Shown here: positions 1 to 64,000 of the stretch, piece by piece | Layout of the letters: every line of letters starts with the position of its first letter | Position numbering within the stretch: the stretch's first letter is position 1 | From: Candidatus Latescibacterota bacterium | Lineage (GTDB): Bacteria; Latescibacterota; UBA2968; GCA-2709665 | Reading direction: 5' to 3' | Assembly (NCBI GenBank): GCA_965205485.1 | Contig: OZ242180.1 | Coordinates: 544,001-608,000, forward strand | DNA length: 64,000 nucleotides | Notes under the pieces: generated by a model | Told to the model about the DNA's origin: nothing | What the model saw: the letters and a program-made list of their open reading frames with translations, nothing else | The model's database searches: none | Translations under genes and position numbers: made by a program

Positions 1-1041
1 AGACGGGAGCCCTTCGTTCAGCCACATCTCACGATTCCTGCTCACCAGTATCACGCCGAAATTCGTGATCATGTTGTTTTCGTTATTCCGCGGTCGCTGG
101 CAAAGACCGCCCGGATTGTGTTCATCCATCAGGACCTCCCGCATCTCCCGCAGCGTGAGCGATTTCCCACCGTTTCCGAATCTCGCGTAGAGGTAAGCGA
201 TCCGGTTCAACGAATTCTGAAAATACCGTGTGCTGATGAACCCGGGATCCCATTTCCAGCCCACCGCCTGCATTTCCTTGCTGAAATAGTGGTTCGTGGA
301 GAACACGACCCCGTGCTCCGGACCCCGTACGCCGTTCATGTCGCAGGCGTTTTCCGTAGCGGCCGCGTTCCCCTCCACATCCGCCATCACAATGTTGATG
401 CCCTTGCCGGTCAGCGTCGTCCGCCTCAGCAGATCGACGGCTTCCTTGACGTTCGCACACCGCTGTAACACGAGGCGCGGGGCGATGTGCTGGGGCACAC
501 CGGACCCGTCCTGCGCCTTCATTGTGGGATGACCGGAGTTCGTCCCGATGCAGAGCCCCGCTTCGTTTACGCCGCATTCGGTCCACACCGTCCCGATCTG
601 GTTGACGCACAAAACGTCGTACCCCTCGTCCGTACGTGTCGTCAGGATCGTCAGACCCCCGAGGCGGTCCGAATCCGGGCGAAAACTCCCGTCGTCGGTC
701 TTGCCGAGGATGGGCCCCACGTCGCTGGCGGCAAACGCAACGCTGCTGCAGGCGAGATCGTCGGCCATCGCGGGACCGACGGCGTTATAGGTACTTTTGT
801 AGAACGCTTCCTCGTCGGATATCTCCGCCCCTCGCGCGATGCCGCGAATCTCCTCGATGATCTCAGGGAATTCAGCCTGCAGATGCCCGCGCATCGCCTC
901 CGTCAGCGCGGCCTGCCGGGTACGCACTTCGCTGATCCCTGAAAAAAGGGGGAGACTTCCTCGAATCTCCGCCCTGAACCGGCGGCCGATCTGCTCCCCA
1001 CGCTGAAAAGGCGGCCCCTTCACTTCAAATTCGGGAATCAT
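1..1041 (-). CDS. C45 family autoproteolytic acyltransferase/hydrolase (Ntn hydrolase), 3' end outside window
   Basis: Not in the ORF track (no stop in window). Hand translation from ATG 1041 (GGAG RBS): MIPEFEVKGPPFQRGEQIG...EIIEEIRGIARGA...DLACSSVAF...ILGKTDD...CGVNEAGLCIGTN...STNHY, typical C45 motifs including the nucleophile Cys. Confidence 0.8.
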   Translation of the reverse strand, partial: MIPEFEVKGPPFQRGEQIGRRFRAEIRGSLPLFSGISEVRTRQAALTEAMRGHLQAEFPEIIEEIRGIARGAEISDEEAFYKSTYNAVGPAMADDLACSSVAFAASDVGPILGKTDDGSFRPDSDRLGGLTILTTRTDEGYDVLCVNQIGTVWTECGVNEAGLCIGTNSGHPTMKAQDGSGVPQHIAPRLVLQRCANVKEAVDLLRRTTLTGKGINIVMADVEGNAAATENACDMNGVRGPEHGVVFSTNHYFSKEMQAVGWKWDPGFISTRYFQNSLNRIAYLYARFGNGGKSLTLREMREVLMDEHNPGGLCQRPRNNENNMITNFGVILVSRNREMWLNEGLPS

Positions 1042-2695
1042 CGTTTGCTCCCGTGACTGTGCAGGTCGTTCTCCGGGGCAGGTCCGCCGCAACCCGGATC
1101 TTGTGCGCATACTCGAACAGGCGCCGGAAACGCCGGACCGTCTTCTCCCGGCCCGATGCGTCGCGGACCTCCACGAAGAGGGGGCCGCGGGTGATCTGAT
1201 GCGTGGACCACGCCCACAGAAAACCGGCAAAGGAAATCCGGCTGCCGAAAAGCTCCTTGATCTCGTGATGATTGGAAAGCGCTCTCGACCCGGGGTCCGT
1301 ATCAACCTGGTGGATGTGATATCCCAGGATTCGCCGCCCGAGGCTGGCATACCAGTCGCCGAGGGGTTGCAGATTGTCCAGATCGCCCCCGTTGTTGCGC
1401 GCGTGGCCCACGTCCAACAACGCGCCTACCCTTGCATCGGGAATTTCTCTCATATCCGCTGCCACCGCGTCAATCCATCTCAGGTACTCGTCGATCCGGG
1501 TGGCGAATTCCCGCTCCGGCGAGTCCGAAGGCGTATCGGCGGGATTGTGGATGTTCTCAATCGCGATCCCCACGCCGGCGCCGGCCGCTTCTCCAAATAA
1601 ACTCGCGAAAGCTGCCACGAAATCCAGGAAACATCCGGTGGGTTCCGGTCGATCTTCCCGAACGCGCTCCATTGCGCCGGCGCTCGCCCTGGGGACGTGA
1701 ACCGTCAAGCTGTCCGCGCCCGCCGCCAACGCGCAATCCACGTGCGCCCGGACTATTTCCGCGCCCTCGACGCGTCCGGTACCTGAATTCCATTTGAGAT
1801 CGGGCAGATGATAGGACAGATACAAAGGACCCCGATTTCGAAGATCACGAAGCGATCCGGAAAGCGCGCGTCGTGAAAAATCGAGGTCCACCGGCCGGAT
1901 TTCGAGGCAGGGCAGGCCGGAAACCAGGGTCTCCCCCGCCGCCATTACCGGATCGCCCTGAATCGACCATCCGACGGGCAGCATTCCATTCGGCAGGTCC
2001 GCGGGCAGCAGCCGGATCGCGGGCGACCAGGGGATGAATATCTCCGTCCAGGCTCCCTTTCGAATGCTCTCGAAAAGGTTGATCCCCGGAAGGTCTCCGA
2101 TCGCCTTGTCCGGATCCAGCCCGCGGACCACGGCCTCGACGAAGCCGTTTTCCTGCCTGGTCCGTTGGACGTGGCTGTGCCCCGCGACGAGAAGCTCAAT
2201 GCCGTTCTCGGAGAGCCAGCGCGAAAGCCACGCCCGGGACTCTCCGTCCATCCTGTCCAGCGGATAGTGGGTGATGACCAGGCGCCGCGGTGCGCGGCTG
2301 CCCCGTAGGCTCCGGTTCAGCCAGGAGCGCTCTTCGTCAGGAAGACTTCCGGTCGACGTATCGGGCAGGAGAACGAGCAGGTCGCCGAACACGGCCGCAC
2401 GGCGTTCGGGCGACGCCAGGGTTTCGAACTCCGACATTGCGTCCCCGCCCCGCCGTTCCGCGTTTCCCGGGGTGAAGAGAACCGGGACTTCGACTTGGTC
2501 CAGCGCCTCCAGGCAGCGTGCGGCCGAGACGGCCGTTGCAAAAGTCGTGACGTCTCCGGCCACAGCCAGGAAATCCGGCCTCTCCCGGTTCACCCGGTCG
2601 ACAGCCCACTGAAGCGCCTGATAGGCAGCCGTATCCGGGTTGTCCGAAAGATGGAGGTCGGCAAGCAGAACAAATCGATGCGCACGCTGGGTCAT
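1025..2695 (-). CDS. Metallophosphoesterase fused to a xylose-isomerase-like/AP-endonuclease-2 TIM barrel
   Basis: N-terminal DLH, GD, GNAE, H, GHSH motifs; C-terminal IAIENI, LLDVGHA, YHIHQ, FVEV motifs. Confidence 0.7.
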   Translation of the reverse strand: MTQRAHRFVLLADLHLSDNPDTAAYQALQWAVDRVNRERPDFLAVAGDVTTFATAVSAARCLEALDQVEVPVLFTPGNAERRGGDAMSEFETLASPERRAAVFGDLLVLLPDTSTGSLPDEERSWLNRSLRGSRAPRRLVITHYPLDRMDGESRAWLSRWLSENGIELLVAGHSHVQRTRQENGFVEAVVRGLDPDKAIGDLPGINLFESIRKGAWTEIFIPWSPAIRLLPADLPNGMLPVGWSIQGDPVMAAGETLVSGLPCLEIRPVDLDFSRRALSGSLRDLRNRGPLYLSYHLPDLKWNSGTGRVEGAEIVRAHVDCALAAGADSLTVHVPRASAGAMERVREDRPEPTGCFLDFVAAFASLFGEAAGAGVGIAIENIHNPADTPSDSPEREFATRIDEYLRWIDAVAADMREIPDARVGALLDVGHARNNGGDLDNLQPLGDWYASLGRRILGYHIHQVDTDPGSRALSNHHEIKELFGSRISFAGFLWAWSTHQITRGPLFVEVRDASGREKTVRRFRRLFEYAHKIRVAADLPRRTTCTVTGANDDSRI

Positions 2696-2729
2696 ATCGG
2701 GTATTTTCTCACACCGGTTATCCGATAAA

Positions 2730-3467
2730 TTAGTTCACGTATTTGTGGCGGCCCGGATTTCCTCGTGCGAGATAGAGACGGAGCCCGTCCCAGTCGAACC
2801 CGGACGGAGAAACGAACGTGCGGTCGATTTCGGCATGGGTGGAGATGTATTTCAACGTTATGCCGCAACGCCGCCGGGACGACCTGTTGGGATTGGATCC
2901 GTGCAGAATCCAGGGATCGTGAACGGAATACTCACCCGCGCGCAACTGTACGTCTCTTGCGTTCGAAAGATCCAGGTTTTCCAGTGACATCGGCAGCGTC
3001 GTGCCGGAATCGAGATCCACCGTGTGCAACAGGACGGCCTGCTTCCGGTGGGTACCGGGAAGCACCCGCATGCAGCCGTTCTCTTCGTCGGAATCGTCCA
3101 CCGCCAGCCAGAGCGTGAACGTATCCATGGGCTCGATTGGAAAAAACGCGGCATCCTGATGCCATTCTACCGCCAGGCCGTCGTCCGGGCGTTTGCTGAT
3201 CACGTAGGAGGTGAACAGCGCAACGTCCGGCCCAACGATCTGCGCCGCCACGTCGATGAGACTGTCGCTCAGGAAGAGATCGCGAAGGTACTCGTTTTCG
3301 TAGTGGAGCGACGGCATGTTCTCGGGCCGCCGGTCCGGGGGAAGACTGTCGATAATGGAATCCAGTTCGCCCCGCAGCCTTGCAAGTTCGATGTCATCGA
3401 GAATCCGTCCGCCGGCGGCATAGCCCTCGTTGCGGTACTGTTTGAGTTGGGCGTTGGTGAGCGACAT
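2730..3467 (-). CDS. Phytanoyl-CoA dioxygenase (PhyH) family Fe/2-oxoglutarate oxygenase
   Basis: WHQD, WLAVDD..EENGCMRVLPGTH, HGSNPNRS..RR; start at MSLTNAQ. Confidence 0.85.
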   Translation of the reverse strand: MSLTNAQLKQYRNEGYAAGGRILDDIELARLRGELDSIIDSLPPDRRPENMPSLHYENEYLRDLFLSDSLIDVAAQIVGPDVALFTSYVISKRPDDGLAVEWHQDAAFFPIEPMDTFTLWLAVDDSDEENGCMRVLPGTHRKQAVLLHTVDLDSGTTLPMSLENLDLSNARDVQLRAGEYSVHDPWILHGSNPNRSSRRRCGITLKYISTHAEIDRTFVSPSGFDWDGLRLYLARGNPGRHKYVN

Positions 3468-3526
3468 AGTGCTTCCCTTTTGCGTTTCCGTTTGCATCTG
3501 GTCTTGAATCGCGCCAATTCGCAGTC

Positions 3527-5659
3527 CTAGGCGCCCGGCTTCTTCGAGACCTGAAGGTACCTTGTAATCAACTTTTCGTAAATGCCGACGAAATCCGATC
3601 GACCGTTGTGCAGATTATAGAAATAACACATCGGGTTTGGATTGATTTCGATCACGTGGAATCCCGCTGACGACCGAATCACATCGATTGCAAAGAAACC
3701 CAGCTCGATCACGGCCGATACGCTCGCCGTCAACCGCGACAGCGCCTCGATCAGTTCAGGCGCATCCTCCGGCCTTGCAAATCCGGTCGGCCGGTGCAGC
3801 GGATTCAACTCGCTGCACGGCGCTTCGCAGACTTTCTCGTAGGCCAGCAGCAATTCATCCCGGGCGGCGACGATCCGATACTCCGGCCCGCTGACGTGCT
3901 CCTGAACCAGCACCAAGTTATCCAGGAATCCGCTGTTTTCGAACAACGTCCGCAGACGTCTCTTCAGGTCGCTCCGCTCTCTCTCCAGGAATACGCCCTG
4001 GGCAAGCGACCCCGTGTTCCGCTTGACAACGACGGGAAAGGTAAACCGGCGCTCAACGTCCTCAACCACCGCATCGACGGACGCATGGGTGCGGTAACGC
4101 GAGAACCGTTCGTCCGAAAATGGATTGAAGGCCACCATGGTTTCAGGAACCGGAAGCCCGGCCCGCGTAAACAACTCGTACTGGTATGCCTTGTCCTCCG
4201 CCAGGCGGGCCGCCACGTAGTCGTTGAACGGATGCCTGTTGCGCAGAAAGTAGACCGGCCCGCGTCCTGGCGGCCGGATACGGAACAGATTTCCGTCATC
4301 CGATGCCGCTTCAATCCGAAGGTCCAGGTTTGCGCAGGCTTTCGCGAGGCACGCGAGACTCTCCTTGTGCAGATCTTCCCCGAACCCGTCCCGATCGCAT
4401 GGCAGCCCCAATGCTTCCCGCGCCCTGCCAATGAGATGCAGCGATCCCATGATACAGACGGGATTGTCCTCCCGCAACCCTGCGCGTCCGAGCGCCTCCA
4501 CGACGTCCTGCGCGCAACAGGCGGAAAGCCCCGCGGGAAGGCTCTGCCGCAACACGTCGACAGCGAGGGCTTTCGGGTGGTCGGATCTCGTCAAGACCAC
4601 TTTTTTTGCCAGCGGCCGGATCGCCACGAGTATCCCCGCGGCGTCGTGACCCGCGCTCACCCCCACGACGAACGTCCACTGCTTCGACAACCTGACCAGA
4701 TCGCCCGCGAGGGCCGCGGCGCCGGAAGGGTTGTGTGCACCATCCAGCACGACCAGTGGCGATCGCCGGGCCACCTCGAACCTGCCCGGCAGATCGAGAG
4801 CGGTCAGGGCATCGCTGATCCGGGCATCCGTAAGGTCCTTTCCCATAAGATGGCGCCCGACCGCGATCGCCAGCCGGGCGTTCTTCCGGAATACGGACCC
4901 GCGGTCCGATACCTCCTGATGTGGGGATTGCGACCATGTGCGGCAACAATCGCCGTCCGTTTCGCCGCCGACAATGCGCAGATCCACGCTCCGTTCACGG
5001 CACTCGCGACGCAACAACGCGAGCACTTCAGGTTTCTGTGTGACAGGTGTGAAGAGCGGTCTGCCGGCACGGGCGATTTCGAGCTTGTCCAGCGCGATCG
5101 CCTCCACCGTATCGCCCAATACTTCGGTATGATCGAGATCGATCGACGTGAGGACGGACACACCGGCATCCCAGGCGTTGGTTGCGTCCAACCTGCCGCC
5201 CAGCCCAACCTCGAATACGCCGAATTCGACGCCGGCATGCGCGAATGCGGATGCCGCCAGCGCCGTCAACGCCTCGAACCGGGTGTAGGAACCGTATCCC
5301 TCCCGTTCGAATCCGCGCGTACGATCGTAAAGGTCTGAGACCCTCTGCGCCCATTCGTCCTTGTCCAGAATCCGGCCGTCGATCCGGATGCGTTCGCGGA
5401 TCGTGTGCAGGTGCGGTGACGAGTAGATACCGGTCCGGCGGCCGCATGCCTGCAGCAGGGCGGCCAGGACGCTCGCCACCGTACCCTTGCCGTTCGTACC
5501 GCCCACGATGACCGACGCAAAGTCCTTCTGTGGGTTTCCCATCCGGCGCAACAGAACCCGCATCCGGGGCAGATAGTCCTCCGGCGAACCCGCCGCCGTC
5601 CCGTCCCGTTCCCAATCCTGCAGCGTATTCAGATAGCGTTTGGCGCGAAAGTAATCCAT
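3527..5659 (-). CDS. folC: FolC-like folylpolyglutamate/dihydrofolate synthase fused to a C-terminal ATP-grasp domain
   Basis: GTNGKGT, YSSPHL..IRERI, EVGLGGRLDATN, PGRFE, LDGAHN, GSLHL; then EDKAYQYELF..AGLPVPET, FPVVVK, VQEHV..EYRI, IDVI..VIEINPNP. Start moved to MDYFR because the ORF-track start runs through the rpmB terminator. Confidence 0.8.
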   Translation of the reverse strand: MDYFRAKRYLNTLQDWERDGTAAGSPEDYLPRMRVLLRRMGNPQKDFASVIVGGTNGKGTVASVLAALLQACGRRTGIYSSPHLHTIRERIRIDGRILDKDEWAQRVSDLYDRTRGFEREGYGSYTRFEALTALAASAFAHAGVEFGVFEVGLGGRLDATNAWDAGVSVLTSIDLDHTEVLGDTVEAIALDKLEIARAGRPLFTPVTQKPEVLALLRRECRERSVDLRIVGGETDGDCCRTWSQSPHQEVSDRGSVFRKNARLAIAVGRHLMGKDLTDARISDALTALDLPGRFEVARRSPLVVLDGAHNPSGAAALAGDLVRLSKQWTFVVGVSAGHDAAGILVAIRPLAKKVVLTRSDHPKALAVDVLRQSLPAGLSACCAQDVVEALGRAGLREDNPVCIMGSLHLIGRAREALGLPCDRDGFGEDLHKESLACLAKACANLDLRIEAASDDGNLFRIRPPGRGPVYFLRNRHPFNDYVAARLAEDKAYQYELFTRAGLPVPETMVAFNPFSDERFSRYRTHASVDAVVEDVERRFTFPVVVKRNTGSLAQGVFLERERSDLKRRLRTLFENSGFLDNLVLVQEHVSGPEYRIVAARDELLLAYEKVCEAPCSELNPLHRPTGFARPEDAPELIEALSRLTASVSAVIELGFFAIDVIRSSAGFHVIEINPNPMCYFYNLHNGRSDFVGIYEKLITRYLQVSKKPGA

Positions 5660-5748
5660 CCAGACAGAGTCCCCGTCCGTAACGTCAGGTCCGATTTCGG
5701 CACCTTGCATGCGGGGTTGGCGCGAGGAGGCCGACCCGCCGGTAACAT

Positions 5749-5784
5749 AAAAAAAACCCACCTGGAAACAAAAGGTGAGTTTTT
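5749..5784 (-). terminator. Rho-independent terminator after rpmB
   Basis: Minus-strand hairpin AAAACTCACCT/AGGTGGGTTTT followed by a T run. Confidence 0.65.
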
Positions 5785-5865
5785 CCGGTCCTGCATCCCC
5801 GTTCGGCGCCTCCCCGACGCATTGCAGGGAATCCACGGGGGACGTCTGACGACGTCGGCTGTTCC

Positions 5866-6057
5866 TTACGCGGCCTTGTTTACTCGGCCGAGCTTGATGC
5901 ACTTCGTGCAGACCTTGATCCTTCTGACCGTACCGTCCACCAGCACACGCACACGCCTGAGATTCGGATTGAACCTCCGCTTCTTTTTATTGTTGGCGTG
6001 ACTGACGTGGTTGCCGACCATCGGGCCCTTTCCGCAAATGTCACATCTGGCAGCCAT
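5866..6057 (-). CDS. rpmB: 50S ribosomal protein L28 (zinc-binding CxxC..CxxC form)
   Basis: [33 protein letters not shown]...VCTKCIK. Confidence 0.97.
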
Positions 6058-6350
6058 CTCCAGTACCTCCGGAATTCCTTTATTGTATTCGCTCTGTCAT
6101 CTTGAAGTTGAAACCGATTCGCGCCCGCATCCCCCTGCGCCGTCCGAAAAACGACGAGACGCCCCGGTGGCGCGCTGCATCCAACACAACAAATATACCT
6201 GTCAGACGTCACTTGTCAAGAAAGAACACTGATCCGGATCCCTTCCAGCGACTCGGAATCCCTGCCGGGAGCACCGACCATTCCACGCGTGCGGGCGGAC
6301 ATTTCGCGGGTTGCGTCTTGCTCCCGGCGCCCGGAGTACCTGGAGGCCGG

Positions 6351-7577
6351 TCACCGTGGATGCCGATCGGATGTACGGAATCGAATGAACCAGAGGTCGA
6401 CTTCCGGAAGCGTTCCGCTGCTGAAAACCGCGCATGGCTCGTCGGGTATCAGGCTTCCGCTGGCAGTTGTGATTCCATAGAGGAAGAAAGTATTCCTCAG
6501 TCCGTAATCCTCGAAGCCCTTCAGGACCACCGCGGACCAGCTTCGGCCGTCATCTTCGCCGCGGTACAGCCGGAGCGCGTTTCCTGCGGTGCTGGGCATC
6601 AACATACGTCCTCGCTCGTGCGGACTTTCGAAGGTCGCGGCGATTCCCGCGCTTCCGGTGAATACGGCCCTCCACCGGCGCAGATCGGGATCCCGCCGAT
6701 AGACGATCAGCCGGTTCCTCCCGTCGCCGGCCCGGCGCGTGGCTGTGACAAGCAATGCGCCGTCGGCCGCCCGCAGGATCGACTGGGCGAACGCCAGGTT
6801 CTGCCTGATGGGGTTGGCGTCAGCGACCACCTCCGTGACGGCTGACGCCGGGTCTCCATAGGGCACATACAGATAGTTGATCCGGTTGTAATACGGACTG
6901 AGATATGCGTTGTTACTAACGACGAGGTGAAAACCCTCGCCGTCCGGGACGATCAATGGATACAGCCACGTCGTCCACGGTTCCTTCGACCGCTGCTCCC
7001 GCGCCAGGACGAACGGCCCGGACCATGAACCGGAATCCAGGTCGATCCAGGCGACCTGAAAGGAATAGGACCCGGGTCTCCCGATATATCCGAGTACGAG
7101 CCGATCGCCATCCATGGCCGCACCGATATAACCGGCGCGATCCAGTCCGTCCGGCAGCGCGATCGGGGCGAATCCGCGCGGATCGCCGCGAAGGCGCTGA
7201 TGCAGAATCCGGGGGCCGGCGTCGCGACGTGCGTGGATGAGTACGAGACGCCGTCTTGAGTCCAGCAACACCATACCCGGCTGATGGTGGAGGCCCTCCC
7301 ATTCAAGGAAGGTCTCCCAGCCGTCTTCCGTACTCCGGTAGACGATCCCCCGGGCGACATCCTGTTGCCGGCCCCATCTACCCAGCGTATAAAAGTGATC
7401 CCCGTCGAACACCAGCTTCGGCGCGTTATAACCCCAATAGGGGCTGACCGATGCTTCTCCACTGTCGATGTGGTTCAGCTCGAAGTCCATTTCCGCCTCC
7501 TGCGCGGCCAGAGGCAGGACGCCTGCCAGAAGTACGAACCAGCCGCGGGAGATCCACTGAGTAATCAGATGTATCAT
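6351..7577 (-). CDS. Secreted hypothetical protein, BNR/sialidase-like beta-propeller
   Basis: Signal-peptide-like N-terminus (LLAGVLPLAAQE); Asp-box-like segments YRSTEDGW and GEDDGRSWS. Confidence 0.5.
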   Translation of the reverse strand: MIHLITQWISRGWFVLLAGVLPLAAQEAEMDFELNHIDSGEASVSPYWGYNAPKLVFDGDHFYTLGRWGRQQDVARGIVYRSTEDGWETFLEWEGLHHQPGMVLLDSRRRLVLIHARRDAGPRILHQRLRGDPRGFAPIALPDGLDRAGYIGAAMDGDRLVLGYIGRPGSYSFQVAWIDLDSGSWSGPFVLAREQRSKEPWTTWLYPLIVPDGEGFHLVVSNNAYLSPYYNRINYLYVPYGDPASAVTEVVADANPIRQNLAFAQSILRAADGALLVTATRRAGDGRNRLIVYRRDPDLRRWRAVFTGSAGIAATFESPHERGRMLMPSTAGNALRLYRGEDDGRSWSAVVLKGFEDYGLRNTFFLYGITTASGSLIPDEPCAVFSSGTLPEVDLWFIRFRTSDRHPR

Positions 7578-7714
7578 ACGCACTTCGAGGATCTGCAACC
7601 ATCTTCCGCTTGACAAAATCCGGCGCATCGACCATTTTTTTCCGTGAGCCCTGCGACGAAATCGTTCAGAAGCGATGGCGTCCGCCCGCCACCCGTCGTG
7701 ACCGGGAGTTCCTA

Positions 7715-9058
7715 ATGCCCTCGGTAAACCTCATAACGCTCGGATGTCCGAAGAATACGGTCGACTCGGAACGTATGCATCGTCTACTGGAATGCAACGA
7801 TTACGTGGTGGCCGAAGAACCCGATAACGCGGACATCATCGTCGTGAACACGTGCGGCTTCATCGAACCGGCCAAGGAGGAGTCCATCGCCACGGCGCTC
7901 GAAGCCGTTGACTACAAGGAGACCGGCAACTGCAAGGGTCTGATTCTCACCGGATGTCTGGCCGAACGCTATCGCGACGAACTCGAAGAGGAAATCCCCG
8001 AGGCCGACCTCGTCGTCGGGCTGGCCGGCGAACGCGAGATCGTCTCCCACTGCGACCGGCTGCTGGGAATCTCGCGTCCCCGGGTCTACCGTGACGAGGG
8101 CGCCCGTCACCTGCTCACCCCCGGTCACTGGGCCTACCTGCGCATCTCCGACGGCTGCGACCGGACCTGCGCCTTCTGCGCCATTCCCGGCATACGGGGC
8201 GCCAACCGCAGCGAGTCCATCGAGGTTCTGGTCGCCGAAGCATGGCGCATGGCCGCCGGCGGCGTGAAGGAGATCGCCCTGATCGCCCAGGATACGATGC
8301 GCTACGGCGCCGACCTCTACGGCCGTCCGCGGCTGGTCGACCTCCTGCGCGAACTCGTGCGCATCGACGGCCTCGAATGGATCCGCCTGCTCTACGCGTA
8401 CCCAACCGGCTGGCGGGACGACCTGATCGACCTCCTGGCGCGGGAGGAAAAGCTGTGCGCGTACGTGGATATGCCCATCCAGCATGCTTCCAATACAATG
8501 CTCAAAGCGATGAATCGCGGCGCCACGGTGGAGAACACGCGCGCGTTAATACAAAAACTCCGGGACCGGGTGCCCGGCCTGACGCTGCGCTCCTCCGTAA
8601 TCGCGGGTTTTCCCGGCGAACGTGAGGAACACGTACGGGAACTTCTGGAGTTCATCGAGGAGATCCGCTTCAACCGGCTGGTCGGCTTCCTGTACTCGCA
8701 CGAGGAAGGCACTCGCGCGGGTCTCCTCGAGGACGACGTGCCGGAGGTCGAAAAACGGGACCGGCTGGATCGTATCCTCAGCCTCCAGGCCGTAATCTCC
8801 TCCGAAATCACCTCCGGATACGTTGGCCGGAGTCTCCGCGTGCTGATTGACCGTCCCGCCGACGATCCTTCCAGCGACTATGTCGGTCGAACGCGAATGG
8901 ATGCTCCGGAGATCGATGGCGAAGTATTCGTTTCAGGCGAAGCGAAAATCGGCGAATTCACCGACGTCGAAATAACCGAAGCGCTCGATCACGACCTCAT
9001 CGGACGGTCGACGGCCGCCCCGCGCCTGCTGGATATCGCCGCGCCGGGGGCCCCATGA
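7715..9058 (+). CDS. rimO: Ribosomal protein S12 methylthiotransferase RimO
   Basis: LGCPKNTVDSE, NTCGFI, AYLRISDGCDRTCAFCAIP, C-terminal TRAM domain with DAPEIDG. Confidence 0.95.
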   Translation: MPSVNLITLGCPKNTVDSERMHRLLECNDYVVAEEPDNADIIVVNTCGFIEPAKEESIATALEAVDYKETGNCKGLILTGCLAERYRDELEEEIPEADLVVGLAGEREIVSHCDRLLGISRPRVYRDEGARHLLTPGHWAYLRISDGCDRTCAFCAIPGIRGANRSESIEVLVAEAWRMAAGGVKEIALIAQDTMRYGADLYGRPRLVDLLRELVRIDGLEWIRLLYAYPTGWRDDLIDLLAREEKLCAYVDMPIQHASNTMLKAMNRGATVENTRALIQKLRDRVPGLTLRSSVIAGFPGEREEHVRELLEFIEEIRFNRLVGFLYSHEEGTRAGLLEDDVPEVEKRDRLDRILSLQAVISSEITSGYVGRSLRVLIDRPADDPSSDYVGRTRMDAPEIDGEVFVSGEAKIGEFTDVEITEALDHDLIGRSTAAPRLLDIAAPGAP

Positions 9059-9540
9059 CCGTCATCGCCGCCATGGCCGACAATCGGGTAATCGGTAAAG
9101 ACAATGCGATGCCATGGCACGTCTCCGAGGAACTCCGGTGTTTCAAGCAGATCACAACCGGCGGCGTTCTCATCATGGGCCGCAGAACCTTTGAATCCAT
9201 CGGATGCAGGCCCCTGCCGAAACGTCCACACGTCATCGTCAGCCGTTCATTCCCGGAAACCGCCGGCATCGACGTCTGCCGCACTTTCGAAGCGGCGCTC
9301 GAAAAAGCCAGGTCCTACGGGAAGCCTGTGTTCAGCGCGGGCGGCGCCGAGATATACCGGCAGTCCATTCCCCTCGCGAATCGAATGTATCTCTCCCGGA
9401 TCAGGGGCGACTACGACGGCGACACCTGCTTCCCTGAATTCGACGAGAGCGAATGGCGACTGGCAAAGGAAGAAAAACGCGCCGAATTCACCCTGTGCGT
9501 CTACGAAAGGCGGACAGAAGCGGGGAGAGGGGAGACGTAA
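9055..9540 (+). CDS. folA: Dihydrofolate reductase
   Basis: IAAMADNRVIGKDNAMPW, IMGRRTFESIG, RPLPKR, GGAEIY, GDTCFP; ATGA overlap with rimO. Confidence 0.95.
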   Translation: MTVIAAMADNRVIGKDNAMPWHVSEELRCFKQITTGGVLIMGRRTFESIGCRPLPKRPHVIVSRSFPETAGIDVCRTFEAALEKARSYGKPVFSAGGAEIYRQSIPLANRMYLSRIRGDYDGDTCFPEFDESEWRLAKEEKRAEFTLCVYERRTEAGRGET

Positions 9541-9699
9541 GAGGGGAGAGATTGCCTGCCCTGTGAGGTTTCTTCTCTTGCCGAAGGCAAGCTGGAACAA
9601 AATATCAGGCAAGGATTTCTTCTCCCGGCTACCCTCTTCCGTCTAACCGTCTTCCGGCAACGCCTGACAGCCGAAGGCTTTTCCGGCAGGAATAATATA

Positions 9700-10536
9700 A
9701 TGAGACAGTATCTCGATCAGCTACGATATATTCTGGACCACGGCGTCAGAAAAGAGGACCGGACCGGCGTCGGCACGATCTCCTGTTTCGGCCTGCATGC
9801 TCGGTACGATATGGGAGACGGATTTCCCGCCGTCACCACGAAAAAGCTCGTGTGGAAATCCATGCTCTCCGAACTCCTCTGGTTCATCTCGGGATCCGAC
9901 AACATCAATGACCTCAAGAAAATCTATCCCTACAACAAGCTCTGGGACGGCAACTACCAGGACTACCTCAAGAGAATCGGCCAGGGTGACAACAGCGGCT
10001 CGATGGGGCGCATCTACGGCGTACAGTGGCGGGATTGGCGAGGAGCGGAGCGGAACGTGGACCAGTTGACCGAAGCGATCGACCTGATCCGCAGCAGTCC
10101 CGATTCAAGACGCATGATCGTGAACGCCTGGAATGCCGCCGAAGTCGCTCCCGGGGACGTTGCCCTTCCACCCTGCCACTCCTTCTTCCAGTTCTACGTT
10201 GCCGAAGGCAGACTTTCCCTGCTGATGTACCAGCGTTCGTGCGACATGTTTCTCGGCGTCCCGCTCAACATCGCCTCTTACTCACTCCTGCTGCACATGG
10301 TCGCCAGAATCACAGACCTGGAACCGGGTGAATTCATCCACACGCTGGCCGATGCCCACATCTATTTGAATCACCTGGACGCGGTCAGGGAGCAACTGTC
10401 ACGCGAACCGTTCCCGCTTCCGCGCATTCATATCGAGGACCGTGGCCAGAAGACCATAGACGAATTCGTCTACGACGACTTCCGGCTGATCGACTACCGC
10501 TGCCATGCCGCTGTCAGGGCCAGAATGGCGGTGTGA
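9700..10536 (+). CDS. thyA: Thymidylate synthase
   Basis: DRTGVGT, ELLWF, YGVQWR, SRRMIVNAWN, ALPPCH, YQRSCDMFLGVPLNIASY, DAHIYLNH. Confidence 0.97.
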   Translation: MRQYLDQLRYILDHGVRKEDRTGVGTISCFGLHARYDMGDGFPAVTTKKLVWKSMLSELLWFISGSDNINDLKKIYPYNKLWDGNYQDYLKRIGQGDNSGSMGRIYGVQWRDWRGAERNVDQLTEAIDLIRSSPDSRRMIVNAWNAAEVAPGDVALPPCHSFFQFYVAEGRLSLLMYQRSCDMFLGVPLNIASYSLLLHMVARITDLEPGEFIHTLADAHIYLNHLDAVREQLSREPFPLPRIHIEDRGQKTIDEFVYDDFRLIDYRCHAAVRARMAV

Positions 10537-10596
10537 CCGCGAGGCTGGAGTCGATTTCAACCGAATCGCAGCTCCCCTTTGCCGAGGAAATTCGCC

Positions 10597-13500
10597 ATGC
10601 CAGAGCCCGCAATACCCTGGCGCCCCAGGGTAATCCTCCCGGGACGCAGCTTCCGCCTGCCCGTTCAGGCCCCCGACGACAACGTCACGCTGTCTGCCGA
10701 ACATTTCGAGACGATCGCCACGAGGTGGTCCGATCGGGACGCCGCGCTCTACCATTATCTGCGTTCTCCCGCACAGGCGGGGGAATACACTCTCGGCGCC
10801 ACACACGGCGGCGGCTCAGCGGAAACAACCATCCGCGTCAGCACCCTGGACGACCTGCGCCGGCCGCACACCTATAACGGCGCGTGGTGGCCACGCCGCT
10901 GGCCTTTGGAGAGCAATTACGAGCCGACAAAGACTCGGCAGACGCTGCAGGACGAACCCGTATCGGAACGTCTCGACGACAGGACCGTCGAGTGGTGGTC
11001 CTCCCAAACGGACGAGATCCTTTGGGCACAGCTCCCCGGCGCGGAACTGCCCAAGGCCCACTTCGCCAACTGCCACCAGGGTTGCCCCAACTGCGGGACG
11101 GCGATCTTCAAATACAGCGGTTTCTATCCCTGGGTGCGCAGCCACCTGCCGTGTGATTTCAAGTCCGAGTGTCCCAACTGCGGTTCGGTCTATCCGAGCA
11201 ATGACCTGGCGAACGAAGACTATCTGTCGGGCGAATATCCGGATGACGGATACGGCTTTTTCGACGCCGAAGGCCACATCTACCTCTTCGCCGCCACCTA
11301 TCACCGGGACCAATGCCGAAGCTGTAATTCCGGAATCGACACGATGACGAACGCCCTCCGCGCCGGCGGGTTCGACGAAGCGCGGGCGAGGCAACTCGGA
11401 CTGATATTGCTGCGTTATGCAGTAGAAGAGCTATACGTGGCCTCCGTGCCCCAGTTCCGATACGGTCCCTCGAAAGGCGTGGAAGAACCCTGGGACTGGG
11501 GCCAGCCGGACTGGGCGGACGAACATGACCCGGTCCAGGCGCTGCGGGCCAAGGGAAGCATCCGTTACAGCATCGATACCCCGTATCTGATCGAGAGCCT
11601 CGCGCTGGCCTACGATACGGTTTGGCCGTTGATGCGCGAAGATCGCGAACTCGTCGAGCGAGCGCAGTCCATGGGTCTTTCCGTGCAGACCCCGGAAGAC
11701 GTCTGTCAACTCACGGAAGAGATGCTGGCCGCCCTGCTTCAGGTCACGCTTGACCGGGGCGCGTCCAGCAACCTTCCGAGAGAAAGCCAGGGTGCGCTCA
11801 TCGTGCTGCGCTGCCTGGACCGACCCGATGCGCGGGACGTGATGGATTGGGTCTACGACGAGGGGCCGGACACGCTGCGGGTCTTCACCACCAACGACTT
11901 CTTCCCGGACGGCACGCCACAGGAGGCTACTGGAGGTTATAACGCCATCCACAGCGACGGTCTGTTCGACCTGGAGCACCACCTCCGCAAACTGCGCGGA
12001 TCGCAACCTGAGGCCTATCCCGAGTCCGACTTCCCCTCGCTATTCGAGGATCTACGCGCGGCGCACGTGCCCCGCGCGCTGCAGGAAATCACGATGTGCG
12101 GCAAGTCGTATTTCCAGTTCGGGGATGGGTCCGCGCCGGGTTCCGCGGGCTTCAAGGGAGAGGGAACGATCCGGCTGGAGGACGACCTCTTTAACCCGCC
12201 GATGGATCCGAGTCTTCTCACAAGAGCCGTTGAGTTCACGGACGATCCGCTGGTGCGGGAGATCCGGTCCGCTGCAGAGGACCGTCGGCACCGGGCCCTG
12301 GGCCCCACGGTCCACGACGGCGTCGGCATCGCGATTCTCAGAACGCACGAAGCGCCTGAACGGGCCGCGGCCGGCATCGTATACGGCGATACCCTCCACC
12401 ATCGCCACCGGGACCTTCTGGACGTGCAGTTGTACGCGTTCGAGCGTCCCTTTCTGACCGACCTGGGATATCCCCAGTCCTGGGCCAGCATGTCCCCCTG
12501 GGAGTCCCACTGGGCGACCCATAACACCGTCTGGTCCGACCTGCCTCCCGGTGAACCCGTCGCCGCCGGCCGGGGGCGCCTGGTGCGCAGCCTGTTTGTC
12601 GACGGACTGCAGGTCCTGGACGTCGAGGCGCACCGATGGTCGCACGAGGAGTCGCAAGGCTGGCGCAGGCTCGGCGTTTCCTTCCGCCGCCTCATCGCCC
12701 TTGTAGAGACCGACGGAGACGGCGTCGCCCTCATCGACCTCTCACGGATCACGGGAGGCGCGGAACACTGGCGCACCTGCCGCGGGCTCGAAGGCGTATT
12801 CCAGTCGGTCAACGCGGGACTTCAGCCGCAGACCGGCACCGTCGCCGGTCCCCGTATCGAACGCGCGCAGACGGACGACCTTCCTCACCCGGACCATACG
12901 GCTCTGGCGTACATGGACGATGTCAAGACGGCCCACGCGCCACCCGCGTTCAGCGGGACCTGGCGATCGCGAGCCGAACCCGCCGTCCGCCTGGATCTTC
13001 ATCAGGTCAACGTCTCCCCCGGTACCCGCCTCTTTACGGCCCGTGGGGCGCAGGCGATGGGGACACCGGATGAGTCCAATTACCTGTATTCTCCGGTCCT
13101 CTGGCGACGGACGCCGCAGGACGACACCACCTGCGTCGATCTCGTATTCGAGCCCCGAACCGGTGAAGCGTCCCTTGCGGAGGCCGTGGCCGTATCCACG
13201 GATGATCCCGTCGCCGCCGGCGTGAGGCTGACCACAGCGCAGGGCAGGCAGATCGGCCTCTACTGGTCGCCCGGTGCCGGTCCGGCCGACGTCACGCGCT
13301 TCGAAGACGGGGCGACTTTACACGGCGCCCTCGCGGCCGTGGTGGACGGGCAGGTATCTACCGTGGGCGCTTCCGCGTTCCACTCCTCGGCGACCTCGAT
13401 TGCAGTCGATCAGGCGCGGCAGACCGGCCGCATCGTCGCTCTCGACCGGGACGGGTACACGATCGACGTGGAAGGGCTCGAAGGAATCGCCGCCGGCGAC

Positions 13501-13914
13501 CGGGTTACCGTCAATCCCGACGAACGCGCCCACAGCTACCGCGTCGAAGCTGTCGAACCCGTTGGCGCCCCGATCCTTCGCCTGACGCTGGACGTCACCT
13601 CGCTGCTCGGCCGGGCGAACGTTGTCGCGGCCCAGGAGGGTAGAATCGACTTCGGCTTTCACATCCTCGCGAAATCGGGCAACCTCAACGGTACACGGAT
13701 TCAGACCGGCGCAAACGACGACTGGGCGGTGATATCCAACGCGAGCAACGAGCGTTCCTGGCCGCCCGGCCCCGTGCGCACCACGGTCCACATCGACCCC
13801 AACAGGGGCGACGGAGACCGGCTTCAGAATCTCGCGACCGGCGCCTGGGTTCAGATCGTGGACTACGTGGTTGGCGACACGGTCCTTTTCGAGCCGGTCG
13901 GGTCGAACGGATGA
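10597..13914 (+). CDS. Large heparinase II/III-like (alpha-toroid + beta-sandwich) protein with N-terminal Cys cluster
   Basis: GAGGA RBS before ATG 10597; DGTPQEATGGYN, QFGDG, HHRHRDLLDVQLYA..LTDLGYP, THNTV resemble heparinase II/III lyases; two CPNCG motifs near the N-terminus. Confidence 0.6.
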   Translation: MPEPAIPWRPRVILPGRSFRLPVQAPDDNVTLSAEHFETIATRWSDRDAALYHYLRSPAQAGEYTLGATHGGGSAETTIRVSTLDDLRRPHTYNGAWWPRRWPLESNYEPTKTRQTLQDEPVSERLDDRTVEWWSSQTDEILWAQLPGAELPKAHFANCHQGCPNCGTAIFKYSGFYPWVRSHLPCDFKSECPNCGSVYPSNDLANEDYLSGEYPDDGYGFFDAEGHIYLFAATYHRDQCRSCNSGIDTMTNALRAGGFDEARARQLGLILLRYAVEELYVASVPQFRYGPSKGVEEPWDWGQPDWADEHDPVQALRAKGSIRYSIDTPYLIESLALAYDTVWPLMREDRELVERAQSMGLSVQTPEDVCQLTEEMLAALLQVTLDRGASSNLPRESQGALIVLRCLDRPDARDVMDWVYDEGPDTLRVFTTNDFFPDGTPQEATGGYNAIHSDGLFDLEHHLRKLRGSQPEAYPESDFPSLFEDLRAAHVPRALQEITMCGKSYFQFGDGSAPGSAGFKGEGTIRLEDDLFNPPMDPSLLTRAVEFTDDPLVREIRSAAEDRRHRALGPTVHDGVGIAILRTHEAPERAAAGIVYGDTLHHRHRDLLDVQLYAFERPFLTDLGYPQSWASMSPWESHWATHNTVWSDLPPGEPVAAGRGRLVRSLFVDGLQVLDVEAHRWSHEESQGWRRLGVSFRRLIALVETDGDGVALIDLSRITGGAEHWRTCRGLEGVFQSVNAGLQPQTGTVAGPRIERAQTDDLPHPDHTALAYMDDVKTAHAPPAFSGTWRSRAEPAVRLDLHQVNVSPGTRLFTARGAQAMGTPDESNYLYSPVLWRRTPQDDTTCVDLVFEPRTGEASLAEAVAVSTDDPVAAGVRLTTAQGRQIGLYWSPGAGPADVTRFEDGATLHGALAAVVDGQVSTVGASAFHSSATSIAVDQARQTGRIVALDRDGYTIDVEGLEGIAAGDRVTVNPDERAHSYRVEAVEPVGAPILRLTLDVTSLLGRANVVAAQEGRIDFGFHILAKSGNLNGTRIQTGANDDWAVISNASNERSWPPGPVRTTVHIDPNRGDGDRLQNLATGAWVQIVDYVVGDTVLFEPVGSNG

Positions 13915-13963
13915 CCGGTACATGAGAGACGGCATAGACGATCAGTCCGAACGTCATCTTGAC

Positions 13964-13997
13964 AGGGTGGGGCGGACATTCCTGTCCGCCCCACCCT
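13964..13997. repeat. REP-like palindrome
   Basis: AGGGTGGGGCGGACA-TTCC-TGTCCGCCCCACCCT, perfect 15-bp intergenic stem. Confidence 0.7.
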
Positions 13998-14022
13998 CAA
14001 TCCCGCAACCAAACGTGGTAAG

Positions 14023-14301
14023 ATGAACGAACCCCAGATCCAACTCGACGGTGACCCGCGCAAGCTCGCGAGAGCCATCTACCAGGCCGCGCGGGAGTCC
14101 AGCCGCGAAAAACACAGTCGCATGGCCGACCGGGACGACGTGAAGGCCGGCGTGGAAGCTGAAATCCCCGCGCTCGCGAAACAGATGGCCGAGGCCCTGG
14201 ACAGCCGCGCGCGTGACGTCTACCTGATCAACGCCCTCGAAGTCCTGGCGCTCTACTATGCCCGGAGGGAGTTGGACCAGGATTCGAACCATACGAAGTG
14301 A
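14023..14301 (+). CDS. Hypothetical helical protein (92 aa)
   Basis: ORF with GC3-rich codon usage filling an intergenic space; no motif recognised. Confidence 0.6.
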   Translation: MNEPQIQLDGDPRKLARAIYQAARESSREKHSRMADRDDVKAGVEAEIPALAKQMAEALDSRARDVYLINALEVLALYYARRELDQDSNHTK

Positions 14302-14502
14302 ACCTGCGGCGCCGCGAAGTGAAAATGAAGATAACTTTCAAAAAATAAAGAAATTGACGTGTCCACACACACTTGTGTGTGTTCATCGTGACTCATCTGA
14401 ATGGTGACGACGTTACCGAATGCGTAATATTGCGTTCGAGGGAGCCTGTCGCAGCTCTATGTGATTTCGGTAGAGATCGGGAAGGACTCTGCGGCGGATG
14501 TG

Positions 14503-14637
14503 TCAGTGGCGGTCTTTTTTTGCTAACAGGGCTTTCACCATTCGCCAGACCAGACCGGCGCCGACAATCAATACCAGCGCCGAGGAGATCAGCAGAACAG
14601 TGCGGATGATAATTGGAAGATCGTCAATGATCGGCAT
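14503..14637 (-). CDS. Putative small single-pass membrane protein (44 aa)
   Basis: MPIIDDLPIIIRTVLLISSALVLIVGAGLVWRMVKALLAKKDRH: hydrophobic helix then basic tail; no clear RBS. Confidence 0.4.
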   Translation of the reverse strand: MPIIDDLPIIIRTVLLISSALVLIVGAGLVWRMVKALLAKKDRH

Positions 14638-14736
14638 ATTGGGAGACCGGCAACCGGCAGTGCGAAATGACTGAACGAAACCGGGCGGGTTACGGGACCA
14701 ACAACAACACCCGGCCCCGTCAGTCGGAGATAGGCG

Positions 14737-15483
14737 ATGAAACATGCCACAATACTGGTCGCGCCGCGCGCGGATGACAACTGCCTGATTCAGGTTGTGG
14801 ATGCGCTTGCGCACCGGGGAATCGCGGCCGAGGCGGGGGTTCTGGACGGCCGTCCCGCGATCGAAGACGTGTTGGCGGCGTGCGTTCAACGCGGATCGAA
14901 GCGGATCGCGGTCCTGCCGTTCCTGTTTCGTGAGGACGAAGGGGTTCTGCATCGTATCCGAAAGCGCCTGGGCAGGTTTCACAAAAACCATGCCGATCTC
15001 GAAATCCACGTCGCGCCGGCGGTCGGCTTCGACGCGAGGCTGGTTGAAATTGCGCAGGATTACATCGACCAGACGGAATCCGGGCTGCACGGCGACGACA
15101 CCGCGCCGTTGCTGACGATAGAGGGATGTCTCCCCGCGCGGACGGTTTTCACGTACACGGACCTGCGAAGTGTTTCCGGGCAGATCGAGGACGTTGGCCG
15201 CATCATTCCCGGTCGTCGCGGATCCGCGGTTTCCGTCGCCGAACTTCTGAGGGAGGCGGCCGTGGGCAACGGGGCGAGTCAGGCCGTTTTTCATTCGGCC
15301 GAAGACGGGTTCTTTGCCCGGGTCTCCCTCGCTTCCGCAGTCGAAAACGGCATCCTCGTCTACCGCGTCGGCGAACATCCGCTTCCGGAAAGACTCGGCG
15401 GCCCGATACGACTGTTCATTCCCGAGACCGACGACAGGTGCGCGAACGTCAAGAATGTGGTCCGTATCGAGTTGATTCCATAG
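14737..15483 (+). CDS. CbiX/SirB chelatase-like domain fused to a molybdopterin-oxidoreductase-like (Oxidored_molyb) domain
   Basis: N-terminus PAIEDVLAAC..G.KRIAVLPFLF, APAVGFDARL; C-terminus LTIEG, FHSAEDGF, PLPERLGGPIRLFIP, NVKNVVRIEL; GGAGA RBS. Confidence 0.65.
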   Translation: MKHATILVAPRADDNCLIQVVDALAHRGIAAEAGVLDGRPAIEDVLAACVQRGSKRIAVLPFLFREDEGVLHRIRKRLGRFHKNHADLEIHVAPAVGFDARLVEIAQDYIDQTESGLHGDDTAPLLTIEGCLPARTVFTYTDLRSVSGQIEDVGRIIPGRRGSAVSVAELLREAAVGNGASQAVFHSAEDGFFARVSLASAVENGILVYRVGEHPLPERLGGPIRLFIPETDDRCANVKNVVRIELIP

Positions 15484-15590
15484 GACCGCGCCCCGCAACC
15501 TTCAGCGCGGTCCTGGCCGCAGCCGAAAAATCCCGCCTGTTCTGATCGCCGGGTATTGCCTCGAAGTCAAGAATCGGTTATTCTTTCATG

Positions 15591-15664
15591 AATCAGGACG
15601 CGGGCCTCTGTCTTACGCTCCGTCTGCCGTCCCCCCGGCAGCCTGAGTTGCGGATAGAGGCCCG
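15591..15664 (+). ncRNA. Candidate small hairpin RNA, copy 1 (C-rich loop)
   Basis: Preceded by TTGCCT-17-TATTCT (15556-15584); stems CGGGCCTCT/AGAGGCCCG and CTGCCG/CGGCAG, loop TCCCCC; paralog at 20224. Confidence 0.45.
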
Positions 15665-15695
15665 AATCAATCGAGGACCACGCAACGTAGGAGTC

Positions 15696-18600
15696 TCAGA
15701 TCTGCCCGAAGGCTTCCGCGAACTTTACAAAGTCGCCGAAACCGATGGCGCCATCCTCATCCAGATCGAATTTCGCGTCGTACCCCGCATCTCCGTCACG
15801 CAATCCGAATAATGGCGCAAACAGTACAAAGTCAGCGAAGTTGACGGCCCCGTCATTGTTGAAGTCGGCACTGGGAATCTGCGGGGGCACTGGCGGCGGC
15901 GTCACGTCCTCGGAAAGGTCCCAGATCAGCATCGAGCCATCCCTCGATCCGGAAACCAGCGTGCTCCCATCCTCCAGGAACACCACCGAATACACCCAGC
16001 CTGCGTGCCCTACCAGCGTCGCGGTCTCCGTTCCCGTGGCCACGTCCCAAATGCGGGCCGTGCCGTCCTGAGAACCGGAGGCCAGCATGCTCCCATCCTC
16101 CGAGAATACCACGGAATACACCCAGCCGGTATGCCCTTCCAGCGTGGCGACTTCGGTTCGCGCGGCCACGTCCCAGATACGGACCGTGCCGTCCTCAGAT
16201 CCGGAAGCCAGCGTGCTCCCGTCCTCCGACAACGCCAACGAATAGACCCATCCACGGTGCCCTTCAAGCGTGGCGACCTCCGTTCGCGCTGCTACGTCCC
16301 ACAGCTTCACGGTTCGATCGCTGGACCCGGAGAACAGCCTGCTCCCATCCGGTGAAAACACGACGGAGGCGACCCCGCCCGTGGGCTCGTGTCCTTCGAA
16401 AACGGCAATCTCGGCGAGCGTCGCCAGGTTCCAAAGGGTCGCCGTGCCGAGTCGCAACCCTGCAGCCAGTGTGCTCCCGTCCCGTGAGAACGCCACTGAA
16501 TACACCCAACTGCGGGCGTCTAGGGTCGCAACACCGGATCGGTTCGCCACGTCCCACAGCCTGACGGTGTGGTCGCTCGACCCTGTGGCCAGGGTGGCGC
16601 CGTCGGATGAAAACGACACCGAGCGCACCCAGTCAGCATGCCCTTCCAGTGCGTCGACCTCGGTTCGCGTGGACACGTCCCACAGCCTCACGGAGTTGTC
16701 CATCGAACCGACGGCGAGGATGCTCCCGTCGGGCGAAAGCGCCATTGACGTCAACGACCGGTGCCCGTAAACCGTAGCTGCATTCCCCGTTTCCTGGTCC
16801 CGCACGATGACGGTGCCGTCCTCCGCGCCGGAGGCGAGAATGGTGGCATGTCGCGAGAACGATACGGATATGACCGCGTACGCATGATCTTCCAGTGTGT
16901 TGATCAACTCTCGCGTGGGGACGTCCCACAGCTTGACCCTGCCGTCGGCCGAACCGGAGGCCAGCGTGGCGCCGTCAGCCGAAAACGACACGGAGCCGAC
17001 CGGACCTCCATGCCCTTCGAGACTGACGACCTCGGATTGCGCGGCCACGTCCCACAGTCTCACCGAACGGTCGCGTGATCCCGAGGCCAGCATGCTCCCA
17101 TCCGGGGAAAACGCCACGGAAGTGATGCCATTCGCATGTCCCTCGAGAGTCGCGACCTCGGATCGCGCGGCCACGTCCCACAGACTGATCGTATTGTCCG
17201 CCGATCCGGATGCCAGCCTGCCGCCATCCGGAGAGAACGCCACCGAAGCGACCCCAACCCGCTTCCGTTGCAGGATAGCGACCTGCGAACGCATGACCAG
17301 GTCCCATAGCCGGACTGTGCCATCCTCCGACCCGGAGGCCAGCGTCGTCCCGTTGGACGAGAACGCAACGGAACGGACGCCGTCTGCATGCCCCGTGAGG
17401 GTGGCGACCTTCGCGCCTGATGCGACATTCCAGAGTTCGATCTGTCCATCGTACAAACCCGCTGCCAGGTTCTCCCTGCCGGAGAATGCCAGCGTACGGA
17501 CACGACCTGCGCCCGGCAACAGCGCGGCGGCGCGGGACGCGTTCACGTCATACAGCCACACGCCGACTCCACTGGCGACGGCCAACGTTCGTCCATCCGG
17601 AGACAGCGCGACTGCCCGGTCGCTCTGCGCCATGGCGCCCTTTCCGAGGCGCGCCGTCGCGCGCCGGGGCAGTTGCCATTTCCGGTGGTCTCCGTCCATC
17701 GTGACCACGGAAGCGCCGACTGCGTCAGCGTTGAAGGTCGCCAGTTCCCGGCCGCCAAGGGTTACCACGACGGAGTTCGTGCCGGACCGGTTCCCCAGGG
17801 TCAGAGTCACGGCTGCACGGCCGTCGGCGCCCGTGCGGGTATGCTGGACGGTATAACTGCCGCTGAGCTTGCCCTGGCCGGCGGTAACCGCAAACGTGAC
17901 CGCGACGTCCGGCAGCGGATCGCCGTTCCGGTCTCTCACTTCCACGATAAACGGGTCGGCAAGCGGCCCGCCCGGTGCGCCCGCCTGTCCATCTCCGGAG
18001 ATAACCTCAAGCGCGAACGGCCGGAGCCCCGGCCACGCCGAAAGGTCCCACAACAGCACCGTGCCGTCCTCCGAGCCTGACGCGAGCGTAGCCCAATTCG
18101 ACGAAAATGCCACCGAATTGACATTGGCGGTATGCCCCTCCAGCGTCGCGACCCCGGTTCGCGCGTCCACGTCCCATATCCTGATCGTGTTGTCGTCCGA
18201 TCCGGACGCCAGCCTGCTCCCATCATGTGAAAACGCCAGGGATCCGACGCCGCCCGCGTGTCCCTGCAGGGTGGCGGTCTGCGATTGCGAGGCCACGTCC
18301 CACAGCCTGATCGTGTTGTCGCTCGACCCTGAGGCAAGGATACGCCCGGCCGGCGAAAACACCACCCCATTGACACTTCCTTTGTGCCCTTCGAGCGTGG
18401 CGATACGGGATCGCGAGGCCACGTCCCACAATATGACCGTGCCTTCCTGCGACCCGGACGCCAGCGTCTCCGCATTCGGCGAAAACACCACCGACGCGAC
18501 GCCGTCCACGCCCCCGTCCAGCGTTGCGGCCACTCGTCGCGTGGCGCCTTCCCACATTAACACCTTGCCATCATCCGATGCGGTAGCCAGCATGGTCCCG

Positions 18601-19928
18601 TCGGGCGAATACGCAGCCGCATTGACGCCATCCTCATGTCGTTCGAAGGTGGCTGCCACGGTCCTGGTGGCCATATCCCAGAGAATGACCGTACTGTCCT
18701 GTGACGCTGAAGCCAGCGTATCCGCATCCGGCGAGAACACCACGGACGTAATACCTCCTCTATGCCCTTTGATGCTATCGAACTGCATACGCGTGTTTAC
18801 ATCCCACAGCTCGATCGCTCCCTGGATGGAACCGGTCACAAGGGTGTCCCCGGCCGGCGCAAATGCGAGTGACGTGACCGCGGATTTGTGGCCGCCGAAT
18901 GCTACAAAGTAGCCTGTCTGTACATCCCAGTACCTGGCCGTGCCATCCTCCGACGCGGTGGCAAGTACTCTTCCGTCCGTTGAAAACACGACCGCGGTGA
19001 CGCTGCCCGTATGGCCTTCGAGGACGTCGACCTCTTTTCCTCTGTTGACGTCCCACAGACCCACGGCGCCGTCCTCCGATACGGCGGCGAGCGTGTCCGC
19101 TTCCGGTGAAAACGCAACCCGCGTGAAACGACCTGTTTCCGCTTCGAGGGTGTCTGCCGCGGATAGCGAGGCGACGTCCCACAACAAGACCACACTGTCG
19201 CCTGACGCTGTGGCCAGTGTGCCGCCGTCTCTCGAAAACGACAGCGAGGTGACGTCTTCCGGAACCCCGTCGAGGCTGCCGACCCGCATCCGGGTGCTCA
19301 CGTCCCACAGCAAGACGGCGCCATCCTCCGACGCCGTGGCCAGCGTGCCGCCATCGGGTGAGAATTCGACCGAGTTGACGCCATCCGTATGCCCGTCGAG
19401 GGTTGCCGCCGGTGATTGAGATGCCGCATCCCATAAGGAAACTGTGCCATCATCCGAGGCAGTGACCAGCGTGTCCCCGGTCGGTGAAAACAACGCCAAT
19501 GAAACTTTGCCCGCATGCACATCGATAGTCGCCGCCTCGGATCGCGCCTCAACATCCCAGAGCGATACCGTGCCATCCTCCGATACGGCCGCCAATGTCC
19601 CCCCGTCCGGCGAGAACGATACCGAATTGACCCGGACGTTACCCGGCAGCAGCGCCAGGGTGCGGCCCGTGGCGCCATCGTACAGCCAGACGCCGATGCT
19701 GCTGGCCACGGCAAGCGTATGCCCGTCAGAAGAGATATCCACCGCACGGCCGGCAAATCCAATGGTTCCCTTTCCCAGACGCGCGGTCACACCGTCCGGC
19801 AGATGCCATGTCCGGTTATCCTCCTCCGCGACCTCGACAGCCGTAACGGACGCCGGTAAGACGCAGAGCATTGCGATAAGCGCCAGAATGGACACCGGCG
19901 ATTTTCTGTTGAAATCCGTGTAGCGCAT
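15696..19928 (-). CDS. Secreted WD40-repeat protein: two propeller blocks, central Big-1/Ig-like domain, C-terminal dockerin/EF-hand-like pair
   Basis: Signal peptide; many LEGH..V.SV.FS.DG.LASGS.D.TV.LWDV repeats; SGDGQAG..PFIVEVRD..V.VTFAV..TGADGRA..TLTLG; ADFNNDGAVNFADF..FDLDEDGAIGFGDF. Confidence 0.9.
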   Translation of the reverse strand: MRYTDFNRKSPVSILALIAMLCVLPASVTAVEVAEEDNRTWHLPDGVTARLGKGTIGFAGRAVDISSDGHTLAVASSIGVWLYDGATGRTLALLPGNVRVNSVSFSPDGGTLAAVSEDGTVSLWDVEARSEAATIDVHAGKVSLALFSPTGDTLVTASDDGTVSLWDAASQSPAATLDGHTDGVNSVEFSPDGGTLATASEDGAVLLWDVSTRMRVGSLDGVPEDVTSLSFSRDGGTLATASGDSVVLLWDVASLSAADTLEAETGRFTRVAFSPEADTLAAVSEDGAVGLWDVNRGKEVDVLEGHTGSVTAVVFSTDGRVLATASEDGTARYWDVQTGYFVAFGGHKSAVTSLAFAPAGDTLVTGSIQGAIELWDVNTRMQFDSIKGHRGGITSVVFSPDADTLASASQDSTVILWDMATRTVAATFERHEDGVNAAAYSPDGTMLATASDDGKVLMWEGATRRVAATLDGGVDGVASVVFSPNAETLASGSQEGTVILWDVASRSRIATLEGHKGSVNGVVFSPAGRILASGSSDNTIRLWDVASQSQTATLQGHAGGVGSLAFSHDGSRLASGSDDNTIRIWDVDARTGVATLEGHTANVNSVAFSSNWATLASGSEDGTVLLWDLSAWPGLRPFALEVISGDGQAGAPGGPLADPFIVEVRDRNGDPLPDVAVTFAVTAGQGKLSGSYTVQHTRTGADGRAAVTLTLGNRSGTNSVVVTLGGRELATFNADAVGASVVTMDGDHRKWQLPRRATARLGKGAMAQSDRAVALSPDGRTLAVASGVGVWLYDVNASRAAALLPGAGRVRTLAFSGRENLAAGLYDGQIELWNVASGAKVATLTGHADGVRSVAFSSNGTTLASGSEDGTVRLWDLVMRSQVAILQRKRVGVASVAFSPDGGRLASGSADNTISLWDVAARSEVATLEGHANGITSVAFSPDGSMLASGSRDRSVRLWDVAAQSEVVSLEGHGGPVGSVSFSADGATLASGSADGRVKLWDVPTRELINTLEDHAYAVISVSFSRHATILASGAEDGTVIVRDQETGNAATVYGHRSLTSMALSPDGSILAVGSMDNSVRLWDVSTRTEVDALEGHADWVRSVSFSSDGATLATGSSDHTVRLWDVANRSGVATLDARSWVYSVAFSRDGSTLAAGLRLGTATLWNLATLAEIAVFEGHEPTGGVASVVFSPDGSRLFSGSSDRTVKLWDVAARTEVATLEGHRGWVYSLALSEDGSTLASGSEDGTVRIWDVAARTEVATLEGHTGWVYSVVFSEDGSMLASGSQDGTARIWDVATGTETATLVGHAGWVYSVVFLEDGSTLVSGSRDGSMLIWDLSEDVTPPPVPPQIPSADFNNDGAVNFADFVLFAPLFGLRDGDAGYDAKFDLDEDGAIGFGDFVKFAEAFGQI

Positions 19929-20223
19929 GCCAGACCCCTTTTCTGATGGCGCTGGGGAGGAAACCTCCGCCTGCTTCGCGCGTGGTGGCAGGGTCAATTT
20001 CCGAACACGGGGTGTGTCCTGTGCCGAACCTGGTTCAAACCATCAGCGCCGCAATAATATAGGTGAAGTTCAGGTAAGTTTGTGATCTTTTTTCACAAAA
20101 ATCCCGCTCACCAGGCCGATCTACGCACACAAGTGTGTGTAGATCGGGATCCGCGCCTCGGGTCACGATAATTAGACGCGTGGGCCTTGACTCGCATTCG
20201 GGAATCGGATATATCTTATTGTG

Positions 20224-20299
20224 ATTCAGGACGCGGGCCTCTTTCGCGTACTCAGCCTGTTCCTCCCTCCCGGCGGGCGGAGACTCGGATAGAGGCCCG
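20224..20299 (+). ncRNA. Candidate small hairpin RNA, copy 2 (C-rich loop)
   Basis: TTGACT (20187) and TATCTT (20212) upstream; same outer stem as copy 1, inner stem GCCTGTT/GGCGGGC, loop CCTCCCTCCC. Confidence 0.45.
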
Positions 20300-20360
20300 T
20301 ACTACATGGTCCAGTGACGACGCCGCGACCGTGTGTTGGCGCAGCGGGCTGACCCGTCCG

Positions 20361-20987
20361 TCACCACACGGCGGGATGGCTGCCGGAAAGAATAAGTGGA
20401 CGTCTGGACTCGGAACGGCATTGAGCGCGTGTTATCAGCCTGTCATTGAAGAGTTCCTGGAGGAGGCTGTTTCGCAGTTCGAGGGCCTGTTCCGGGTCGA
20501 CCACCGGCAACACCGTGTCGGGAAAGCGGGCAATGTGGAATAACAGGACGGCTTCGCCCGTGGTCAGCCGGCCCGGAGGTACGCCGAAGTAGGCAAGGGC
20601 GGCTCCTTCGAAGCCCAGTACGGGGGTCTTTCGAGGAAAGGCGAAGGGCGTTCGATCGAAAAAGATAGCCAGCAGGCTCTCTCTTTCGTATTTGAGGATG
20701 ATCAGAAACGGGTAACAGTTCCGCCTCAACCAACCTGAAGGCCTGGAACTGTCCGGGCGAACGAGTTGTTCGGCGAGCACGGCGGCCAGGTCCTCTGTCG
20801 ACAACGCCTCTGCAACTCTCTGCAGGATAGGGGGGAGATTGGTAGCCGAGGGCGCGGCCGGCTCAGTGCCAAGAAGGCCATCCAGTTCCCTGGAAAACCC
20901 ATTGAGGACAATGCCGGCAAGTGAGGCCGCGAGCGCAACCGTAACCAGGATCACCAGAACGGATCGGAAGGAGGGTCCTGCCATCAT
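20361..20987 (-). CDS. Membrane-anchored degenerate transglycosylase (GT51)-domain protein
   Basis: N-terminal TM helix; GFEGAALAYFGVPPGRLTTGEAVLL..P matches the GT51 C-terminal motif; ATGA overlap with the upstream gene. Confidence 0.6.
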   Translation of the reverse strand: MMAGPSFRSVLVILVTVALAASLAGIVLNGFSRELDGLLGTEPAAPSATNLPPILQRVAEALSTEDLAAVLAEQLVRPDSSRPSGWLRRNCYPFLIILKYERESLLAIFFDRTPFAFPRKTPVLGFEGAALAYFGVPPGRLTTGEAVLLFHIARFPDTVLPVVDPEQALELRNSLLQELFNDRLITRAQCRSESRRPLILSGSHPAVW

Positions 20988-22294
20988 CCGTTCTCCAGAA
21001 TCCACGCAGTGGCGTCGGCCAGGTCGCCGGCAACGAAATCCGCGTGTCCGGGAGGCATTTTCGCAAGCGCGTTCGGACCGGAACCCGTCTTCACCAGTAT
21101 GGACGCTCGACAGCCGGCGTTGCGCCCGGCGTCTACGTCGGTCTTCCGGTCTCCCACCATCAAGGATCCGGACAGGTCGAGGTCGAGATCTTCGGCCGCG
21201 GCGTACAGCATCGCGGGACTTGGCTTCGTTTCAGGACGATCGGTGTGATGTTCCGGCACCACGGCGTTCTGACTGCCATAGCGGCAGTAGACGCCGTCCA
21301 ATTCCACGCCCGACAATTCAAGCAGGGCGGCCATGTAGTCGTTCACGGCGCCTACCGTTTCGGTGGTGACGTATCCCTGTCCCACCGCGGTCTGATTTGA
21401 GACAACAACCAGGGCATATCCGGCTCGTTTCAACTTCGCAAGCGCTTCCGCTGCGCCCGGCAGCAGGCTGAAGGCCTCCGGACCGGTGCGGTAGGCGGGA
21501 GCAGGGCTGAGCGTTCCGTCGCGATCCAGGAAGACCGCCCTGCGTCGTTGCATTGCCGACGAACGCATCTCAAATCCGTGTTGATCGATGCCTGCCTCGC
21601 TCATTTCGTAGACGTGAAACGGATGCGGGGGCTCCCCGAACGCGGGCGCGTTGGCGAAGTGAACGTGGCCTTCCCTGAACAGGCTGTCCCCTTTGTGATA
21701 GTGGCCGCTGAGCACCAGTCGCACCCGGGAGTCGGCAAGGAGGGCTTTCTTGATGCTCCCGGCCTCCCGGTAGGCGTGGGGATAGCCGCCCGTGCGTTGG
21801 GGCGTGACGAGGTAGTGCTGGAGGTGGATCTGCGGCGAAGCGTCGTCGTCGTTCATCGCGGCGATAAAGCGTTCGCGCTGCGCCCCCATGCGCTGGGGAA
21901 AGTTGGCGTCCACTTCATCGTCGAAAAACAGCAGAACGCGGTGGCCGGCAACGTGAAAATCCGCGGGAAGGTCGCCGTAGACGCGGTGGAAGGCCTCTGG
22001 ATGGTCGTGGTTGCCGTAGAGAAAAGCGACCGGGCAGGTCAGCGGCGCGAAGCATTCCCGGACCAGCCGGAGATCTTTTTCGCTGAGCGCGATGAGCTCC
22101 GCGTCGTGCATTCCATAAAACGGGTGGTCGACCAGGTCGCCGGTAATCACGACGAGATCGGGGGATTCCCTGCGAATGCGGTCCACGGCCTGTGATATCA
22201 GGTCCGGCATGTGCCGGCTCAGGCGCCGGGATATGGTGGAGGTACCCGGCAGGTGGTGACGGAGGTGAAAGTCGGAAATGTGGGCGATCTTCAT
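20984..22294 (-). CDS. Metallophosphoesterase fused to a GmhB/HisB-like HAD-IIIA phosphatase
   Basis: SDFH, TGDLVD, GNHD, SGHYH; then VFLDRDGTL, VSNQ, KPSPAML, MVGDRKTD..AGRNAG. Confidence 0.8.
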   Translation of the reverse strand: MKIAHISDFHLRHHLPGTSTISRRLSRHMPDLISQAVDRIRRESPDLVVITGDLVDHPFYGMHDAELIALSEKDLRLVRECFAPLTCPVAFLYGNHDHPEAFHRVYGDLPADFHVAGHRVLLFFDDEVDANFPQRMGAQRERFIAAMNDDDASPQIHLQHYLVTPQRTGGYPHAYREAGSIKKALLADSRVRLVLSGHYHKGDSLFREGHVHFANAPAFGEPPHPFHVYEMSEAGIDQHGFEMRSSAMQRRRAVFLDRDGTLSPAPAYRTGPEAFSLLPGAAEALAKLKRAGYALVVVSNQTAVGQGYVTTETVGAVNDYMAALLELSGVELDGVYCRYGSQNAVVPEHHTDRPETKPSPAMLYAAAEDLDLDLSGSLMVGDRKTDVDAGRNAGCRASILVKTGSGPNALAKMPPGHADFVAGDLADATAWILENG

Positions 22295-22304
22295 TCGGTC
22301 GTCC

Positions 22305-24299
22305 CTATTGCGGGGGTGATCCGGAATTCGTAATCCAGTCGTGCAACGCGGTCCGGTTGACTCGGCGAGAAGAGATCCGCAGTTCCCGGCGGCCCTCCGC
22401 GGCGCCGTAAAACGAGCGGAATTCGTCAATGGGAAATTCCATGCCCGCGTTGTGGACGTAGAGCGGCCCGGGTGCGATCATCGCCGCGGCCGTGCGCAGG
22501 TCGCCGGCGGCGCGGACTGCCGGAATGTAGAGGTGTTCGGCCCAGTGGGCATCGTCACCGGCACGGAACCGGTTTCCGTCGATGATCGTGCGGCCGACGT
22601 CGGGCGCGAGGGCCCGCGCGAACAGGCACCATAGACCGGCCTCGCCCATGCCTGCCAGGTGGCAGACGCTCACGTCCGCGCGGGACCGAAGATAAGCCAG
22701 CGCCGTCAAAATGTCCTGGATTCGGCAGGTTGCATCGCTGGGGTTATAGGTATGGAAGTGCGGCACACTGGTGTCCCGGCTGCCGGTGTTTGAAACCGAT
22801 GCCCCTGCCAGGAACGGACTGATGGTCAGAACACGCAGGCCCCTTCGAATCAGATCGTCGACAGCGAGGCCGGGCGTGCCGCTTTCGGGGTCGGAGAGGG
22901 CGTCGATGCCGCCAGGGTGCACCAGCAACGCTCCGGGCGATGTCTCCCGGCCGTTTTGCGGCAGAAACAGCCGCGCGGGAACGCGGTCGGCGAAATCCGG
23001 CCGCCCGATCAGGAGCCGCTGGACGATATATCGGCTGTTCCTTGTTCGCCCCATGTCCCTGGCCAGCGCCTCCTTCGGATACACGGCGGCGACAGCATGC
23101 CGGAGCGCCGGCGCCAACCGCTCCTTGAACCTGCGAAGGGAGACAGCGGTGTCGGGCAGGGCGTCCTTGAGGCGCGACTCGGACCGGGCGATCAACGACT
23201 TCGTGAGGCTGTTTGAATCCAGCGCGCCGTCGGGCGGTTTCCGGTCATGGAAAACCAGCAGGCTCTCATCGGGTTCAACGGTGAAGGGTGTTTCCTTGAA
23301 TCCCTCGTCCCTGCCCAGCAGCCACCGTCCGAACCATTGGTAGACGAATTCGCGGCTCTCGCGGTTATAGTTGTGCCCGGCATCCACCTGTGCGGTCGCG
23401 ACTCTGACTGCGGCGTCGTACAATCCGTAGATCTCCCGTATTGCAGGGTATTCCAGCTCGGGCGTGTTGCACGTCCAGTCGCCGGAGGCGGAAACCAGGA
23501 AGAGCGGGCGCGGGGCCATGGCGGCAGCGATCTCGACGTTGTTGACATCCAGGCGGAGATGGCCCTGGTTTTCGCAATTGCATCCTCCTTGCATATGGGC
23601 CGAAACCATATTGACCGGGGCCGCCACACCGACCCTGTGGTCCACGGCCGCCAGCAGGAAAGTCTGGGTGCCGCCGCCCGAAGCGCCCGTGCAACCGATC
23701 CGGCCCGGGTCCACGTCCGGAAGCGACTGCAGGAAGTCGATTACGCGGATGCTGTTCCACAGCTGCAGCCCCAAAACGCCGATCCCCCACAGATCTTCCC
23801 TGCGTCCACCGAACTCCCGATGCTCGATCTGGCTGCTGTCGTTGTACCCCGCCATGTCGTACGAAAATACGACGTGACCCTGCCGGGCCAGGTTGATACA
23901 GCGACCTGGAATCGATGCGAATGCCGTGTCGTCGTTCTCGAGGCGTCCGCGGCGGCAGTGGCCGTGCGGGCAGGCGATCCCCGGATGGGGCCCATCTTCA
24001 GACGGACGGTACAGGTTGCCGCACACCAGGAAACCCGGCAACGACTCGAAGAAGACCTTCTCCACGGAATAGTCCCCGCGTTCCAGACGTCCGAAGATGC
24101 GCGCGTTGAGGGGGCTCTTCTCAGGCAGCGGGTATAGACCCGCGACAACGAGGATGTGGCGGCGAATCTGCGCGACGCGGGTTTTCCATGCATTCAGGGA
24201 AGGATAAGTGGCCAGCGTCCATGGCGTGTGTACGTGACGGGACTCGGCCAGGCGCACGTCGGGTACGGCTTCGGAGGCCTGATCTGCAACGGTAGCCAC
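22305..24299 (-). CDS. Acetylxylan esterase-like alpha/beta hydrolase (two-domain)
   Basis: VEKVFFESLPG, CPHGH, YDMAG, IGCTGASGGGTQT, APRP, GHNY; GTG start after AAGGGA. Confidence 0.75.
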   Translation of the reverse strand: MATVADQASEAVPDVRLAESRHVHTPWTLATYPSLNAWKTRVAQIRRHILVVAGLYPLPEKSPLNARIFGRLERGDYSVEKVFFESLPGFLVCGNLYRPSEDGPHPGIACPHGHCRRGRLENDDTAFASIPGRCINLARQGHVVFSYDMAGYNDSSQIEHREFGGRREDLWGIGVLGLQLWNSIRVIDFLQSLPDVDPGRIGCTGASGGGTQTFLLAAVDHRVGVAAPVNMVSAHMQGGCNCENQGHLRLDVNNVEIAAAMAPRPLFLVSASGDWTCNTPELEYPAIREIYGLYDAAVRVATAQVDAGHNYNRESREFVYQWFGRWLLGRDEGFKETPFTVEPDESLLVFHDRKPPDGALDSNSLTKSLIARSESRLKDALPDTAVSLRRFKERLAPALRHAVAAVYPKEALARDMGRTRNSRYIVQRLLIGRPDFADRVPARLFLPQNGRETSPGALLVHPGGIDALSDPESGTPGLAVDDLIRRGLRVLTISPFLAGASVSNTGSRDTSVPHFHTYNPSDATCRIQDILTALAYLRSRADVSVCHLAGMGEAGLWCLFARALAPDVGRTIIDGNRFRAGDDAHWAEHLYIPAVRAAGDLRTAAAMIAPGPLYVHNAGMEFPIDEFRSFYGAAEGRRELRISSRRVNRTALHDWITNSGSPPQ

Positions 24300-24544
24300 G
24301 TGTAAGTGTCCCTTCACTGAAATGGATTGCCTGAATTCGGCCGTCGAGGCGCCCGGTCGTCGCAAGACGCGAAGGAGTCCTTCCGGACGCTGGAGATTTC
24401 GCAAAGATAAAGCCCTCGTCGGCGAAACGCAAGGCGCATCGCGGCAATATTCCGATACGCATTCCGGCTGGATAGATACATGGGAATTCGCTATATTGAC
24501 GCGTCAATTCAAAGAGGGGATACTCAACCATGGGGGACAGAACA

Positions 24545-24928
24545 ATGGGAAAACGGGAAATAAAACACCCGGACAAGCAGGTGGATACCGGGGCGTATTC
24601 GGCAGCGGTGGAAGCGGACGGCTGGGTCTACGTGAGCGGACACGCGTCGCTGGATCTGGCTACGGGCGAGGTGATCGGCGATGACATAGAGACACAGACG
24701 CGCACGACGCTGGAGCATATCCGGATGGTCCTGCGGGAAGCCGACTGTACGATGGACGACGTGGTCAAATCCACGTGCCACCTGGCGGATATCGGTGATT
24801 TCGCCGCATTCAATGGCGTGTATTCGGAGTTCTTCACGGGTATTCGACCGGCCAGGACCACGGTGCAGTCCGTCCTGCCGGGAATCCTTGTGGAAATCGA
24901 CGTGGTCGCCAGAAAGCCGCAACAATAG
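24545..24928 (+). CDS. RidA/YjgF family protein
   Basis: GAYSAAV, VYVSG, DVVKST..L.D..DFAAFNGVY, RPARTTV, LVEIDVVA. Confidence 0.9.
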   Translation: MGKREIKHPDKQVDTGAYSAAVEADGWVYVSGHASLDLATGEVIGDDIETQTRTTLEHIRMVLREADCTMDDVVKSTCHLADIGDFAAFNGVYSEFFTGIRPARTTVQSVLPGILVEIDVVARKPQQ

Positions 24929-24982
24929 TCCGATGCGGGCCGGCGGTCGGGTGGTAAGATATTCCCGGGACCGGACACTGAT

Positions 24983-26947
24983 ATGGCTGTCATGGAAAAT
25001 GAAATTGCCTTTTTCCGATACCGCAACAGGTTGATGGCGGGAGTCTGCCTGTCTGCACACGGCGGAAAACTGCGTTTCGCTACAGCCCGCAAGGAAACGG
25101 TGATCACGCCGGTCGAGAACGTGCTGCTCCGTACCTGTGAAACGGCCGGAGACTGGACCGGCGCAGCCGCGTGGATGTCGCGCGCCGAGGAGGGGAGCGC
25201 AACTATAGATCTCGAGGACGCGTGGGAACTCCTTCGTGATGACGCGGATGTCTGGTCCGTGGATGAATTGGCGGATCTCTATTTCGGCGGAAACGTCACG
25301 GCAGACCACCGGGCTGCGCTGCTGGTCCATCTCGAGCAGAACCTCTATTTCGAGGCGGAAAGGCGGGGGGGCGGGTACCGCGCCTTGAGCGAGGAAGAGG
25401 TCCGGGACCGGCAGGCCTCGGCTGTCCGCCAGGCGGCGCGTGTCGACGAAAGGGCCCGATTCGGGCGTTGGCTGCGCAAATGCAGTGAAGCTTCGCCGGC
25501 GTCGGCCGAAGGATGGATCGATCGGCTCAAGGATTACGTGCTGAACCATGAGAAGAGTGTTCACGCTGACTGGGTCGAACGCATGGCTGGCGCGCGGGTG
25601 GACCCGCATACTGTTTTCAATCGGCTTGTCCGCGACGGCATATGGGGTCCGGATGAACACCTGGACCTGATCCGGGCCGGGGTGCCGGTCGAATTTCCGG
25701 CTGTTGTCATTGAGGAGGTGGACGGTATGTGTCTGGCGCCGTTGCTGGATGACGGCAGGCGTCGGGACCTCACGGATCTTGCGGTATACGCGGTCGACGA
25801 CGCGGCAACGACCGACATGGACGATGCCGTGTCGGTCCATGTGCGGGCCGACGGGACCAGGCAGGTAGGGGTACACATCACCGACGTTGCGGGGCTGGTT
25901 CCCCTGGATTCGGAAACGGACCGGGAGGCAGCCTCGAGGGTTTCCAGCCTGTACTTCCCGGACCGGAAGATCCCGATGTTTCCGGAGACGTTGTCAAGCG
26001 ATCTGGGCAGTCTGCGGCCGGGCGCGCCGCGTCTGGCTCTGAGTCAGCTGTTCGACGTCTCGGCGGATGGTACGGTCGAAAGCGTTGAGATCGTACCGTC
26101 GGTCGTTCGTTGCTCCGAAAAACTCTCGTATGAAGCCGCGGACGGGATTCTGGCGGATCCGACCCATGCACTGCACGGCGATCTTTCGGAGCTGCAAACG
26201 GTAGCCGAGTGGCACTGCATAGAGCGCCTGCAAAACGGCGCAATAGACGTGGAACATCCGAATCGGCGGATCCGGATTACGGATAACGGGGAAGTCCAGG
26301 TATCGTTGCAGGACGGCAGGTCCCCTGCAAACCTCCTCGTGAGCGAGATGATGGTGATGGCCAACACGGCGATGGCGAGGTTCTGTTGGGACCGGGATAT
26401 TCCGGTGGTGTACCGGGTTCAGACGGCGCCGGATCCGGCCGACTTCCGCGACGTGGAGAACGAGGTGCTACGCCGGTACAGGGTGCTGCGCCGAATGCGG
26501 CGTGCGTCGATGAGCCTGACGCCGGAACCGCACGGCGGACTGGGTGTGGATGCGTATTGTCAGGCGACTTCGCCTTTGCGCCGGTACACGGACCTGGCTG
26601 TTCAACGTCAGGTCGCGGCGTATCTGCTGGATCAACCTCTTCCTTATGAGAGTGAACGCATCCAGCGTGTGGTTTTCGAAGCCGAAGAACGGATGCGCAA
26701 CCTGATCCGCATCGAGCGCCGGCGGGAGCGGTACTGGCTGTTCCGTTATCTGCAGGATCGCGTGGGAGGCGTGTTTGAAGCCGTGGTGCTGGATACGCGC
26801 GAGCGGACTCTGCGCGTTGAAGTGCTGGATTTCGCGTTTCAGACGGATATCAGGGCTTCCGCTGACGTGGCGCCCGGAGACACGGTGTCCGTCCGATTGG
26901 GGCGCTGTAACCCCTGGTCGGGCGAGATTTCCTTTTCTCCGGCATAG
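24983..26947 (+). CDS. RNB-domain exoribonuclease (RNase II/R family)
   Basis: RRDLTDL..AVDD..TTDMDDAVS, VHITDV, LVSEMMVMAN, HGGLGVDAYCQATSPLRRYTDL. Confidence 0.9.
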   Translation: MAVMENEIAFFRYRNRLMAGVCLSAHGGKLRFATARKETVITPVENVLLRTCETAGDWTGAAAWMSRAEEGSATIDLEDAWELLRDDADVWSVDELADLYFGGNVTADHRAALLVHLEQNLYFEAERRGGGYRALSEEEVRDRQASAVRQAARVDERARFGRWLRKCSEASPASAEGWIDRLKDYVLNHEKSVHADWVERMAGARVDPHTVFNRLVRDGIWGPDEHLDLIRAGVPVEFPAVVIEEVDGMCLAPLLDDGRRRDLTDLAVYAVDDAATTDMDDAVSVHVRADGTRQVGVHITDVAGLVPLDSETDREAASRVSSLYFPDRKIPMFPETLSSDLGSLRPGAPRLALSQLFDVSADGTVESVEIVPSVVRCSEKLSYEAADGILADPTHALHGDLSELQTVAEWHCIERLQNGAIDVEHPNRRIRITDNGEVQVSLQDGRSPANLLVSEMMVMANTAMARFCWDRDIPVVYRVQTAPDPADFRDVENEVLRRYRVLRRMRRASMSLTPEPHGGLGVDAYCQATSPLRRYTDLAVQRQVAAYLLDQPLPYESERIQRVVFEAEERMRNLIRIERRRERYWLFRYLQDRVGGVFEAVVLDTRERTLRVEVLDFAFQTDIRASADVAPGDTVSVRLGRCNPWSGEISFSPA

Positions 26948-27175
26948 TGTCCCTTCCCGGGAACATGAATACACCCACTCGCCGCATCATTCGGAGTGTC
27001 CTCCTGTCTCGTTGATATCCTGCGTGGCGGGAAAACCGGTTTTTTTCGAACGGTAGCTCAACATTGGCCACAGGATCATTGCCCGTTTTGTTCCTTTTTG
27101 TATATTGGAAACTGGAGAGGAGTTGACGTCCAGATTCCTGGCGGGCGACGGTCTGTTTCTATTGCGAGCGCATCC

Positions 27176-27880
27176 ATGACAGGCAACATTCTGGTGGTTG
27201 AAGACGAAGTCGATATTCAGGAGATCGTCTCCTACAACCTTGAGAAGGCGGGATTTGCGGTGGCTGCCGTCGATTCGGGCGAGGCGGCCCTCGAATCGAT
27301 CCGGAAAGAGCTTCCCGATCTGGTCGTACTGGACCTGATGCTGCCGGGCATGGACGGGCTGGAGGTCTGCAGGCTGCTGAAGCAGGACGCAGAAACCCGG
27401 GACCTGCCCATTCTCATGCTGACCGCGCGCGCCGAGGAAGTCGACCGCGTCGTCGGGCTGGAGCTGGGAGCGGACGACTATGTCATCAAGCCGTTTTCCG
27501 CACGTGAACTGACGTTGCGCATCCAGGCCATCCTGAGGCGGCTGGTGGAAGGGCGGGATTCAGCGGAGGAAGCGTCGGATACGGACGCGATGACATTCGG
27601 TCCTCTTACCATCGACAAAGCCGCCCACAGGGTAACCGTGGACGGCGACACACTGGCGTTGACATCCACCGAATTCAGTCTGTTGGCTACGCTGGCAGAG
27701 CGCAGGGGGCGTGTGCAGTCCCGCGAAGAATTGCTGAACACGGTCTGGGGTTACGAATACGCCGGATACGGCCGGACCGTGGATACCCATATCCGGCGTT
27801 TGAGAGAAAAGCTGGGCGGCGCCGGCGAATTGGTGGAGACGGTTCGAGGCGTAGGTTACCGATTCATGGAAGAACACTGA
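27176..27880 (+). CDS. phoB: OmpR/PhoB family response regulator, probably PhoB
   Basis: ILVVEDE, LDLMLPGMDG, GADDYVIKPFS, RTVDTHIRRLREKL..ETVRGVGY; lies near phoR and the pst cluster. Confidence 0.8.
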   Translation: MTGNILVVEDEVDIQEIVSYNLEKAGFAVAAVDSGEAALESIRKELPDLVVLDLMLPGMDGLEVCRLLKQDAETRDLPILMLTARAEEVDRVVGLELGADDYVIKPFSARELTLRIQAILRRLVEGRDSAEEASDTDAMTFGPLTIDKAAHRVTVDGDTLALTSTEFSLLATLAERRGRVQSREELLNTVWGYEYAGYGRTVDTHIRRLREKLGGAGELVETVRGVGYRFMEEH

Positions 27881-28074
27881 GAAGCTGTGTTAAAATTACC
27901 GGTGAGCTCCCGAGCGCGAGCGAAAAAGTGGCGGTTATGAGGCGCGAGGGGCGCGCAGCGCCGACGGGAAAACCCGCCCTATAGGCGAGCTAGCCTATCT
28001 CGGGTGGGTTTGACCAACGCCGACCTGCGCTTTTGCAGCCGCGCGAAGACCGCTGGGAATATTAAGACAGCTTC
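27881..28074. mobile_element. MITE-like element (194 bp)
   Basis: TIRs GAAGCTGTGTTAAAATT / AATATTAAGACAGCTTC (15/17 match); TGA on both flanks (3-bp duplication equal to the phoB stop); no ORF. Confidence 0.7.
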
Positions 28075-28086
28075 TGAAGGATTGAG

Positions 28087-29547
28087 ATGTTTACATTGGC
28101 GCCTTCACCTGAGAGCCAGGGGATACCCTCACGGGCGGTCCTGAATTTCCTCAAGCGGATCGACTCTGAGCGCATTTGCATGCACGGGTTCCTGCTCGCG
28201 CGTCACAACAGAATCGCGGCTGAGGGTTACTGGGCCCCGTGGACGGCTGAGCGCAAGCACCGTATGTATTCCGTCAGCAAGAGCTTCGTGGCGCTGGCTG
28301 TCGGACTGATGATCGACGAAGGCTTGCTCGCCCTCGATGATCGGGTCGCGGACTACTTTCCGGACAAAGTGCCCGAAGACCTTCATCCGTGGCTTTCAGT
28401 TTCGACTGTACGAGATCTCCTGACGATGTCGACCCCCCATACGAGAACTTCCTATACGAGGGACGACCCGGACTGGGTCTGGACCTTCTTCAACCGGACT
28501 CCCTCTCATCCTCCCGGAACGGTCTTTTCTTACGACACCGCGGCAACCGTTGTACTCACGGCCCTGGTCGAACGGCTTGCCGGTATGCCCTTTCTGGACT
28601 ATATGCGGCCGCGTTTCCTGGATCGGATCGGCTTCTCCGCCGATGCGTGGTGCATCCGAACGCCCGAGGGCGTGTCGTGGGGCGGGTCGGGAGTCATCTG
28701 CACGCTTCGCGATCTGGCCAGAGTCGCGCTCTCCTGCTTGAACGACGGCTTGTGGGCCAACGAGAGAGTGCTTCCCGAGTCTTACGTACTGGCCGCCACC
28801 GCCAGGCAGATCGACAACACCATCCGGGGGAATTGCGGATACGGGTATCAGATCTGGCGGGAGGAGGAAAACGGGTTCTCATTCCGCGGGATGGGCAGCC
28901 AGTACGCCATCTGTTTTCCCGACCAGGCGTTTCTGTTCGCCTGCATCGCCGACACGCAGGGCGCACCGGCCGGCAGCGCCATTCCCACCGTGATGCGCGA
29001 GGAACTCCTTCCCCACCTCTCGGGCTCGCCGCTTCCGGAGGATCCCGACGCGCAGGCGGAACTATCCGATAGAACCGGTCGGTTGGAGGTTCTGCCGGTC
29101 CCCGGAAGACGCGACGCGACGGCGGCCTCGGACGTCCACGGAACCTGGTATGTTTTGGTGGGCAACCCGATGGGGATCACGCGCATGCGCCTGTCCTTCG
29201 AGGGCGACCAGGGCGTCTGGGAGTACACAAACGGTCAGGGCGACAATGTGCTGCGGTTCGGAGTCGGACGCGTGCAGTCCGGCAGATTCCCGCAACGCAA
29301 CTACTTCGGTGAACAGATCGGCGTGGTCCCCGGCATCGAATACGAATGCATGGCCTCGGCCGCATGGATCGACGATCGGACGCTCAATATGGAAATCCTC
29401 ATTACGGACATCTACCTTGGAAGGCTCATGATATCCTTCGCCTTCAAGGGCGAGGAGATCGGCGTCTTCATGACAAAGCAGGCAGAGTGGTTCCTCGACG
29501 AATACAACGGGTTCGCCGGAGGAAAGCGCTTCCAAGAAGCTGTTTAG
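28087..29547 (+). CDS. Serine hydrolase, beta-lactamase/AmpC family
   Basis: YSVSKS (SxxK), DLLTMS, PGTVFSYD, YGYQIW, GMGSQY. Confidence 0.85.
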   Translation: MFTLAPSPESQGIPSRAVLNFLKRIDSERICMHGFLLARHNRIAAEGYWAPWTAERKHRMYSVSKSFVALAVGLMIDEGLLALDDRVADYFPDKVPEDLHPWLSVSTVRDLLTMSTPHTRTSYTRDDPDWVWTFFNRTPSHPPGTVFSYDTAATVVLTALVERLAGMPFLDYMRPRFLDRIGFSADAWCIRTPEGVSWGGSGVICTLRDLARVALSCLNDGLWANERVLPESYVLAATARQIDNTIRGNCGYGYQIWREEENGFSFRGMGSQYAICFPDQAFLFACIADTQGAPAGSAIPTVMREELLPHLSGSPLPEDPDAQAELSDRTGRLEVLPVPGRRDATAASDVHGTWYVLVGNPMGITRMRLSFEGDQGVWEYTNGQGDNVLRFGVGRVQSGRFPQRNYFGEQIGVVPGIEYECMASAAWIDDRTLNMEILITDIYLGRLMISFAFKGEEIGVFMTKQAEWFLDEYNGFAGGKRFQEAV

Positions 29548-29760
29548 AAAATAAGAAACAATACTATAGACTACGAAACACGCGAAAAATCGAGACTACG
29601 AAAAATCCGTGGGTGAAATCAATTGGCACAAGAGGCCCAAAATAGTGTCATGGTTTTCCGGCTTTTCTTATATTTGCAATAGGCCGGTCCGGACTCCATT
29701 CGGATGGCGAAGATGAATTGGCCCTTTTGGTGGAAATGGGAACTGGAATTCACCCCACAC

Positions 29761-29962
29761 CACGGCTGTCCAGGACAGAAACCGATTTGGGACCGGTGTG
29801 GTTGGCGTTTCCGGGAGCGAGGGCATCCTGCCCTCGACATCGGGTAACTCGTCGCACACGGTGTTTTCCGTGACCCGGTGTCGGATTGAATGGCCCCGTC
29901 AGTCTCTCGATGCGAATAGGGATAGGGGACGCGAAGTTCGAGGGCAGGATGCCCTCGCTCCG
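29761..29962. repeat. REPIN-like element, copy A (202 bp, inverted REP doublet)
   Basis: GGAGCGAGGGCATCCTGCCCTCGA ... TCGAGGGCAGGATGCCCTCGCTCC; colinear homolog at 38119-38320. Confidence 0.8.
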
Positions 29963-30015
29963 TGTGAATTGCTTGTCATTGTCACCGCCTATCCGGTCGA
30001 AGAGAGAAAAGAGCA

Positions 30016-30285
30016 ATGAGAGACAGATATCTGGAAATCACGTTTCGAAACGGGCGACCGCTGGCAGCGTACCTGTATTTTCCCAGAATGGTCAGGGCAA
30101 GGAGTGTAAGGACAGAGAAGATTCGGAAGGGATTGTTGGTGGATTACGAGGCGGAAGGACACCCGATCGGTCTGGAGATCACGGCTCCGAACGAAGTGAC
30201 GTCGGACCAGATTAACGAAGTGTTGAGGGAGCTGGACGTTCCGCTGCTTGATCCGGAAGAGTTGGCTCCATTACAGGCAGCATAA
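30016..30285 (+). CDS. DUF2283-family protein
   Basis: AAYLYF, GLLVDY..G.PIGLEITAP; this family is usually TA-associated, no partner seen. Confidence 0.7.
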   Translation: MRDRYLEITFRNGRPLAAYLYFPRMVRARSVRTEKIRKGLLVDYEAEGHPIGLEITAPNEVTSDQINEVLRELDVPLLDPEELAPLQAA

Positions 30286-30450
30286 GGCGGTCCGTAACCC
30301 GCGAAAACATGTCGCGACAGCGCATCAAGACCAGGTGAAATCCTGTATTCCGGATTGCACTTCTAAATGGCCTGTGTCTCTCCATTTTCGAAATGGCACG
30401 GGTCATTTTTGTACATTTCCGGACAGAGCAGTTCGAGAAAGGCGAGTGGG

Positions 30451-31890
30451 ATGCGACTACATTGGCGGTTGATGCTGCTCTGCGCTGCGGTGATCGCTAT
30501 TGCCATGGCCGCCGTGCATCTGTACGCAAACCGTACGATTCACGAAATCCTGCTGGCCTCCGTGCTGGGGTTGACCCTGGCGCTGCTGCTGACCTATAGT
30601 GTCTCCCGATCGGTGTCGCGGCCGTTGCGGAAACTGACCGGGATCGCGCGCTCCATAGGGGCAGGCGACTTCGATAAACGGGTTCCGTCCGATACCTCGC
30701 CACGAGAAATCAGGGATCTCGCGCGGGCCCTGGATTCAACCCGGCGGCAGGTCCGGGACCGGATCGCGGCCATCCTCGGTGAAAAGTCGCAGCTCGAGAC
30801 GATCCTCGCGGACATAACCGCGGGGATCCTTGTTACGAGACCCGACGGCCGCGTTCTGCTGACGAACCGCACGTTCGAACGCCTGTTCGGCGTTACGTCC
30901 CCTACGGACGGACGGCCCCCGGTGGAAATGATCCGCGACGTACAGGTTCAGGCGGCAATCGAAAATACACTGAGAACGGGCGAGGCCCTGACGCATACGA
31001 TGACGACGTCGGGTATGCCCGAACGACATTTCGACGTTCACGTGGGACCCGTTCGCCGGGATGGCGGGGGGATGGGTGCGGTAGCGGTCTTCTACGATAC
31101 GACAGAACTGCATCGGCTGGAGCGCGCGCGCAAGGATTTCGTGGCCAATGTATCGCACGAGATACGTACGCCGCTAACGGCCATAAAAGGGTGCGCGGAT
31201 ACACTGGCCGAAGGTGCGCTTGAAGACCGCGCAACCGCCGATCGATTTGTGCAGACCATCCTCACGCATTCAGACCGGCTTCAGCTTCTGCTGGAAGACC
31301 TGCTCGACCTGTCGCGGCTGGAGTCCGACAGCCTGAAGATAGAAATGGATGACTTCGCAATCCGGCCGGCTGTGGACCGGGCGTGCGATTCGGTCCGCCA
31401 GCAGGCCGCCGGCAAGGATATCTCGATTCTGATGGAGGTTCCGGATGAATTGACGGTTCGCGGCGACCCGAAACTGATTGAGCAGGCTCTGGTGAACCTG
31501 CTGGACAATGCGGTGAAATATACTCCGGGAGGCGGGAAGGTGCGGGTTGCTGTCAGGCGGTTGGGTAAGGACGAGGATGTCGAGGGTTCGGACAACACGC
31601 CGGGGTTTATTCTGACGGCGGAAGCCGGCCGCACGGACTCTGTTTCAAGGCCGGCCAGAGTTGTGGTGCTGGAGGTCGTGGATAACGGTATCGGAATCCC
31701 TTCGGATTCGCTGCCGCGCGTGTTCGAACGGTTTTACCGTGTGGAAAAGGGACGCTCGAGGAGTCTGGGTGGAACCGGTCTGGGGCTCTCGATCGTCCGT
31801 CATATCATCGAATCCCACGGGGAACGGGTTTACGCAAAGAGCGTACTCGGTGCGGGCTCGACGTTCGGCTTCACGCTGCCGATTGTATAG
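30451..31890 (+). CDS. phoR: Sensor histidine kinase PhoR (HAMP-PAS-HisKA-HATPase)
   Basis: RKDFVANVSHEIRTPLTAIKG, NLLDNAVKYT, DNGIGIP, FERFYRV..RSR..GGTGLGLSIV. Confidence 0.85.
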   Translation: MRLHWRLMLLCAAVIAIAMAAVHLYANRTIHEILLASVLGLTLALLLTYSVSRSVSRPLRKLTGIARSIGAGDFDKRVPSDTSPREIRDLARALDSTRRQVRDRIAAILGEKSQLETILADITAGILVTRPDGRVLLTNRTFERLFGVTSPTDGRPPVEMIRDVQVQAAIENTLRTGEALTHTMTTSGMPERHFDVHVGPVRRDGGGMGAVAVFYDTTELHRLERARKDFVANVSHEIRTPLTAIKGCADTLAEGALEDRATADRFVQTILTHSDRLQLLLEDLLDLSRLESDSLKIEMDDFAIRPAVDRACDSVRQQAAGKDISILMEVPDELTVRGDPKLIEQALVNLLDNAVKYTPGGGKVRVAVRRLGKDEDVEGSDNTPGFILTAEAGRTDSVSRPARVVVLEVVDNGIGIPSDSLPRVFERFYRVEKGRSRSLGGTGLGLSIVRHIIESHGERVYAKSVLGAGSTFGFTLPIV

Positions 31891-31906
31891 CAGAGCGAAC
31901 GAAATG

Positions 31907-31943
31907 GAAGACGGGGGATCGCAAAGGCGTCCCCCGTTTTTTT
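31907..31943 (+). terminator. Rho-independent terminator between convergent phoR and ppk1
   Basis: ACGGGGGA/TCCCCCGT stem followed by a T run. Confidence 0.7.
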
Positions 31944-31953
31944 CTGTCAGGCT

Positions 31954-34095
31954 TCAGCCTGATGGCGCGGCCGGCCCGTTGGCGGCGAAGAAGTCCGGTA
32001 TCTCGAACCGTTCTCCTCTGGCCAGCCCCATCAGGACTTCCTGTGAGGAAACGTCTGTCCGTCCGTTCGTGGCCTCCACGCGGCGATGGTCGCCGTCCGG
32101 CAGGACTTCACGCGCTTTGACATTATCCGCCAGACACGGGGAGAGAATCCAGGACTGGATTTTCCGGATGAGAACCGGATCTTCGATGGGACAGAGGATT
32201 TCCACCCGTCGACGGAGATTACGAGGCATCCAGTCCGCGCTCCCGGTGTAAATCTCCGGTCTGGATCCGTTTTCGAACATGTAAATTCGGCTGTGCTCAA
32301 GATAACGCCCGACGATGCTTCTCACACGTATGCGATCGCTGATTCCGGGAATGCCCGGGCGGATACAGCAGATCCCACGGACGATCAGGTCGACGTCAAC
32401 GCCGTTCCGGGAAGCCTTGTAGAGCGCTCGCACGACCCTTGCATCCTGAAGCGAGTTCATTTTGCAGACGATGCGGGCGGGTCGTCCGGCCCTGGCGTGT
32501 TCAATCTCCCGATCGATTTTGGCCAGAATGGAATCCATCATATTGAAGGGCGCGACAAGCAGCTTCCTGACTTCAGGTCGTTCAGACTGGGTGGTGAGCA
32601 GGTTGAACACCTCGGCCACGTCGCTCGTGATGTCTTCCCTGGCAGTCATCAGACCCAGATCCGTATATATCCGCGCCGTCGAAGCGTTGTAGTTGCCCGT
32701 ACCGATGTGGGCGTACCGGCGAAGACCGTCCGATTCGCGACGGACCAGCATGGAGAGCTTGCAGTGCGTTTTTAAGCCAACCACGCCGTACGCGACGTAT
32801 ACGCCGGCATCCTGCAGTTGCCGAGCCCATCGGATATTGGAAGCCTCGTCGAACCGGGCCTTGAGTTCTACAATAACGGTAACCTCTTTGCCTGCCTCCG
32901 CGGCTTTGAGCAGCGCGTCCATAATGGGAGAATCTTCGGTCGTACGATAAAGCGTCTGTTTTATGGCCAGCACATCCGGGTCCCGGGCGGCGGACTGAAT
33001 AAACTGCACGACCGGATAAAACGAGTCGTATGGATGGTGCAGCAGGATGTCCCGTTGCCTGATCTCGGCGAAAAGCTGGTCGTAGTCTTCGGCGAAGGGG
33101 TATTCCGCCGGGTGGTACGGCGCATCCTTCAGGTCCGGACGTCTCGTGGCCGCGTAGAGCATCATCAGGCGATTGAGATTGACCGGTCCGTTGACGCGGT
33201 AGACCTGTTTTTCGCGCAGATGATAAATCGCCCGCAGCCTCCGTTCGATCTGCTTAGGCGCCGCCGCGTCGATTTCCAGCCGGACCGTATCGCCTTTGCG
33301 CCTGCGTTTGAGTTCATCTTCGATGGCCAGGAGAAGGTCGTCGGCTTCTTCTTCATCGAGGTAGAGGTCGCTGTTGCGGGTGATGCGAAACGCGGCAGTG
33401 CCCAGTATTTCATAACCGCGGTAAAGCTCCGGGACGTGCGCGCGCACAAGGTCGGCCAGAAACACGTAATCGACGCGCCTGCCCTCGTCTTCCCTGGGCA
33501 GACGGATGAGACGCGGCAGCACGCGCGGAACGGTAACGACACCGAACAGGGTGTCGCCCTCGCCGTCCTCGAGCAATACGGCAATGCAAAGCGACTTGTT
33601 CACCACGCGTGGAAATGGATGGGCCGGGTTGACGGTGAGGGGCGTGATAACCGGATGCAGTTCATCCAGCCAGTAGTCGCGTATGAATGCCTGTTCCGGG
33701 TTATTCAGGTCTTTCAGCGAACGGATATGCACATCGGCCTTTTTCAGGGCGGGCAACAACTCACCATTCCAGCAGGCGTATTGTTCGTCGACCATCCGGT
33801 GGGCTTCAATGGATACGGCTTCATACAGCTCTTCCGGTAACAGCCCGTCCGGGCCGGCATCGGGAACGCCGGCTTCCATCTGCTGAAGCAAGCCCGCAAC
33901 GCGGATTTCGAAGAACTCGTCCAGGTTGTTCGCCACTATGGCGAGGAACTTCACCCTCTCCAGCAGAGGATTCTTCGGGTCCCGGGCTTCCTCGAGGACG
34001 CGTTCGTTGAAACGAAGCCAGGAGATTTCCCGATTGGTATACAGTTTTGGATCGTCGAGGTTCATACCGCGAGTCCCGTTGTTGACCAACGTCAT
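31954..34095 (-). CDS. ppk1: Polyphosphate kinase 1
   Basis: NREISWLRFNERVL, NLDEFFEIRVAG, HHPYDSF, IKQTLYR, ELKARFDE, KTHCK, GTGNYN, YLEHSR, SADWMPRN; start may instead be 34065. Confidence 0.97.
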   Translation of the reverse strand: MTLVNNGTRGMNLDDPKLYTNREISWLRFNERVLEEARDPKNPLLERVKFLAIVANNLDEFFEIRVAGLLQQMEAGVPDAGPDGLLPEELYEAVSIEAHRMVDEQYACWNGELLPALKKADVHIRSLKDLNNPEQAFIRDYWLDELHPVITPLTVNPAHPFPRVVNKSLCIAVLLEDGEGDTLFGVVTVPRVLPRLIRLPREDEGRRVDYVFLADLVRAHVPELYRGYEILGTAAFRITRNSDLYLDEEEADDLLLAIEDELKRRRKGDTVRLEIDAAAPKQIERRLRAIYHLREKQVYRVNGPVNLNRLMMLYAATRRPDLKDAPYHPAEYPFAEDYDQLFAEIRQRDILLHHPYDSFYPVVQFIQSAARDPDVLAIKQTLYRTTEDSPIMDALLKAAEAGKEVTVIVELKARFDEASNIRWARQLQDAGVYVAYGVVGLKTHCKLSMLVRRESDGLRRYAHIGTGNYNASTARIYTDLGLMTAREDITSDVAEVFNLLTTQSERPEVRKLLVAPFNMMDSILAKIDREIEHARAGRPARIVCKMNSLQDARVVRALYKASRNGVDVDLIVRGICCIRPGIPGISDRIRVRSIVGRYLEHSRIYMFENGSRPEIYTGSADWMPRNLRRRVEILCPIEDPVLIRKIQSWILSPCLADNVKAREVLPDGDHRRVEATNGRTDVSSQEVLMGLARGERFEIPDFFAANGPAAPSG

Positions 34096-34202
34096 CTGCG
34101 TCTGCAACGCGCCAAGATAATCCAACACTATGCCCCAGTCAATCGGAATCGGGCTTGCAAGTCACTACAGTTCTGGAGTTTGGCGGACCCCGACGTCGCC
34201 TG

Positions 34203-34952
34203 TCAACGTCTCCACGCCATCGCCTTCAATTCATGCCAGAGGTCCTGATACGCGTTCGCGGCAGGCGAACCCGGAGCGAAGCATGGGACCGGTTCCCGGT
34301 GGATACCCATCTTTTCAACTTCCGAGGCGTAGGGAATCTGCGTATCCAGAAACCGGTGTTCCCGTTCTCTGCCGGTTGTCAGGATTTCGCTGTGCATGCG
34401 CTTCCGTTTCTCGACCATTGTGAAAAAAGGGTAGATCCCGGAGACGTCCCGGCCCCTGGACAGGAAGAATCCTACCAGCTGCTCATAGGTACGCATGGAT
34501 AGCGTGGTCGGAATACAGGGAACCAGAACGATGTCGGAGGCAAAGAGCATATTCTCCGACACCAGGCCGATGCCGGGCGGACAGTCGAGAAAGATGAAGT
34601 CGTATGTCTTGCGATAGGGTTTCAGAATGCGATGAAGCCGCTTCGGTGAGCCTTTGAGTTTGCTCAGCGCCATGTCCAGGTTTCTGAACGACAGGTTCGA
34701 AGGAAGCAGGTCCAGGTTCTCATAGTCAGTACCGCGAATGCGCTTCTCTATCCTGCGCCCACCTCGAAGGAATTTTCCGCCCGGCAGTTTCCTGGAGGGT
34801 TTGATGCGAAAATAGAACGCGGCCGAACCCTGGGGGTCCAGATCGAACAGAATGGTCTGCGCGCCATCGCGCGCCGCGAGGTAGGCCAGGTTCACCGCCG
34901 CGGCGGTCTTTCCCACCCCGCCCTTGATGTTATACAGGGCGACTGTTGCCAT
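34203..34952 (-). CDS. ParA/MinD family ATPase (orphan)
   Basis: Deviant Walker A KGGVGKT, DLDPQG, FLDCPP, VPCIPT; no parB nearby. Confidence 0.9.
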   Translation of the reverse strand: MATVALYNIKGGVGKTAAAVNLAYLAARDGAQTILFDLDPQGSAAFYFRIKPSRKLPGGKFLRGGRRIEKRIRGTDYENLDLLPSNLSFRNLDMALSKLKGSPKRLHRILKPYRKTYDFIFLDCPPGIGLVSENMLFASDIVLVPCIPTTLSMRTYEQLVGFFLSRGRDVSGIYPFFTMVEKRKRMHSEILTTGREREHRFLDTQIPYASEVEKMGIHREPVPCFAPGSPAANAYQDLWHELKAMAWRR

Positions 34953-34970
34953 AGGCGTCGCTCACGGTCT

Positions 34971-36506
34971 TCAGGCGAACAGGCGTCGGAACGTAGCGGC
35001 GACCTCCGCCCGGTTGAATTCAGTAAATGTCTTTGAAAACGCCGCGCGGACGGTTTGCTGTTCGCGGTACAGGCAGCCGATCAGCCCGCCGATGGCGGCG
35101 AAGGTTTCCGGGTGAGTCCTCGCCGGGGACGATACTTCCAGGTACGACTTCAGGTCGTCCTGTTGAACGGAAAGGTCGTTGAAGTCGCCCAGGTTGTCCT
35201 GCAGGTTCTTGAGGTGTTCGACAATCAGGCGGACTTCTCCCGAAGGAAAAAGGGACGTGAAGAACTCGAGGAGGTATCGCAGTTTCTTGCACTCGATGCG
35301 AAGCCGGTGCAGTTCGGCATCCGGCGTGGACGTTTCAATCCCGGCTCCCAGTTCGATTACGCGACCGTATCTCTTGCCGATAAACCTTTGCGCCAGCGCG
35401 ATCGCCGGCGCTTCCGCATTGTCCGGAGAATCGGCGTCCGGCGGGCCCTCCAGGAACGCCGCCCAATCCGCGGCGATTCTCTGGTAAGTGTCACCGTCCA
35501 GGGCGGCGGCCAGACGCCTGTGTTCACCCGTACGTTCCGCTCGCAGGGATTCGAACAGGGGATCCAGGCGAGGCCGCAGATATCCTGGCAGGAGAGACCG
35601 GTACGCGTCTTCCTTGAGCAGGGTGACGTCCAGATCGCGCAGGCGGTTGGTGAGTTTTCCGAGCCAGGAAAAGTCTTTCCGGAAACGACCGAGCGGGACT
35701 TCCGGAAAAACGGATTTGATCTGGCTGAGCGCCGATCGGGTACGCCGGACACCCACCCTGAAATCATGCAGAAATTCGGTATCGACGTCCTCTTTGATAC
35801 CCGCTTCATTGCGCCTGATCGTTCTGAACAGGTGACCCAGAATTCGCCTCGCCGCCTCCGCGCCGTTCAGGTTGGGTTCCAGCACGATATTGAGTTTCGA
35901 GGTATAGTCCCCCGGGTTTCTGCCGGTTGCCCGCATGGCGGCGTGGAACAGGTCTTCGGTCCCGGATTCGGCGCCGGCGTCGCGCAGCGACCGGTCCAGC
36001 CTGCGCGAGTGTTTTTCATACCCCCTGACGGGCCGCAGCGACACCGTGTTGATCGGTTGTCCGTTACGAGAGGTGTCCGCCACCCTGGCCTGTTCAAGCT
36101 CTGCGATAACGACGGTCTTTTCACTCCTGTTGAGGACGCGCACGGTCTGCCTGCGGGTTGTGGCGCGCGCGAGGGGCAACAGCGCCCGTACGCTCACATG
36201 CGCCTGCAGGGCCTCTTTCAGGGATCCCTCGGGAAAATCCGTGCTGTATACCGGTTCGGTTCCACACGGCACGCTGACCGATGCGACTGTCTCGCGGTCC
36301 GGCAGCCTGTAGAGAAGGTAACGGTCCTGATCATGTAACAGCACCAGGTTCTTGTTGAAAAGGCGCCAATCGAAAGTGTCGAAAAAGGTCTGGACCCCCA
36401 CTCTGTCGTCCATGGGTTCGCAGGTATGGGAACCGGCGGCCCGCTCCCAGATGCGGCGTGGATCGACCGATGCCGGCAGGCGCAGAGTACATCGTTTGGT
36501 TTTCAC
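34971..36506 (-). CDS. CHAD-domain (polyphosphate-binding) protein with degenerate CYTH-like N-terminus
   Basis: FFDTFDWRL (CYTH-like); EFLHDFRVGVRRTRS, RDLDV, LHRLRIECKKLRYLLEFF, LQDNLGDFND (CHAD). Confidence 0.9.
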   Translation of the reverse strand: MKTKRCTLRLPASVDPRRIWERAAGSHTCEPMDDRVGVQTFFDTFDWRLFNKNLVLLHDQDRYLLYRLPDRETVASVSVPCGTEPVYSTDFPEGSLKEALQAHVSVRALLPLARATTRRQTVRVLNRSEKTVVIAELEQARVADTSRNGQPINTVSLRPVRGYEKHSRRLDRSLRDAGAESGTEDLFHAAMRATGRNPGDYTSKLNIVLEPNLNGAEAARRILGHLFRTIRRNEAGIKEDVDTEFLHDFRVGVRRTRSALSQIKSVFPEVPLGRFRKDFSWLGKLTNRLRDLDVTLLKEDAYRSLLPGYLRPRLDPLFESLRAERTGEHRRLAAALDGDTYQRIAADWAAFLEGPPDADSPDNAEAPAIALAQRFIGKRYGRVIELGAGIETSTPDAELHRLRIECKKLRYLLEFFTSLFPSGEVRLIVEHLKNLQDNLGDFNDLSVQQDDLKSYLEVSSPARTHPETFAAIGGLIGCLYREQQTVRAAFSKTFTEFNRAEVAATFRRLFA

Positions 36507-36800
36507 GGCATCTTTCCCATCAAAGCTCGCCCGGGACGTGTAACGCGGACGCCTGTTTCAATCCGCGAAGCCAGGCGGTGATTCCGCTTTCGCCCGCGCG
36601 GTCGCCCCGTTGACGGAGATACGTGGCGTAAGCCAAACCCAAATCAAGCATAAGTTGTTGGTATAAGAATACGTTGAACCGATGCAAAAAACAAGAAAGT
36701 CCCAACGCGCGAAAAAGCAATATCCCTCCCTGACCGTACTCGCCCCGGAGTGGGGAGAAACGCAGCGCATTTCCGCCGCGTGACGCCAGGACCGGACATC

Positions 36801-36865
36801 GTAACCATTTTGTAACACACGAGTGACCATTTCGTAACAGAAGGGGCGCATATTTGGACTATACT
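36801..36865 (+). promoter_or_regulatory. Pho-box-like array with -10 element
   Basis: Four direct repeats at exact 11-bp pitch (GTAACC 36801, GTAACA 36812, GTGACC 36823, GTAACA 36834); the last overlaps the -35 position of TATACT (36860-36865); upstream of porin-pstS. Confidence 0.75.
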
Positions 36866-37025
36866 GATTTGATACATTCAATTTTCGTTATCCCGACGGC
36901 GACGGAATGGCGATCCAGCCCTGGCAGTCGAGTCGCCGGCTCGGCGCAAGAAATCCGGGGAACCGCGAGTACCGCATGGAAGGAAGTTCCGGTCGGCCGA
37001 TTAACCGCCAACACGGGGAGGTGCT

Positions 37026-38000
37026 ATGCCTCTGAAGGGGATGGACTTGGGTATTGCGGCACTGTTGAGCCTGGTTTTTGTCGGGCCTGCGGAGGGCGCC
37101 GAAGGCAAGCTCAAAGGGATTGCCTTCGGTGATTATTATTTCGTTGTCGCGGGAGCGGACAGGAACGAAAACGGATTCAAATTTCGGAGGATCTATCTGA
37201 CGTACGACCTCAAGTGGAATGAACGATGGTCCGGACGGGTGCGTTACGAAGCAAACGATGCTGGATTCGGCGGCGAGGACAAGATGAGGCCGTTCGTGAA
37301 GCACGGGTATTTGCGATACGGTGCGAACGGCCAGAAGGTGTACATGGGGTTGTTCGGCACACCCACCTGGAACGTATCCGAACGAATATGGGGTTACCGA
37401 TCAATTGCAAAGACAATCATGGATATGCGCAAGATCGGTTCTTCCGCGGATCTCGGGGTGGGATATAAGGGAAAGCTGGATGGAGCGGGCAGGGTGAACG
37501 TGCAGCTGATGTTCGGCAACGGCAGCGGGCAACGCCCGGAGACGGACAACGGAAAGAAAGTGTACAACCTGATTCATCTGAAACCCACGGACGTCGTTGA
37601 AGCCACAGTCTACGTCGACTGGGAAGGCAAGCCCGAAGGCAGGGATCGCATAACGTTCGCCGGGTTGCTGGGTGCTTCAGTCGAGAGTTTTCGTTTCGGT
37701 ATAGAGGGATTTATACGTAACAACAGAAAGGCACAGTCGGGCGGCGACGTACAATTGCGGGGTCTGTCCGCTTTCGGTAACGTAAACTTGAAGCCCAGGG
37801 TCGATGTATTCGGACGTCTGGACTTTTTTGATCCCAACCGGGACACGGAACAGGACGAGGAGTATATGATTATTGGCGGAATCAATGTGGCGCCGGCCGG
37901 GAATATCCACATCATGCCCAATGTGGTGGCGACGATCATGCGGTCTCCCGACGCGGAGACCGAAGTGATTCCCCGGATGACGGTATGCTACCAATTCTAG
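37026..38000 (+). CDS. Outer-membrane beta-barrel, probable phosphate-selective porin
   Basis: GGGGAGG RBS, signal peptide, NGFKFRRIYL (OprO/P-like FxxRRxxL), amphipathic strands, terminal Phe (YQF); first gene after the Pho box. Confidence 0.65.
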   Translation: MPLKGMDLGIAALLSLVFVGPAEGAEGKLKGIAFGDYYFVVAGADRNENGFKFRRIYLTYDLKWNERWSGRVRYEANDAGFGGEDKMRPFVKHGYLRYGANGQKVYMGLFGTPTWNVSERIWGYRSIAKTIMDMRKIGSSADLGVGYKGKLDGAGRVNVQLMFGNGSGQRPETDNGKKVYNLIHLKPTDVVEATVYVDWEGKPEGRDRITFAGLLGASVESFRFGIEGFIRNNRKAQSGGDVQLRGLSAFGNVNLKPRVDVFGRLDFFDPNRDTEQDEEYMIIGGINVAPAGNIHIMPNVVATIMRSPDAETEVIPRMTVCYQF

Positions 38001-38118
38001 TAGCACATGTACCCCTTCATTCCTGTTCCGCCCGTTCGTTGTGACCATTGTTCCATGCATTTCTGCCGCGATCTTCCGATTTCCCTCGCGATTGAAAAGA
38101 GATTGTGACATTCGACAT

Positions 38119-38320
38119 CACTGCTGTCCAGGACAGAAACCGATTTGTGACCGGTGCGGTTGGCGTTCCCGGGAGCGAGGGCATCCTGCCCTCGACGTCG
38201 GATAAAGCGTCGCACACGGTGTTTACCTTGAACCGGTGTCGGATTGAGTGGACCCGTCAGTCTCTCGACGCGAACAGGGGTCGGTGACGCGAAGTTCGAG
38301 GGCAGGATGCCCTCGCTCCG
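38119..38320. repeat. REPIN-like element, copy B
   Basis: Same length, orientation and REP doublet as 29761-29962. Confidence 0.8.
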
Positions 38321-38448
38321 GTTGCACGTGGATCATGTCGTGAAAGTGGTTGGAAAAGACGATTTTGGACAGGTGTGATTCGACATATTAATCGATCGTT
38401 CGTACTCAATCCGACAAAGAGACTGCATAATTGGGAGGCACAGAAAGG

Positions 38449-39444
38449 ATGATGCGTACTATTGTCGTTGTAATTTCGCTGATTGTCACCGTGGTTCCGG
38501 TCCGCGCGCAGACGCTTGAGGTCGATCCGCGAATTCCGGCTTACACGAAAGTGCGAGGAATTTTTGGGAGCGCCAGCAGCATCGGGTCGGATACGATGAA
38601 CAACCTGATGGCGCTTTGGCTGGAGGGCTTTCGGAAATATTATCCCAACGTCAATGTCCAGATCGAAGGCAAGGGATCCAGTACCGCCCCACCCGCGCTG
38701 ATCGAAGGCGCCGGGCAGTTCGGACCCATGTCCCGTGCGATGAAGGCAACGGAGGTGGACAAGTTCGAGCAGGCGTTCGGGTACCCGCCCACGCCGTTGC
38801 GGGCCGGGCTCGATGCCCTGGCGGTCTTTGTCAACAAGGACAATCCAATTGAAGGACTGACCCTGCAGCAGCTGGACGCGATATTTTCGAAGACCCGTCG
38901 ACGGGGGCATCCAAAGGACATAAAACGCTGGAACGAAGCGGGATGGAACGGCGATCGGGCATCGGCGCTGATCAGTATGTACGGTCGGAATTCTGCATCA
39001 GGCACGTATGGTTTCTTCAAGAAGAACGCCCTTTCCAAGGGCGATTTCAAGGATGAGGTCAAGGAACAGCCGGGGTCGGCTTCCGTCGTGCAGGGGGTCG
39101 CGGAAGACCGGTTCGGAATCGGTTATAGCGGAATCGGATACAGGACGTCGGACGTGCGCGTAGTCCCCCTTTCGGATGATCCCACGGATGGGTTCAAAGA
39201 CGCCGGCATGGACAATGTCCTCGACGGCACCTATCCGCTCGGCCGTTTCTTGTTCATCTATATCAACAAGACGCCGGGAAAGCCGCTCGACCCGATGGTA
39301 CGAGAGTTCTGCAGGTACATTTTTTCCAAAGAGGGTCAGGAAATCGTAATCAAGGATGGCTATATGCCTGTTCCCTATGAAGTCGCCGAAGAGGAACTGG
39401 CGAAGCTTGAAGCGGATGGATCGCAGTCCGCAACATTCCGTTGA
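38449..39444 (+). CDS. pstS: Phosphate ABC transporter substrate-binding protein
   Basis: GSDTM, GKGSSTA, GPMSR, YGRNSASGTY, IGYSGIGY, YPLGRFL. Confidence 0.95.
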   Translation: MMRTIVVVISLIVTVVPVRAQTLEVDPRIPAYTKVRGIFGSASSIGSDTMNNLMALWLEGFRKYYPNVNVQIEGKGSSTAPPALIEGAGQFGPMSRAMKATEVDKFEQAFGYPPTPLRAGLDALAVFVNKDNPIEGLTLQQLDAIFSKTRRRGHPKDIKRWNEAGWNGDRASALISMYGRNSASGTYGFFKKNALSKGDFKDEVKEQPGSASVVQGVAEDRFGIGYSGIGYRTSDVRVVPLSDDPTDGFKDAGMDNVLDGTYPLGRFLFIYINKTPGKPLDPMVREFCRYIFSKEGQEIVIKDGYMPVPYEVAEEELAKLEADGSQSATFR

Positions 39445-39544
39445 TAGAGCCGTTCTGCAGGCGAGCCCGTATGGGCTTGCTCAATGGACTGCTCAGGGTG
39501 AACGGCTCCTCCGTTCCCGGAGGAACAGATCAAGGTTTTGGGGT

Positions 39545-41797
39545 ATGGCGCAACCGAATGACGCAAACGCAGGGAAGTCCCGATCGCTACCGGGCATTAC
39601 GCCGGCGGCGCGCACCATGGACCGCATCGGACGCTGGGTGATCGCCGTAGGCGGAGTGGGGGTGATCCTGGTTGTGCTGGGCATTCTGGCGTTTGTGCTC
39701 CGCGAAGCATATCCGCTCTTCCTGTCGCCTGCGCCTGCAACGATCGTGACGAGCCACACCGTGGACGGCAGTGCGGATCAAAGACCGCTGGCGGCGGGCG
39801 CCGACCCGTATCGCGAGGTTGCCTATCTGGTGCGTCCGGACGGGATCGAGTTCATCCGGCTGGCAACGGGGGAGACCATTCGTCGGGAACGCGGCGACAT
39901 TTTTCAGGATCGCCGCGTGGTGTCAGCTCGGCCTTCGCTTACGGACGGAACCCTTGGTCTGGGCATGTCGGATGGTCACATTGCCGCGGTCAAGGTCCAT
40001 TATCGCGTGACCTACCCGGAAGGCATACGTTTCGTCACGCCGGAGCTGGATATTCAGGGAAACGTGGCGCTGGACCGGGAGGGCGAACCCGTCACCCGTG
40101 TTTCTTATCGGACCGACGGTGCGCGCCGGTCGACCGCCGCGGGGATCACGTCGTCGGGACGGCTTCTGGTGGCGGGAATGATGAAGAGGAGGGGTCTGCT
40201 GGGCGGCGGAAAGCTCGATACATACACTTACGACCTGACGGCCCAGGTCGACGGTACGCCAACAACCGTGCTCGTGGACGGGAGCGGTCGGCATCTTCTG
40301 GCCGGCACGGACCGTGGAGAAGTGTATTGCTGGGACGCACAGGACGTGCGGGCGCCACCTTCCCTCGTGCAGCGGTTCCGTGCTTCGGACCTGGCGATTA
40401 CGGCCCTCGCTTTTGTTCTTGGCGACGTATCGGTGGTTGTGGGCGACGCCGGCGGACACGTCAGCACCTGGTTTCCGGTGCGCGGTCCGGACGGCAGTGT
40501 TTACGCGTCGTATCGAAAGATACACGTCTTTCGTTCGCATCGTACTGCCGTGAGCGCGATCGCGCCATCCGCGCGCGACAAACAGTTTCTGACGGGCAGC
40601 GCCGGCGGACACGTGATGCTGCATCACATGACGTCCGCCCAGACGTTCTTCAGCGTGGCGAGCGGATCGAACGTAACCGGTCTTACGTTTGCACCCAAGG
40701 CAGACGGGTTTCTGTGTCTGGACGGCGACGGACGGTTGAACCACTATCGGTTGTCCAATCCGCATCCTGAAGTGACGCTGAAGACATTGTTCGGCAAAGT
40801 CTGGTACGAGGGATATGGCGAACCCGAGTACGTCTGGCAGTCAACGGGAGGGACCGACGAGTTCGAACCCAAATTGAGTATTATTCCTCTGGCGTACGGT
40901 ACGGCGAAGGGTACGTTTTACGCGATGTTTTTCGCGCTGCCCCTGGCTGTGCTCGCCGCCATCTACACGTCCGAGTTCGCCCACCCGCGAGTGCGCGACG
41001 TGGTCAAACCCACGGTGGAGTTGATGGCATCCCTGCCCAGCGTGATTCTCGGGTTTCTGGGTGGTCTCTGGCTGGCGCCGTTGCTGGAGCGCCACGTGGT
41101 AGGGGTTTTGCTGCTTTTGCCGACCGTGGCGCTGACGATCGTCTCCGCTTCCTGGGTCTGGTCCAGGCTGCCCGGCCAGCTGAAGAACCGATTGCCGGGA
41201 CCGGAGGTGTTCTACGTGGCGGTGTCCCTGGTGGGCATCTGGTTGGCTCTGGCGCTCGGGCCCTGGATGGAAGGCGCGCTCTGGGGCGGTAACTTTCAAC
41301 GCTGGCTGTCGGACTCCGCCGATAGCCGCTATGACCAGCGGAATTGCCTGGTTGTGGGTTTCGCCATGGGCTTTGCCGTGATCCCCATCATCTATACGAT
41401 CTGCGAAGACGCACTGACAAGCGTACCCGCGCACCTGAGGGCCGGATCTCTGGCTCTGGGCGCAACGCCATGGCAGACGGCCGTTCGCGTGGTGCTCCCC
41501 ACGGCCAGCCCGGGGATTTTTTCCGCGACGATGATTGGCTTCGGGCGGGCGGTCGGCGAGACGATGATCGTCCTCATGGCAACGGGCAATACGCCCATCA
41601 TGGAATGGAGCATCTTCAACGGGATGCGCACCATGTCGGCCAACATCGCCGTGGAGATTCCCGAGGCGCCGCACGAGGGTACGCTCTACCGCGTGCTCTT
41701 TCTGACCGGTGTCCTGCTTGCGGGTGTGACGTTCATCGTCAACACCGTAGCGGAAATCGTGCGGCAGCGGCTTCGGGAACGGTACAGCAGGATTTAA
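39545..41797 (+). CDS. pstC: Phosphate ABC transporter permease PstC, long form with beta-propeller insert
   Basis: KPTVELMASLPSVILG, EDAL..VP..GSLALGATPWQT, GRAVGETMIVLMATGN. Confidence 0.92.
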   Translation: MAQPNDANAGKSRSLPGITPAARTMDRIGRWVIAVGGVGVILVVLGILAFVLREAYPLFLSPAPATIVTSHTVDGSADQRPLAAGADPYREVAYLVRPDGIEFIRLATGETIRRERGDIFQDRRVVSARPSLTDGTLGLGMSDGHIAAVKVHYRVTYPEGIRFVTPELDIQGNVALDREGEPVTRVSYRTDGARRSTAAGITSSGRLLVAGMMKRRGLLGGGKLDTYTYDLTAQVDGTPTTVLVDGSGRHLLAGTDRGEVYCWDAQDVRAPPSLVQRFRASDLAITALAFVLGDVSVVVGDAGGHVSTWFPVRGPDGSVYASYRKIHVFRSHRTAVSAIAPSARDKQFLTGSAGGHVMLHHMTSAQTFFSVASGSNVTGLTFAPKADGFLCLDGDGRLNHYRLSNPHPEVTLKTLFGKVWYEGYGEPEYVWQSTGGTDEFEPKLSIIPLAYGTAKGTFYAMFFALPLAVLAAIYTSEFAHPRVRDVVKPTVELMASLPSVILGFLGGLWLAPLLERHVVGVLLLLPTVALTIVSASWVWSRLPGQLKNRLPGPEVFYVAVSLVGIWLALALGPWMEGALWGGNFQRWLSDSADSRYDQRNCLVVGFAMGFAVIPIIYTICEDALTSVPAHLRAGSLALGATPWQTAVRVVLPTASPGIFSATMIGFGRAVGETMIVLMATGNTPIMEWSIFNGMRTMSANIAVEIPEAPHEGTLYRVLFLTGVLLAGVTFIVNTVAEIVRQRLRERYSRI

Positions 41798-41915
41798 TAT
41801 CAAGCGCCTTCGCGCCTTTCAGGCGCGAGTTTGGTAAAATGTACAGCGTATTGTCCTCGGCGGATCCTCGTTTCCGCTTACCGGTCGCCCGAAGACCGCG
41901 TCCGGAGTCAATCGA

Positions 41916-43520
41916 ATGAACGGTTTCTGGAAGTCCGGACAGGCGTATATCTGGCTGACGGGCGGCGCGCTCGCGTTCTGCGTCCTGATGATTGCAGGTC
42001 TGATCGGCCTGGTGGTCTATAACGGACTCGGCTTTTTCTGGCCCGCCGAGCTGACGGCGTTTCGTCTCAATGGCGGCGTCCGCGTGATGGGACAGATTTG
42101 GGACCGTCAGGAGATTCCCGATCGCGACGGGGAACACCGGGTTCAATTGAGGGTGGCGAACCGGGACGCGTACGGAATTGACTTCAGGTGGGTCAACGAA
42201 TCAGGTATACTGGAACGAACGCAGCCAGTGGACGCGGTGGTATTCGAGCGGCGGGAATGGGGGCATCTTTTCGGTTTCCTGGAAGCCGTATACGAAGGCG
42301 AGGACAAAGTGGCCGGAGGCGGCCCTGCCGGCTGGGCGGCGTTTCAGAAGGAGTTGCGGCGTACGGGCGCGCTTTTGAATCAGGTTCGGGACATCGAGCA
42401 CAACGCGATTTCGGACCTCAACCGGCGGATCGAGCAGCTTCGTCTGGAAAAGCGAAGGCTCGAACTGGCGCCGGACGCGCGGCAGGAACAGGTATCTCGA
42501 CTCGACGTCAAAAACCGTGAATATTGGACGCGGTACGAATCTCTCGCGGCCGAACTGAACCGCCTGAGGGCCGAGAGTGAAGTCCCGCAACTGGACGTCC
42601 GGCTGGCGGGCGGGGAGATAAGACGGGTGGCGGTGGCGGACGTCGTGCGCGCATATCGGCCCAACAGTCTGGGCGTCTTCGGCAAGACGGGCGTGTACCT
42701 GGAACGGTCCTGGGAATTCCTGTCTGCCGAACCTCGTGAATCCAACACCGAAGGCGGCGTGTTCCCGGCGATCTTCGGTACCGTAATGATGGTCATTCTG
42801 ATGAGTCTTGCGGCGGTGCCGTTCGGGGTTCTGGCGGCGCTCTACCTGCGCGAATACGCCCGGCAGGGCCCACTCGTTCGAGCGATCCGGATCGCGGTCA
42901 ACAATCTCGCCGGAGTTCCCTCGATCGTCTTCGGAATGTTCGGTCTGGGATTCTTCGTCTACGGCGTTGGCGGCAACCTGGACCGGCTCTTCTTCCCCGA
43001 GGCGCTGCCCGCCCCCACGTTCGGCACGGGCGGGATCCTCTGGGCGTCGCTGACCCTGGCTCTTCTGACCGTACCGGTGATGATCGTCGCTTCCGAGGAA
43101 GCCCTGGCCTCCGTTCCGGGGGATGTGAGGGAGGGCTCGCTTGCGCTGGGCGCCACACAGTTTCAGACCATCTGGCGGGTGGTCCTCCCAGCGGCGCTGC
43201 CGGGCATTCTGACGGGCATCGTTCTCGTTGTGGCCAGGGGCGCGGGGGAGGTGGCGCCTTTGATGATTACGGGCGTGGTCAAGCTTGCGCCAACCCTGCC
43301 GGTGGACGGCGCCTGGCCGTTTTTTCACCTGGAGCGCAAGTTCATGCACCTGGGTTTCCATATCTATGACGTGGGCTTCCAGTCGCCCAACGTGGAGGCG
43401 GCCCGTCCGATGGTCTATACCACGACCCTGTTACTGATGTTCATCGTGCTTGCGCTGAACCTGACCGCGATCCAGGTCCGGTCGCGCCTGCGCAAGCGAT
43501 ACCAGAAAATCGGTCTGTAA
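41916..43520 (+). CDS. pstA: Phosphate ABC transporter permease PstA, long form
   Basis: GGVFPAIFGT, NNLAGVPSIVFG, EEAL..REGSLALGAT, ARGAGEVAPL. Confidence 0.93.
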   Translation: MNGFWKSGQAYIWLTGGALAFCVLMIAGLIGLVVYNGLGFFWPAELTAFRLNGGVRVMGQIWDRQEIPDRDGEHRVQLRVANRDAYGIDFRWVNESGILERTQPVDAVVFERREWGHLFGFLEAVYEGEDKVAGGGPAGWAAFQKELRRTGALLNQVRDIEHNAISDLNRRIEQLRLEKRRLELAPDARQEQVSRLDVKNREYWTRYESLAAELNRLRAESEVPQLDVRLAGGEIRRVAVADVVRAYRPNSLGVFGKTGVYLERSWEFLSAEPRESNTEGGVFPAIFGTVMMVILMSLAAVPFGVLAALYLREYARQGPLVRAIRIAVNNLAGVPSIVFGMFGLGFFVYGVGGNLDRLFFPEALPAPTFGTGGILWASLTLALLTVPVMIVASEEALASVPGDVREGSLALGATQFQTIWRVVLPAALPGILTGIVLVVARGAGEVAPLMITGVVKLAPTLPVDGAWPFFHLERKFMHLGFHIYDVGFQSPNVEAARPMVYTTTLLLMFIVLALNLTAIQVRSRLRKRYQKIGL

Positions 43521-43598
43521 CGGCTTCGCGCGTGGAATCATCGAGATGCGCGATCTGAACGGATCTCAAGAGGGACATTCAATCAGGAGTCAACAAGG

Positions 43599-44411
43599 AT
43601 GGACGTTGAAACAACGGCGCAGGACGCAGGTTTGGCGCAGGACGGCTCTGAAATCGAGAATCCCGTCGTAGAAGTAGATTCTCTGAACCTGTACTACGGC
43701 GACGCCCAGGCCCTGCACGACGTCAGTCTGACCGTGCCTCGACACAACGTCACCGCGTTTATCGGACCCTCGGGCTGCGGAAAGTCGACGCTGCTCCGAT
43801 GTATGAACCGATTGAACGATCTGATCGACTCGGTGAGGATAGACGGCGCGGTCCGCATCGAAGGGGAGGACATCTATGCCCACGGCTACGATGTGATTTC
43901 ACTTCGACGGCTGGTGGGGATGGTGTTTCAGAAGTCGAATCCGTTTCCCAAGTCAATCTACGAAAACGTGGTGTACGGGTTGCGGATCGCCGGGGAGAAT
44001 CGACGTACCGTCCTGGACGAGGTGGCGGAGCGAAGCCTCCGCGCGGCAGCGCTGTGGGACGAGGTCAAGGATCGACTGGAAGAGTCGGCGCTCGGGCTTT
44101 CCGGAGGGCAGCAGCAGCGGCTTTGCATCGCCCGGGCGATCGCCGTGGAACCTTCCGTGATTCTGATGGATGAACCCTGTTCGGCGCTCGACCCGATTGC
44201 AACCGGGCGAATTGAGGAGACGATCGAGGAGTTGAAGAGACAATACACCATTGCGATTGTTACCCACAACCTCCAGCAGGCTTCCCGTATCTCGGACTGG
44301 ACGGCCTTCTTTTACCTGGGAAAGCTGGTGGAACACTCGCGTACCGAGGAGATGTTCACGAACCCGGGGCTGAAGCAGACGGAGGACTATGTGACCGGCA
44401 GGTTCGGTTAG
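43599..44411 (+). CDS. pstB: Phosphate ABC transporter ATP-binding protein
   Basis: [50 protein letters not shown]. Confidence 0.97.
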
Positions 44412-44571
44412 CAGCCCGTTGAAAAAGTCCATCCGGGCTGCGGCCGGCCCTTGCGGTCGAAATACTGTGTTGCGCTCCCTCGCCGAATCGAGGGATGGGA
44501 CTCGGTCGCGCGCCTTGTCTTCGGCCACAATGGCTCGGCCTCGCCTGCAGAGCGACTTTCTCAACGGACTG
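44412..44571. mobile_element. MITE-like element (160 bp)
   Basis: TIRs CAGCCCGTTGAAAAAGTC / GACTTTCTCAACGGACTG (16/18 match); flanks TTAG/TCAG; begins immediately after the pstB stop. Confidence 0.7.
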
Positions 44572-44626
44572 TCAGTCGAAACGCCGTACTGCGAATTAAC
44601 GCGGGGTTTATCAAACAGGATGCGCT

Positions 44627-45307
44627 ATGGAACGGACACTCGATCAGAGGTTGGAGCATCTTAAAAGCGAATTGCTGAAGATGGGCGGCGCCGTCGAAGC
44701 GTCCATTGCACAAGCCGTCAAGAGCCTGGAATACAGAGACGATGATCTGGCGGAGGCCGTAATTTCCGGCGGCAAGACGATCGATGATTGGGAAGTGGCA
44801 ATTGAAGAGGATCTATTGAAGCTGCTGGCCGTGACCCAACCCGTTGCAGGCGATCTGCGCTTGATCGCGACCGTCATGAAAATCAACTACGACCTCGAAC
44901 GGATCAACGATCAGTCGGTGAATATCGCGGAACGCGCCTTTGCACTCAACCGGACGTCCCCGCTGAAACCGCTTATCGATATCCCCAGGATGGCGGAACT
45001 CGTCCGTGGCATGGTCAAGGATGCGCTGGATGCCTTTGTTAACAGAAACGTGGAGTTGGCGAACGACGTGCGGAAGCGCGACGACGTGGTGGACGGCTTG
45101 AGGGATCAGATTTTCAGGGAGTTGCTGACGTATCTCCACTATCGCGCGGAGACAGACGCCATCGATCGTGCGATCCATTTGATTCTGGTTTCCCGGCACC
45201 TGGAGCGCATGGGAGACCATGCGTCCAATATCGCTGAGAACGCCGTGTACCTGGTGCAGGGGCGGATCGTGCGGCACCAGAAGGAGAAGATCGGCGAAGA
45301 GGAATAG
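44627..45307 (+). CDS. phoU: Phosphate signalling complex protein PhoU
   Basis: QPVAGDLR, DLERINDQSVNIA, DDVVD, LERMGDHASNIAE. Confidence 0.95.
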   Translation: MERTLDQRLEHLKSELLKMGGAVEASIAQAVKSLEYRDDDLAEAVISGGKTIDDWEVAIEEDLLKLLAVTQPVAGDLRLIATVMKINYDLERINDQSVNIAERAFALNRTSPLKPLIDIPRMAELVRGMVKDALDAFVNRNVELANDVRKRDDVVDGLRDQIFRELLTYLHYRAETDAIDRAIHLILVSRHLERMGDHASNIAENAVYLVQGRIVRHQKEKIGEEE

Positions 45308-45392
45308 CCGATTGGAAGGGCGGCCACTTGCGGCGAGAGGCTTCGCGACTTCGCGAGGGTGGCAATCCTTGTACGAGCAGGTCTGAATTCAG

Positions 45393-45425
45393 AACCGCGA
45401 GCCTGGTAACGGCTGCGGTTTTTTT
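45393..45425 (+). terminator. Rho-independent terminator of the pst-phoU operon
   Basis: AACCGC(G)AGCC/GGCTGCGGTT stem followed by a T run. Confidence 0.6.
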
Positions 45426-45528
45426 ATGGATCACGGATGCCCTCCAGGAAGCGAAAAAGGCTTGTGAAGCGGTTCCAAACCCGTATATTTAGACGATCGT
45501 ACCCATTCTGCCGGAGGGTTTCTTCTCA

Positions 45529-46089
45529 GTGGCGAGCGACAATAACGCGCATCACCCGGGCGGTGTCCGTTTCTGCGAACGATGCAGCGCGGCGCTCGTG
45601 CTGAGACCGGTCGAAGGCCATAGCCGCCCCGTCTGTCCGGCCTGTGAGTTCGTGGTCTACCTGGACCCGAAAGTGGCGGCCGGCGTGATCGTGACGCTGG
45701 ATGACGAGGTCGTGCTCCTGAAACGGGGCATCGAACCCGGGTTGGGGAAGTGGGTCTTTCCCGGCGGATATGTCGATCGGGGCGAACCGGTTGAAGCCGC
45801 GGCGGCCCGGGAAGCAATGGAAGAGGTGGGGCTGGAGGTTGAGATCGAAGACCTGCTCGGCGTCTATTCCTACCCGAACGTAACCGCGGTCCTGGTCGTG
45901 TACACGGGCGTCGTGGTCGGAGGCAGACTGGCGGGGAATTTCGAGACGCTGGAGGTGCGGACGTACCCTCCAGGACGGATTCCCTGGTCCGAACTTGCAT
46001 TTCGCAGCACGGTCGAGGCGCTTCGCGCATGGATGGCGCGATACGTGAAAAGCGACGGTAAAAAGTCGGTCCCTGGGCAGCTTCTGTGA
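45529..46089 (+). CDS. NUDIX hydrolase with N-terminal zinc ribbon
   Basis: CERC..CPAC; PGGYVDRGE..AAAREAMEEVGL. Confidence 0.9.
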   Translation: MASDNNAHHPGGVRFCERCSAALVLRPVEGHSRPVCPACEFVVYLDPKVAAGVIVTLDDEVVLLKRGIEPGLGKWVFPGGYVDRGEPVEAAAAREAMEEVGLEVEIEDLLGVYSYPNVTAVLVVYTGVVVGGRLAGNFETLEVRTYPPGRIPWSELAFRSTVEALRAWMARYVKSDGKKSVPGQLL

Positions 46090-46108
46090 GAGGGGAGATA
46101 CGGGTCGG

Positions 46109-47023
46109 ATGTTAAAGTCAATAGAGGAAGTCGAGGCGCGGTTTGGCGGGGAGGGATATATCGCGGATCGGACGCTGGCCACAACGGTCTATCTGGCCGT
46201 GGCGCTTGGAAAACCGATATTTCTGGAGGGCGAGCCAGGGGTAGGCAAGACAGAGGTCGCCAAGGTCATGGCGCAGATCCTGGAAACGGATCTGATCAGG
46301 TTGCAGTGTTACGAGGGGCTGGACGCGAATACGGCTCTGTACGAATGGAATTACCCGAGACAGATGCTGGAGATGCGCCTGGAGGAGGCCCGCGGCATCG
46401 AAAAACAGGAGATTGGCCGCAGCATTTTCAGCGAGGATTTCCTTCTGAAACGGCCACTTTTACGGGCCATTCAGGGTAGCGGAAGCAACCCGCCGGTGCT
46501 GTTGATCGACGAGGTTGACCGGTCCGACGAAGAGTTCGAGGCCTTTCTGCTGGAAGTGCTGTCGGACTTCCAGATTACGATCCCAGAGATCGGCACGATT
46601 GCCGCCCAGAAGGTGCCGTTCGTCGTGCTCACCTCCAACCGTACGCGCGAGCTGCACGATGCGCTCAAACGGCGTTGCCTCTACCTGTGGATCGACTATC
46701 CCACGTTCAAGAAAGAAATGGAAATCGTCGCGTCGCGGGTTCCGCGGATTCAGTCCGGGCTGGCGCAGCAGGTGTGCGGGTTCATGCAACTGATGCGCAC
46801 ACGCGATTTCTACAAGCGGCCGGGCATTGCGGAAACCATCGATTGGGCGCTGGCATTGATGCAGATGGAAATCGACGAACTCGATACCGATACCGTGAAC
46901 GCCACACTGGGCTGCGTGCTGAAGTACAAGGAAGACATAGAGAAACTCCAGGAGGACGGTCTGCCGCAGATCATCGAAAAGGCGCGGGCGCTCAAAGATC
47001 GGGCGATGCGGCTGAAGAACTAG
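46109..47023 (+). CDS. MoxR family AAA+ ATPase, CoxD-like
   Basis: LEGEPGVGKTEVAK, IRLQCYEGLD..ALYEWNY, LLIDEVDR, LTSNRTRELHDALKRRC. Confidence 0.9.
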   Translation: MLKSIEEVEARFGGEGYIADRTLATTVYLAVALGKPIFLEGEPGVGKTEVAKVMAQILETDLIRLQCYEGLDANTALYEWNYPRQMLEMRLEEARGIEKQEIGRSIFSEDFLLKRPLLRAIQGSGSNPPVLLIDEVDRSDEEFEAFLLEVLSDFQITIPEIGTIAAQKVPFVVLTSNRTRELHDALKRRCLYLWIDYPTFKKEMEIVASRVPRIQSGLAQQVCGFMQLMRTRDFYKRPGIAETIDWALALMQMEIDELDTDTVNATLGCVLKYKEDIEKLQEDGLPQIIEKARALKDRAMRLKN

Positions 47024-47064
47024 CGAAAAGACGGACTCGGAGGCCTTCCCATGGGTTGGACCGA

Positions 47065-48219
47065 ATGAATACGGTACGGGTTGAAGACGGGAGCATGATG
47101 GGACGGGTGGTTGCCTTTTCGCGCGCGTTGCACAGGGCGGGCGTGGACGTGAATTCGGGCAATCTGATCGACTTCTGTCAGAGTTTCAGGTTCATCGATA
47201 TCGGCAGGCGCGGAGATTTCTATGCGGCCGCCCGTGCCACGCTGGTCTCCCGTTTCGACGACCTGGAGACGTTCGACCGCGTATTTCACGCATACTGGAG
47301 TTCCCCCGTCAGCACACTTGAAATGGAGGTCGGCGAGGAAGAAACCGACGATCAGAATCTGGATGTGTCGGACCAACTCGACGAGCCGGTCGAAACCGCG
47401 GAAGAGGAAGAGCAAGACACGGACGGCGAGGGAGATTCCGACGAGATCGGTTACAGTCCCGACGAAGTATTGATGCGCAAGGACCTGGCCGCCATGAGCG
47501 ACAGGGAAATCGAGAAGGCCAGGCAGGTCATCGCGCAGATCGTCGATATCATCGCAAACCGGCGCAGCAGACGGCGGGAGCCGCAGAAGCGGGGCGTGGA
47601 GATCGACTTCCGGAGGACGTGGCGAAGGAACGCGCTCTACGGACGGGACGGCGTGGCCCTTGCCAGGCGACGGCGGCGGATCAAGAAAACGAAGCTGATG
47701 CTGTTGTGCGACGTCAGCGGGTCGATGGACTGCTACAGCCAGTTCCTGATTCAGTTCATCTACGCGCTGAAGCGGGAAATCCGCGACGTCGAGGTGGGCG
47801 TATTCTCCACGCGTATGACCCCGATTTCCAGGCTGCTGAAGAACAAGAGCGTGGAAGAATCGCTCCGGGAGGTGGCGGACACGGTACACGACTGGGCCGG
47901 CGGCACGGACATCGGCGGCTGCCTGCGGGAGTTCAACGACCGGTTTGCCCGTGAGATGTTGAAAGCCAGGACCGTGATGATCATCGTCAGCGACGGCTGG
48001 GACCGCGGTGACGCGGACCTCATGCGGCGGGAGATGGAGCGGCTGCGAAGACGCGTACATAAACTGATGTGGCTGAATCCCCTTTTGGGCAGCCCCGGTT
48101 ACCAGCCGCTTTGCCTTGGCATGAAAACGGCCCTGCCCTATCTGGATCATTTCATGGCCGCGCACAATCTGGAAAGTCTTGTGCAGCTGGCGAAAACGTT
48201 GCGTTCGGTCTGGCGATGA
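47065..48219 (+). CDS. VWA-domain CoxE-like protein
   Basis: LCDVSGSM, WAGGTDIG, VSDGWDRGD, WLNPL, AHNLESL. Confidence 0.9.
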   Translation: MNTVRVEDGSMMGRVVAFSRALHRAGVDVNSGNLIDFCQSFRFIDIGRRGDFYAAARATLVSRFDDLETFDRVFHAYWSSPVSTLEMEVGEEETDDQNLDVSDQLDEPVETAEEEEQDTDGEGDSDEIGYSPDEVLMRKDLAAMSDREIEKARQVIAQIVDIIANRRSRRREPQKRGVEIDFRRTWRRNALYGRDGVALARRRRRIKKTKLMLLCDVSGSMDCYSQFLIQFIYALKREIRDVEVGVFSTRMTPISRLLKNKSVEESLREVADTVHDWAGGTDIGGCLREFNDRFAREMLKARTVMIIVSDGWDRGDADLMRREMERLRRRVHKLMWLNPLLGSPGYQPLCLGMKTALPYLDHFMAAHNLESLVQLAKTLRSVWR

Positions 48220-48274
48220 ACTGTTCGATATACCACAAAACGGAATCCCGATCCGGCATTGGTGACTGGAGGAG

Positions 48275-49399
48275 GTGGTTCTGATGAAGGATGTGTTCTC
48301 AGAAGCCCTGGATATGATTTCGTCGGGAGAGAATGCGGCTCTGTCGACGATCGTCTCCAGCAAGGGTTCCCTGCCGATGAGCAAGAAGGCCAAGATGCTC
48401 GTGCGTCCCGATGGCGAGATCGTGGGGACGGTGGGCGGCGGCTGCCTCGAGGCGGATGTCTGGGCCGAAGCACGGGAAGTGATGGAAACGGGCGTACCCA
48501 CGCTTCAGCGGTTTATACTGACCGAAGAACATGCCGGCGAAAACGGGTTGAATTGCGGCGGCAACGTGGAAATCTTCACGGAGCCGCTGTTCAGGGGCCG
48601 TTCCGAGACGGTACTCGAGGCGGTGGCCAAGGTCCGCAAAACCAGGGGATCGGCGGTGCTGGCCACCCTCGTGTCCGGAGGGGATCCCTCGAAATGGAGC
48701 GCCAAGCTGCTCGTCCGCGCAGACGGGACGTCGGTAGGGTCGCTGGGATGGCCGGACGCCGACACCGCAATCCTGAGCGAAGTCGCTGAAATGGAGACGA
48801 TTCCGGAGGACCTGCTCGAGGTGGTTTCGCTGGACGCGGACACATCCGAAGGCCCGCTGAAGGTCTTTATGGAGTCGATCTGCCCGGAGCCCACGCTCTA
48901 CCTCTTTGGAGGCGGGCACGTTTCGTTCGCCATCGCCCGTATCGCGTTCACCGTGGGCTTTCGAATCGTCGTAATCGATGACCGTCCCATGTTCGCCAAC
49001 AGGGAGCGTTTTCCCATGGCGGACGAGACGCTCACGCTGGAAATGGAAACGGCGTTCGAACACCTGCAGATCGACGACCTTTCCTATATTATCGCGGTGA
49101 CCAGAGGACACCAGCACGACAAGCCGATTGTGGAGCAGGCGGTATGGACCGATGCCGCCTACATCGGCATGATCGGCAGCAGGCGCAAGATCGCATTGAT
49201 GTGGAAGGAACTGGAGGCGAAGGGAATCAGCAGGGAGCGCCTTGAGGAGATCCACGCGCCCATCGGACTGGACATTGGCGCGGATTCCCCTGAGGAAATC
49301 GCCATCAGTGTGGTCTCCGAGCTCATTCAGGCCCGCCGTTCCGGTGGCAAGCCCTCGCACGGGGCGAGGTCATTGGCCGGAGCCGCCGCGACATCCTGA
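48275..49399 (+). CDS. XdhC/CoxI/CoxF family molybdoenzyme maturation factor
   Basis: GTVGGGCLE, CGG, FGGGHV, IDDR, TRGHQHD, YIGMIGS, APIGLDIGADSPEEIAIS; start may be 48284. Confidence 0.9.
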   Translation: MVLMKDVFSEALDMISSGENAALSTIVSSKGSLPMSKKAKMLVRPDGEIVGTVGGGCLEADVWAEAREVMETGVPTLQRFILTEEHAGENGLNCGGNVEIFTEPLFRGRSETVLEAVAKVRKTRGSAVLATLVSGGDPSKWSAKLLVRADGTSVGSLGWPDADTAILSEVAEMETIPEDLLEVVSLDADTSEGPLKVFMESICPEPTLYLFGGGHVSFAIARIAFTVGFRIVVIDDRPMFANRERFPMADETLTLEMETAFEHLQIDDLSYIIAVTRGHQHDKPIVEQAVWTDAAYIGMIGSRRKIALMWKELEAKGISRERLEEIHAPIGLDIGADSPEEIAISVVSELIQARRSGGKPSHGARSLAGAAATS

Positions 49400-49698
49400 T
49401 CTCAATGCGGGAGTAGAGTTAAGACATAAGGGAGAGGTCGCCGCCGCACCGCGCCCGTATCGCGCCCGCTTTCGTGATCCATTCCTGTGTCACCACGAGC
49501 GATAGCCCGGCATCCAGGGCATGATACGGGAAAGTGATCTACCCTTCCTTTTCCCTTTTCCCTTCTTCCTTTTTCCTTTTCTGAATAGGCGCGTTCGGCC
49601 GCTCGGGTTGGCGTTTCACGCCAAAGTCCCGGGCGGTTTCTTTTTTGTATTTGTGGTATATTATTAAAAAACAATTATTTAATTTTAAACGTGATTCT

Positions 49699-49714
49699 TG
49701 GCACGGCATTTGTA
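49699..49714 (+). promoter_or_regulatory. Sigma-54 (-24/-12) promoter of pspA
   Basis: TGGCACG-GCAT-TTGTA, preceded by a very AT-rich tract (about 49640-49690, IHF-site-like). Confidence 0.7.
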
Positions 49715-49786
49715 TTGTACGGAGGCAGCGCGGAGAAGCACATACGCGGGAGGAAACACCTCACCAACTATTGAAAGGAGACCGGC

Positions 49787-50458
49787 ATGGCCGCTGGGGC
49801 ACTCTCGAGGATCGCGAATATCATAAAAGCGGACGTGGACGATCTGCTGAACCGGATGGAGGACCCGGAAAAAATGTCGCGCCTGATGCTGACGGAGATG
49901 GAGAACGCCGTCAACGATGCCGTTGCCGCCGTGGCCGATGCCATAGCCGGCAGACGGCTTCTCGAACGAAGGCTGAAGGCGCGGAGGGAAGATGCTGCGA
50001 CATGGGATCGGACGGCCGAACGTTCCGTCTCGCACGGCGACGACGACCTCGCTCGCATGGCGCTGGAGCGAAAGGCCGACGTCGAGGCGGAAGCCGGAGA
50101 GATCGAGAAAGCGCTGGCCGAGGCCGGGAAGGTGGCCGATCAACTCGAACGGCAATGCGCGCGTTTGAAGGTTCGTCTCAACGAAGCCAGGGCGCGCCGG
50201 AGGACCCTCGTCGCCAGAAGCCGCGCGGCGGGAAGTTGCGTTTCAGCCTCGGATACCCCAGTCCGGATTCGCGAAGAGGCGTTCGAGCGTTTCGACGCAC
50301 TCTGCCGGAAGGTCGACCATGAGGAAGCCGCTGCCGAGGCGTACGAAGAGATGGCCGGTAACGCCACGGACGCGGACGAACGGCTCGAAGAGATGGCCCG
50401 GAAGGAACGGGTCGACGCGCAGTTGCGGGAGATGAAAGAGCGGTTAGCTGATCGCTGA
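49787..50458 (+). CDS. pspA: PspA/IM30 family protein
   Basis: SRIANIIKADVDDLLNRMEDPEKM, DDDLARMALERK, coiled coil; AAGGAG RBS. Confidence 0.9.
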   Translation: MAAGALSRIANIIKADVDDLLNRMEDPEKMSRLMLTEMENAVNDAVAAVADAIAGRRLLERRLKARREDAATWDRTAERSVSHGDDDLARMALERKADVEAEAGEIEKALAEAGKVADQLERQCARLKVRLNEARARRRTLVARSRAAGSCVSASDTPVRIREEAFERFDALCRKVDHEEAAAEAYEEMAGNATDADERLEEMARKERVDAQLREMKERLADR

Positions 50459-50482
50459 CAGCTTTCTTGGGAGGACAATTCG

Positions 50483-50668
50483 ATGGCAAAATTTCTTGGA
50501 TTCTGCCTGCTGGCTGCAGGAGGGTTGGTTGCGCTGTTTCTGCTGGGCGGACTCATCGGAATTGCGCTGGGGCTGATCTGGTTCGCCATCAAGCTCGCCG
50601 TTCCGATTTTGTTGATCTACCTGGGCTACCGGCTGATTGTCCGCGACAAACATCGAATCGCGTACTAG
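50483..50668 (+). CDS. Small two-TM membrane protein downstream of pspA
   Basis: GGAGG RBS; 61 aa, almost entirely hydrophobic with a basic tail. Confidence 0.7.
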   Translation: MAKFLGFCLLAAGGLVALFLLGGLIGIALGLIWFAIKLAVPILLIYLGYRLIVRDKHRIAY

Positions 50669-50814
50669 CAGATCGGATTCGAATCACTGGATCCCGACAT
50701 TTCAGAAAACCGTTGGTAGCGATGCCGGAAATGCGTATTTTGGGCCATCGAATATCGGCGGTTTTTTTGTGCCCGTAAGTGGATTTGCCAGGTAAGCAAA
50801 TCAGGGAGACGGCA

Positions 50815-51627
50815 ATGTCCGTTGCTGAGAAAAAAAGCCCGGCAACACCGGATGACGTGGCGTTTTACCGGGAAAATGGTTTCATAAGGTATCCGGAGTT
50901 TTTTTCCGGAGACGAGGTTGCCGCGCTCGGTGAAGTCATCGACCTGGCCATCGAGACCAACCGGGAGCGGATTGTCGGCGCGCCGGGCGGCGGCCGGACG
51001 TCCGAAGCGTACGAGAAGGTCTTCAACCAGATGGTAAACCTCTGGACGGATTCACCGGACGTGACAGCCTATTCGTTCAACCACGCCCTGGCCGAGACCG
51101 CGCGGCGACTCTCGGAGTGCCGCCACGTGCGGATCTACCACGACCACGCCATGGTCAAACCCGGCGGGTCCGGCAGCCGCGCGACCAACTGGCACCAGGA
51201 TCTACCCTACTGGCCCATGGATCCGGAGGGCGCGCTATCGGCCTGGGTGGCGGTGGACGACGTGACGGTTGATAACGGGTGCCTTCACTTTGTTCCCGGC
51301 TCTCACAGGCTGGGCCCGCAGGAGCCGATCGCGCTCGGGGTGGCGGGTGAGAGCATCGTGGACAAGATGGCTGAGAAGGGGCACGCGGTGTCCGACCCCA
51401 TCGCGATGGAAATGGCCGCGGGCGGGGTAACCTTCCATCACGGCTGCAACTTCCATCACGCCGGCCCAAACCTCACGGGCAGGCCGCGGCGGGCGTTCGC
51501 CGTGATTTATATCCCCGACTACGTTCGCTTTACAGGGGGCAGGGACGCGGCCGGCGCGGCGGATGAAATGACGCCGGGGGGACCCTGGGAACATCCGCTT
51601 CATCCCATCCTCGCGGGTTCGCCGTGA
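50815..51627 (+). CDS. PhyH family dioxygenase
   Basis: WHQD, WVAVDD..NGCLHFVPGSH, HHAGPN..PRRA. Confidence 0.88.
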   Translation: MSVAEKKSPATPDDVAFYRENGFIRYPEFFSGDEVAALGEVIDLAIETNRERIVGAPGGGRTSEAYEKVFNQMVNLWTDSPDVTAYSFNHALAETARRLSECRHVRIYHDHAMVKPGGSGSRATNWHQDLPYWPMDPEGALSAWVAVDDVTVDNGCLHFVPGSHRLGPQEPIALGVAGESIVDKMAEKGHAVSDPIAMEMAAGGVTFHHGCNFHHAGPNLTGRPRRAFAVIYIPDYVRFTGGRDAAGAADEMTPGGPWEHPLHPILAGSP

Positions 51628-51670
51628 CCCAGGATTATTGGATTTCCGACCCTGAAGGGGGAATCAGCAG

Positions 51671-52453
51671 ATGCTGACTGGAGCTCAGATCACCGATTTC
51701 CACAAAAGAGGATTCCTGAACGGAGGGCGCCTGTTGGACGACGGTCAGGTCGAGACACTGCGGCGTGAACTGGCCCGGGTGATCGAGGACCGCGACCGGA
51801 CGGACGTACCGCAGCCCGTTCACCTCCGGAACCTGAACCGGGACCCGAAAACGCCCGTCTGGCAGATTGTCAATATCTGGGCTGCGAGCGATCCGTTTCG
51901 CGAACTCACTGGTATGCGAAGGGTCGTGGAGGAGGTGGCGCAGCTGACGGGTGCGGAACGGCTTCGTGTCTGGCACGATCAGATCCAGTACAAGCCGGCG
52001 GAGCGGGGCGGCGTCACCATGTGGCACCAGGATGCGCCGTTATGGCCGATACTCGCGCCGATGACGGAGGTGAGCGCCTGGGTCGCGCTGGACGACGTGG
52101 ACGAGTCGAACGGGTGTATGAGTATGGTCCCGGGGTCCCACGAGTGGGGAAATCAGATCGACTTCATACGGTCGGTCGAGAATTACGACGACATGCCCGG
52201 GGAGTGGAACGGACACCGCGTGGAAATCGTCCGGTGTCCCGTGGAAAAGGGCGAGGTGCACTACCACCACGCGCTGACCTGGCACGGATCGCACGCCAAC
52301 ACCAGCAACCGCCCGCGTCGCGCCATCGCCATCCACTACATGACCCACGAGACGCGCTACGTGGCCTCCGGACAGCACGTGATGAAACCCTTCGTGGAGG
52401 TCGAGGACGGTGCGTTGATGGAAGGCAAACACTTCCCGCAGGTCTGGCCGTAG
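51671..52453 (+). CDS. PhyH family dioxygenase
   Basis: WHQD, WVALDD..NGCMSMVPGSH, WHGSHAN..PRRA. Confidence 0.88.
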   Translation: MLTGAQITDFHKRGFLNGGRLLDDGQVETLRRELARVIEDRDRTDVPQPVHLRNLNRDPKTPVWQIVNIWAASDPFRELTGMRRVVEEVAQLTGAERLRVWHDQIQYKPAERGGVTMWHQDAPLWPILAPMTEVSAWVALDDVDESNGCMSMVPGSHEWGNQIDFIRSVENYDDMPGEWNGHRVEIVRCPVEKGEVHYHHALTWHGSHANTSNRPRRAIAIHYMTHETRYVASGQHVMKPFVEVEDGALMEGKHFPQVWP

Positions 52454-53016
52454 GTCCGCAGCACGTCAGTTTTGCGCGTTAGCCACGGTTGGACCGTAGC
52501 GCGAAATGGCATTTCGCGCAGGCAGCCCACCGGCGGGACCGCGGGGAACTCGCTGAAGCTGCCATCCCGGATCCACAGAATCCTAATAAACGTCAGACCG
52601 CAATACTGCGAGACGTCCAGCGGCGCTATTGGAGAAACGGGGTCGGGTAGGTGAGTTTTGCAGGGTTCGTTAGATCAAATGAAACGACGTTAAAAGCCCA
52701 ACGGCCGCAGTCAAGAGGACCGTTGGGCTTCTTTGCCGATATTGTCTTCTATTCAGTTTTGGAAGGAAAGAAGGGCGATCGCGGGTCCGTGCGGATTTGC
52801 GAGCGCTATACGATCTTCATGAGTCCACGCATGTGGCATTCTCGCAGATTGACGGTCAAACGTCCCTGAATCATCCGCATCCGATCCGATTAGCAGCGAT
52901 TCCTGATCGACACGGCTAAACCTACGATTCTTGAGATTTCACCGGGGCATTGGCTCGCGAAAATTGACGCTTTAGCCACAATGTCGCTTCTTTCTCTCGT
53001 AAATCCACAATCCAGG

Positions 53017-53655
53017 TTAGCGGTTCGTCCATTTAAATTGCCGACGCCTCAAATATAGCCACCAACCGATGAAAGGAACGCCAATTGCGGTCCATAACCA
53101 CTTCCAATCTAGAGGAATAAAGTGTTCCAAATTGCTTCCGTCAGTTTCAGAATCTTCAATTATCGCCAACGATTCAATCGAGATATGTTCACGTACGTTG
53201 CATCCTAATGTATCGGATAGAGCCGATGAAATGCGGACATTGCCACCTTGCAAGGATTTCACGCCGTACGCGTTGTAGACAAAAGCCTTGACGACGGTGT
53301 TCATGAATCGAATTTGGACAGCGTTGTAATTTCCCTTCCACCCAATATTGTCAAGTTGCATTGCGCTGAGTCCGATCTCCAACCGGTCTGACAGATCAAT
53401 AGCCCCCACGCGCGCATTGACGGGAAGATCGATCTTGCCCCACGCTTGTCCAAATGCGACTGTAGCGTGAGACTGATTGTAGATTGCACTATTCACAAAC
53501 AGAACGCACAGTAGAGCAACTGTGTTATTTATCCCGATCCGAGAAAGCCCTTGGGCGTTCATCCTTAATGTTTGATCCTTCGCACACATGCCATTACCTC
53601 CAAATTGGTGATTTACAACCAAAAATGTATCGTCGATCTTCAAAGATAATATCAC
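53017..53655 (-). CDS. Hypothetical low-GC protein with C-terminal TM anchor
   Basis: 212-codon ORF in AT-richer DNA, ending WKWLWTAIGVPFIGWWLYLRRR; start uncertain. Confidence 0.5.
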   Translation of the reverse strand: MILSLKIDDTFLVVNHQFGGNGMCAKDQTLRMNAQGLSRIGINNTVALLCVLFVNSAIYNQSHATVAFGQAWGKIDLPVNARVGAIDLSDRLEIGLSAMQLDNIGWKGNYNAVQIRFMNTVVKAFVYNAYGVKSLQGGNVRISSALSDTLGCNVREHISIESLAIIEDSETDGSNLEHFIPLDWKWLWTAIGVPFIGWWLYLRRRQFKWTNR

Positions 53656-54072
53656 CCTCCTCTCAAAGAAGAACCGGATCTCATTCCATCATGGCACTCG
53701 TGGTGGCGGATGCAAACCATGTGGCTTCCCGCCGAACCGCTGACTCTAATCTGAGTCTCCCGATGTCTTGTTCGCGGCTGACGGCCAGGCAGAGGATGTA
53801 TCGCTATTTGCAATAATCGGCGCATCTTGAAACGTCAATCCCAAATCCAAAAGAGTTGTTAAGTAACGCGAACTCAACAACGATGCGACTCCATCCACTT
53901 GACGGATTCGAGAGCGGTCACACCGAGTGCTAAGCTGTTCAGGGTCCACAGATTGCCGATCTTGGCCAGGTCCCGTTGCTTTCACGACGCGACGCGGTGG
54001 ATATATGGGTTTTTCGTTATTGGCCTTTCGAGCCAAGCTGAATGCAGACAGCTGAAAGCCGACAGCTTGTTT

Positions 54073-56817
54073 TTACGGCGTAAACGTCCGGGCGACTCGG
54101 AAACCCAAAGTGCTGCCCCGATCGTCTGCGGGGGTGCCCCAGCGGATGGAGGCGCGGAGAACCTGAGGGCTGCGGTACCACGAACCGCCGCGCACAATCT
54201 TACCTGAACAGTTGCCCCTATCCCACGCAGATCCGTCCGCTGGCGCTCCATTGTAGCTGTCGTTCCAGCAGTCCTGCACCCATTCCCATACGTTACCGTG
54301 CATGTCGTGAAGTCCCCAAGGGTTGGCGGGAAACGAACCCACAGGCGCCGTACTCTCATCATCCCACCGGCTGCCGCAGCCATCGCAGTTCGCCCGGTTG
54401 CTGCCGATCTCATCCCCCCAGCTATACGTCGTCGCCGTACCCGCGCGCACCGCATATTCCCATTCCGACTCGCTCGGTAAGCGGTAATCCTCCCCTGTCT
54501 GCGACGAAAGCCACTTTGCATAGGCCACCGCGTCATCCCAAGAGACATTGATAACGGGACGCCGGGCCCTGCCCCACCCTTCGTCGTCCGGCCGCTCGCG
54601 CCCAGTTGCCGCCGCGAACGCATCGTACTCCTCAAATGTCACTTCGTACTTCGACATTTCGAACGATCTTATCTGCACAGTACGCACTGGTAACTCGTTG
54701 CTGTCGCAATCCCAACCGCCGAAGCATCCCATTTGGAAACGGCCTCCTTGAATCTCCACCATCTCAGGCATCGGAATACGCGGCTTGGCTGTTTCGACGA
54801 TGATTCGCGCTTTCGATCCTGCGCCGCCACGGTGTCGCCAAACCTGCGTTTCCGCATTCTCACCTGTAACGCGGATCTCGCCGGTGTTTCCATCCGCGTA
54901 GCTGCAGTCTCCTTTAAACCCCGTCCCGTTGAGCGCGGTCAGCTCCACCGCATAGCTTTCTCCGCCACGGACCTCTAATGTTTCGCACACCCATTCGTTG
55001 TTGATTTCTCCCGAAAAAACTGTCCTCCCTTCAAAATCGACGCGGATTTCATCTCCATCTTCGCACTCGTGATCCCGGACGCACACTTCTATGCTTCCTG
55101 TACCGCCCCGGATCTTAGGTCGAAAGTCCGTGATGCCCTGATCGCCGGTCACAATCAGGCATTTGCTTAGCGTTAGATCAGCGTCATTGGTACGCGTCGA
55201 CCGTGCATCGCTATAAATGGGGCCCGCGGCTGAGGCGAATAGTTCGAGTTCCGATGCCGGCCGGACTTCAATCTCGAATCTCCCATCGGCACCCGTTGTT
55301 GCCTTAGAACTCCCCACGTAGTCTTTTCCACGGGCAGTCACCTCCGCATACTTGACCGGCTTGCCGTTCCCGTCCTGGACACACCCCTTCAAAGTGACCG
55401 TATCAAACGCGACGTCCGCATTCCACGTCGAAAAGTGCCCCACGCTTCCTGTATAGGCCCACTTTCCATCTGCGGTCTTCTCAAGCACCGCCGTGCCCTC
55501 CTCAACCCAATAGCCCGTTTCATTGGACCAGTAATACAACGGCATCGATTTGGGGGCATCCTCGGGGCGACGTCCTGAAGCCAGGGGAATCGATATCTCG
55601 GCATGCTTCCCGTCGGACAGATTTAGACGACTGCCATCTGCACTCGCAAATTCCACGTTCATCGCACCGAAGGACTCAATGGGTTCGGCCACTCCACTAT
55701 CCGCATTCCACTGTTCCAGATCGCCCGGCATCACCGACGGATCTTTCGTTGCGTCCAGCACGGTGACACTTGCGGTCGCCTCGCCCGCCGCGACGGCGCC
55801 CGTGGCAGTCACCAGCGCGTTGGCGGATAGCGATACGACCTTCTGACCGGATACCTTTATCGCGGCATTGCTTTCCGGTCGAAACCGTTGCGTGGTGTCG
55901 ACCGGTACCAGGGAAATATCGGCCGTTCTTGTCGACGCATCGGAAACGTCAAGAATAATGGATTGGGGTGCGAAGCCCCTGGCGTTCGTGTTGACAATCA
56001 ATCTGCCCGGACCGACCCGCACCTGAACGGAATACCTGCCGTCCCTGCTCGATTTGGCTTTGCCCACCTGCCTTGAGACATCACCGTGGTACTGGCTCAC
56101 GGTTATGACTGCCCCCTCAATGCTCCGGTAGGTGGAGTGGCTCTTGACGGTCCCTGACAATGCAATCCCCAGTCTGCCGTACACCATTAACCCTACGACC
56201 ACCTCATTGGATGCGACAGCGCCGTCATCATCCAAGACGGTCAGTCGAAACGTCGCCGTCCGGGTGACTTTGACGTCAGGCACGACAAAGGTGGCGGTCG
56301 CCATATCCGCGTCGGACAGATGCACGGAAGGACCGTCCATCTGCTCCCAGCGATAGATTAGGACTTTGCCATCGGGGTCGTACGCCCAACCACGCAGCGT
56401 GACTTTCTCGCCCGCGTCAGCCGTCTGCTCGGACCCCGCCCAGACCGTCGGCGGTTGGTTTGGCTTACCGACTATCGTCACGACAATTTCATCGGACGCA
56501 GTGGCATGGTCGTCGTCTACGGCAGTCAGCCGAAACGTCGCGACCTGCGTACCTTTGACTATCGGCACGACAAAAGATGCAGATGCCTCTTCGGCCTTCG
56601 CGATTGACACGGAAGGACCGTCCACCTGCTCCCAGCGATAGGACCGGACTTCGCCGTCCGGATCCGACGCACTCCCGCGCAGCAGAACCTCATTGCCAAC
56701 GTGTACAGTTTGATCGGCACCAGCATGGACCTCGGGGGGCTTGTTTGACTCACAGCCGGAAAACAGGATCGTCGCGACAAGCAACACAATGTTGCACAAT
56801 CCGGAACTTTGTTTCAT
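54073..56817 (-). CDS. Lipoprotein with two PKD/K319L-like Ig domains, carboxypeptidase-regulatory-like domains and a C-terminal FGE-sulfatase (SUMF1) domain
   Basis: Lipobox LFSGC; two copies of AG..QT..V.LRG.A.DPDG..YRWEQ.DGP; VGHFSTWNAD; RLPSESEWEYA.RAG, NPWGLHDMHGNVWEW, RGGSW, GFRVAR. Confidence 0.85.
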   Translation of the reverse strand: MKQSSGLCNIVLLVATILFSGCESNKPPEVHAGADQTVHVGNEVLLRGSASDPDGEVRSYRWEQVDGPSVSIAKAEEASASFVVPIVKGTQVATFRLTAVDDDHATASDEIVVTIVGKPNQPPTVWAGSEQTADAGEKVTLRGWAYDPDGKVLIYRWEQMDGPSVHLSDADMATATFVVPDVKVTRTATFRLTVLDDDGAVASNEVVVGLMVYGRLGIALSGTVKSHSTYRSIEGAVITVSQYHGDVSRQVGKAKSSRDGRYSVQVRVGPGRLIVNTNARGFAPQSIILDVSDASTRTADISLVPVDTTQRFRPESNAAIKVSGQKVVSLSANALVTATGAVAAGEATASVTVLDATKDPSVMPGDLEQWNADSGVAEPIESFGAMNVEFASADGSRLNLSDGKHAEISIPLASGRRPEDAPKSMPLYYWSNETGYWVEEGTAVLEKTADGKWAYTGSVGHFSTWNADVAFDTVTLKGCVQDGNGKPVKYAEVTARGKDYVGSSKATTGADGRFEIEVRPASELELFASAAGPIYSDARSTRTNDADLTLSKCLIVTGDQGITDFRPKIRGGTGSIEVCVRDHECEDGDEIRVDFEGRTVFSGEINNEWVCETLEVRGGESYAVELTALNGTGFKGDCSYADGNTGEIRVTGENAETQVWRHRGGAGSKARIIVETAKPRIPMPEMVEIQGGRFQMGCFGGWDCDSNELPVRTVQIRSFEMSKYEVTFEEYDAFAAATGRERPDDEGWGRARRPVINVSWDDAVAYAKWLSSQTGEDYRLPSESEWEYAVRAGTATTYSWGDEIGSNRANCDGCGSRWDDESTAPVGSFPANPWGLHDMHGNVWEWVQDCWNDSYNGAPADGSAWDRGNCSGKIVRGGSWYRSPQVLRASIRWGTPADDRGSTLGFRVARTFTP

Positions 56818-57482
56818 GCACGGTACCTCATCGCAGTTGCCCATCGAATTCAAGAAGGATTGTCTTCCAGGATGACCTGGGATTTACAATTCCGTCCGGC
56901 CCATGTTCCGGCGACACATAAAATCGTGTTCGTCCGTAATGGAAAGTCTTGAATTTCAAAGACATTGTCGCTTATTATTGTTTATAATATAACGAATCAA
57001 ATGTGCTAAATCTGTGATATTTACATTTTTTTTGGTGCTATTTTCGTGATATATCGACCTCATTGCAATTTTCATCGGCCTGGCGCACACATCAACCGCT
57101 GGCGAACGCCCGTTAGTGCACGATTGTCCTACTCAAAGACTTGGCGTAGATGAAGAATCTCGTGGCATAGTGTCTGACGCCGGGCGAAATTACACGGCCG
57201 TGAGAGATACTAGGAGCCGTGACGTTATCCGGCTTCTTCAGTGACATTGTGGTACCTGTTAGACTGCGGGACAACGCAGGACGTCTTCCTTCTGACGGCT
57301 TTCAAGCGTTCAACAAGGCCATATCGGTCTCACCCTCCATGTCCGCTTCAAAGGAACATTCTTGGACTGTCACGATACCAGTCTTAGAGTAAGACTTCGA
57401 CACAAGACGCGTGCCTGTATCATCTCGCCGCTCGCACACGGTATGGTGTTGGAATTCCCCCAACCGCATCAGCCATCGCCAG

Positions 57483-57539
57483 CCCTTCGACAAGCTCAGG
57501 GGACGGCTCGGCTTCTGGGACTCCCCCTCGAGGGGGAGT
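57483..57539. repeat. REP-like palindromes
   Basis: CCCTTCGACAAGCTCAGGG and the perfect palindrome ACTCCCCCTCGAGGGGGAGT in non-coding DNA. Confidence 0.5.
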
Positions 57540-58026
57540 GATTGGTCCATCAAACGGGTACCCGCGTTCCCTGCCACCCGTTTGTTTGCAGCTGAGCATT
57601 GCGAAGCCGCGTTAGGGATGGCAGAGGATGCGTCGCAATTTGCAGCGGTTTTCGTCCACGAGACGTAAGGAGCGCGGCTCCGCCGAGGACGTAAGGCAGA
57701 ATGATTGTGCGTCCTAATGTGGGCAGTCAGCAGGTTTTTCAGAAGTAACTCTCTGATCAAAAGGCCCACCGGTTTGGAAACAGCGGTTGGGCCTTACCGA
57801 GTATCGCGATTTCTGAACCCCTTGGCGTTGTTGGGAATTGCAGTTGTCTTCGGACCGGAATTCCTTGTTCCGCCAATTCGGCCGCGATGGTCCGGATCTT
57901 ATTGACCTGCCGGGGTCGAGTATGATTTCCCGATAAATTTCGCGATGCAATTGACTTTTCTCCGTGATCCCGTATCTTGTCTAAGCGGAGCCGCTCCCTT
58001 TCCCCCAGGGCCCCAGGACGTCCTGC

Positions 58027-58920
58027 ATGGCAGAATTCGATGCGATTTCCAAACACTTGATCCAAACCTATCCCGAAGACCTTGTCGGCTTTACGCTCGG
58101 GCGAGAGGACGTGGAGGTCCTCGAGGTCATTGACGCACAGCAGCCCACTGTCTCGGCAAGCCACGCCGACAGTCTCATTCGCGTCCTCATCGATGGCCAG
58201 GAGGCACTGGTCCACAACGAGTTTCAAACTGCCGACAGTACCGACCCGCCCATGCCGCGACGTATGGCCGGCTATATCGGCCGGGCCGTCGAACGCCATG
58301 GGTTACCCGTCTACTCCAATGTCATCTACCTGCGTTCCGACGCCGGACTACGGGATCCCGGTCAATATTCACAGTCACATTCAGTTTATCGTGTGCTTGT
58401 GCAGTACCGGGTAATCCGATTGAGCAAGTTGGACGGTCAACGCGTACTCGATGCGGACCAAGAGGGGCTGATCCCCTTTACGCCGTTGATGAAGCCGCCT
58501 GAAAGGATGGATTCGCGGGCGTGGTTGCTTCACTGTTTGCACACCGCTCACGCGCGTCCGATGGCGCCACCGGTGAAAGCGGATTTCCTGGCCGGGATGT
58601 CGTTGCTGAGCGGGTTGATATTCGCACCGGAAACCATATCCGATATCATTTCGAAGGAGGGCATGATGGATCTCTTACGTGAATCATCCTTTGCCCAATA
58701 CCTCACCCGACAGGGCATTGAGCAAGGGATCGAACAAGGGCTCCGTGATAGCATCCTCGCCGTACTGGAGGTCCGATTCGATCTCCCTACGTCGCATCCA
58801 TACGCCGCGCGGGTAGGGAACGTCGACGACGCGAAGCGTCTCAAGGCGTTGCACCGCGCCGCGGTTCAGGTATCCGATCTCGACGCGTTCGGTCAAGTGT
58901 TGGATGAAGAACCGGGATGA
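58027..58920 (+). CDS. Rpn/YhgA-like PD-(D/E)xK nuclease (putative transposase family)
   Basis: FDAISKHL, HADSL, VHNEFQT, MPRRMAGY, LRESSF, QGIEQGIEQG; promoter-like TTGACT-16-TATCTT upstream. Confidence 0.8.
   Translation: MAEFDAISKHLIQTYPEDLVGFTLGREDVEVLEVIDAQQPTVSASHADSLIRVLIDGQEALVHNEFQTADSTDPPMPRRMAGYIGRAVERHGLPVYSNVIYLRSDAGLRDPGQYSQSHSVYRVLVQYRVIRLSKLDGQRVLDADQEGLIPFTPLMKPPERMDSRAWLLHCLHTAHARPMAPPVKADFLAGMSLLSGLIFAPETISDIISKEGMMDLLRESSFAQYLTRQGIEQGIEQGLRDSILAVLEVRFDLPTSHPYAARVGNVDDAKRLKALHRAAVQVSDLDAFGQVLDEEPG
58666..58920 (+). CDS. Putative internally initiated small Rpn C-terminal protein (RpnS-like antitoxin)
   Basis: AAGGAGG at 58654-58660 followed by in-frame ATG ATG (58663, 58666). 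Confidence 0.55.
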   Translation: MDLLRESSFAQYLTRQGIEQGIEQGLRDSILAVLEVRFDLPTSHPYAARVGNVDDAKRLKALHRAAVQVSDLDAFGQVLDEEPG

Positions 58921-59133
58921 ACTCCATCCCCTGAATTCTGGTTGTTTGTTACGAAAAAACAGGACAACGCACGCTACAGGTTTGTTGTCCTGTTCTGATT
59001 TTGGAAGTGAAAAGCCCAACGGTTGTGTGACGCCGTTGGGCTCCTTTTTGTATCTTGATTGTTTTATCGTATTTGCGAGGAGTCAGGACGATCCCGCTCC
59101 CTACGGGCTCGCTATAGGCTTCGCAGAATCTGA

Positions 59134-59523
59134 TCAGCCGATTTGTCCCGGCCGAAAGGTCGTCAATTCGAGTTCGTTGATTGCGCTGTAGTGTTTTCTG
59201 TTTGCCGTGCAGAGTGTCTGGTGATGTTCGACGACGGTTGCCGCGATCAGGGCATCCGCGAGGGAAAGCGCCGTCTTGAGGGTATATTCTTCCATGTATA
59301 CGGATGCTCTATGTCCGACGTTTTCCGTGAGCGGCAACATCTGAAAGGCGTGATCATTCAGGAAGGACTTGATTTCCCTTAATTCCTGCCTGTTCCGCGC
59401 ACCCTGGATCAGTTCCGCGTACGTAACGAGCGATATCCGGCGGTCATGGTGCCTTTCGACAAGTTGCGCTGCCCCTTCATGGCCCCTGAAGACCCGGATT
59501 AGAACATCGGTATCAAAGATCAT
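59134..59523 (-). CDS. vapC: VapC family PIN-domain toxin
   Basis: IFDTDVLI, YAELIQGARN, ADALIAAT, TANRKHY. Confidence 0.9.
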   Translation of the reverse strand: MIFDTDVLIRVFRGHEGAAQLVERHHDRRISLVTYAELIQGARNRQELREIKSFLNDHAFQMLPLTENVGHRASVYMEEYTLKTALSLADALIAATVVEHHQTLCTANRKHYSAINELELTTFRPGQIG

Positions 59524-59758
59524 CCAGGCGGCCCTTTCTCAAATTCCGGACGTAAGCGTCCACGTCCGCCATATCTGTCCTGTCCCGCCACATCCCGAAG
59601 GCTGAATGGTCCGCTACTGATTTTTCCGTTCGCCGCCGGCTGGGCGACAGGATGGCCTTCTCCTTGCCACGATAGTAGATGGTGACTGACTCGCTGCGAT
59701 CCAGCGCGAGCAAGACGTCTTTCATGCGTCGTCTCAGGTCCAGTATTGTCGCCTTCAT
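59513..59758 (-). CDS. Type II antitoxin, Phd/YefM-like
   Basis: LDLRRRMKDVL..ESVTIYYRGKEKAIL, AFGMWRDR..VDAYVRNLR; AGGAGG RBS; overlaps vapC. Confidence 0.8.
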   Translation of the reverse strand: MKATILDLRRRMKDVLLALDRSESVTIYYRGKEKAILSPSRRRTEKSVADHSAFGMWRDRTDMADVDAYVRNLRKGRLDDL

Positions 59759-59765
59759 GACGCCT

Positions 59766-59800
59766 CCTTAAAGTGCACACTTAATATGTGCACTTTAAGG
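59766..59800. promoter_or_regulatory. TA operator palindrome over the promoter/RBS
   Basis: Perfect 14-bp inverted repeat CCTTAAAGTGCACA-N7-TGTGCACTTTAAGG; minus-strand TTGACA at 59807-59812. Confidence 0.75.
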
Positions 59801-59915
59801 ATCGAATGTCAAGCCCGAATACGATCGCGGAACGGCGTGGAATATGACTGGACGTGATTGAAACCTCGAGGCTTCAATCCTGCCTATCCTGTCCATCCAT
59901 GTAGGTTGATTCGGT

Positions 59916-60800
59916 TCAAGCGCCGTAATAGGACTCGACGGGGATGCCGGGAAGGATTTCGCGCGTGGTCAGGGCGATGCGGTCGACTTCGGCGTCGCTC
60001 AGGGCGGTGACGTACGATTCGGCGGGTTTTCGGGCAACCGTGTAGATCTGGATGTTCTTGAGCTGCCCACCCTGTTCCAGGAGGTCGGACAGGACGCTGC
60101 AGAAGGCGAGAATTTCGTCGTCGGGGGGCGGCTGGCCGTGGACGCGCATGAACAAGCTCTGGATCACCAGGGGCCACCTTCGCGCGGCCAGATTCAGATT
60201 GTCCACGATCCGCTGGAAAGATATCTTCGTACGTTCTACCAGGTGATAATATTCGGCCGTGCCCGCTTCCAGCTTGGCCCAGATTTCCCCGTTGTTCCTG
60301 TGCATGACTTCAAACGCGTCCAGAACCGCGGGGACGTGGAAGCGGGTGCAGTTCGTGATGGCGGTGATTTTGACCTCCGGCAGGTCGAATGCGCGTTTGA
60401 CGTCCGCGGTCCTTTCAACGATCTCACGAAACCGGGGATAGGTTGTGGGCTCGCCGTCGCCTGAGAATGCGATATCGTTGATCCGTTTCAGGCGGTCCGG
60501 AATATCCCGAAAGGCCGGGTGTTGAAAGAGGCTGCCGGAAAGCGTGTCGTCCAGCAGGGCCGTAAGTTCCCGGATGATCCGGTCTTCGTCCACCTTGCGC
60601 AGCACGGGCGGGACCGTGCGGTCCACCTGGCAGTAGATGCAGTCGAAGTTGCAGATCTTGTCCGGGTTCAGATTGATGCCGACGGAGATGCCGCCGGAGC
60701 GCCGCGAGAGTACGGGATAGACGTACCGGTTGTTCTCGAACAGCCTTGGGTGAGAGGTAACGGCCCGGCGCACGGCCGTCTCGCCGGATGGAGTCGACAT
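59916..60800 (-). CDS. Radical SAM protein of unknown function
   Basis: YPVLSRRSGGISVGINL, CNFDCIYC, FSGDGEPT; start may be 60818. Confidence 0.85.
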   Translation of the reverse strand: MSTPSGETAVRRAVTSHPRLFENNRYVYPVLSRRSGGISVGINLNPDKICNFDCIYCQVDRTVPPVLRKVDEDRIIRELTALLDDTLSGSLFQHPAFRDIPDRLKRINDIAFSGDGEPTTYPRFREIVERTADVKRAFDLPEVKITAITNCTRFHVPAVLDAFEVMHRNNGEIWAKLEAGTAEYYHLVERTKISFQRIVDNLNLAARRWPLVIQSLFMRVHGQPPPDDEILAFCSVLSDLLEQGGQLKNIQIYTVARKPAESYVTALSDAEVDRIALTTREILPGIPVESYYGA

Positions 60801-61030
60801 CGTTTCTTTTTCATCCATGGGGATTGCGCATCCTCGTAGTTTCCAATGACAGCGTTGGTCGAAGGGGCCTGCCCTACAGAAGTACCCCAATATACCAAAA
60901 TTGACCGTGGCGCGCACGTTTCAAACGGTTTTCAGCGGAATTTCCGCGGCGCCGTTTTCCGCTTGTGTCCGAATACAAAAAACGATACCTTGTAAACCGT
61001 GATAAGGGAGAGGCAAGAGGAGAGAATCGT

Positions 61031-61053
61031 GCGACCGCAAGGGTCACCCCTAC
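61031..61053 (-). repeat. GTAG-type REP-like palindrome
   Basis: Minus strand GTAGGGGTGACCCTTGCGGTCGC; a similar GTAG-headed palindrome at 59079-59104. Confidence 0.55.
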
Positions 61054-61148
61054 AACCGCAATTGAAACGTGGAAATTGGGATCAGGTTTTTGGTTTTGCT
61101 TGTAGCTGACGGCTGAAGGCTGATAGCTGACAGCTCTGTCGAGGGTTT

Positions 61149-61661
61149 ATGTCCACCTTTATTGGCAGCCTGCCGGAACGGAAGAAAGTCTGCAAGGTTA
61201 CATTCACCAATTGGGACAAAACAGTCGAGTGCAAACCGCACACCAACCTCCGGCAACTGGCAATCGATAACGATATCGGTCTGTACAACGGGATCACCCG
61301 TTTCGTGAATTGCGAAGGCAACGGGTTGTGCGGAACCTGCACCGTCGAAGTTGTCCCGCAGGACGGCCTCACCGTGAAGGGCGCCCGGGAGAACCTGCGG
61401 TTTCTGCTGCTGAAGGGGAACCTGCGCCTCGCCTGCCAGGTGGAGGTTACCGGAGACATACAGGTTACCAAACACGCGGGCCTGAAGGGCAATAAGGGAT
61501 ACGTACCGGGAATCGACCGAGCCGAGGTGGTGCGCCTCTATCGGGACGAAGGCAAGACAGTAACCGAAATCGCCGAGCGGATGCAGTGTTCGGAGGCCAG
61601 GGTGGTCACCCTGCTCGAACACGGGCGCGTAGAATTACGCCGTCCGGGCTCTGCAGCATAG
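61149..61661 (+). CDS. 2Fe-2S ferredoxin with C-terminal helix-turn-helix
   Basis: NCEGNGLCGTCTV..LRLACQ, then VRLYRDEGKTVTEIAERMQCSEARVVTLL. Confidence 0.8.
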   Translation: MSTFIGSLPERKKVCKVTFTNWDKTVECKPHTNLRQLAIDNDIGLYNGITRFVNCEGNGLCGTCTVEVVPQDGLTVKGARENLRFLLLKGNLRLACQVEVTGDIQVTKHAGLKGNKGYVPGIDRAEVVRLYRDEGKTVTEIAERMQCSEARVVTLLEHGRVELRRPGSAA

Positions 61662-61692
61662 GCGCACGACAGGTGGGTGGAACGGTGTACTC

Positions 61693-61717
61693 AAGGCGGC
61701 TATATGTCGCCTTTTTT
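61693..61717 (+). terminator. Rho-independent terminator
   Basis: AAGGCGGC/GTCGCCTT stem followed by a T run. Confidence 0.65.
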
Positions 61718-61898
61718 GTGTGGCCCCGAAATCGAATGTCTCGCCGCCGCATGACAGTTCTTCAGTTGCCACGCGCAGGTTTTGGCTTACATTATAATCC
61801 CGGTAGCGCGTCCAAAACAATGTCATCCATTTTCTACTCCGGCAGATAGAAGAGACAAATCTTCAGCTGACGTTTCATACCTAACGACATCAGACGTT

Positions 61899-64000
61899 AT
61901 GAACTGCCGCCTACTCCCGTCCGTCTCACGAACCTTGTCTTTCCTCGTACTTACGATCGGCCTGGCAAACTTCCCGGCGGGCGCCCAATCTCAGGCCACA
62001 ACGGGTGTAGTCCGGGGTTTCGTTTGCGATCAGTTCGACAATCCCATTGAAGGCGCCACGGTCATCCTCAGAGAGACCGGTACCAATTACCGGAGAGTCC
62101 TGGCGTCGTCGGAAGCCGGTTTGTTCACCGCCACCCTGCTGCCTCTCGGGTTCTATGACGTGACGATACACGCGGAGGGATGGGCCGAAGCCCGTCAGAC
62201 GGGCGTGCAGGTCCGGGTTGGAGAGACCGTTGAACTGACGATCAAGATGATTATTGAAATGGAAGAGTTCGTCGTTGTGGCCAGAAGGCCGGCTGTGGAC
62301 GTCTCCCGGACGGAGACGGCCACCCGCCTACCTGAAGAAGCGGTACAGGACCTGCCCAACAACGGGCGCAATTTTCTCAACCTCACGCTCCTGACGCCCG
62401 GTGTGAGCATCGTCCAGGGTCCGGACGGAGACGAACTGACCATTGGCGGCCAACGCGGTATCCACAACAACATTTCGGTGGACGGCGCTGACTTCAACAA
62501 CCCGTTTTTCGGCGAGCAGCGCGGGGGTCAGCGTCCTGCCTTCACCTTCAATCTGGATGCCGTCGCGGAAATCGTCGTCGTCCCGCAGGGCGCAAACGCG
62601 GAATTCGGGCGCTCGAGCGGCGGCTTCGTCAACGTCATCACCAAATCGGGCACCAACACGCTCAGCGGATCGGCGCATTTCTTCGGCAAGCACGACGCGC
62701 TCTCCGAAATCGCGAGGCACAATGGCACCGAGCGCAGGCCCAGCTTCAGGCAGGGACAATTCGGCTTCACCGTCGGCGGTCCGCTGAAGCGGGACAAGGC
62801 GTTTTTCTTCGCCGCGTACGACCAGCAGGTGATGAGGGACACCCGTCAAAGCGACGCCGGGCGCATGGACCGCCGCCTGCGAGACTTTATGGACACGGGT
62901 TTCGAAGGTGCGTTGAGGGACGATTACGGCCCCATCGACCGTACCAACGACGCCCGTGCTTTTCTGGCCAAGGTGGACCTCCGCCTCTCAAAACGCCACT
63001 CCGCCACCTTCAAATACAACTATACGTGGTCCGTTCAGGAAAACGGCACCTTCGACGTGGACGCCTGGGCGCGCAGCGCCAACGCGATTGAAGAAGACTG
63101 GTCGCACGCCTTCAACGGCAGCCTGGTATCGCTTCTCTCGCCGACCACCGTCAATGAGTTCCGGTTCCAGTTTTCCCGCGAGGAACGTCCGCGCCCCTAC
63201 GAGGGTCCGATAAACCCCTATACCGGGCGCCCCTTCCCGGATACCGGCATGGACTTTGAGTACGGTTATCGCTTCGGGATGCCCTTCTTCATCCCGGTGG
63301 AGTACTACGACACCCGAGTCCAGCTGCTCAACAATATCTCCTTTGCCAGAGGCGGCCACCTGTTCAAGGCCGGCGTCGAGTGGAACCGTGTCGAATCCGT
63401 GCAAACCTTTATCGGTTTCGCCAACGGTCGGTACATCTTCGACTCGGTGGACGGGTTTCTCAACTTCGTAGAAAAGGGCAATCGATACGTCGAATGCTCC
63501 GACGGCAGTTTCAGCATCCAGGGCGCATGCCCCGAAGGCGCACGAATCACGGGACCGGTCCTGTTCTACCTGGAGCAGGCCGGCGTGGGCGGGTTGTCTG
63601 TGGAAGAAGCGGGCACGCAGAGCATTCCGCAGCACGAACTGGCGCTGTTCGTGCAGGACAGTTGGCAGGCTTCCGGCAGACTGACGGTCAACTATGGTTT
63701 GCGCTGGGAGGCACAGATCCAGCCGGACCCGATTACCGATCCTTCCCGGGTCTTCTTCGCCGATTTCATCGGCAAGACGGTGACCAATGACGAGGGCGTC
63801 CAAAGGTTCCCGTCCAACGGCAGGATTCCCTCCGACCTCGATATGATCCAGCCGCGGATCGGCCTGGCTTACGACGCGCACGGCGACAGCCGGACGCTCC
63901 TGCGCGCCAGCGCGGGGATCTACTACGCCCGCATCCCGGGACTGAATCTGGCCAGCACACGCTCCACAAATGGCTCGAGAGGGCAATCCCTTTTCCGGTC
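61899..64000 (+). CDS. TonB-dependent receptor, Oar-like with N-terminal carboxypeptidase-regulatory domain (3' end outside window)
   Basis: Not in the ORF track. Hand translation: MNCRLL..AQSQATTGVVRG.V.D..IEGATV; LPNNGRNFLNLTLLTPGV, VDGADFN, AEFGRSSGGFVNVITKSGTN, QFGFTVGGPL, FVQDSW..LTVNYGLRWE, QPRIGLAYD. Confidence 0.9.
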   Translation, partial: MNCRLLPSVSRTLSFLVLTIGLANFPAGAQSQATTGVVRGFVCDQFDNPIEGATVILRETGTNYRRVLASSEAGLFTATLLPLGFYDVTIHAEGWAEARQTGVQVRVGETVELTIKMIIEMEEFVVVARRPAVDVSRTETATRLPEEAVQDLPNNGRNFLNLTLLTPGVSIVQGPDGDELTIGGQRGIHNNISVDGADFNNPFFGEQRGGQRPAFTFNLDAVAEIVVVPQGANAEFGRSSGGFVNVITKSGTNTLSGSAHFFGKHDALSEIARHNGTERRPSFRQGQFGFTVGGPLKRDKAFFFAAYDQQVMRDTRQSDAGRMDRRLRDFMDTGFEGALRDDYGPIDRTNDARAFLAKVDLRLSKRHSATFKYNYTWSVQENGTFDVDAWARSANAIEEDWSHAFNGSLVSLLSPTTVNEFRFQFSREERPRPYEGPINPYTGRPFPDTGMDFEYGYRFGMPFFIPVEYYDTRVQLLNNISFARGGHLFKAGVEWNRVESVQTFIGFANGRYIFDSVDGFLNFVEKGNRYVECSDGSFSIQGACPEGARITGPVLFYLEQAGVGGLSVEEAGTQSIPQHELALFVQDSWQASGRLTVNYGLRWEAQIQPDPITDPSRVFFADFIGKTVTNDEGVQRFPSNGRIPSDLDMIQPRIGLAYDAHGDSRTLLRASAGIYYARIPGLNLASTRSTNGSRGQSLFR

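Follow-up and report, generated by a model that had tools for sequence, protein, structure and literature searches.

A CHAD–ParA gene pair as a candidate tether or positioner of polyphosphate granules

The placement of polyphosphate (polyP) granules is treated as an open question, with no ATP-driven system known for them, in the relevant parts of two papers (PMC13556221, PMC13052382), and no ParA system for polyP granules was found in the open-licence literature of PMC and bioRxiv (main texts). In the window, the 64,000-nucleotide stretch of DNA from a Candidatus Latescibacterota bacterium analysed here, the gene of a CHAD protein is followed after 18 bp by a ParA gene and then by ppk1 (Table 1), raising the question of whether these genes encode such a system and, if so, which of them belong to it. 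All three are genuine genes as originally predicted, their coordinates and their Pfam and TIGR03705 matches being in agreement.

Table 1. Features of the locus and of its surroundings (positions in the window).
Feature	Position	Strand	Description
CHAD-protein gene	34971..36506	-	511 aa; Pfam PF05235 at residues 222-450
CHAD-protein architecture			TTM/CYTH-fold N-domain without catalytic glutamates, residues ~1-200; long-type CHAD domain, predicted to bind polyP, residues 201-511
N-domain hairpin	36114..36140	-	residues 123-131, conserved, K130 invariant; predicted ParA contact
N-domain residues 160-163	36018..36029	-	G162 invariant, Y163 near-invariant; predicted ParA contact
ParA gene	34203..34952	-	249 aa; AAA_31; ParA/Soj-like ATPase; distinct subfamily, basic and without ParB
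Deviant Walker A, KGGVGKT	34905..34925	-	K10-T16, signature K10
ParA residues 48-81	34710..34811	-	predicted partner patch 48-51, 72-74, 76, 81
Sigma-70-like promoter site before ppk1	34114..34142	-	TTGACT-17-TATCTT; conserved in relatives
ppk1, polyphosphate kinase 1	31954..34065	-	703 aa; probable start 34065; open frame from 34128
Pho-box-like array	36801..36838		four GTAAC/GTGAC half-sites, 11-bp period
porin, pstS, pstC, pstA, pstB, phoU	37026..45307	+	divergent; context, outside the CHAD-ParA pair
phoB-like gene	26996-27880	+	convergent on ppk1; context
phoR-like gene	30367-31890	+	convergent on ppk1; context

A ParA gene right behind a CHAD gene occurs in several bacterial phyla, with examples in the named Chlorobium loci L044 and L051 and in a cultured host, Paracoccus aestuarii DSM 19484, whose cluster reads CHAD-ParA-CYTH-Nudix. 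The CHAD gene lies directly upstream of ParA in all 28 copies from the window's own phylum, in 30 of the 38 copies read in a Bacteroidota sample, in 23 (plus one weak case) of 33 in a Gammaproteobacteria sample and in 76 of the 79 closest loci, a biased set; conversely, ParA follows 21 of 24 copies of the N-terminal domain (N-domain) of the CHAD protein (genome G288 left out). At least 46 of the 79 loci contain ppk1 or ppk2, at least 32 SixA and at least 24 an intact CYTH gene, all three counts being floors since many contigs are short, and ParA copies with no adjoining CHAD gene were seen directly behind ppk2 (four) or ppk1 (one) in two other branches. These counts across the subfamily bear out the idea of a dedicated orphan ParA coupled to CHAD and often to polyP genes, but many members stand alone, and so do most of the deepest ParA branches (modest tree support, one outgroup). 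In a Pseudomonadota sample CHAD adjoins ParA in only 8 of 65 copies, and 37 of the 65 belong to one genome series, magnetotactic in 3 of 3 cases tested. Searches in this series found no ppk1 (11 of 11 genomes) and no N-domain (3 of 3 genomes), suggesting that ParA also works without a CHAD partner. The correlation between distances of paired ParA and CHAD proteins (r 0.88, Spearman 0.56) was set aside as coupling evidence because shared descent explains it. As judged from gene order, the conserved unit is the CHAD–ParA pair and not a three-gene operon.

The product of ppk1, the only such gene of the genome, is a PPK1 by its TIGR03705 score (924 bits vs a cut-off of 466) and its four Pfam domains. 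Its probable start lies 137 bp behind parA, and a promoter-like TTGAC(T/G)-17-TAT(C/A)(T/A)T is found 48-49 bp before the ATG in 11 of 11 close relatives, reading TATAAT in one of them; in the window sequence taken alone, the site is no more than expected by chance. A ppk1 gene stands directly behind parA in 7 of the 28 own-phylum copies, only within the window's genus; of 46 genomes with this ParA that were searched for ppk1, 11 yielded none. These observations do not bear out the original prediction of a single CHAD–ParA–ppk1 operon with PPK1 as a fixed third part: on the neighbourhood counts and the conserved promoter site, the three-gene operon was rejected as the conserved unit, and ppk1 is, on comparison of relatives, a variable neighbour of the pair with its own conserved sigma-70-like promoter. 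The divergent porin–pstSCAB–phoU genes and the Pho-box-like array that had been noted beside the pair are present, and the array, which we presume to be a Pho box from its 11-bp repeat, is the genome's only run of at least three half-sites at 11-bp spacing. In relatives, however, it tracks the porin(-pst) genes and not the CHAD gene; over 700 bp upstream of the latter, 5 of 11 close relatives showed no such array, so that a Pho box acting as the promoter of the pair is unsupported.

The AlphaFold2 model of the CHAD protein (pLDDT 91.7), for which NCBIfam gave no name, superimposes on the CHAD domain of Chlorobium tepidum, CtCHAD (6QV7), with Z 36.7 and an rmsd of 1.6 Å over 311 residues. Residues H247, R250, R254, R290, R410 and Y411 are equivalent to CtCHAD H253, R256, R260, R296, R418 and Y419, and are kept in 59 of 59 aligned members (R254 in 58). 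By alignment, none of the six residues tested for polyP binding in the closest solved relative is lost from the domain; that relative binds polyP through them with KD values of 147 nM and 1.9 uM according to the binding results of PMC6537752. Other CHAD proteins localise to polyP granules in vivo, as cited in passages of PMC6537752 and PMC13556221. By analogy with this 41% identical solved domain, the CHAD domain probably binds polyP and would hence coat granules.

The N-domain adopts a TTM/CYTH fold (Z 15.4, rmsd 3.1 Å, 178 residues aligned), with TTM enzymes, including E. coli YgiF (5A60), among its structural matches at Z ~15 and atlas features at 0.94 to CYTH clusters; the link lies in structure and feature comparisons, the profile comparison with intact CYTH neighbours yielding no match (probability 0.7%). 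In active TTM enzymes, two metal sites are formed by an ExExK motif of strand 1 together with an ExE of the final strand (PMC4641920). Among 59 aligned N-domains no conserved Glu was found in columns 2-11 or 152-159 (strands mapped by order, without residue-level superposition), and only 2 of 59 show E.E.K within the first 45 residues, while intact CYTH neighbour proteins do have EIExKF. A CYTH-like N-terminus devoid of the motif glutamates, as had been proposed, is therefore what the locus encodes; with the glutamates of both metal sites missing, tripolyphosphatase activity is unlikely, and the N-domain is likely an enzyme-dead TTM/CYTH-fold domain. A conserved basic N-terminal tail was not found in these 59 members either (median of 5 residues before strand 1; at least two K/R in 5 of 59); a basic N-terminal peptide is the usual activator in the ParA/MinD cargo-system family (PMC10241942, PMC11407121), so that the ATPase-activator role originally proposed for the CHAD protein is doubtful.

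Concerning the ATPase, the signature-lysine Walker A motif noted originally is present, and K10, K15, D37, D39 and D123 are invariant in all 59 aligned members as well as in 35 CHAD-linked and 38 unlinked members. Soj/ParA structures are the best matches of the model (Foldseek TM 0.84-0.88), BcsQ and FleN ranking behind, and the best sequence matches are likewise Soj/ParA. Members nevertheless score at least 194 bits with the subfamily profile vs 107 for the genome's own Soj, and NCBIfam gave no above-cut-off family. The absence of a nearby parB was confirmed by a search with the genome's own ParB, which among the fetched loci matched solely the control locus of the canonical parA-parB located elsewhere in the same genome (contig C1, 12562-14221). 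No C-terminal membrane helix was found, the chain ending at the last helix of the fold (230-248) with columns beyond 245 unconserved or gapped, and the membrane-targeting amphipathic helix of MinD/FlhG type is lacking. A plasmid-partition origin of ParA was rejected, as only 10 of 72,556 plasmid records match it.

Structure prediction of ParA with the CHAD protein gave a complex with a score of 0.63, vs 0.02 for the best of three controls; the mark used for such scores was attained by 116 of the 157 solved pairs and by 2 of the 215 mismatched ones, counts that apply roughly here (own alignments, three chains). The runs, fed with linked sequences only, agreed in at least 38% of contacts with a partner pLDDT of at least 83, and K130 and residues 160-163 of the N-domain, where the contact includes a folded hairpin, are predicted to dock on ParA residues 48-51 and 72-76. 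Nine contact columns of ParA show a mean conservation loss of 0.46 in unlinked members vs 0.12 in conservation-matched columns (35 linked and 38 unlinked members; p ~1e-4, kin not being independent), while the catalytic residues stay invariant; loci L001-L079 were kept out of this comparison as they had been seeded with the interface peptide and were hence biased. The combination R/K49 plus D/N76, picked after viewing the data, occurs in 34 of 35 linked vs 5 of 38 unlinked members, and for 3 of these 5 patch-keeping ParAs no N-domain was found in the genome. On the partner side, all 22 N-domains from genomes with ParA have K130, as against neither of the 2 from genomes where no ParA was found. 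The predicted complex and the loss of contact residues in unlinked members support the proposed role of the CHAD protein as ParA adaptor, and the two proteins are predicted, with backing from covariation, to bind each other through the N-domain.

The best explanation, to which a probability of about 0.5 is assigned, is that the CHAD–ParA pair is a polyP granule tether or positioner, a two-gene unit through which granules would be linked to a ParA driven by ATP and thereby spaced or shared between daughter cells. It starts from the gene pair, the separate ParA subfamily, the intact ATPase motifs and polyP-binding residues and the lack of parB. The C-terminal CHAD domain would hold polyP, and the N-domain, stripped of metal-binding glutamates, would dock on ParA; by analogy, ATP-bound ParA dimers would sit on a polyanion, most likely nucleoid DNA via R183, K184, K214 and R219, and, in the manner of McdA at carboxysomes, would cycle off it close to granules. 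The cargo would be made by PPK1 or PPK2, neither being a fixed part. Such a system would be at most lineage-specific in view of AlgP (see below), of Synechococcus elongatus, where polyP is spaced without ParA according to a passage of PMC13556221, and of Ralstonia, for which PMC6537752 cites the lack of a clear phenotype on loss of CHAD proteins.

The polyanion to which ParA binds could be another one. The Lys/Arg richness pointed out in the original prediction is conserved, with a net charge of +14 and a median of +11 in the 59 aligned members vs -5 for the own Soj, and positive charge covers residues 49-73, 100-108 and 182-185, beyond the Soj DNA face. On a mapping to B. subtilis Soj numbering that we assume by way of the own Soj, 33 of 35 linked members retain R183 (Soj R189 equivalent) and K184 and R219 are basic, while position 211 (own Soj K218, Soj R218 equivalent) is E/Q/D in 50 of 59. 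Given the DNA-binding roles of Soj residues described in part of PMC3778016, this last replacement means that nucleoid binding is not assured. A rather unlikely but possible alternative is that ParA binds polyP itself and not DNA, the CHAD protein recruiting it to the granule, where it would control granule number, size or fusion or pattern proteins on the granule surface. The charge spread and the acidic R218 equivalent point this way, as do the stand-alone members, which retain charge and catalytic residues and lose the partner patch; their largest group consists, by inference, of magnetotactic cocci, in which polyP takes up to 90% of the cell volume (PMC8786505), although this link to polyP is an inference from taxon only. 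The basic residues kept at the Soj R189 site, R183 and K184, and the top structural matches to Soj/ParA speak for DNA instead, and an adaptor would be less necessary if ParA bound polyP directly. A bolder proposal, and an improbable one, adds polyP itself to DNA and membrane as a third patterning matrix for a ParA/MinD subfamily, which a dead TTM domain would recruit in most hosts and which would act alone in polyP-hoarding magnetotactic cocci.

Some ParA/MinD family members, such as BcsQ and FleN, regulate enzymes or transcription. It is doubtful that the present ATPase is likewise a non-spatial nucleotide switch regulating, via CHAD, polyP synthesis or breakdown (PPK1, PPK2, SixA, CYTH enzymes): neighbours are mostly phosphate-metabolism enzymes and transporters, some ParA genes directly follow ppk2 or ppk1, and no ppx was found in the window's genome, so that polyP turnover there needs other parts, but the neighbour enzymes change freely while the pair is constant, the conserved basic surface suggests a polyanion matrix, and the Soj/ParA folds are closer than BcsQ and FleN. 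Lastly, a ParA unrelated to polyP, serving DNA segregation or another cargo as a passenger beside CHAD, would fit the many stand-alone members with unrelated neighbours and the mostly stand-alone basal branches, but is very unlikely given the canonical parA-parB elsewhere in the genome, the lack of parB beside any member, the scarcity of plasmid matches, the overlapping or near-abutting genes across phyla and the predicted, covarying interface.

The CHAD–ParA pair is thus proposed as a specific candidate system of two proteins in which individual residues are singled out (R49, D76 and D39 of ParA; K130 and G162 of the partner). If the tether or positioner reading is true, it would provide a role for a TTM-fold pseudo-enzyme and a new mode of partner docking on ParA, of relevance to phosphorus-storing bacteria of sediments, sponges and wastewater.

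Compared with known systems, the CHAD protein shares its TTM plus CHAD architecture with E. coli YgiF and other TTM enzymes (PMC4641920), which, unlike its N-domain, have the glutamates of both metal sites. CtCHAD (PDB 6QV7, 6QVA; PMC6537752) is the closest solved relative, with the same polyP residues and, in the full protein, a similar N-terminal extension of ~206 residues; the CHAD domain alone was studied, and no ParA link was found in passages of that paper and parts of its Results. A ppk-parA-CHAD cluster bringing the same three gene types together is described for Acidithiobacillus in sections of PMC6416229 and PMC10892726, where the CYTH-CHAD protein is described as an adenylate cyclase whose active-site residues are conserved, and parA is treated as a partition gene with no positioning idea; the likeness seen to the present locus is at the level of gene type. 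AlgP of Pseudomonas aeruginosa spaces polyP granules on the nucleoid (PMC9239181), as proposed here, but is an unrelated, histone H1-like protein and no ATPase. Chromosomal Soj/ParA proteins are closest in sequence and fold and share the R189 equivalent, and differ in having parB, negative charge, a basic residue at the R218 position and a separate profile-score class. The McdA/McdB system (PMC10241942 and part of PMC13052382) likewise pairs a small ParB-less signature-lysine ParA, with no membrane-targeting tail, with the gene of a cargo-binding partner, and gene coupling, the predicted complex and covariation argue for such a partner gene here. McdA is ~18% identical to the present ParA in the structural match, and in place of the basic disordered N-terminus of McdB the CHAD protein has a folded pseudo-enzyme domain joined to a putative polyP-binding domain, so that the cargo would be an inorganic polymer.

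The CHAD protein gene, the ParA gene and ppk1 lie together on the minus strand of the window, the first two 18 bp apart, as described in the original prediction, which read them as an operon encoding a candidate system for the positioning of polyphosphate (polyP) granules. The genome (a single contig of 5.13 Mb, 97% complete, with Latescibacterota or Gemmatimonadota MAGs as nearest relatives) encodes one CHAD protein, one ppk1, one two-domain ppk2 and, elsewhere, a canonical parA-parB pair, so that the ParA of the window is an extra, ParB-less copy. Together with these ppk1, ppk2 and CHAD genes no match to the Ppx/GppA exopolyphosphatases was found in the genome, nor was any in two other genomes (G002 and G004). 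A third ParA-like gene (328 aa), followed by a 201-aa unknown gene (locus L081, G000:C1:2553411-2555018), has no parB beside it.

Features of the window (positions in nucleotides)
Feature	Position	Strand	Remarks
CHAD protein gene	34971-36506	-	511 aa
ParA gene	34203-34952	-	249 aa; 18-bp gap to CHAD gene
ppk1	end 31954; probable start ATG 34065	-	start common to relatives
Sigma-70-like promoter site for ppk1	34114-34142		conserved; inside the supposed operon
Pho-box-like array	36801-36838		accompanies the porin gene in relatives
Terminator-like G+C-rich hairpin and T run	~31909-31944	+	between convergent phoR/ppk1 ends
Beta-lactamase-family (PF00144) gene	28087-29547		between phoB and phoR
Variable stretch	29550-30360		between phoB and phoR; small DUF4258/DUF2283 genes there in relatives
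PstC gene	39356-41797		unusually long, ~810 aa; WD40-like beta-propeller region
PstA gene	41916-43520		unusually long, ~534 aa

The ParA has a Soj-like fold, invariant catalytic motifs and no membrane tail. Its subfamily is set apart by a profile of 59 members, with matches of at least 194 bits against 107 for the genome's own Soj and none between 194 bits and the cut-off of that search (E 1e-42); a Bacteroidota outlier in the ParA profile search scored 178 bits. The basic character described in the original prediction was borne out by a net charge of +14 (subfamily median +11; own Soj -5). The numbering of own Soj is taken here, by assumption, to equal that of B. subtilis Soj. Two basic residues, including R189, are named for Soj DNA binding (PMC3778016); the R189 equivalent is retained as R183, with K184 beside it, and the position of own Soj K218 is occupied by E211 (E, Q or D in 50/59 members).

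Among the closest loci, CHAD lies directly upstream of ParA in 76/79 (exceptions L040, L079 and L055, the latter at a contig edge), a biased set, as it was seeded with query peptides and holds only the 80 top-ranking loci out of 128 confirmed matches. Fairer samples were obtained from genomes around named seeds, phylum names being inferred from the seeds' titles. In the own phylum ParA occurs in 28/101 genomes and all 28 copies are linked to CHAD; in Bacteroidota it occurs in 39/151 genomes, with 30 of the 38 read copies linked (two contig-end fragments were left unread). Gammaproteobacteria carry 33 copies in 32/251 genomes (23 linked, one weakly, one behind ppk1 and eight alone), Desulfobacterota have ParA in 6/121 genomes (four head-to-tail with CHAD, one convergent, one alone) and Chloroflexota in 1/121, the seed itself. 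Conversely, in the gammaproteobacterial sample ParA follows the gene for the TTM/CYTH-fold N-terminal domain (N-domain) of the CHAD protein in 21/24 copies, is on another contig in one and has no match in two genomes, one unpublished genome being left out and a further one not scored. No parB adjoins any subfamily member in the loci examined. Genes for HhH/Lys-rich and ABM-domain proteins and a metallophosphoesterase recur near the pair (L017, L032, L043, L075, L123 and others), as do tandem ppk2, a Na/Pi cotransporter and an unnamed 200-aa gene (L036:8715-9314). In L069 a short CHAD plus ParA unit is present twice, divergent and mirrored, possibly an assembly artefact or an inverted duplication.

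The main result counter to this coupling comes from Pseudomonadota: in a sample spread evenly over this phylum only 8 of 65 copies (62/251 genomes; 43 copies read as DNA) adjoin CHAD, linkage being judged from coordinates among CHAD matches other than the 14 weakest. Thirty-seven of these copies belong to a 38-genome series, the representatives of which form one clade (support 1.0); magnetochrome domains were found in 3/3 tested genomes of the series and 0/2 outside, suggesting that these are magnetotactic cocci. Nearly all of them (including G011, G015 and G019; L112-L114) carry a stand-alone ParA near rnfH-truA and a cysK-like gene, and their CHAD is a separate protein of ~315 aa. The N-domain was not found in the three genomes tested, nor ppk1 in 11/11 (present in 35/35 other genomes tested); several ppk2 genes occur (5/5). 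Magnetotactic cocci accumulate polyP in inclusions of very large size (PMC8786505), which would fit a polyP role for ParA. In four genomes of the sample ParA is directly behind ppk2 without CHAD (the loci with ppk2 or, in one case, ppk1 are L086, L088, L089, L090, L125 and L153), a possible partner switch. A tree of modest support (FastTree, 116 sequences, single outgroup) places stand-alone members at the base and also nested among linked ones. For one basal branch (three genomes, L116-L118) the ParA gene precedes a gene for a DUF3667 protein.

The C-terminal domain of the partner, the whole CHAD protein, matches CtCHAD (41% identity; Z 36.7, with 311 residues aligned at an rmsd of 1.6 A) and retains all six positions at which mutations weakened polyP binding by CtCHAD (PMC6537752). 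Structural comparison assigns the N-domain to the TTM/CYTH fold (Z 15.4, with 178 residues aligned at an rmsd of 3.1 A). TTM catalysis requires glutamates in the first and last strand (PMC4641920); none is conserved there, in agreement with the lack of the catalytic motif described in the original prediction, and the invariant residues are D43, D46, W47, R107, K130 and G162.

Two ParA chains (1-245) folded with the partner (4-511) scored 0.63 against 0.02 for the best of three controls; the folding mark is reached by 116/157 solved and 2/215 mismatched pairs, counts only roughly valid here. Contact agreement between runs was at least 38% and partner pLDDT at least 83; no ParA-CHAD complex was found among solved-structure matches. 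Confident contacts join residues 48-51, 72-74, 76 and 81 of one ParA chain to N-domain residues 123, 128-131 and 160-163. As only linked sequences were used for folding, unlinked ones provide a separate test of the interface: the nine contact columns lose 0.46 in mean conservation in unlinked members vs 0.12 for matched columns (p ~1e-4; 38 unlinked vs 35 linked, peptide-seeded loci excluded, kin not independent), and 0.45 vs 0.12 at 60% redundancy. The largest losses among all 249 columns are at R49, D76, K73 and I50, in that order, with no special loss at 51, 72 and 81, and the loss is repeated in several nested branches. Five unlinked ParAs retain the patch; an N-domain protein is encoded elsewhere in the genome for two and had no match for three. 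K130 is retained in 22/22 N-domains from genomes with ParA and replaced in both N-domains from genomes without a ParA match. The model and the column losses support the proposed role of CHAD as ParA adaptor, and ParA very probably binds its partner. As the predicted patch lies ~10 residues after switch I, activation of ParA by the partner is conceivable.

The reading as a single three-gene operon is not borne out. Ahead of the shared ppk1 ATG (starts further upstream are not common to relatives), a TTGAC(T/G)-17-TAT(C/A)(T/A)T site occurs at 48-49 bp in 11/11 close relatives, including one that has an exact TATAAT; about 0.001 are expected per 137 bp from the genome-wide count, the kin not being independent. 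Within the phylum, ppk1 directly follows parA in 7/7 copies of the own genus, and no ppk1 lies within 1.5 kb of the other 21 copies. At less closely related loci ppk1 usually precedes the CHAD gene (21/25 strong matches).

The ParA-partner system is probably associated with polyP granules (probability about 0.8). As alternatives to granule positioning, direct binding of polyP by the strongly basic ParA is unlikely, a non-spatial metabolic switch is more unlikely still, and a mere passenger is highly improbable.

A conserved ppk-parA-CHAD cluster was reported in Acidithiobacillus (PMC10892726, PMC6416229); no mention of positioning was found in these papers. PolyP spacing in S. elongatus is independent of its only ParA, the mechanism being called unknown (PMC13556221), and AlgP is described (PMC9239181, PMC11894788); no ParA system for polyP granules was found in the open-licence PMC/bioRxiv literature. 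By analogy with McdAB, the model for positioning (PMC13052382, PMC11407121, PMC10241942), the granule-associated system might position or partition granules on the nucleoid, for which the chances appear even. McdAB-type systems usually carry a basic N-terminal activator tail, whereas the partner lacks this usual ParA activator. The CHAD-ParA module is real, widespread and patchily distributed, and is directly open to experiment; it extends the ParA/MinD cargo systems by a new type of partner and, likely, by a cargo new to them.
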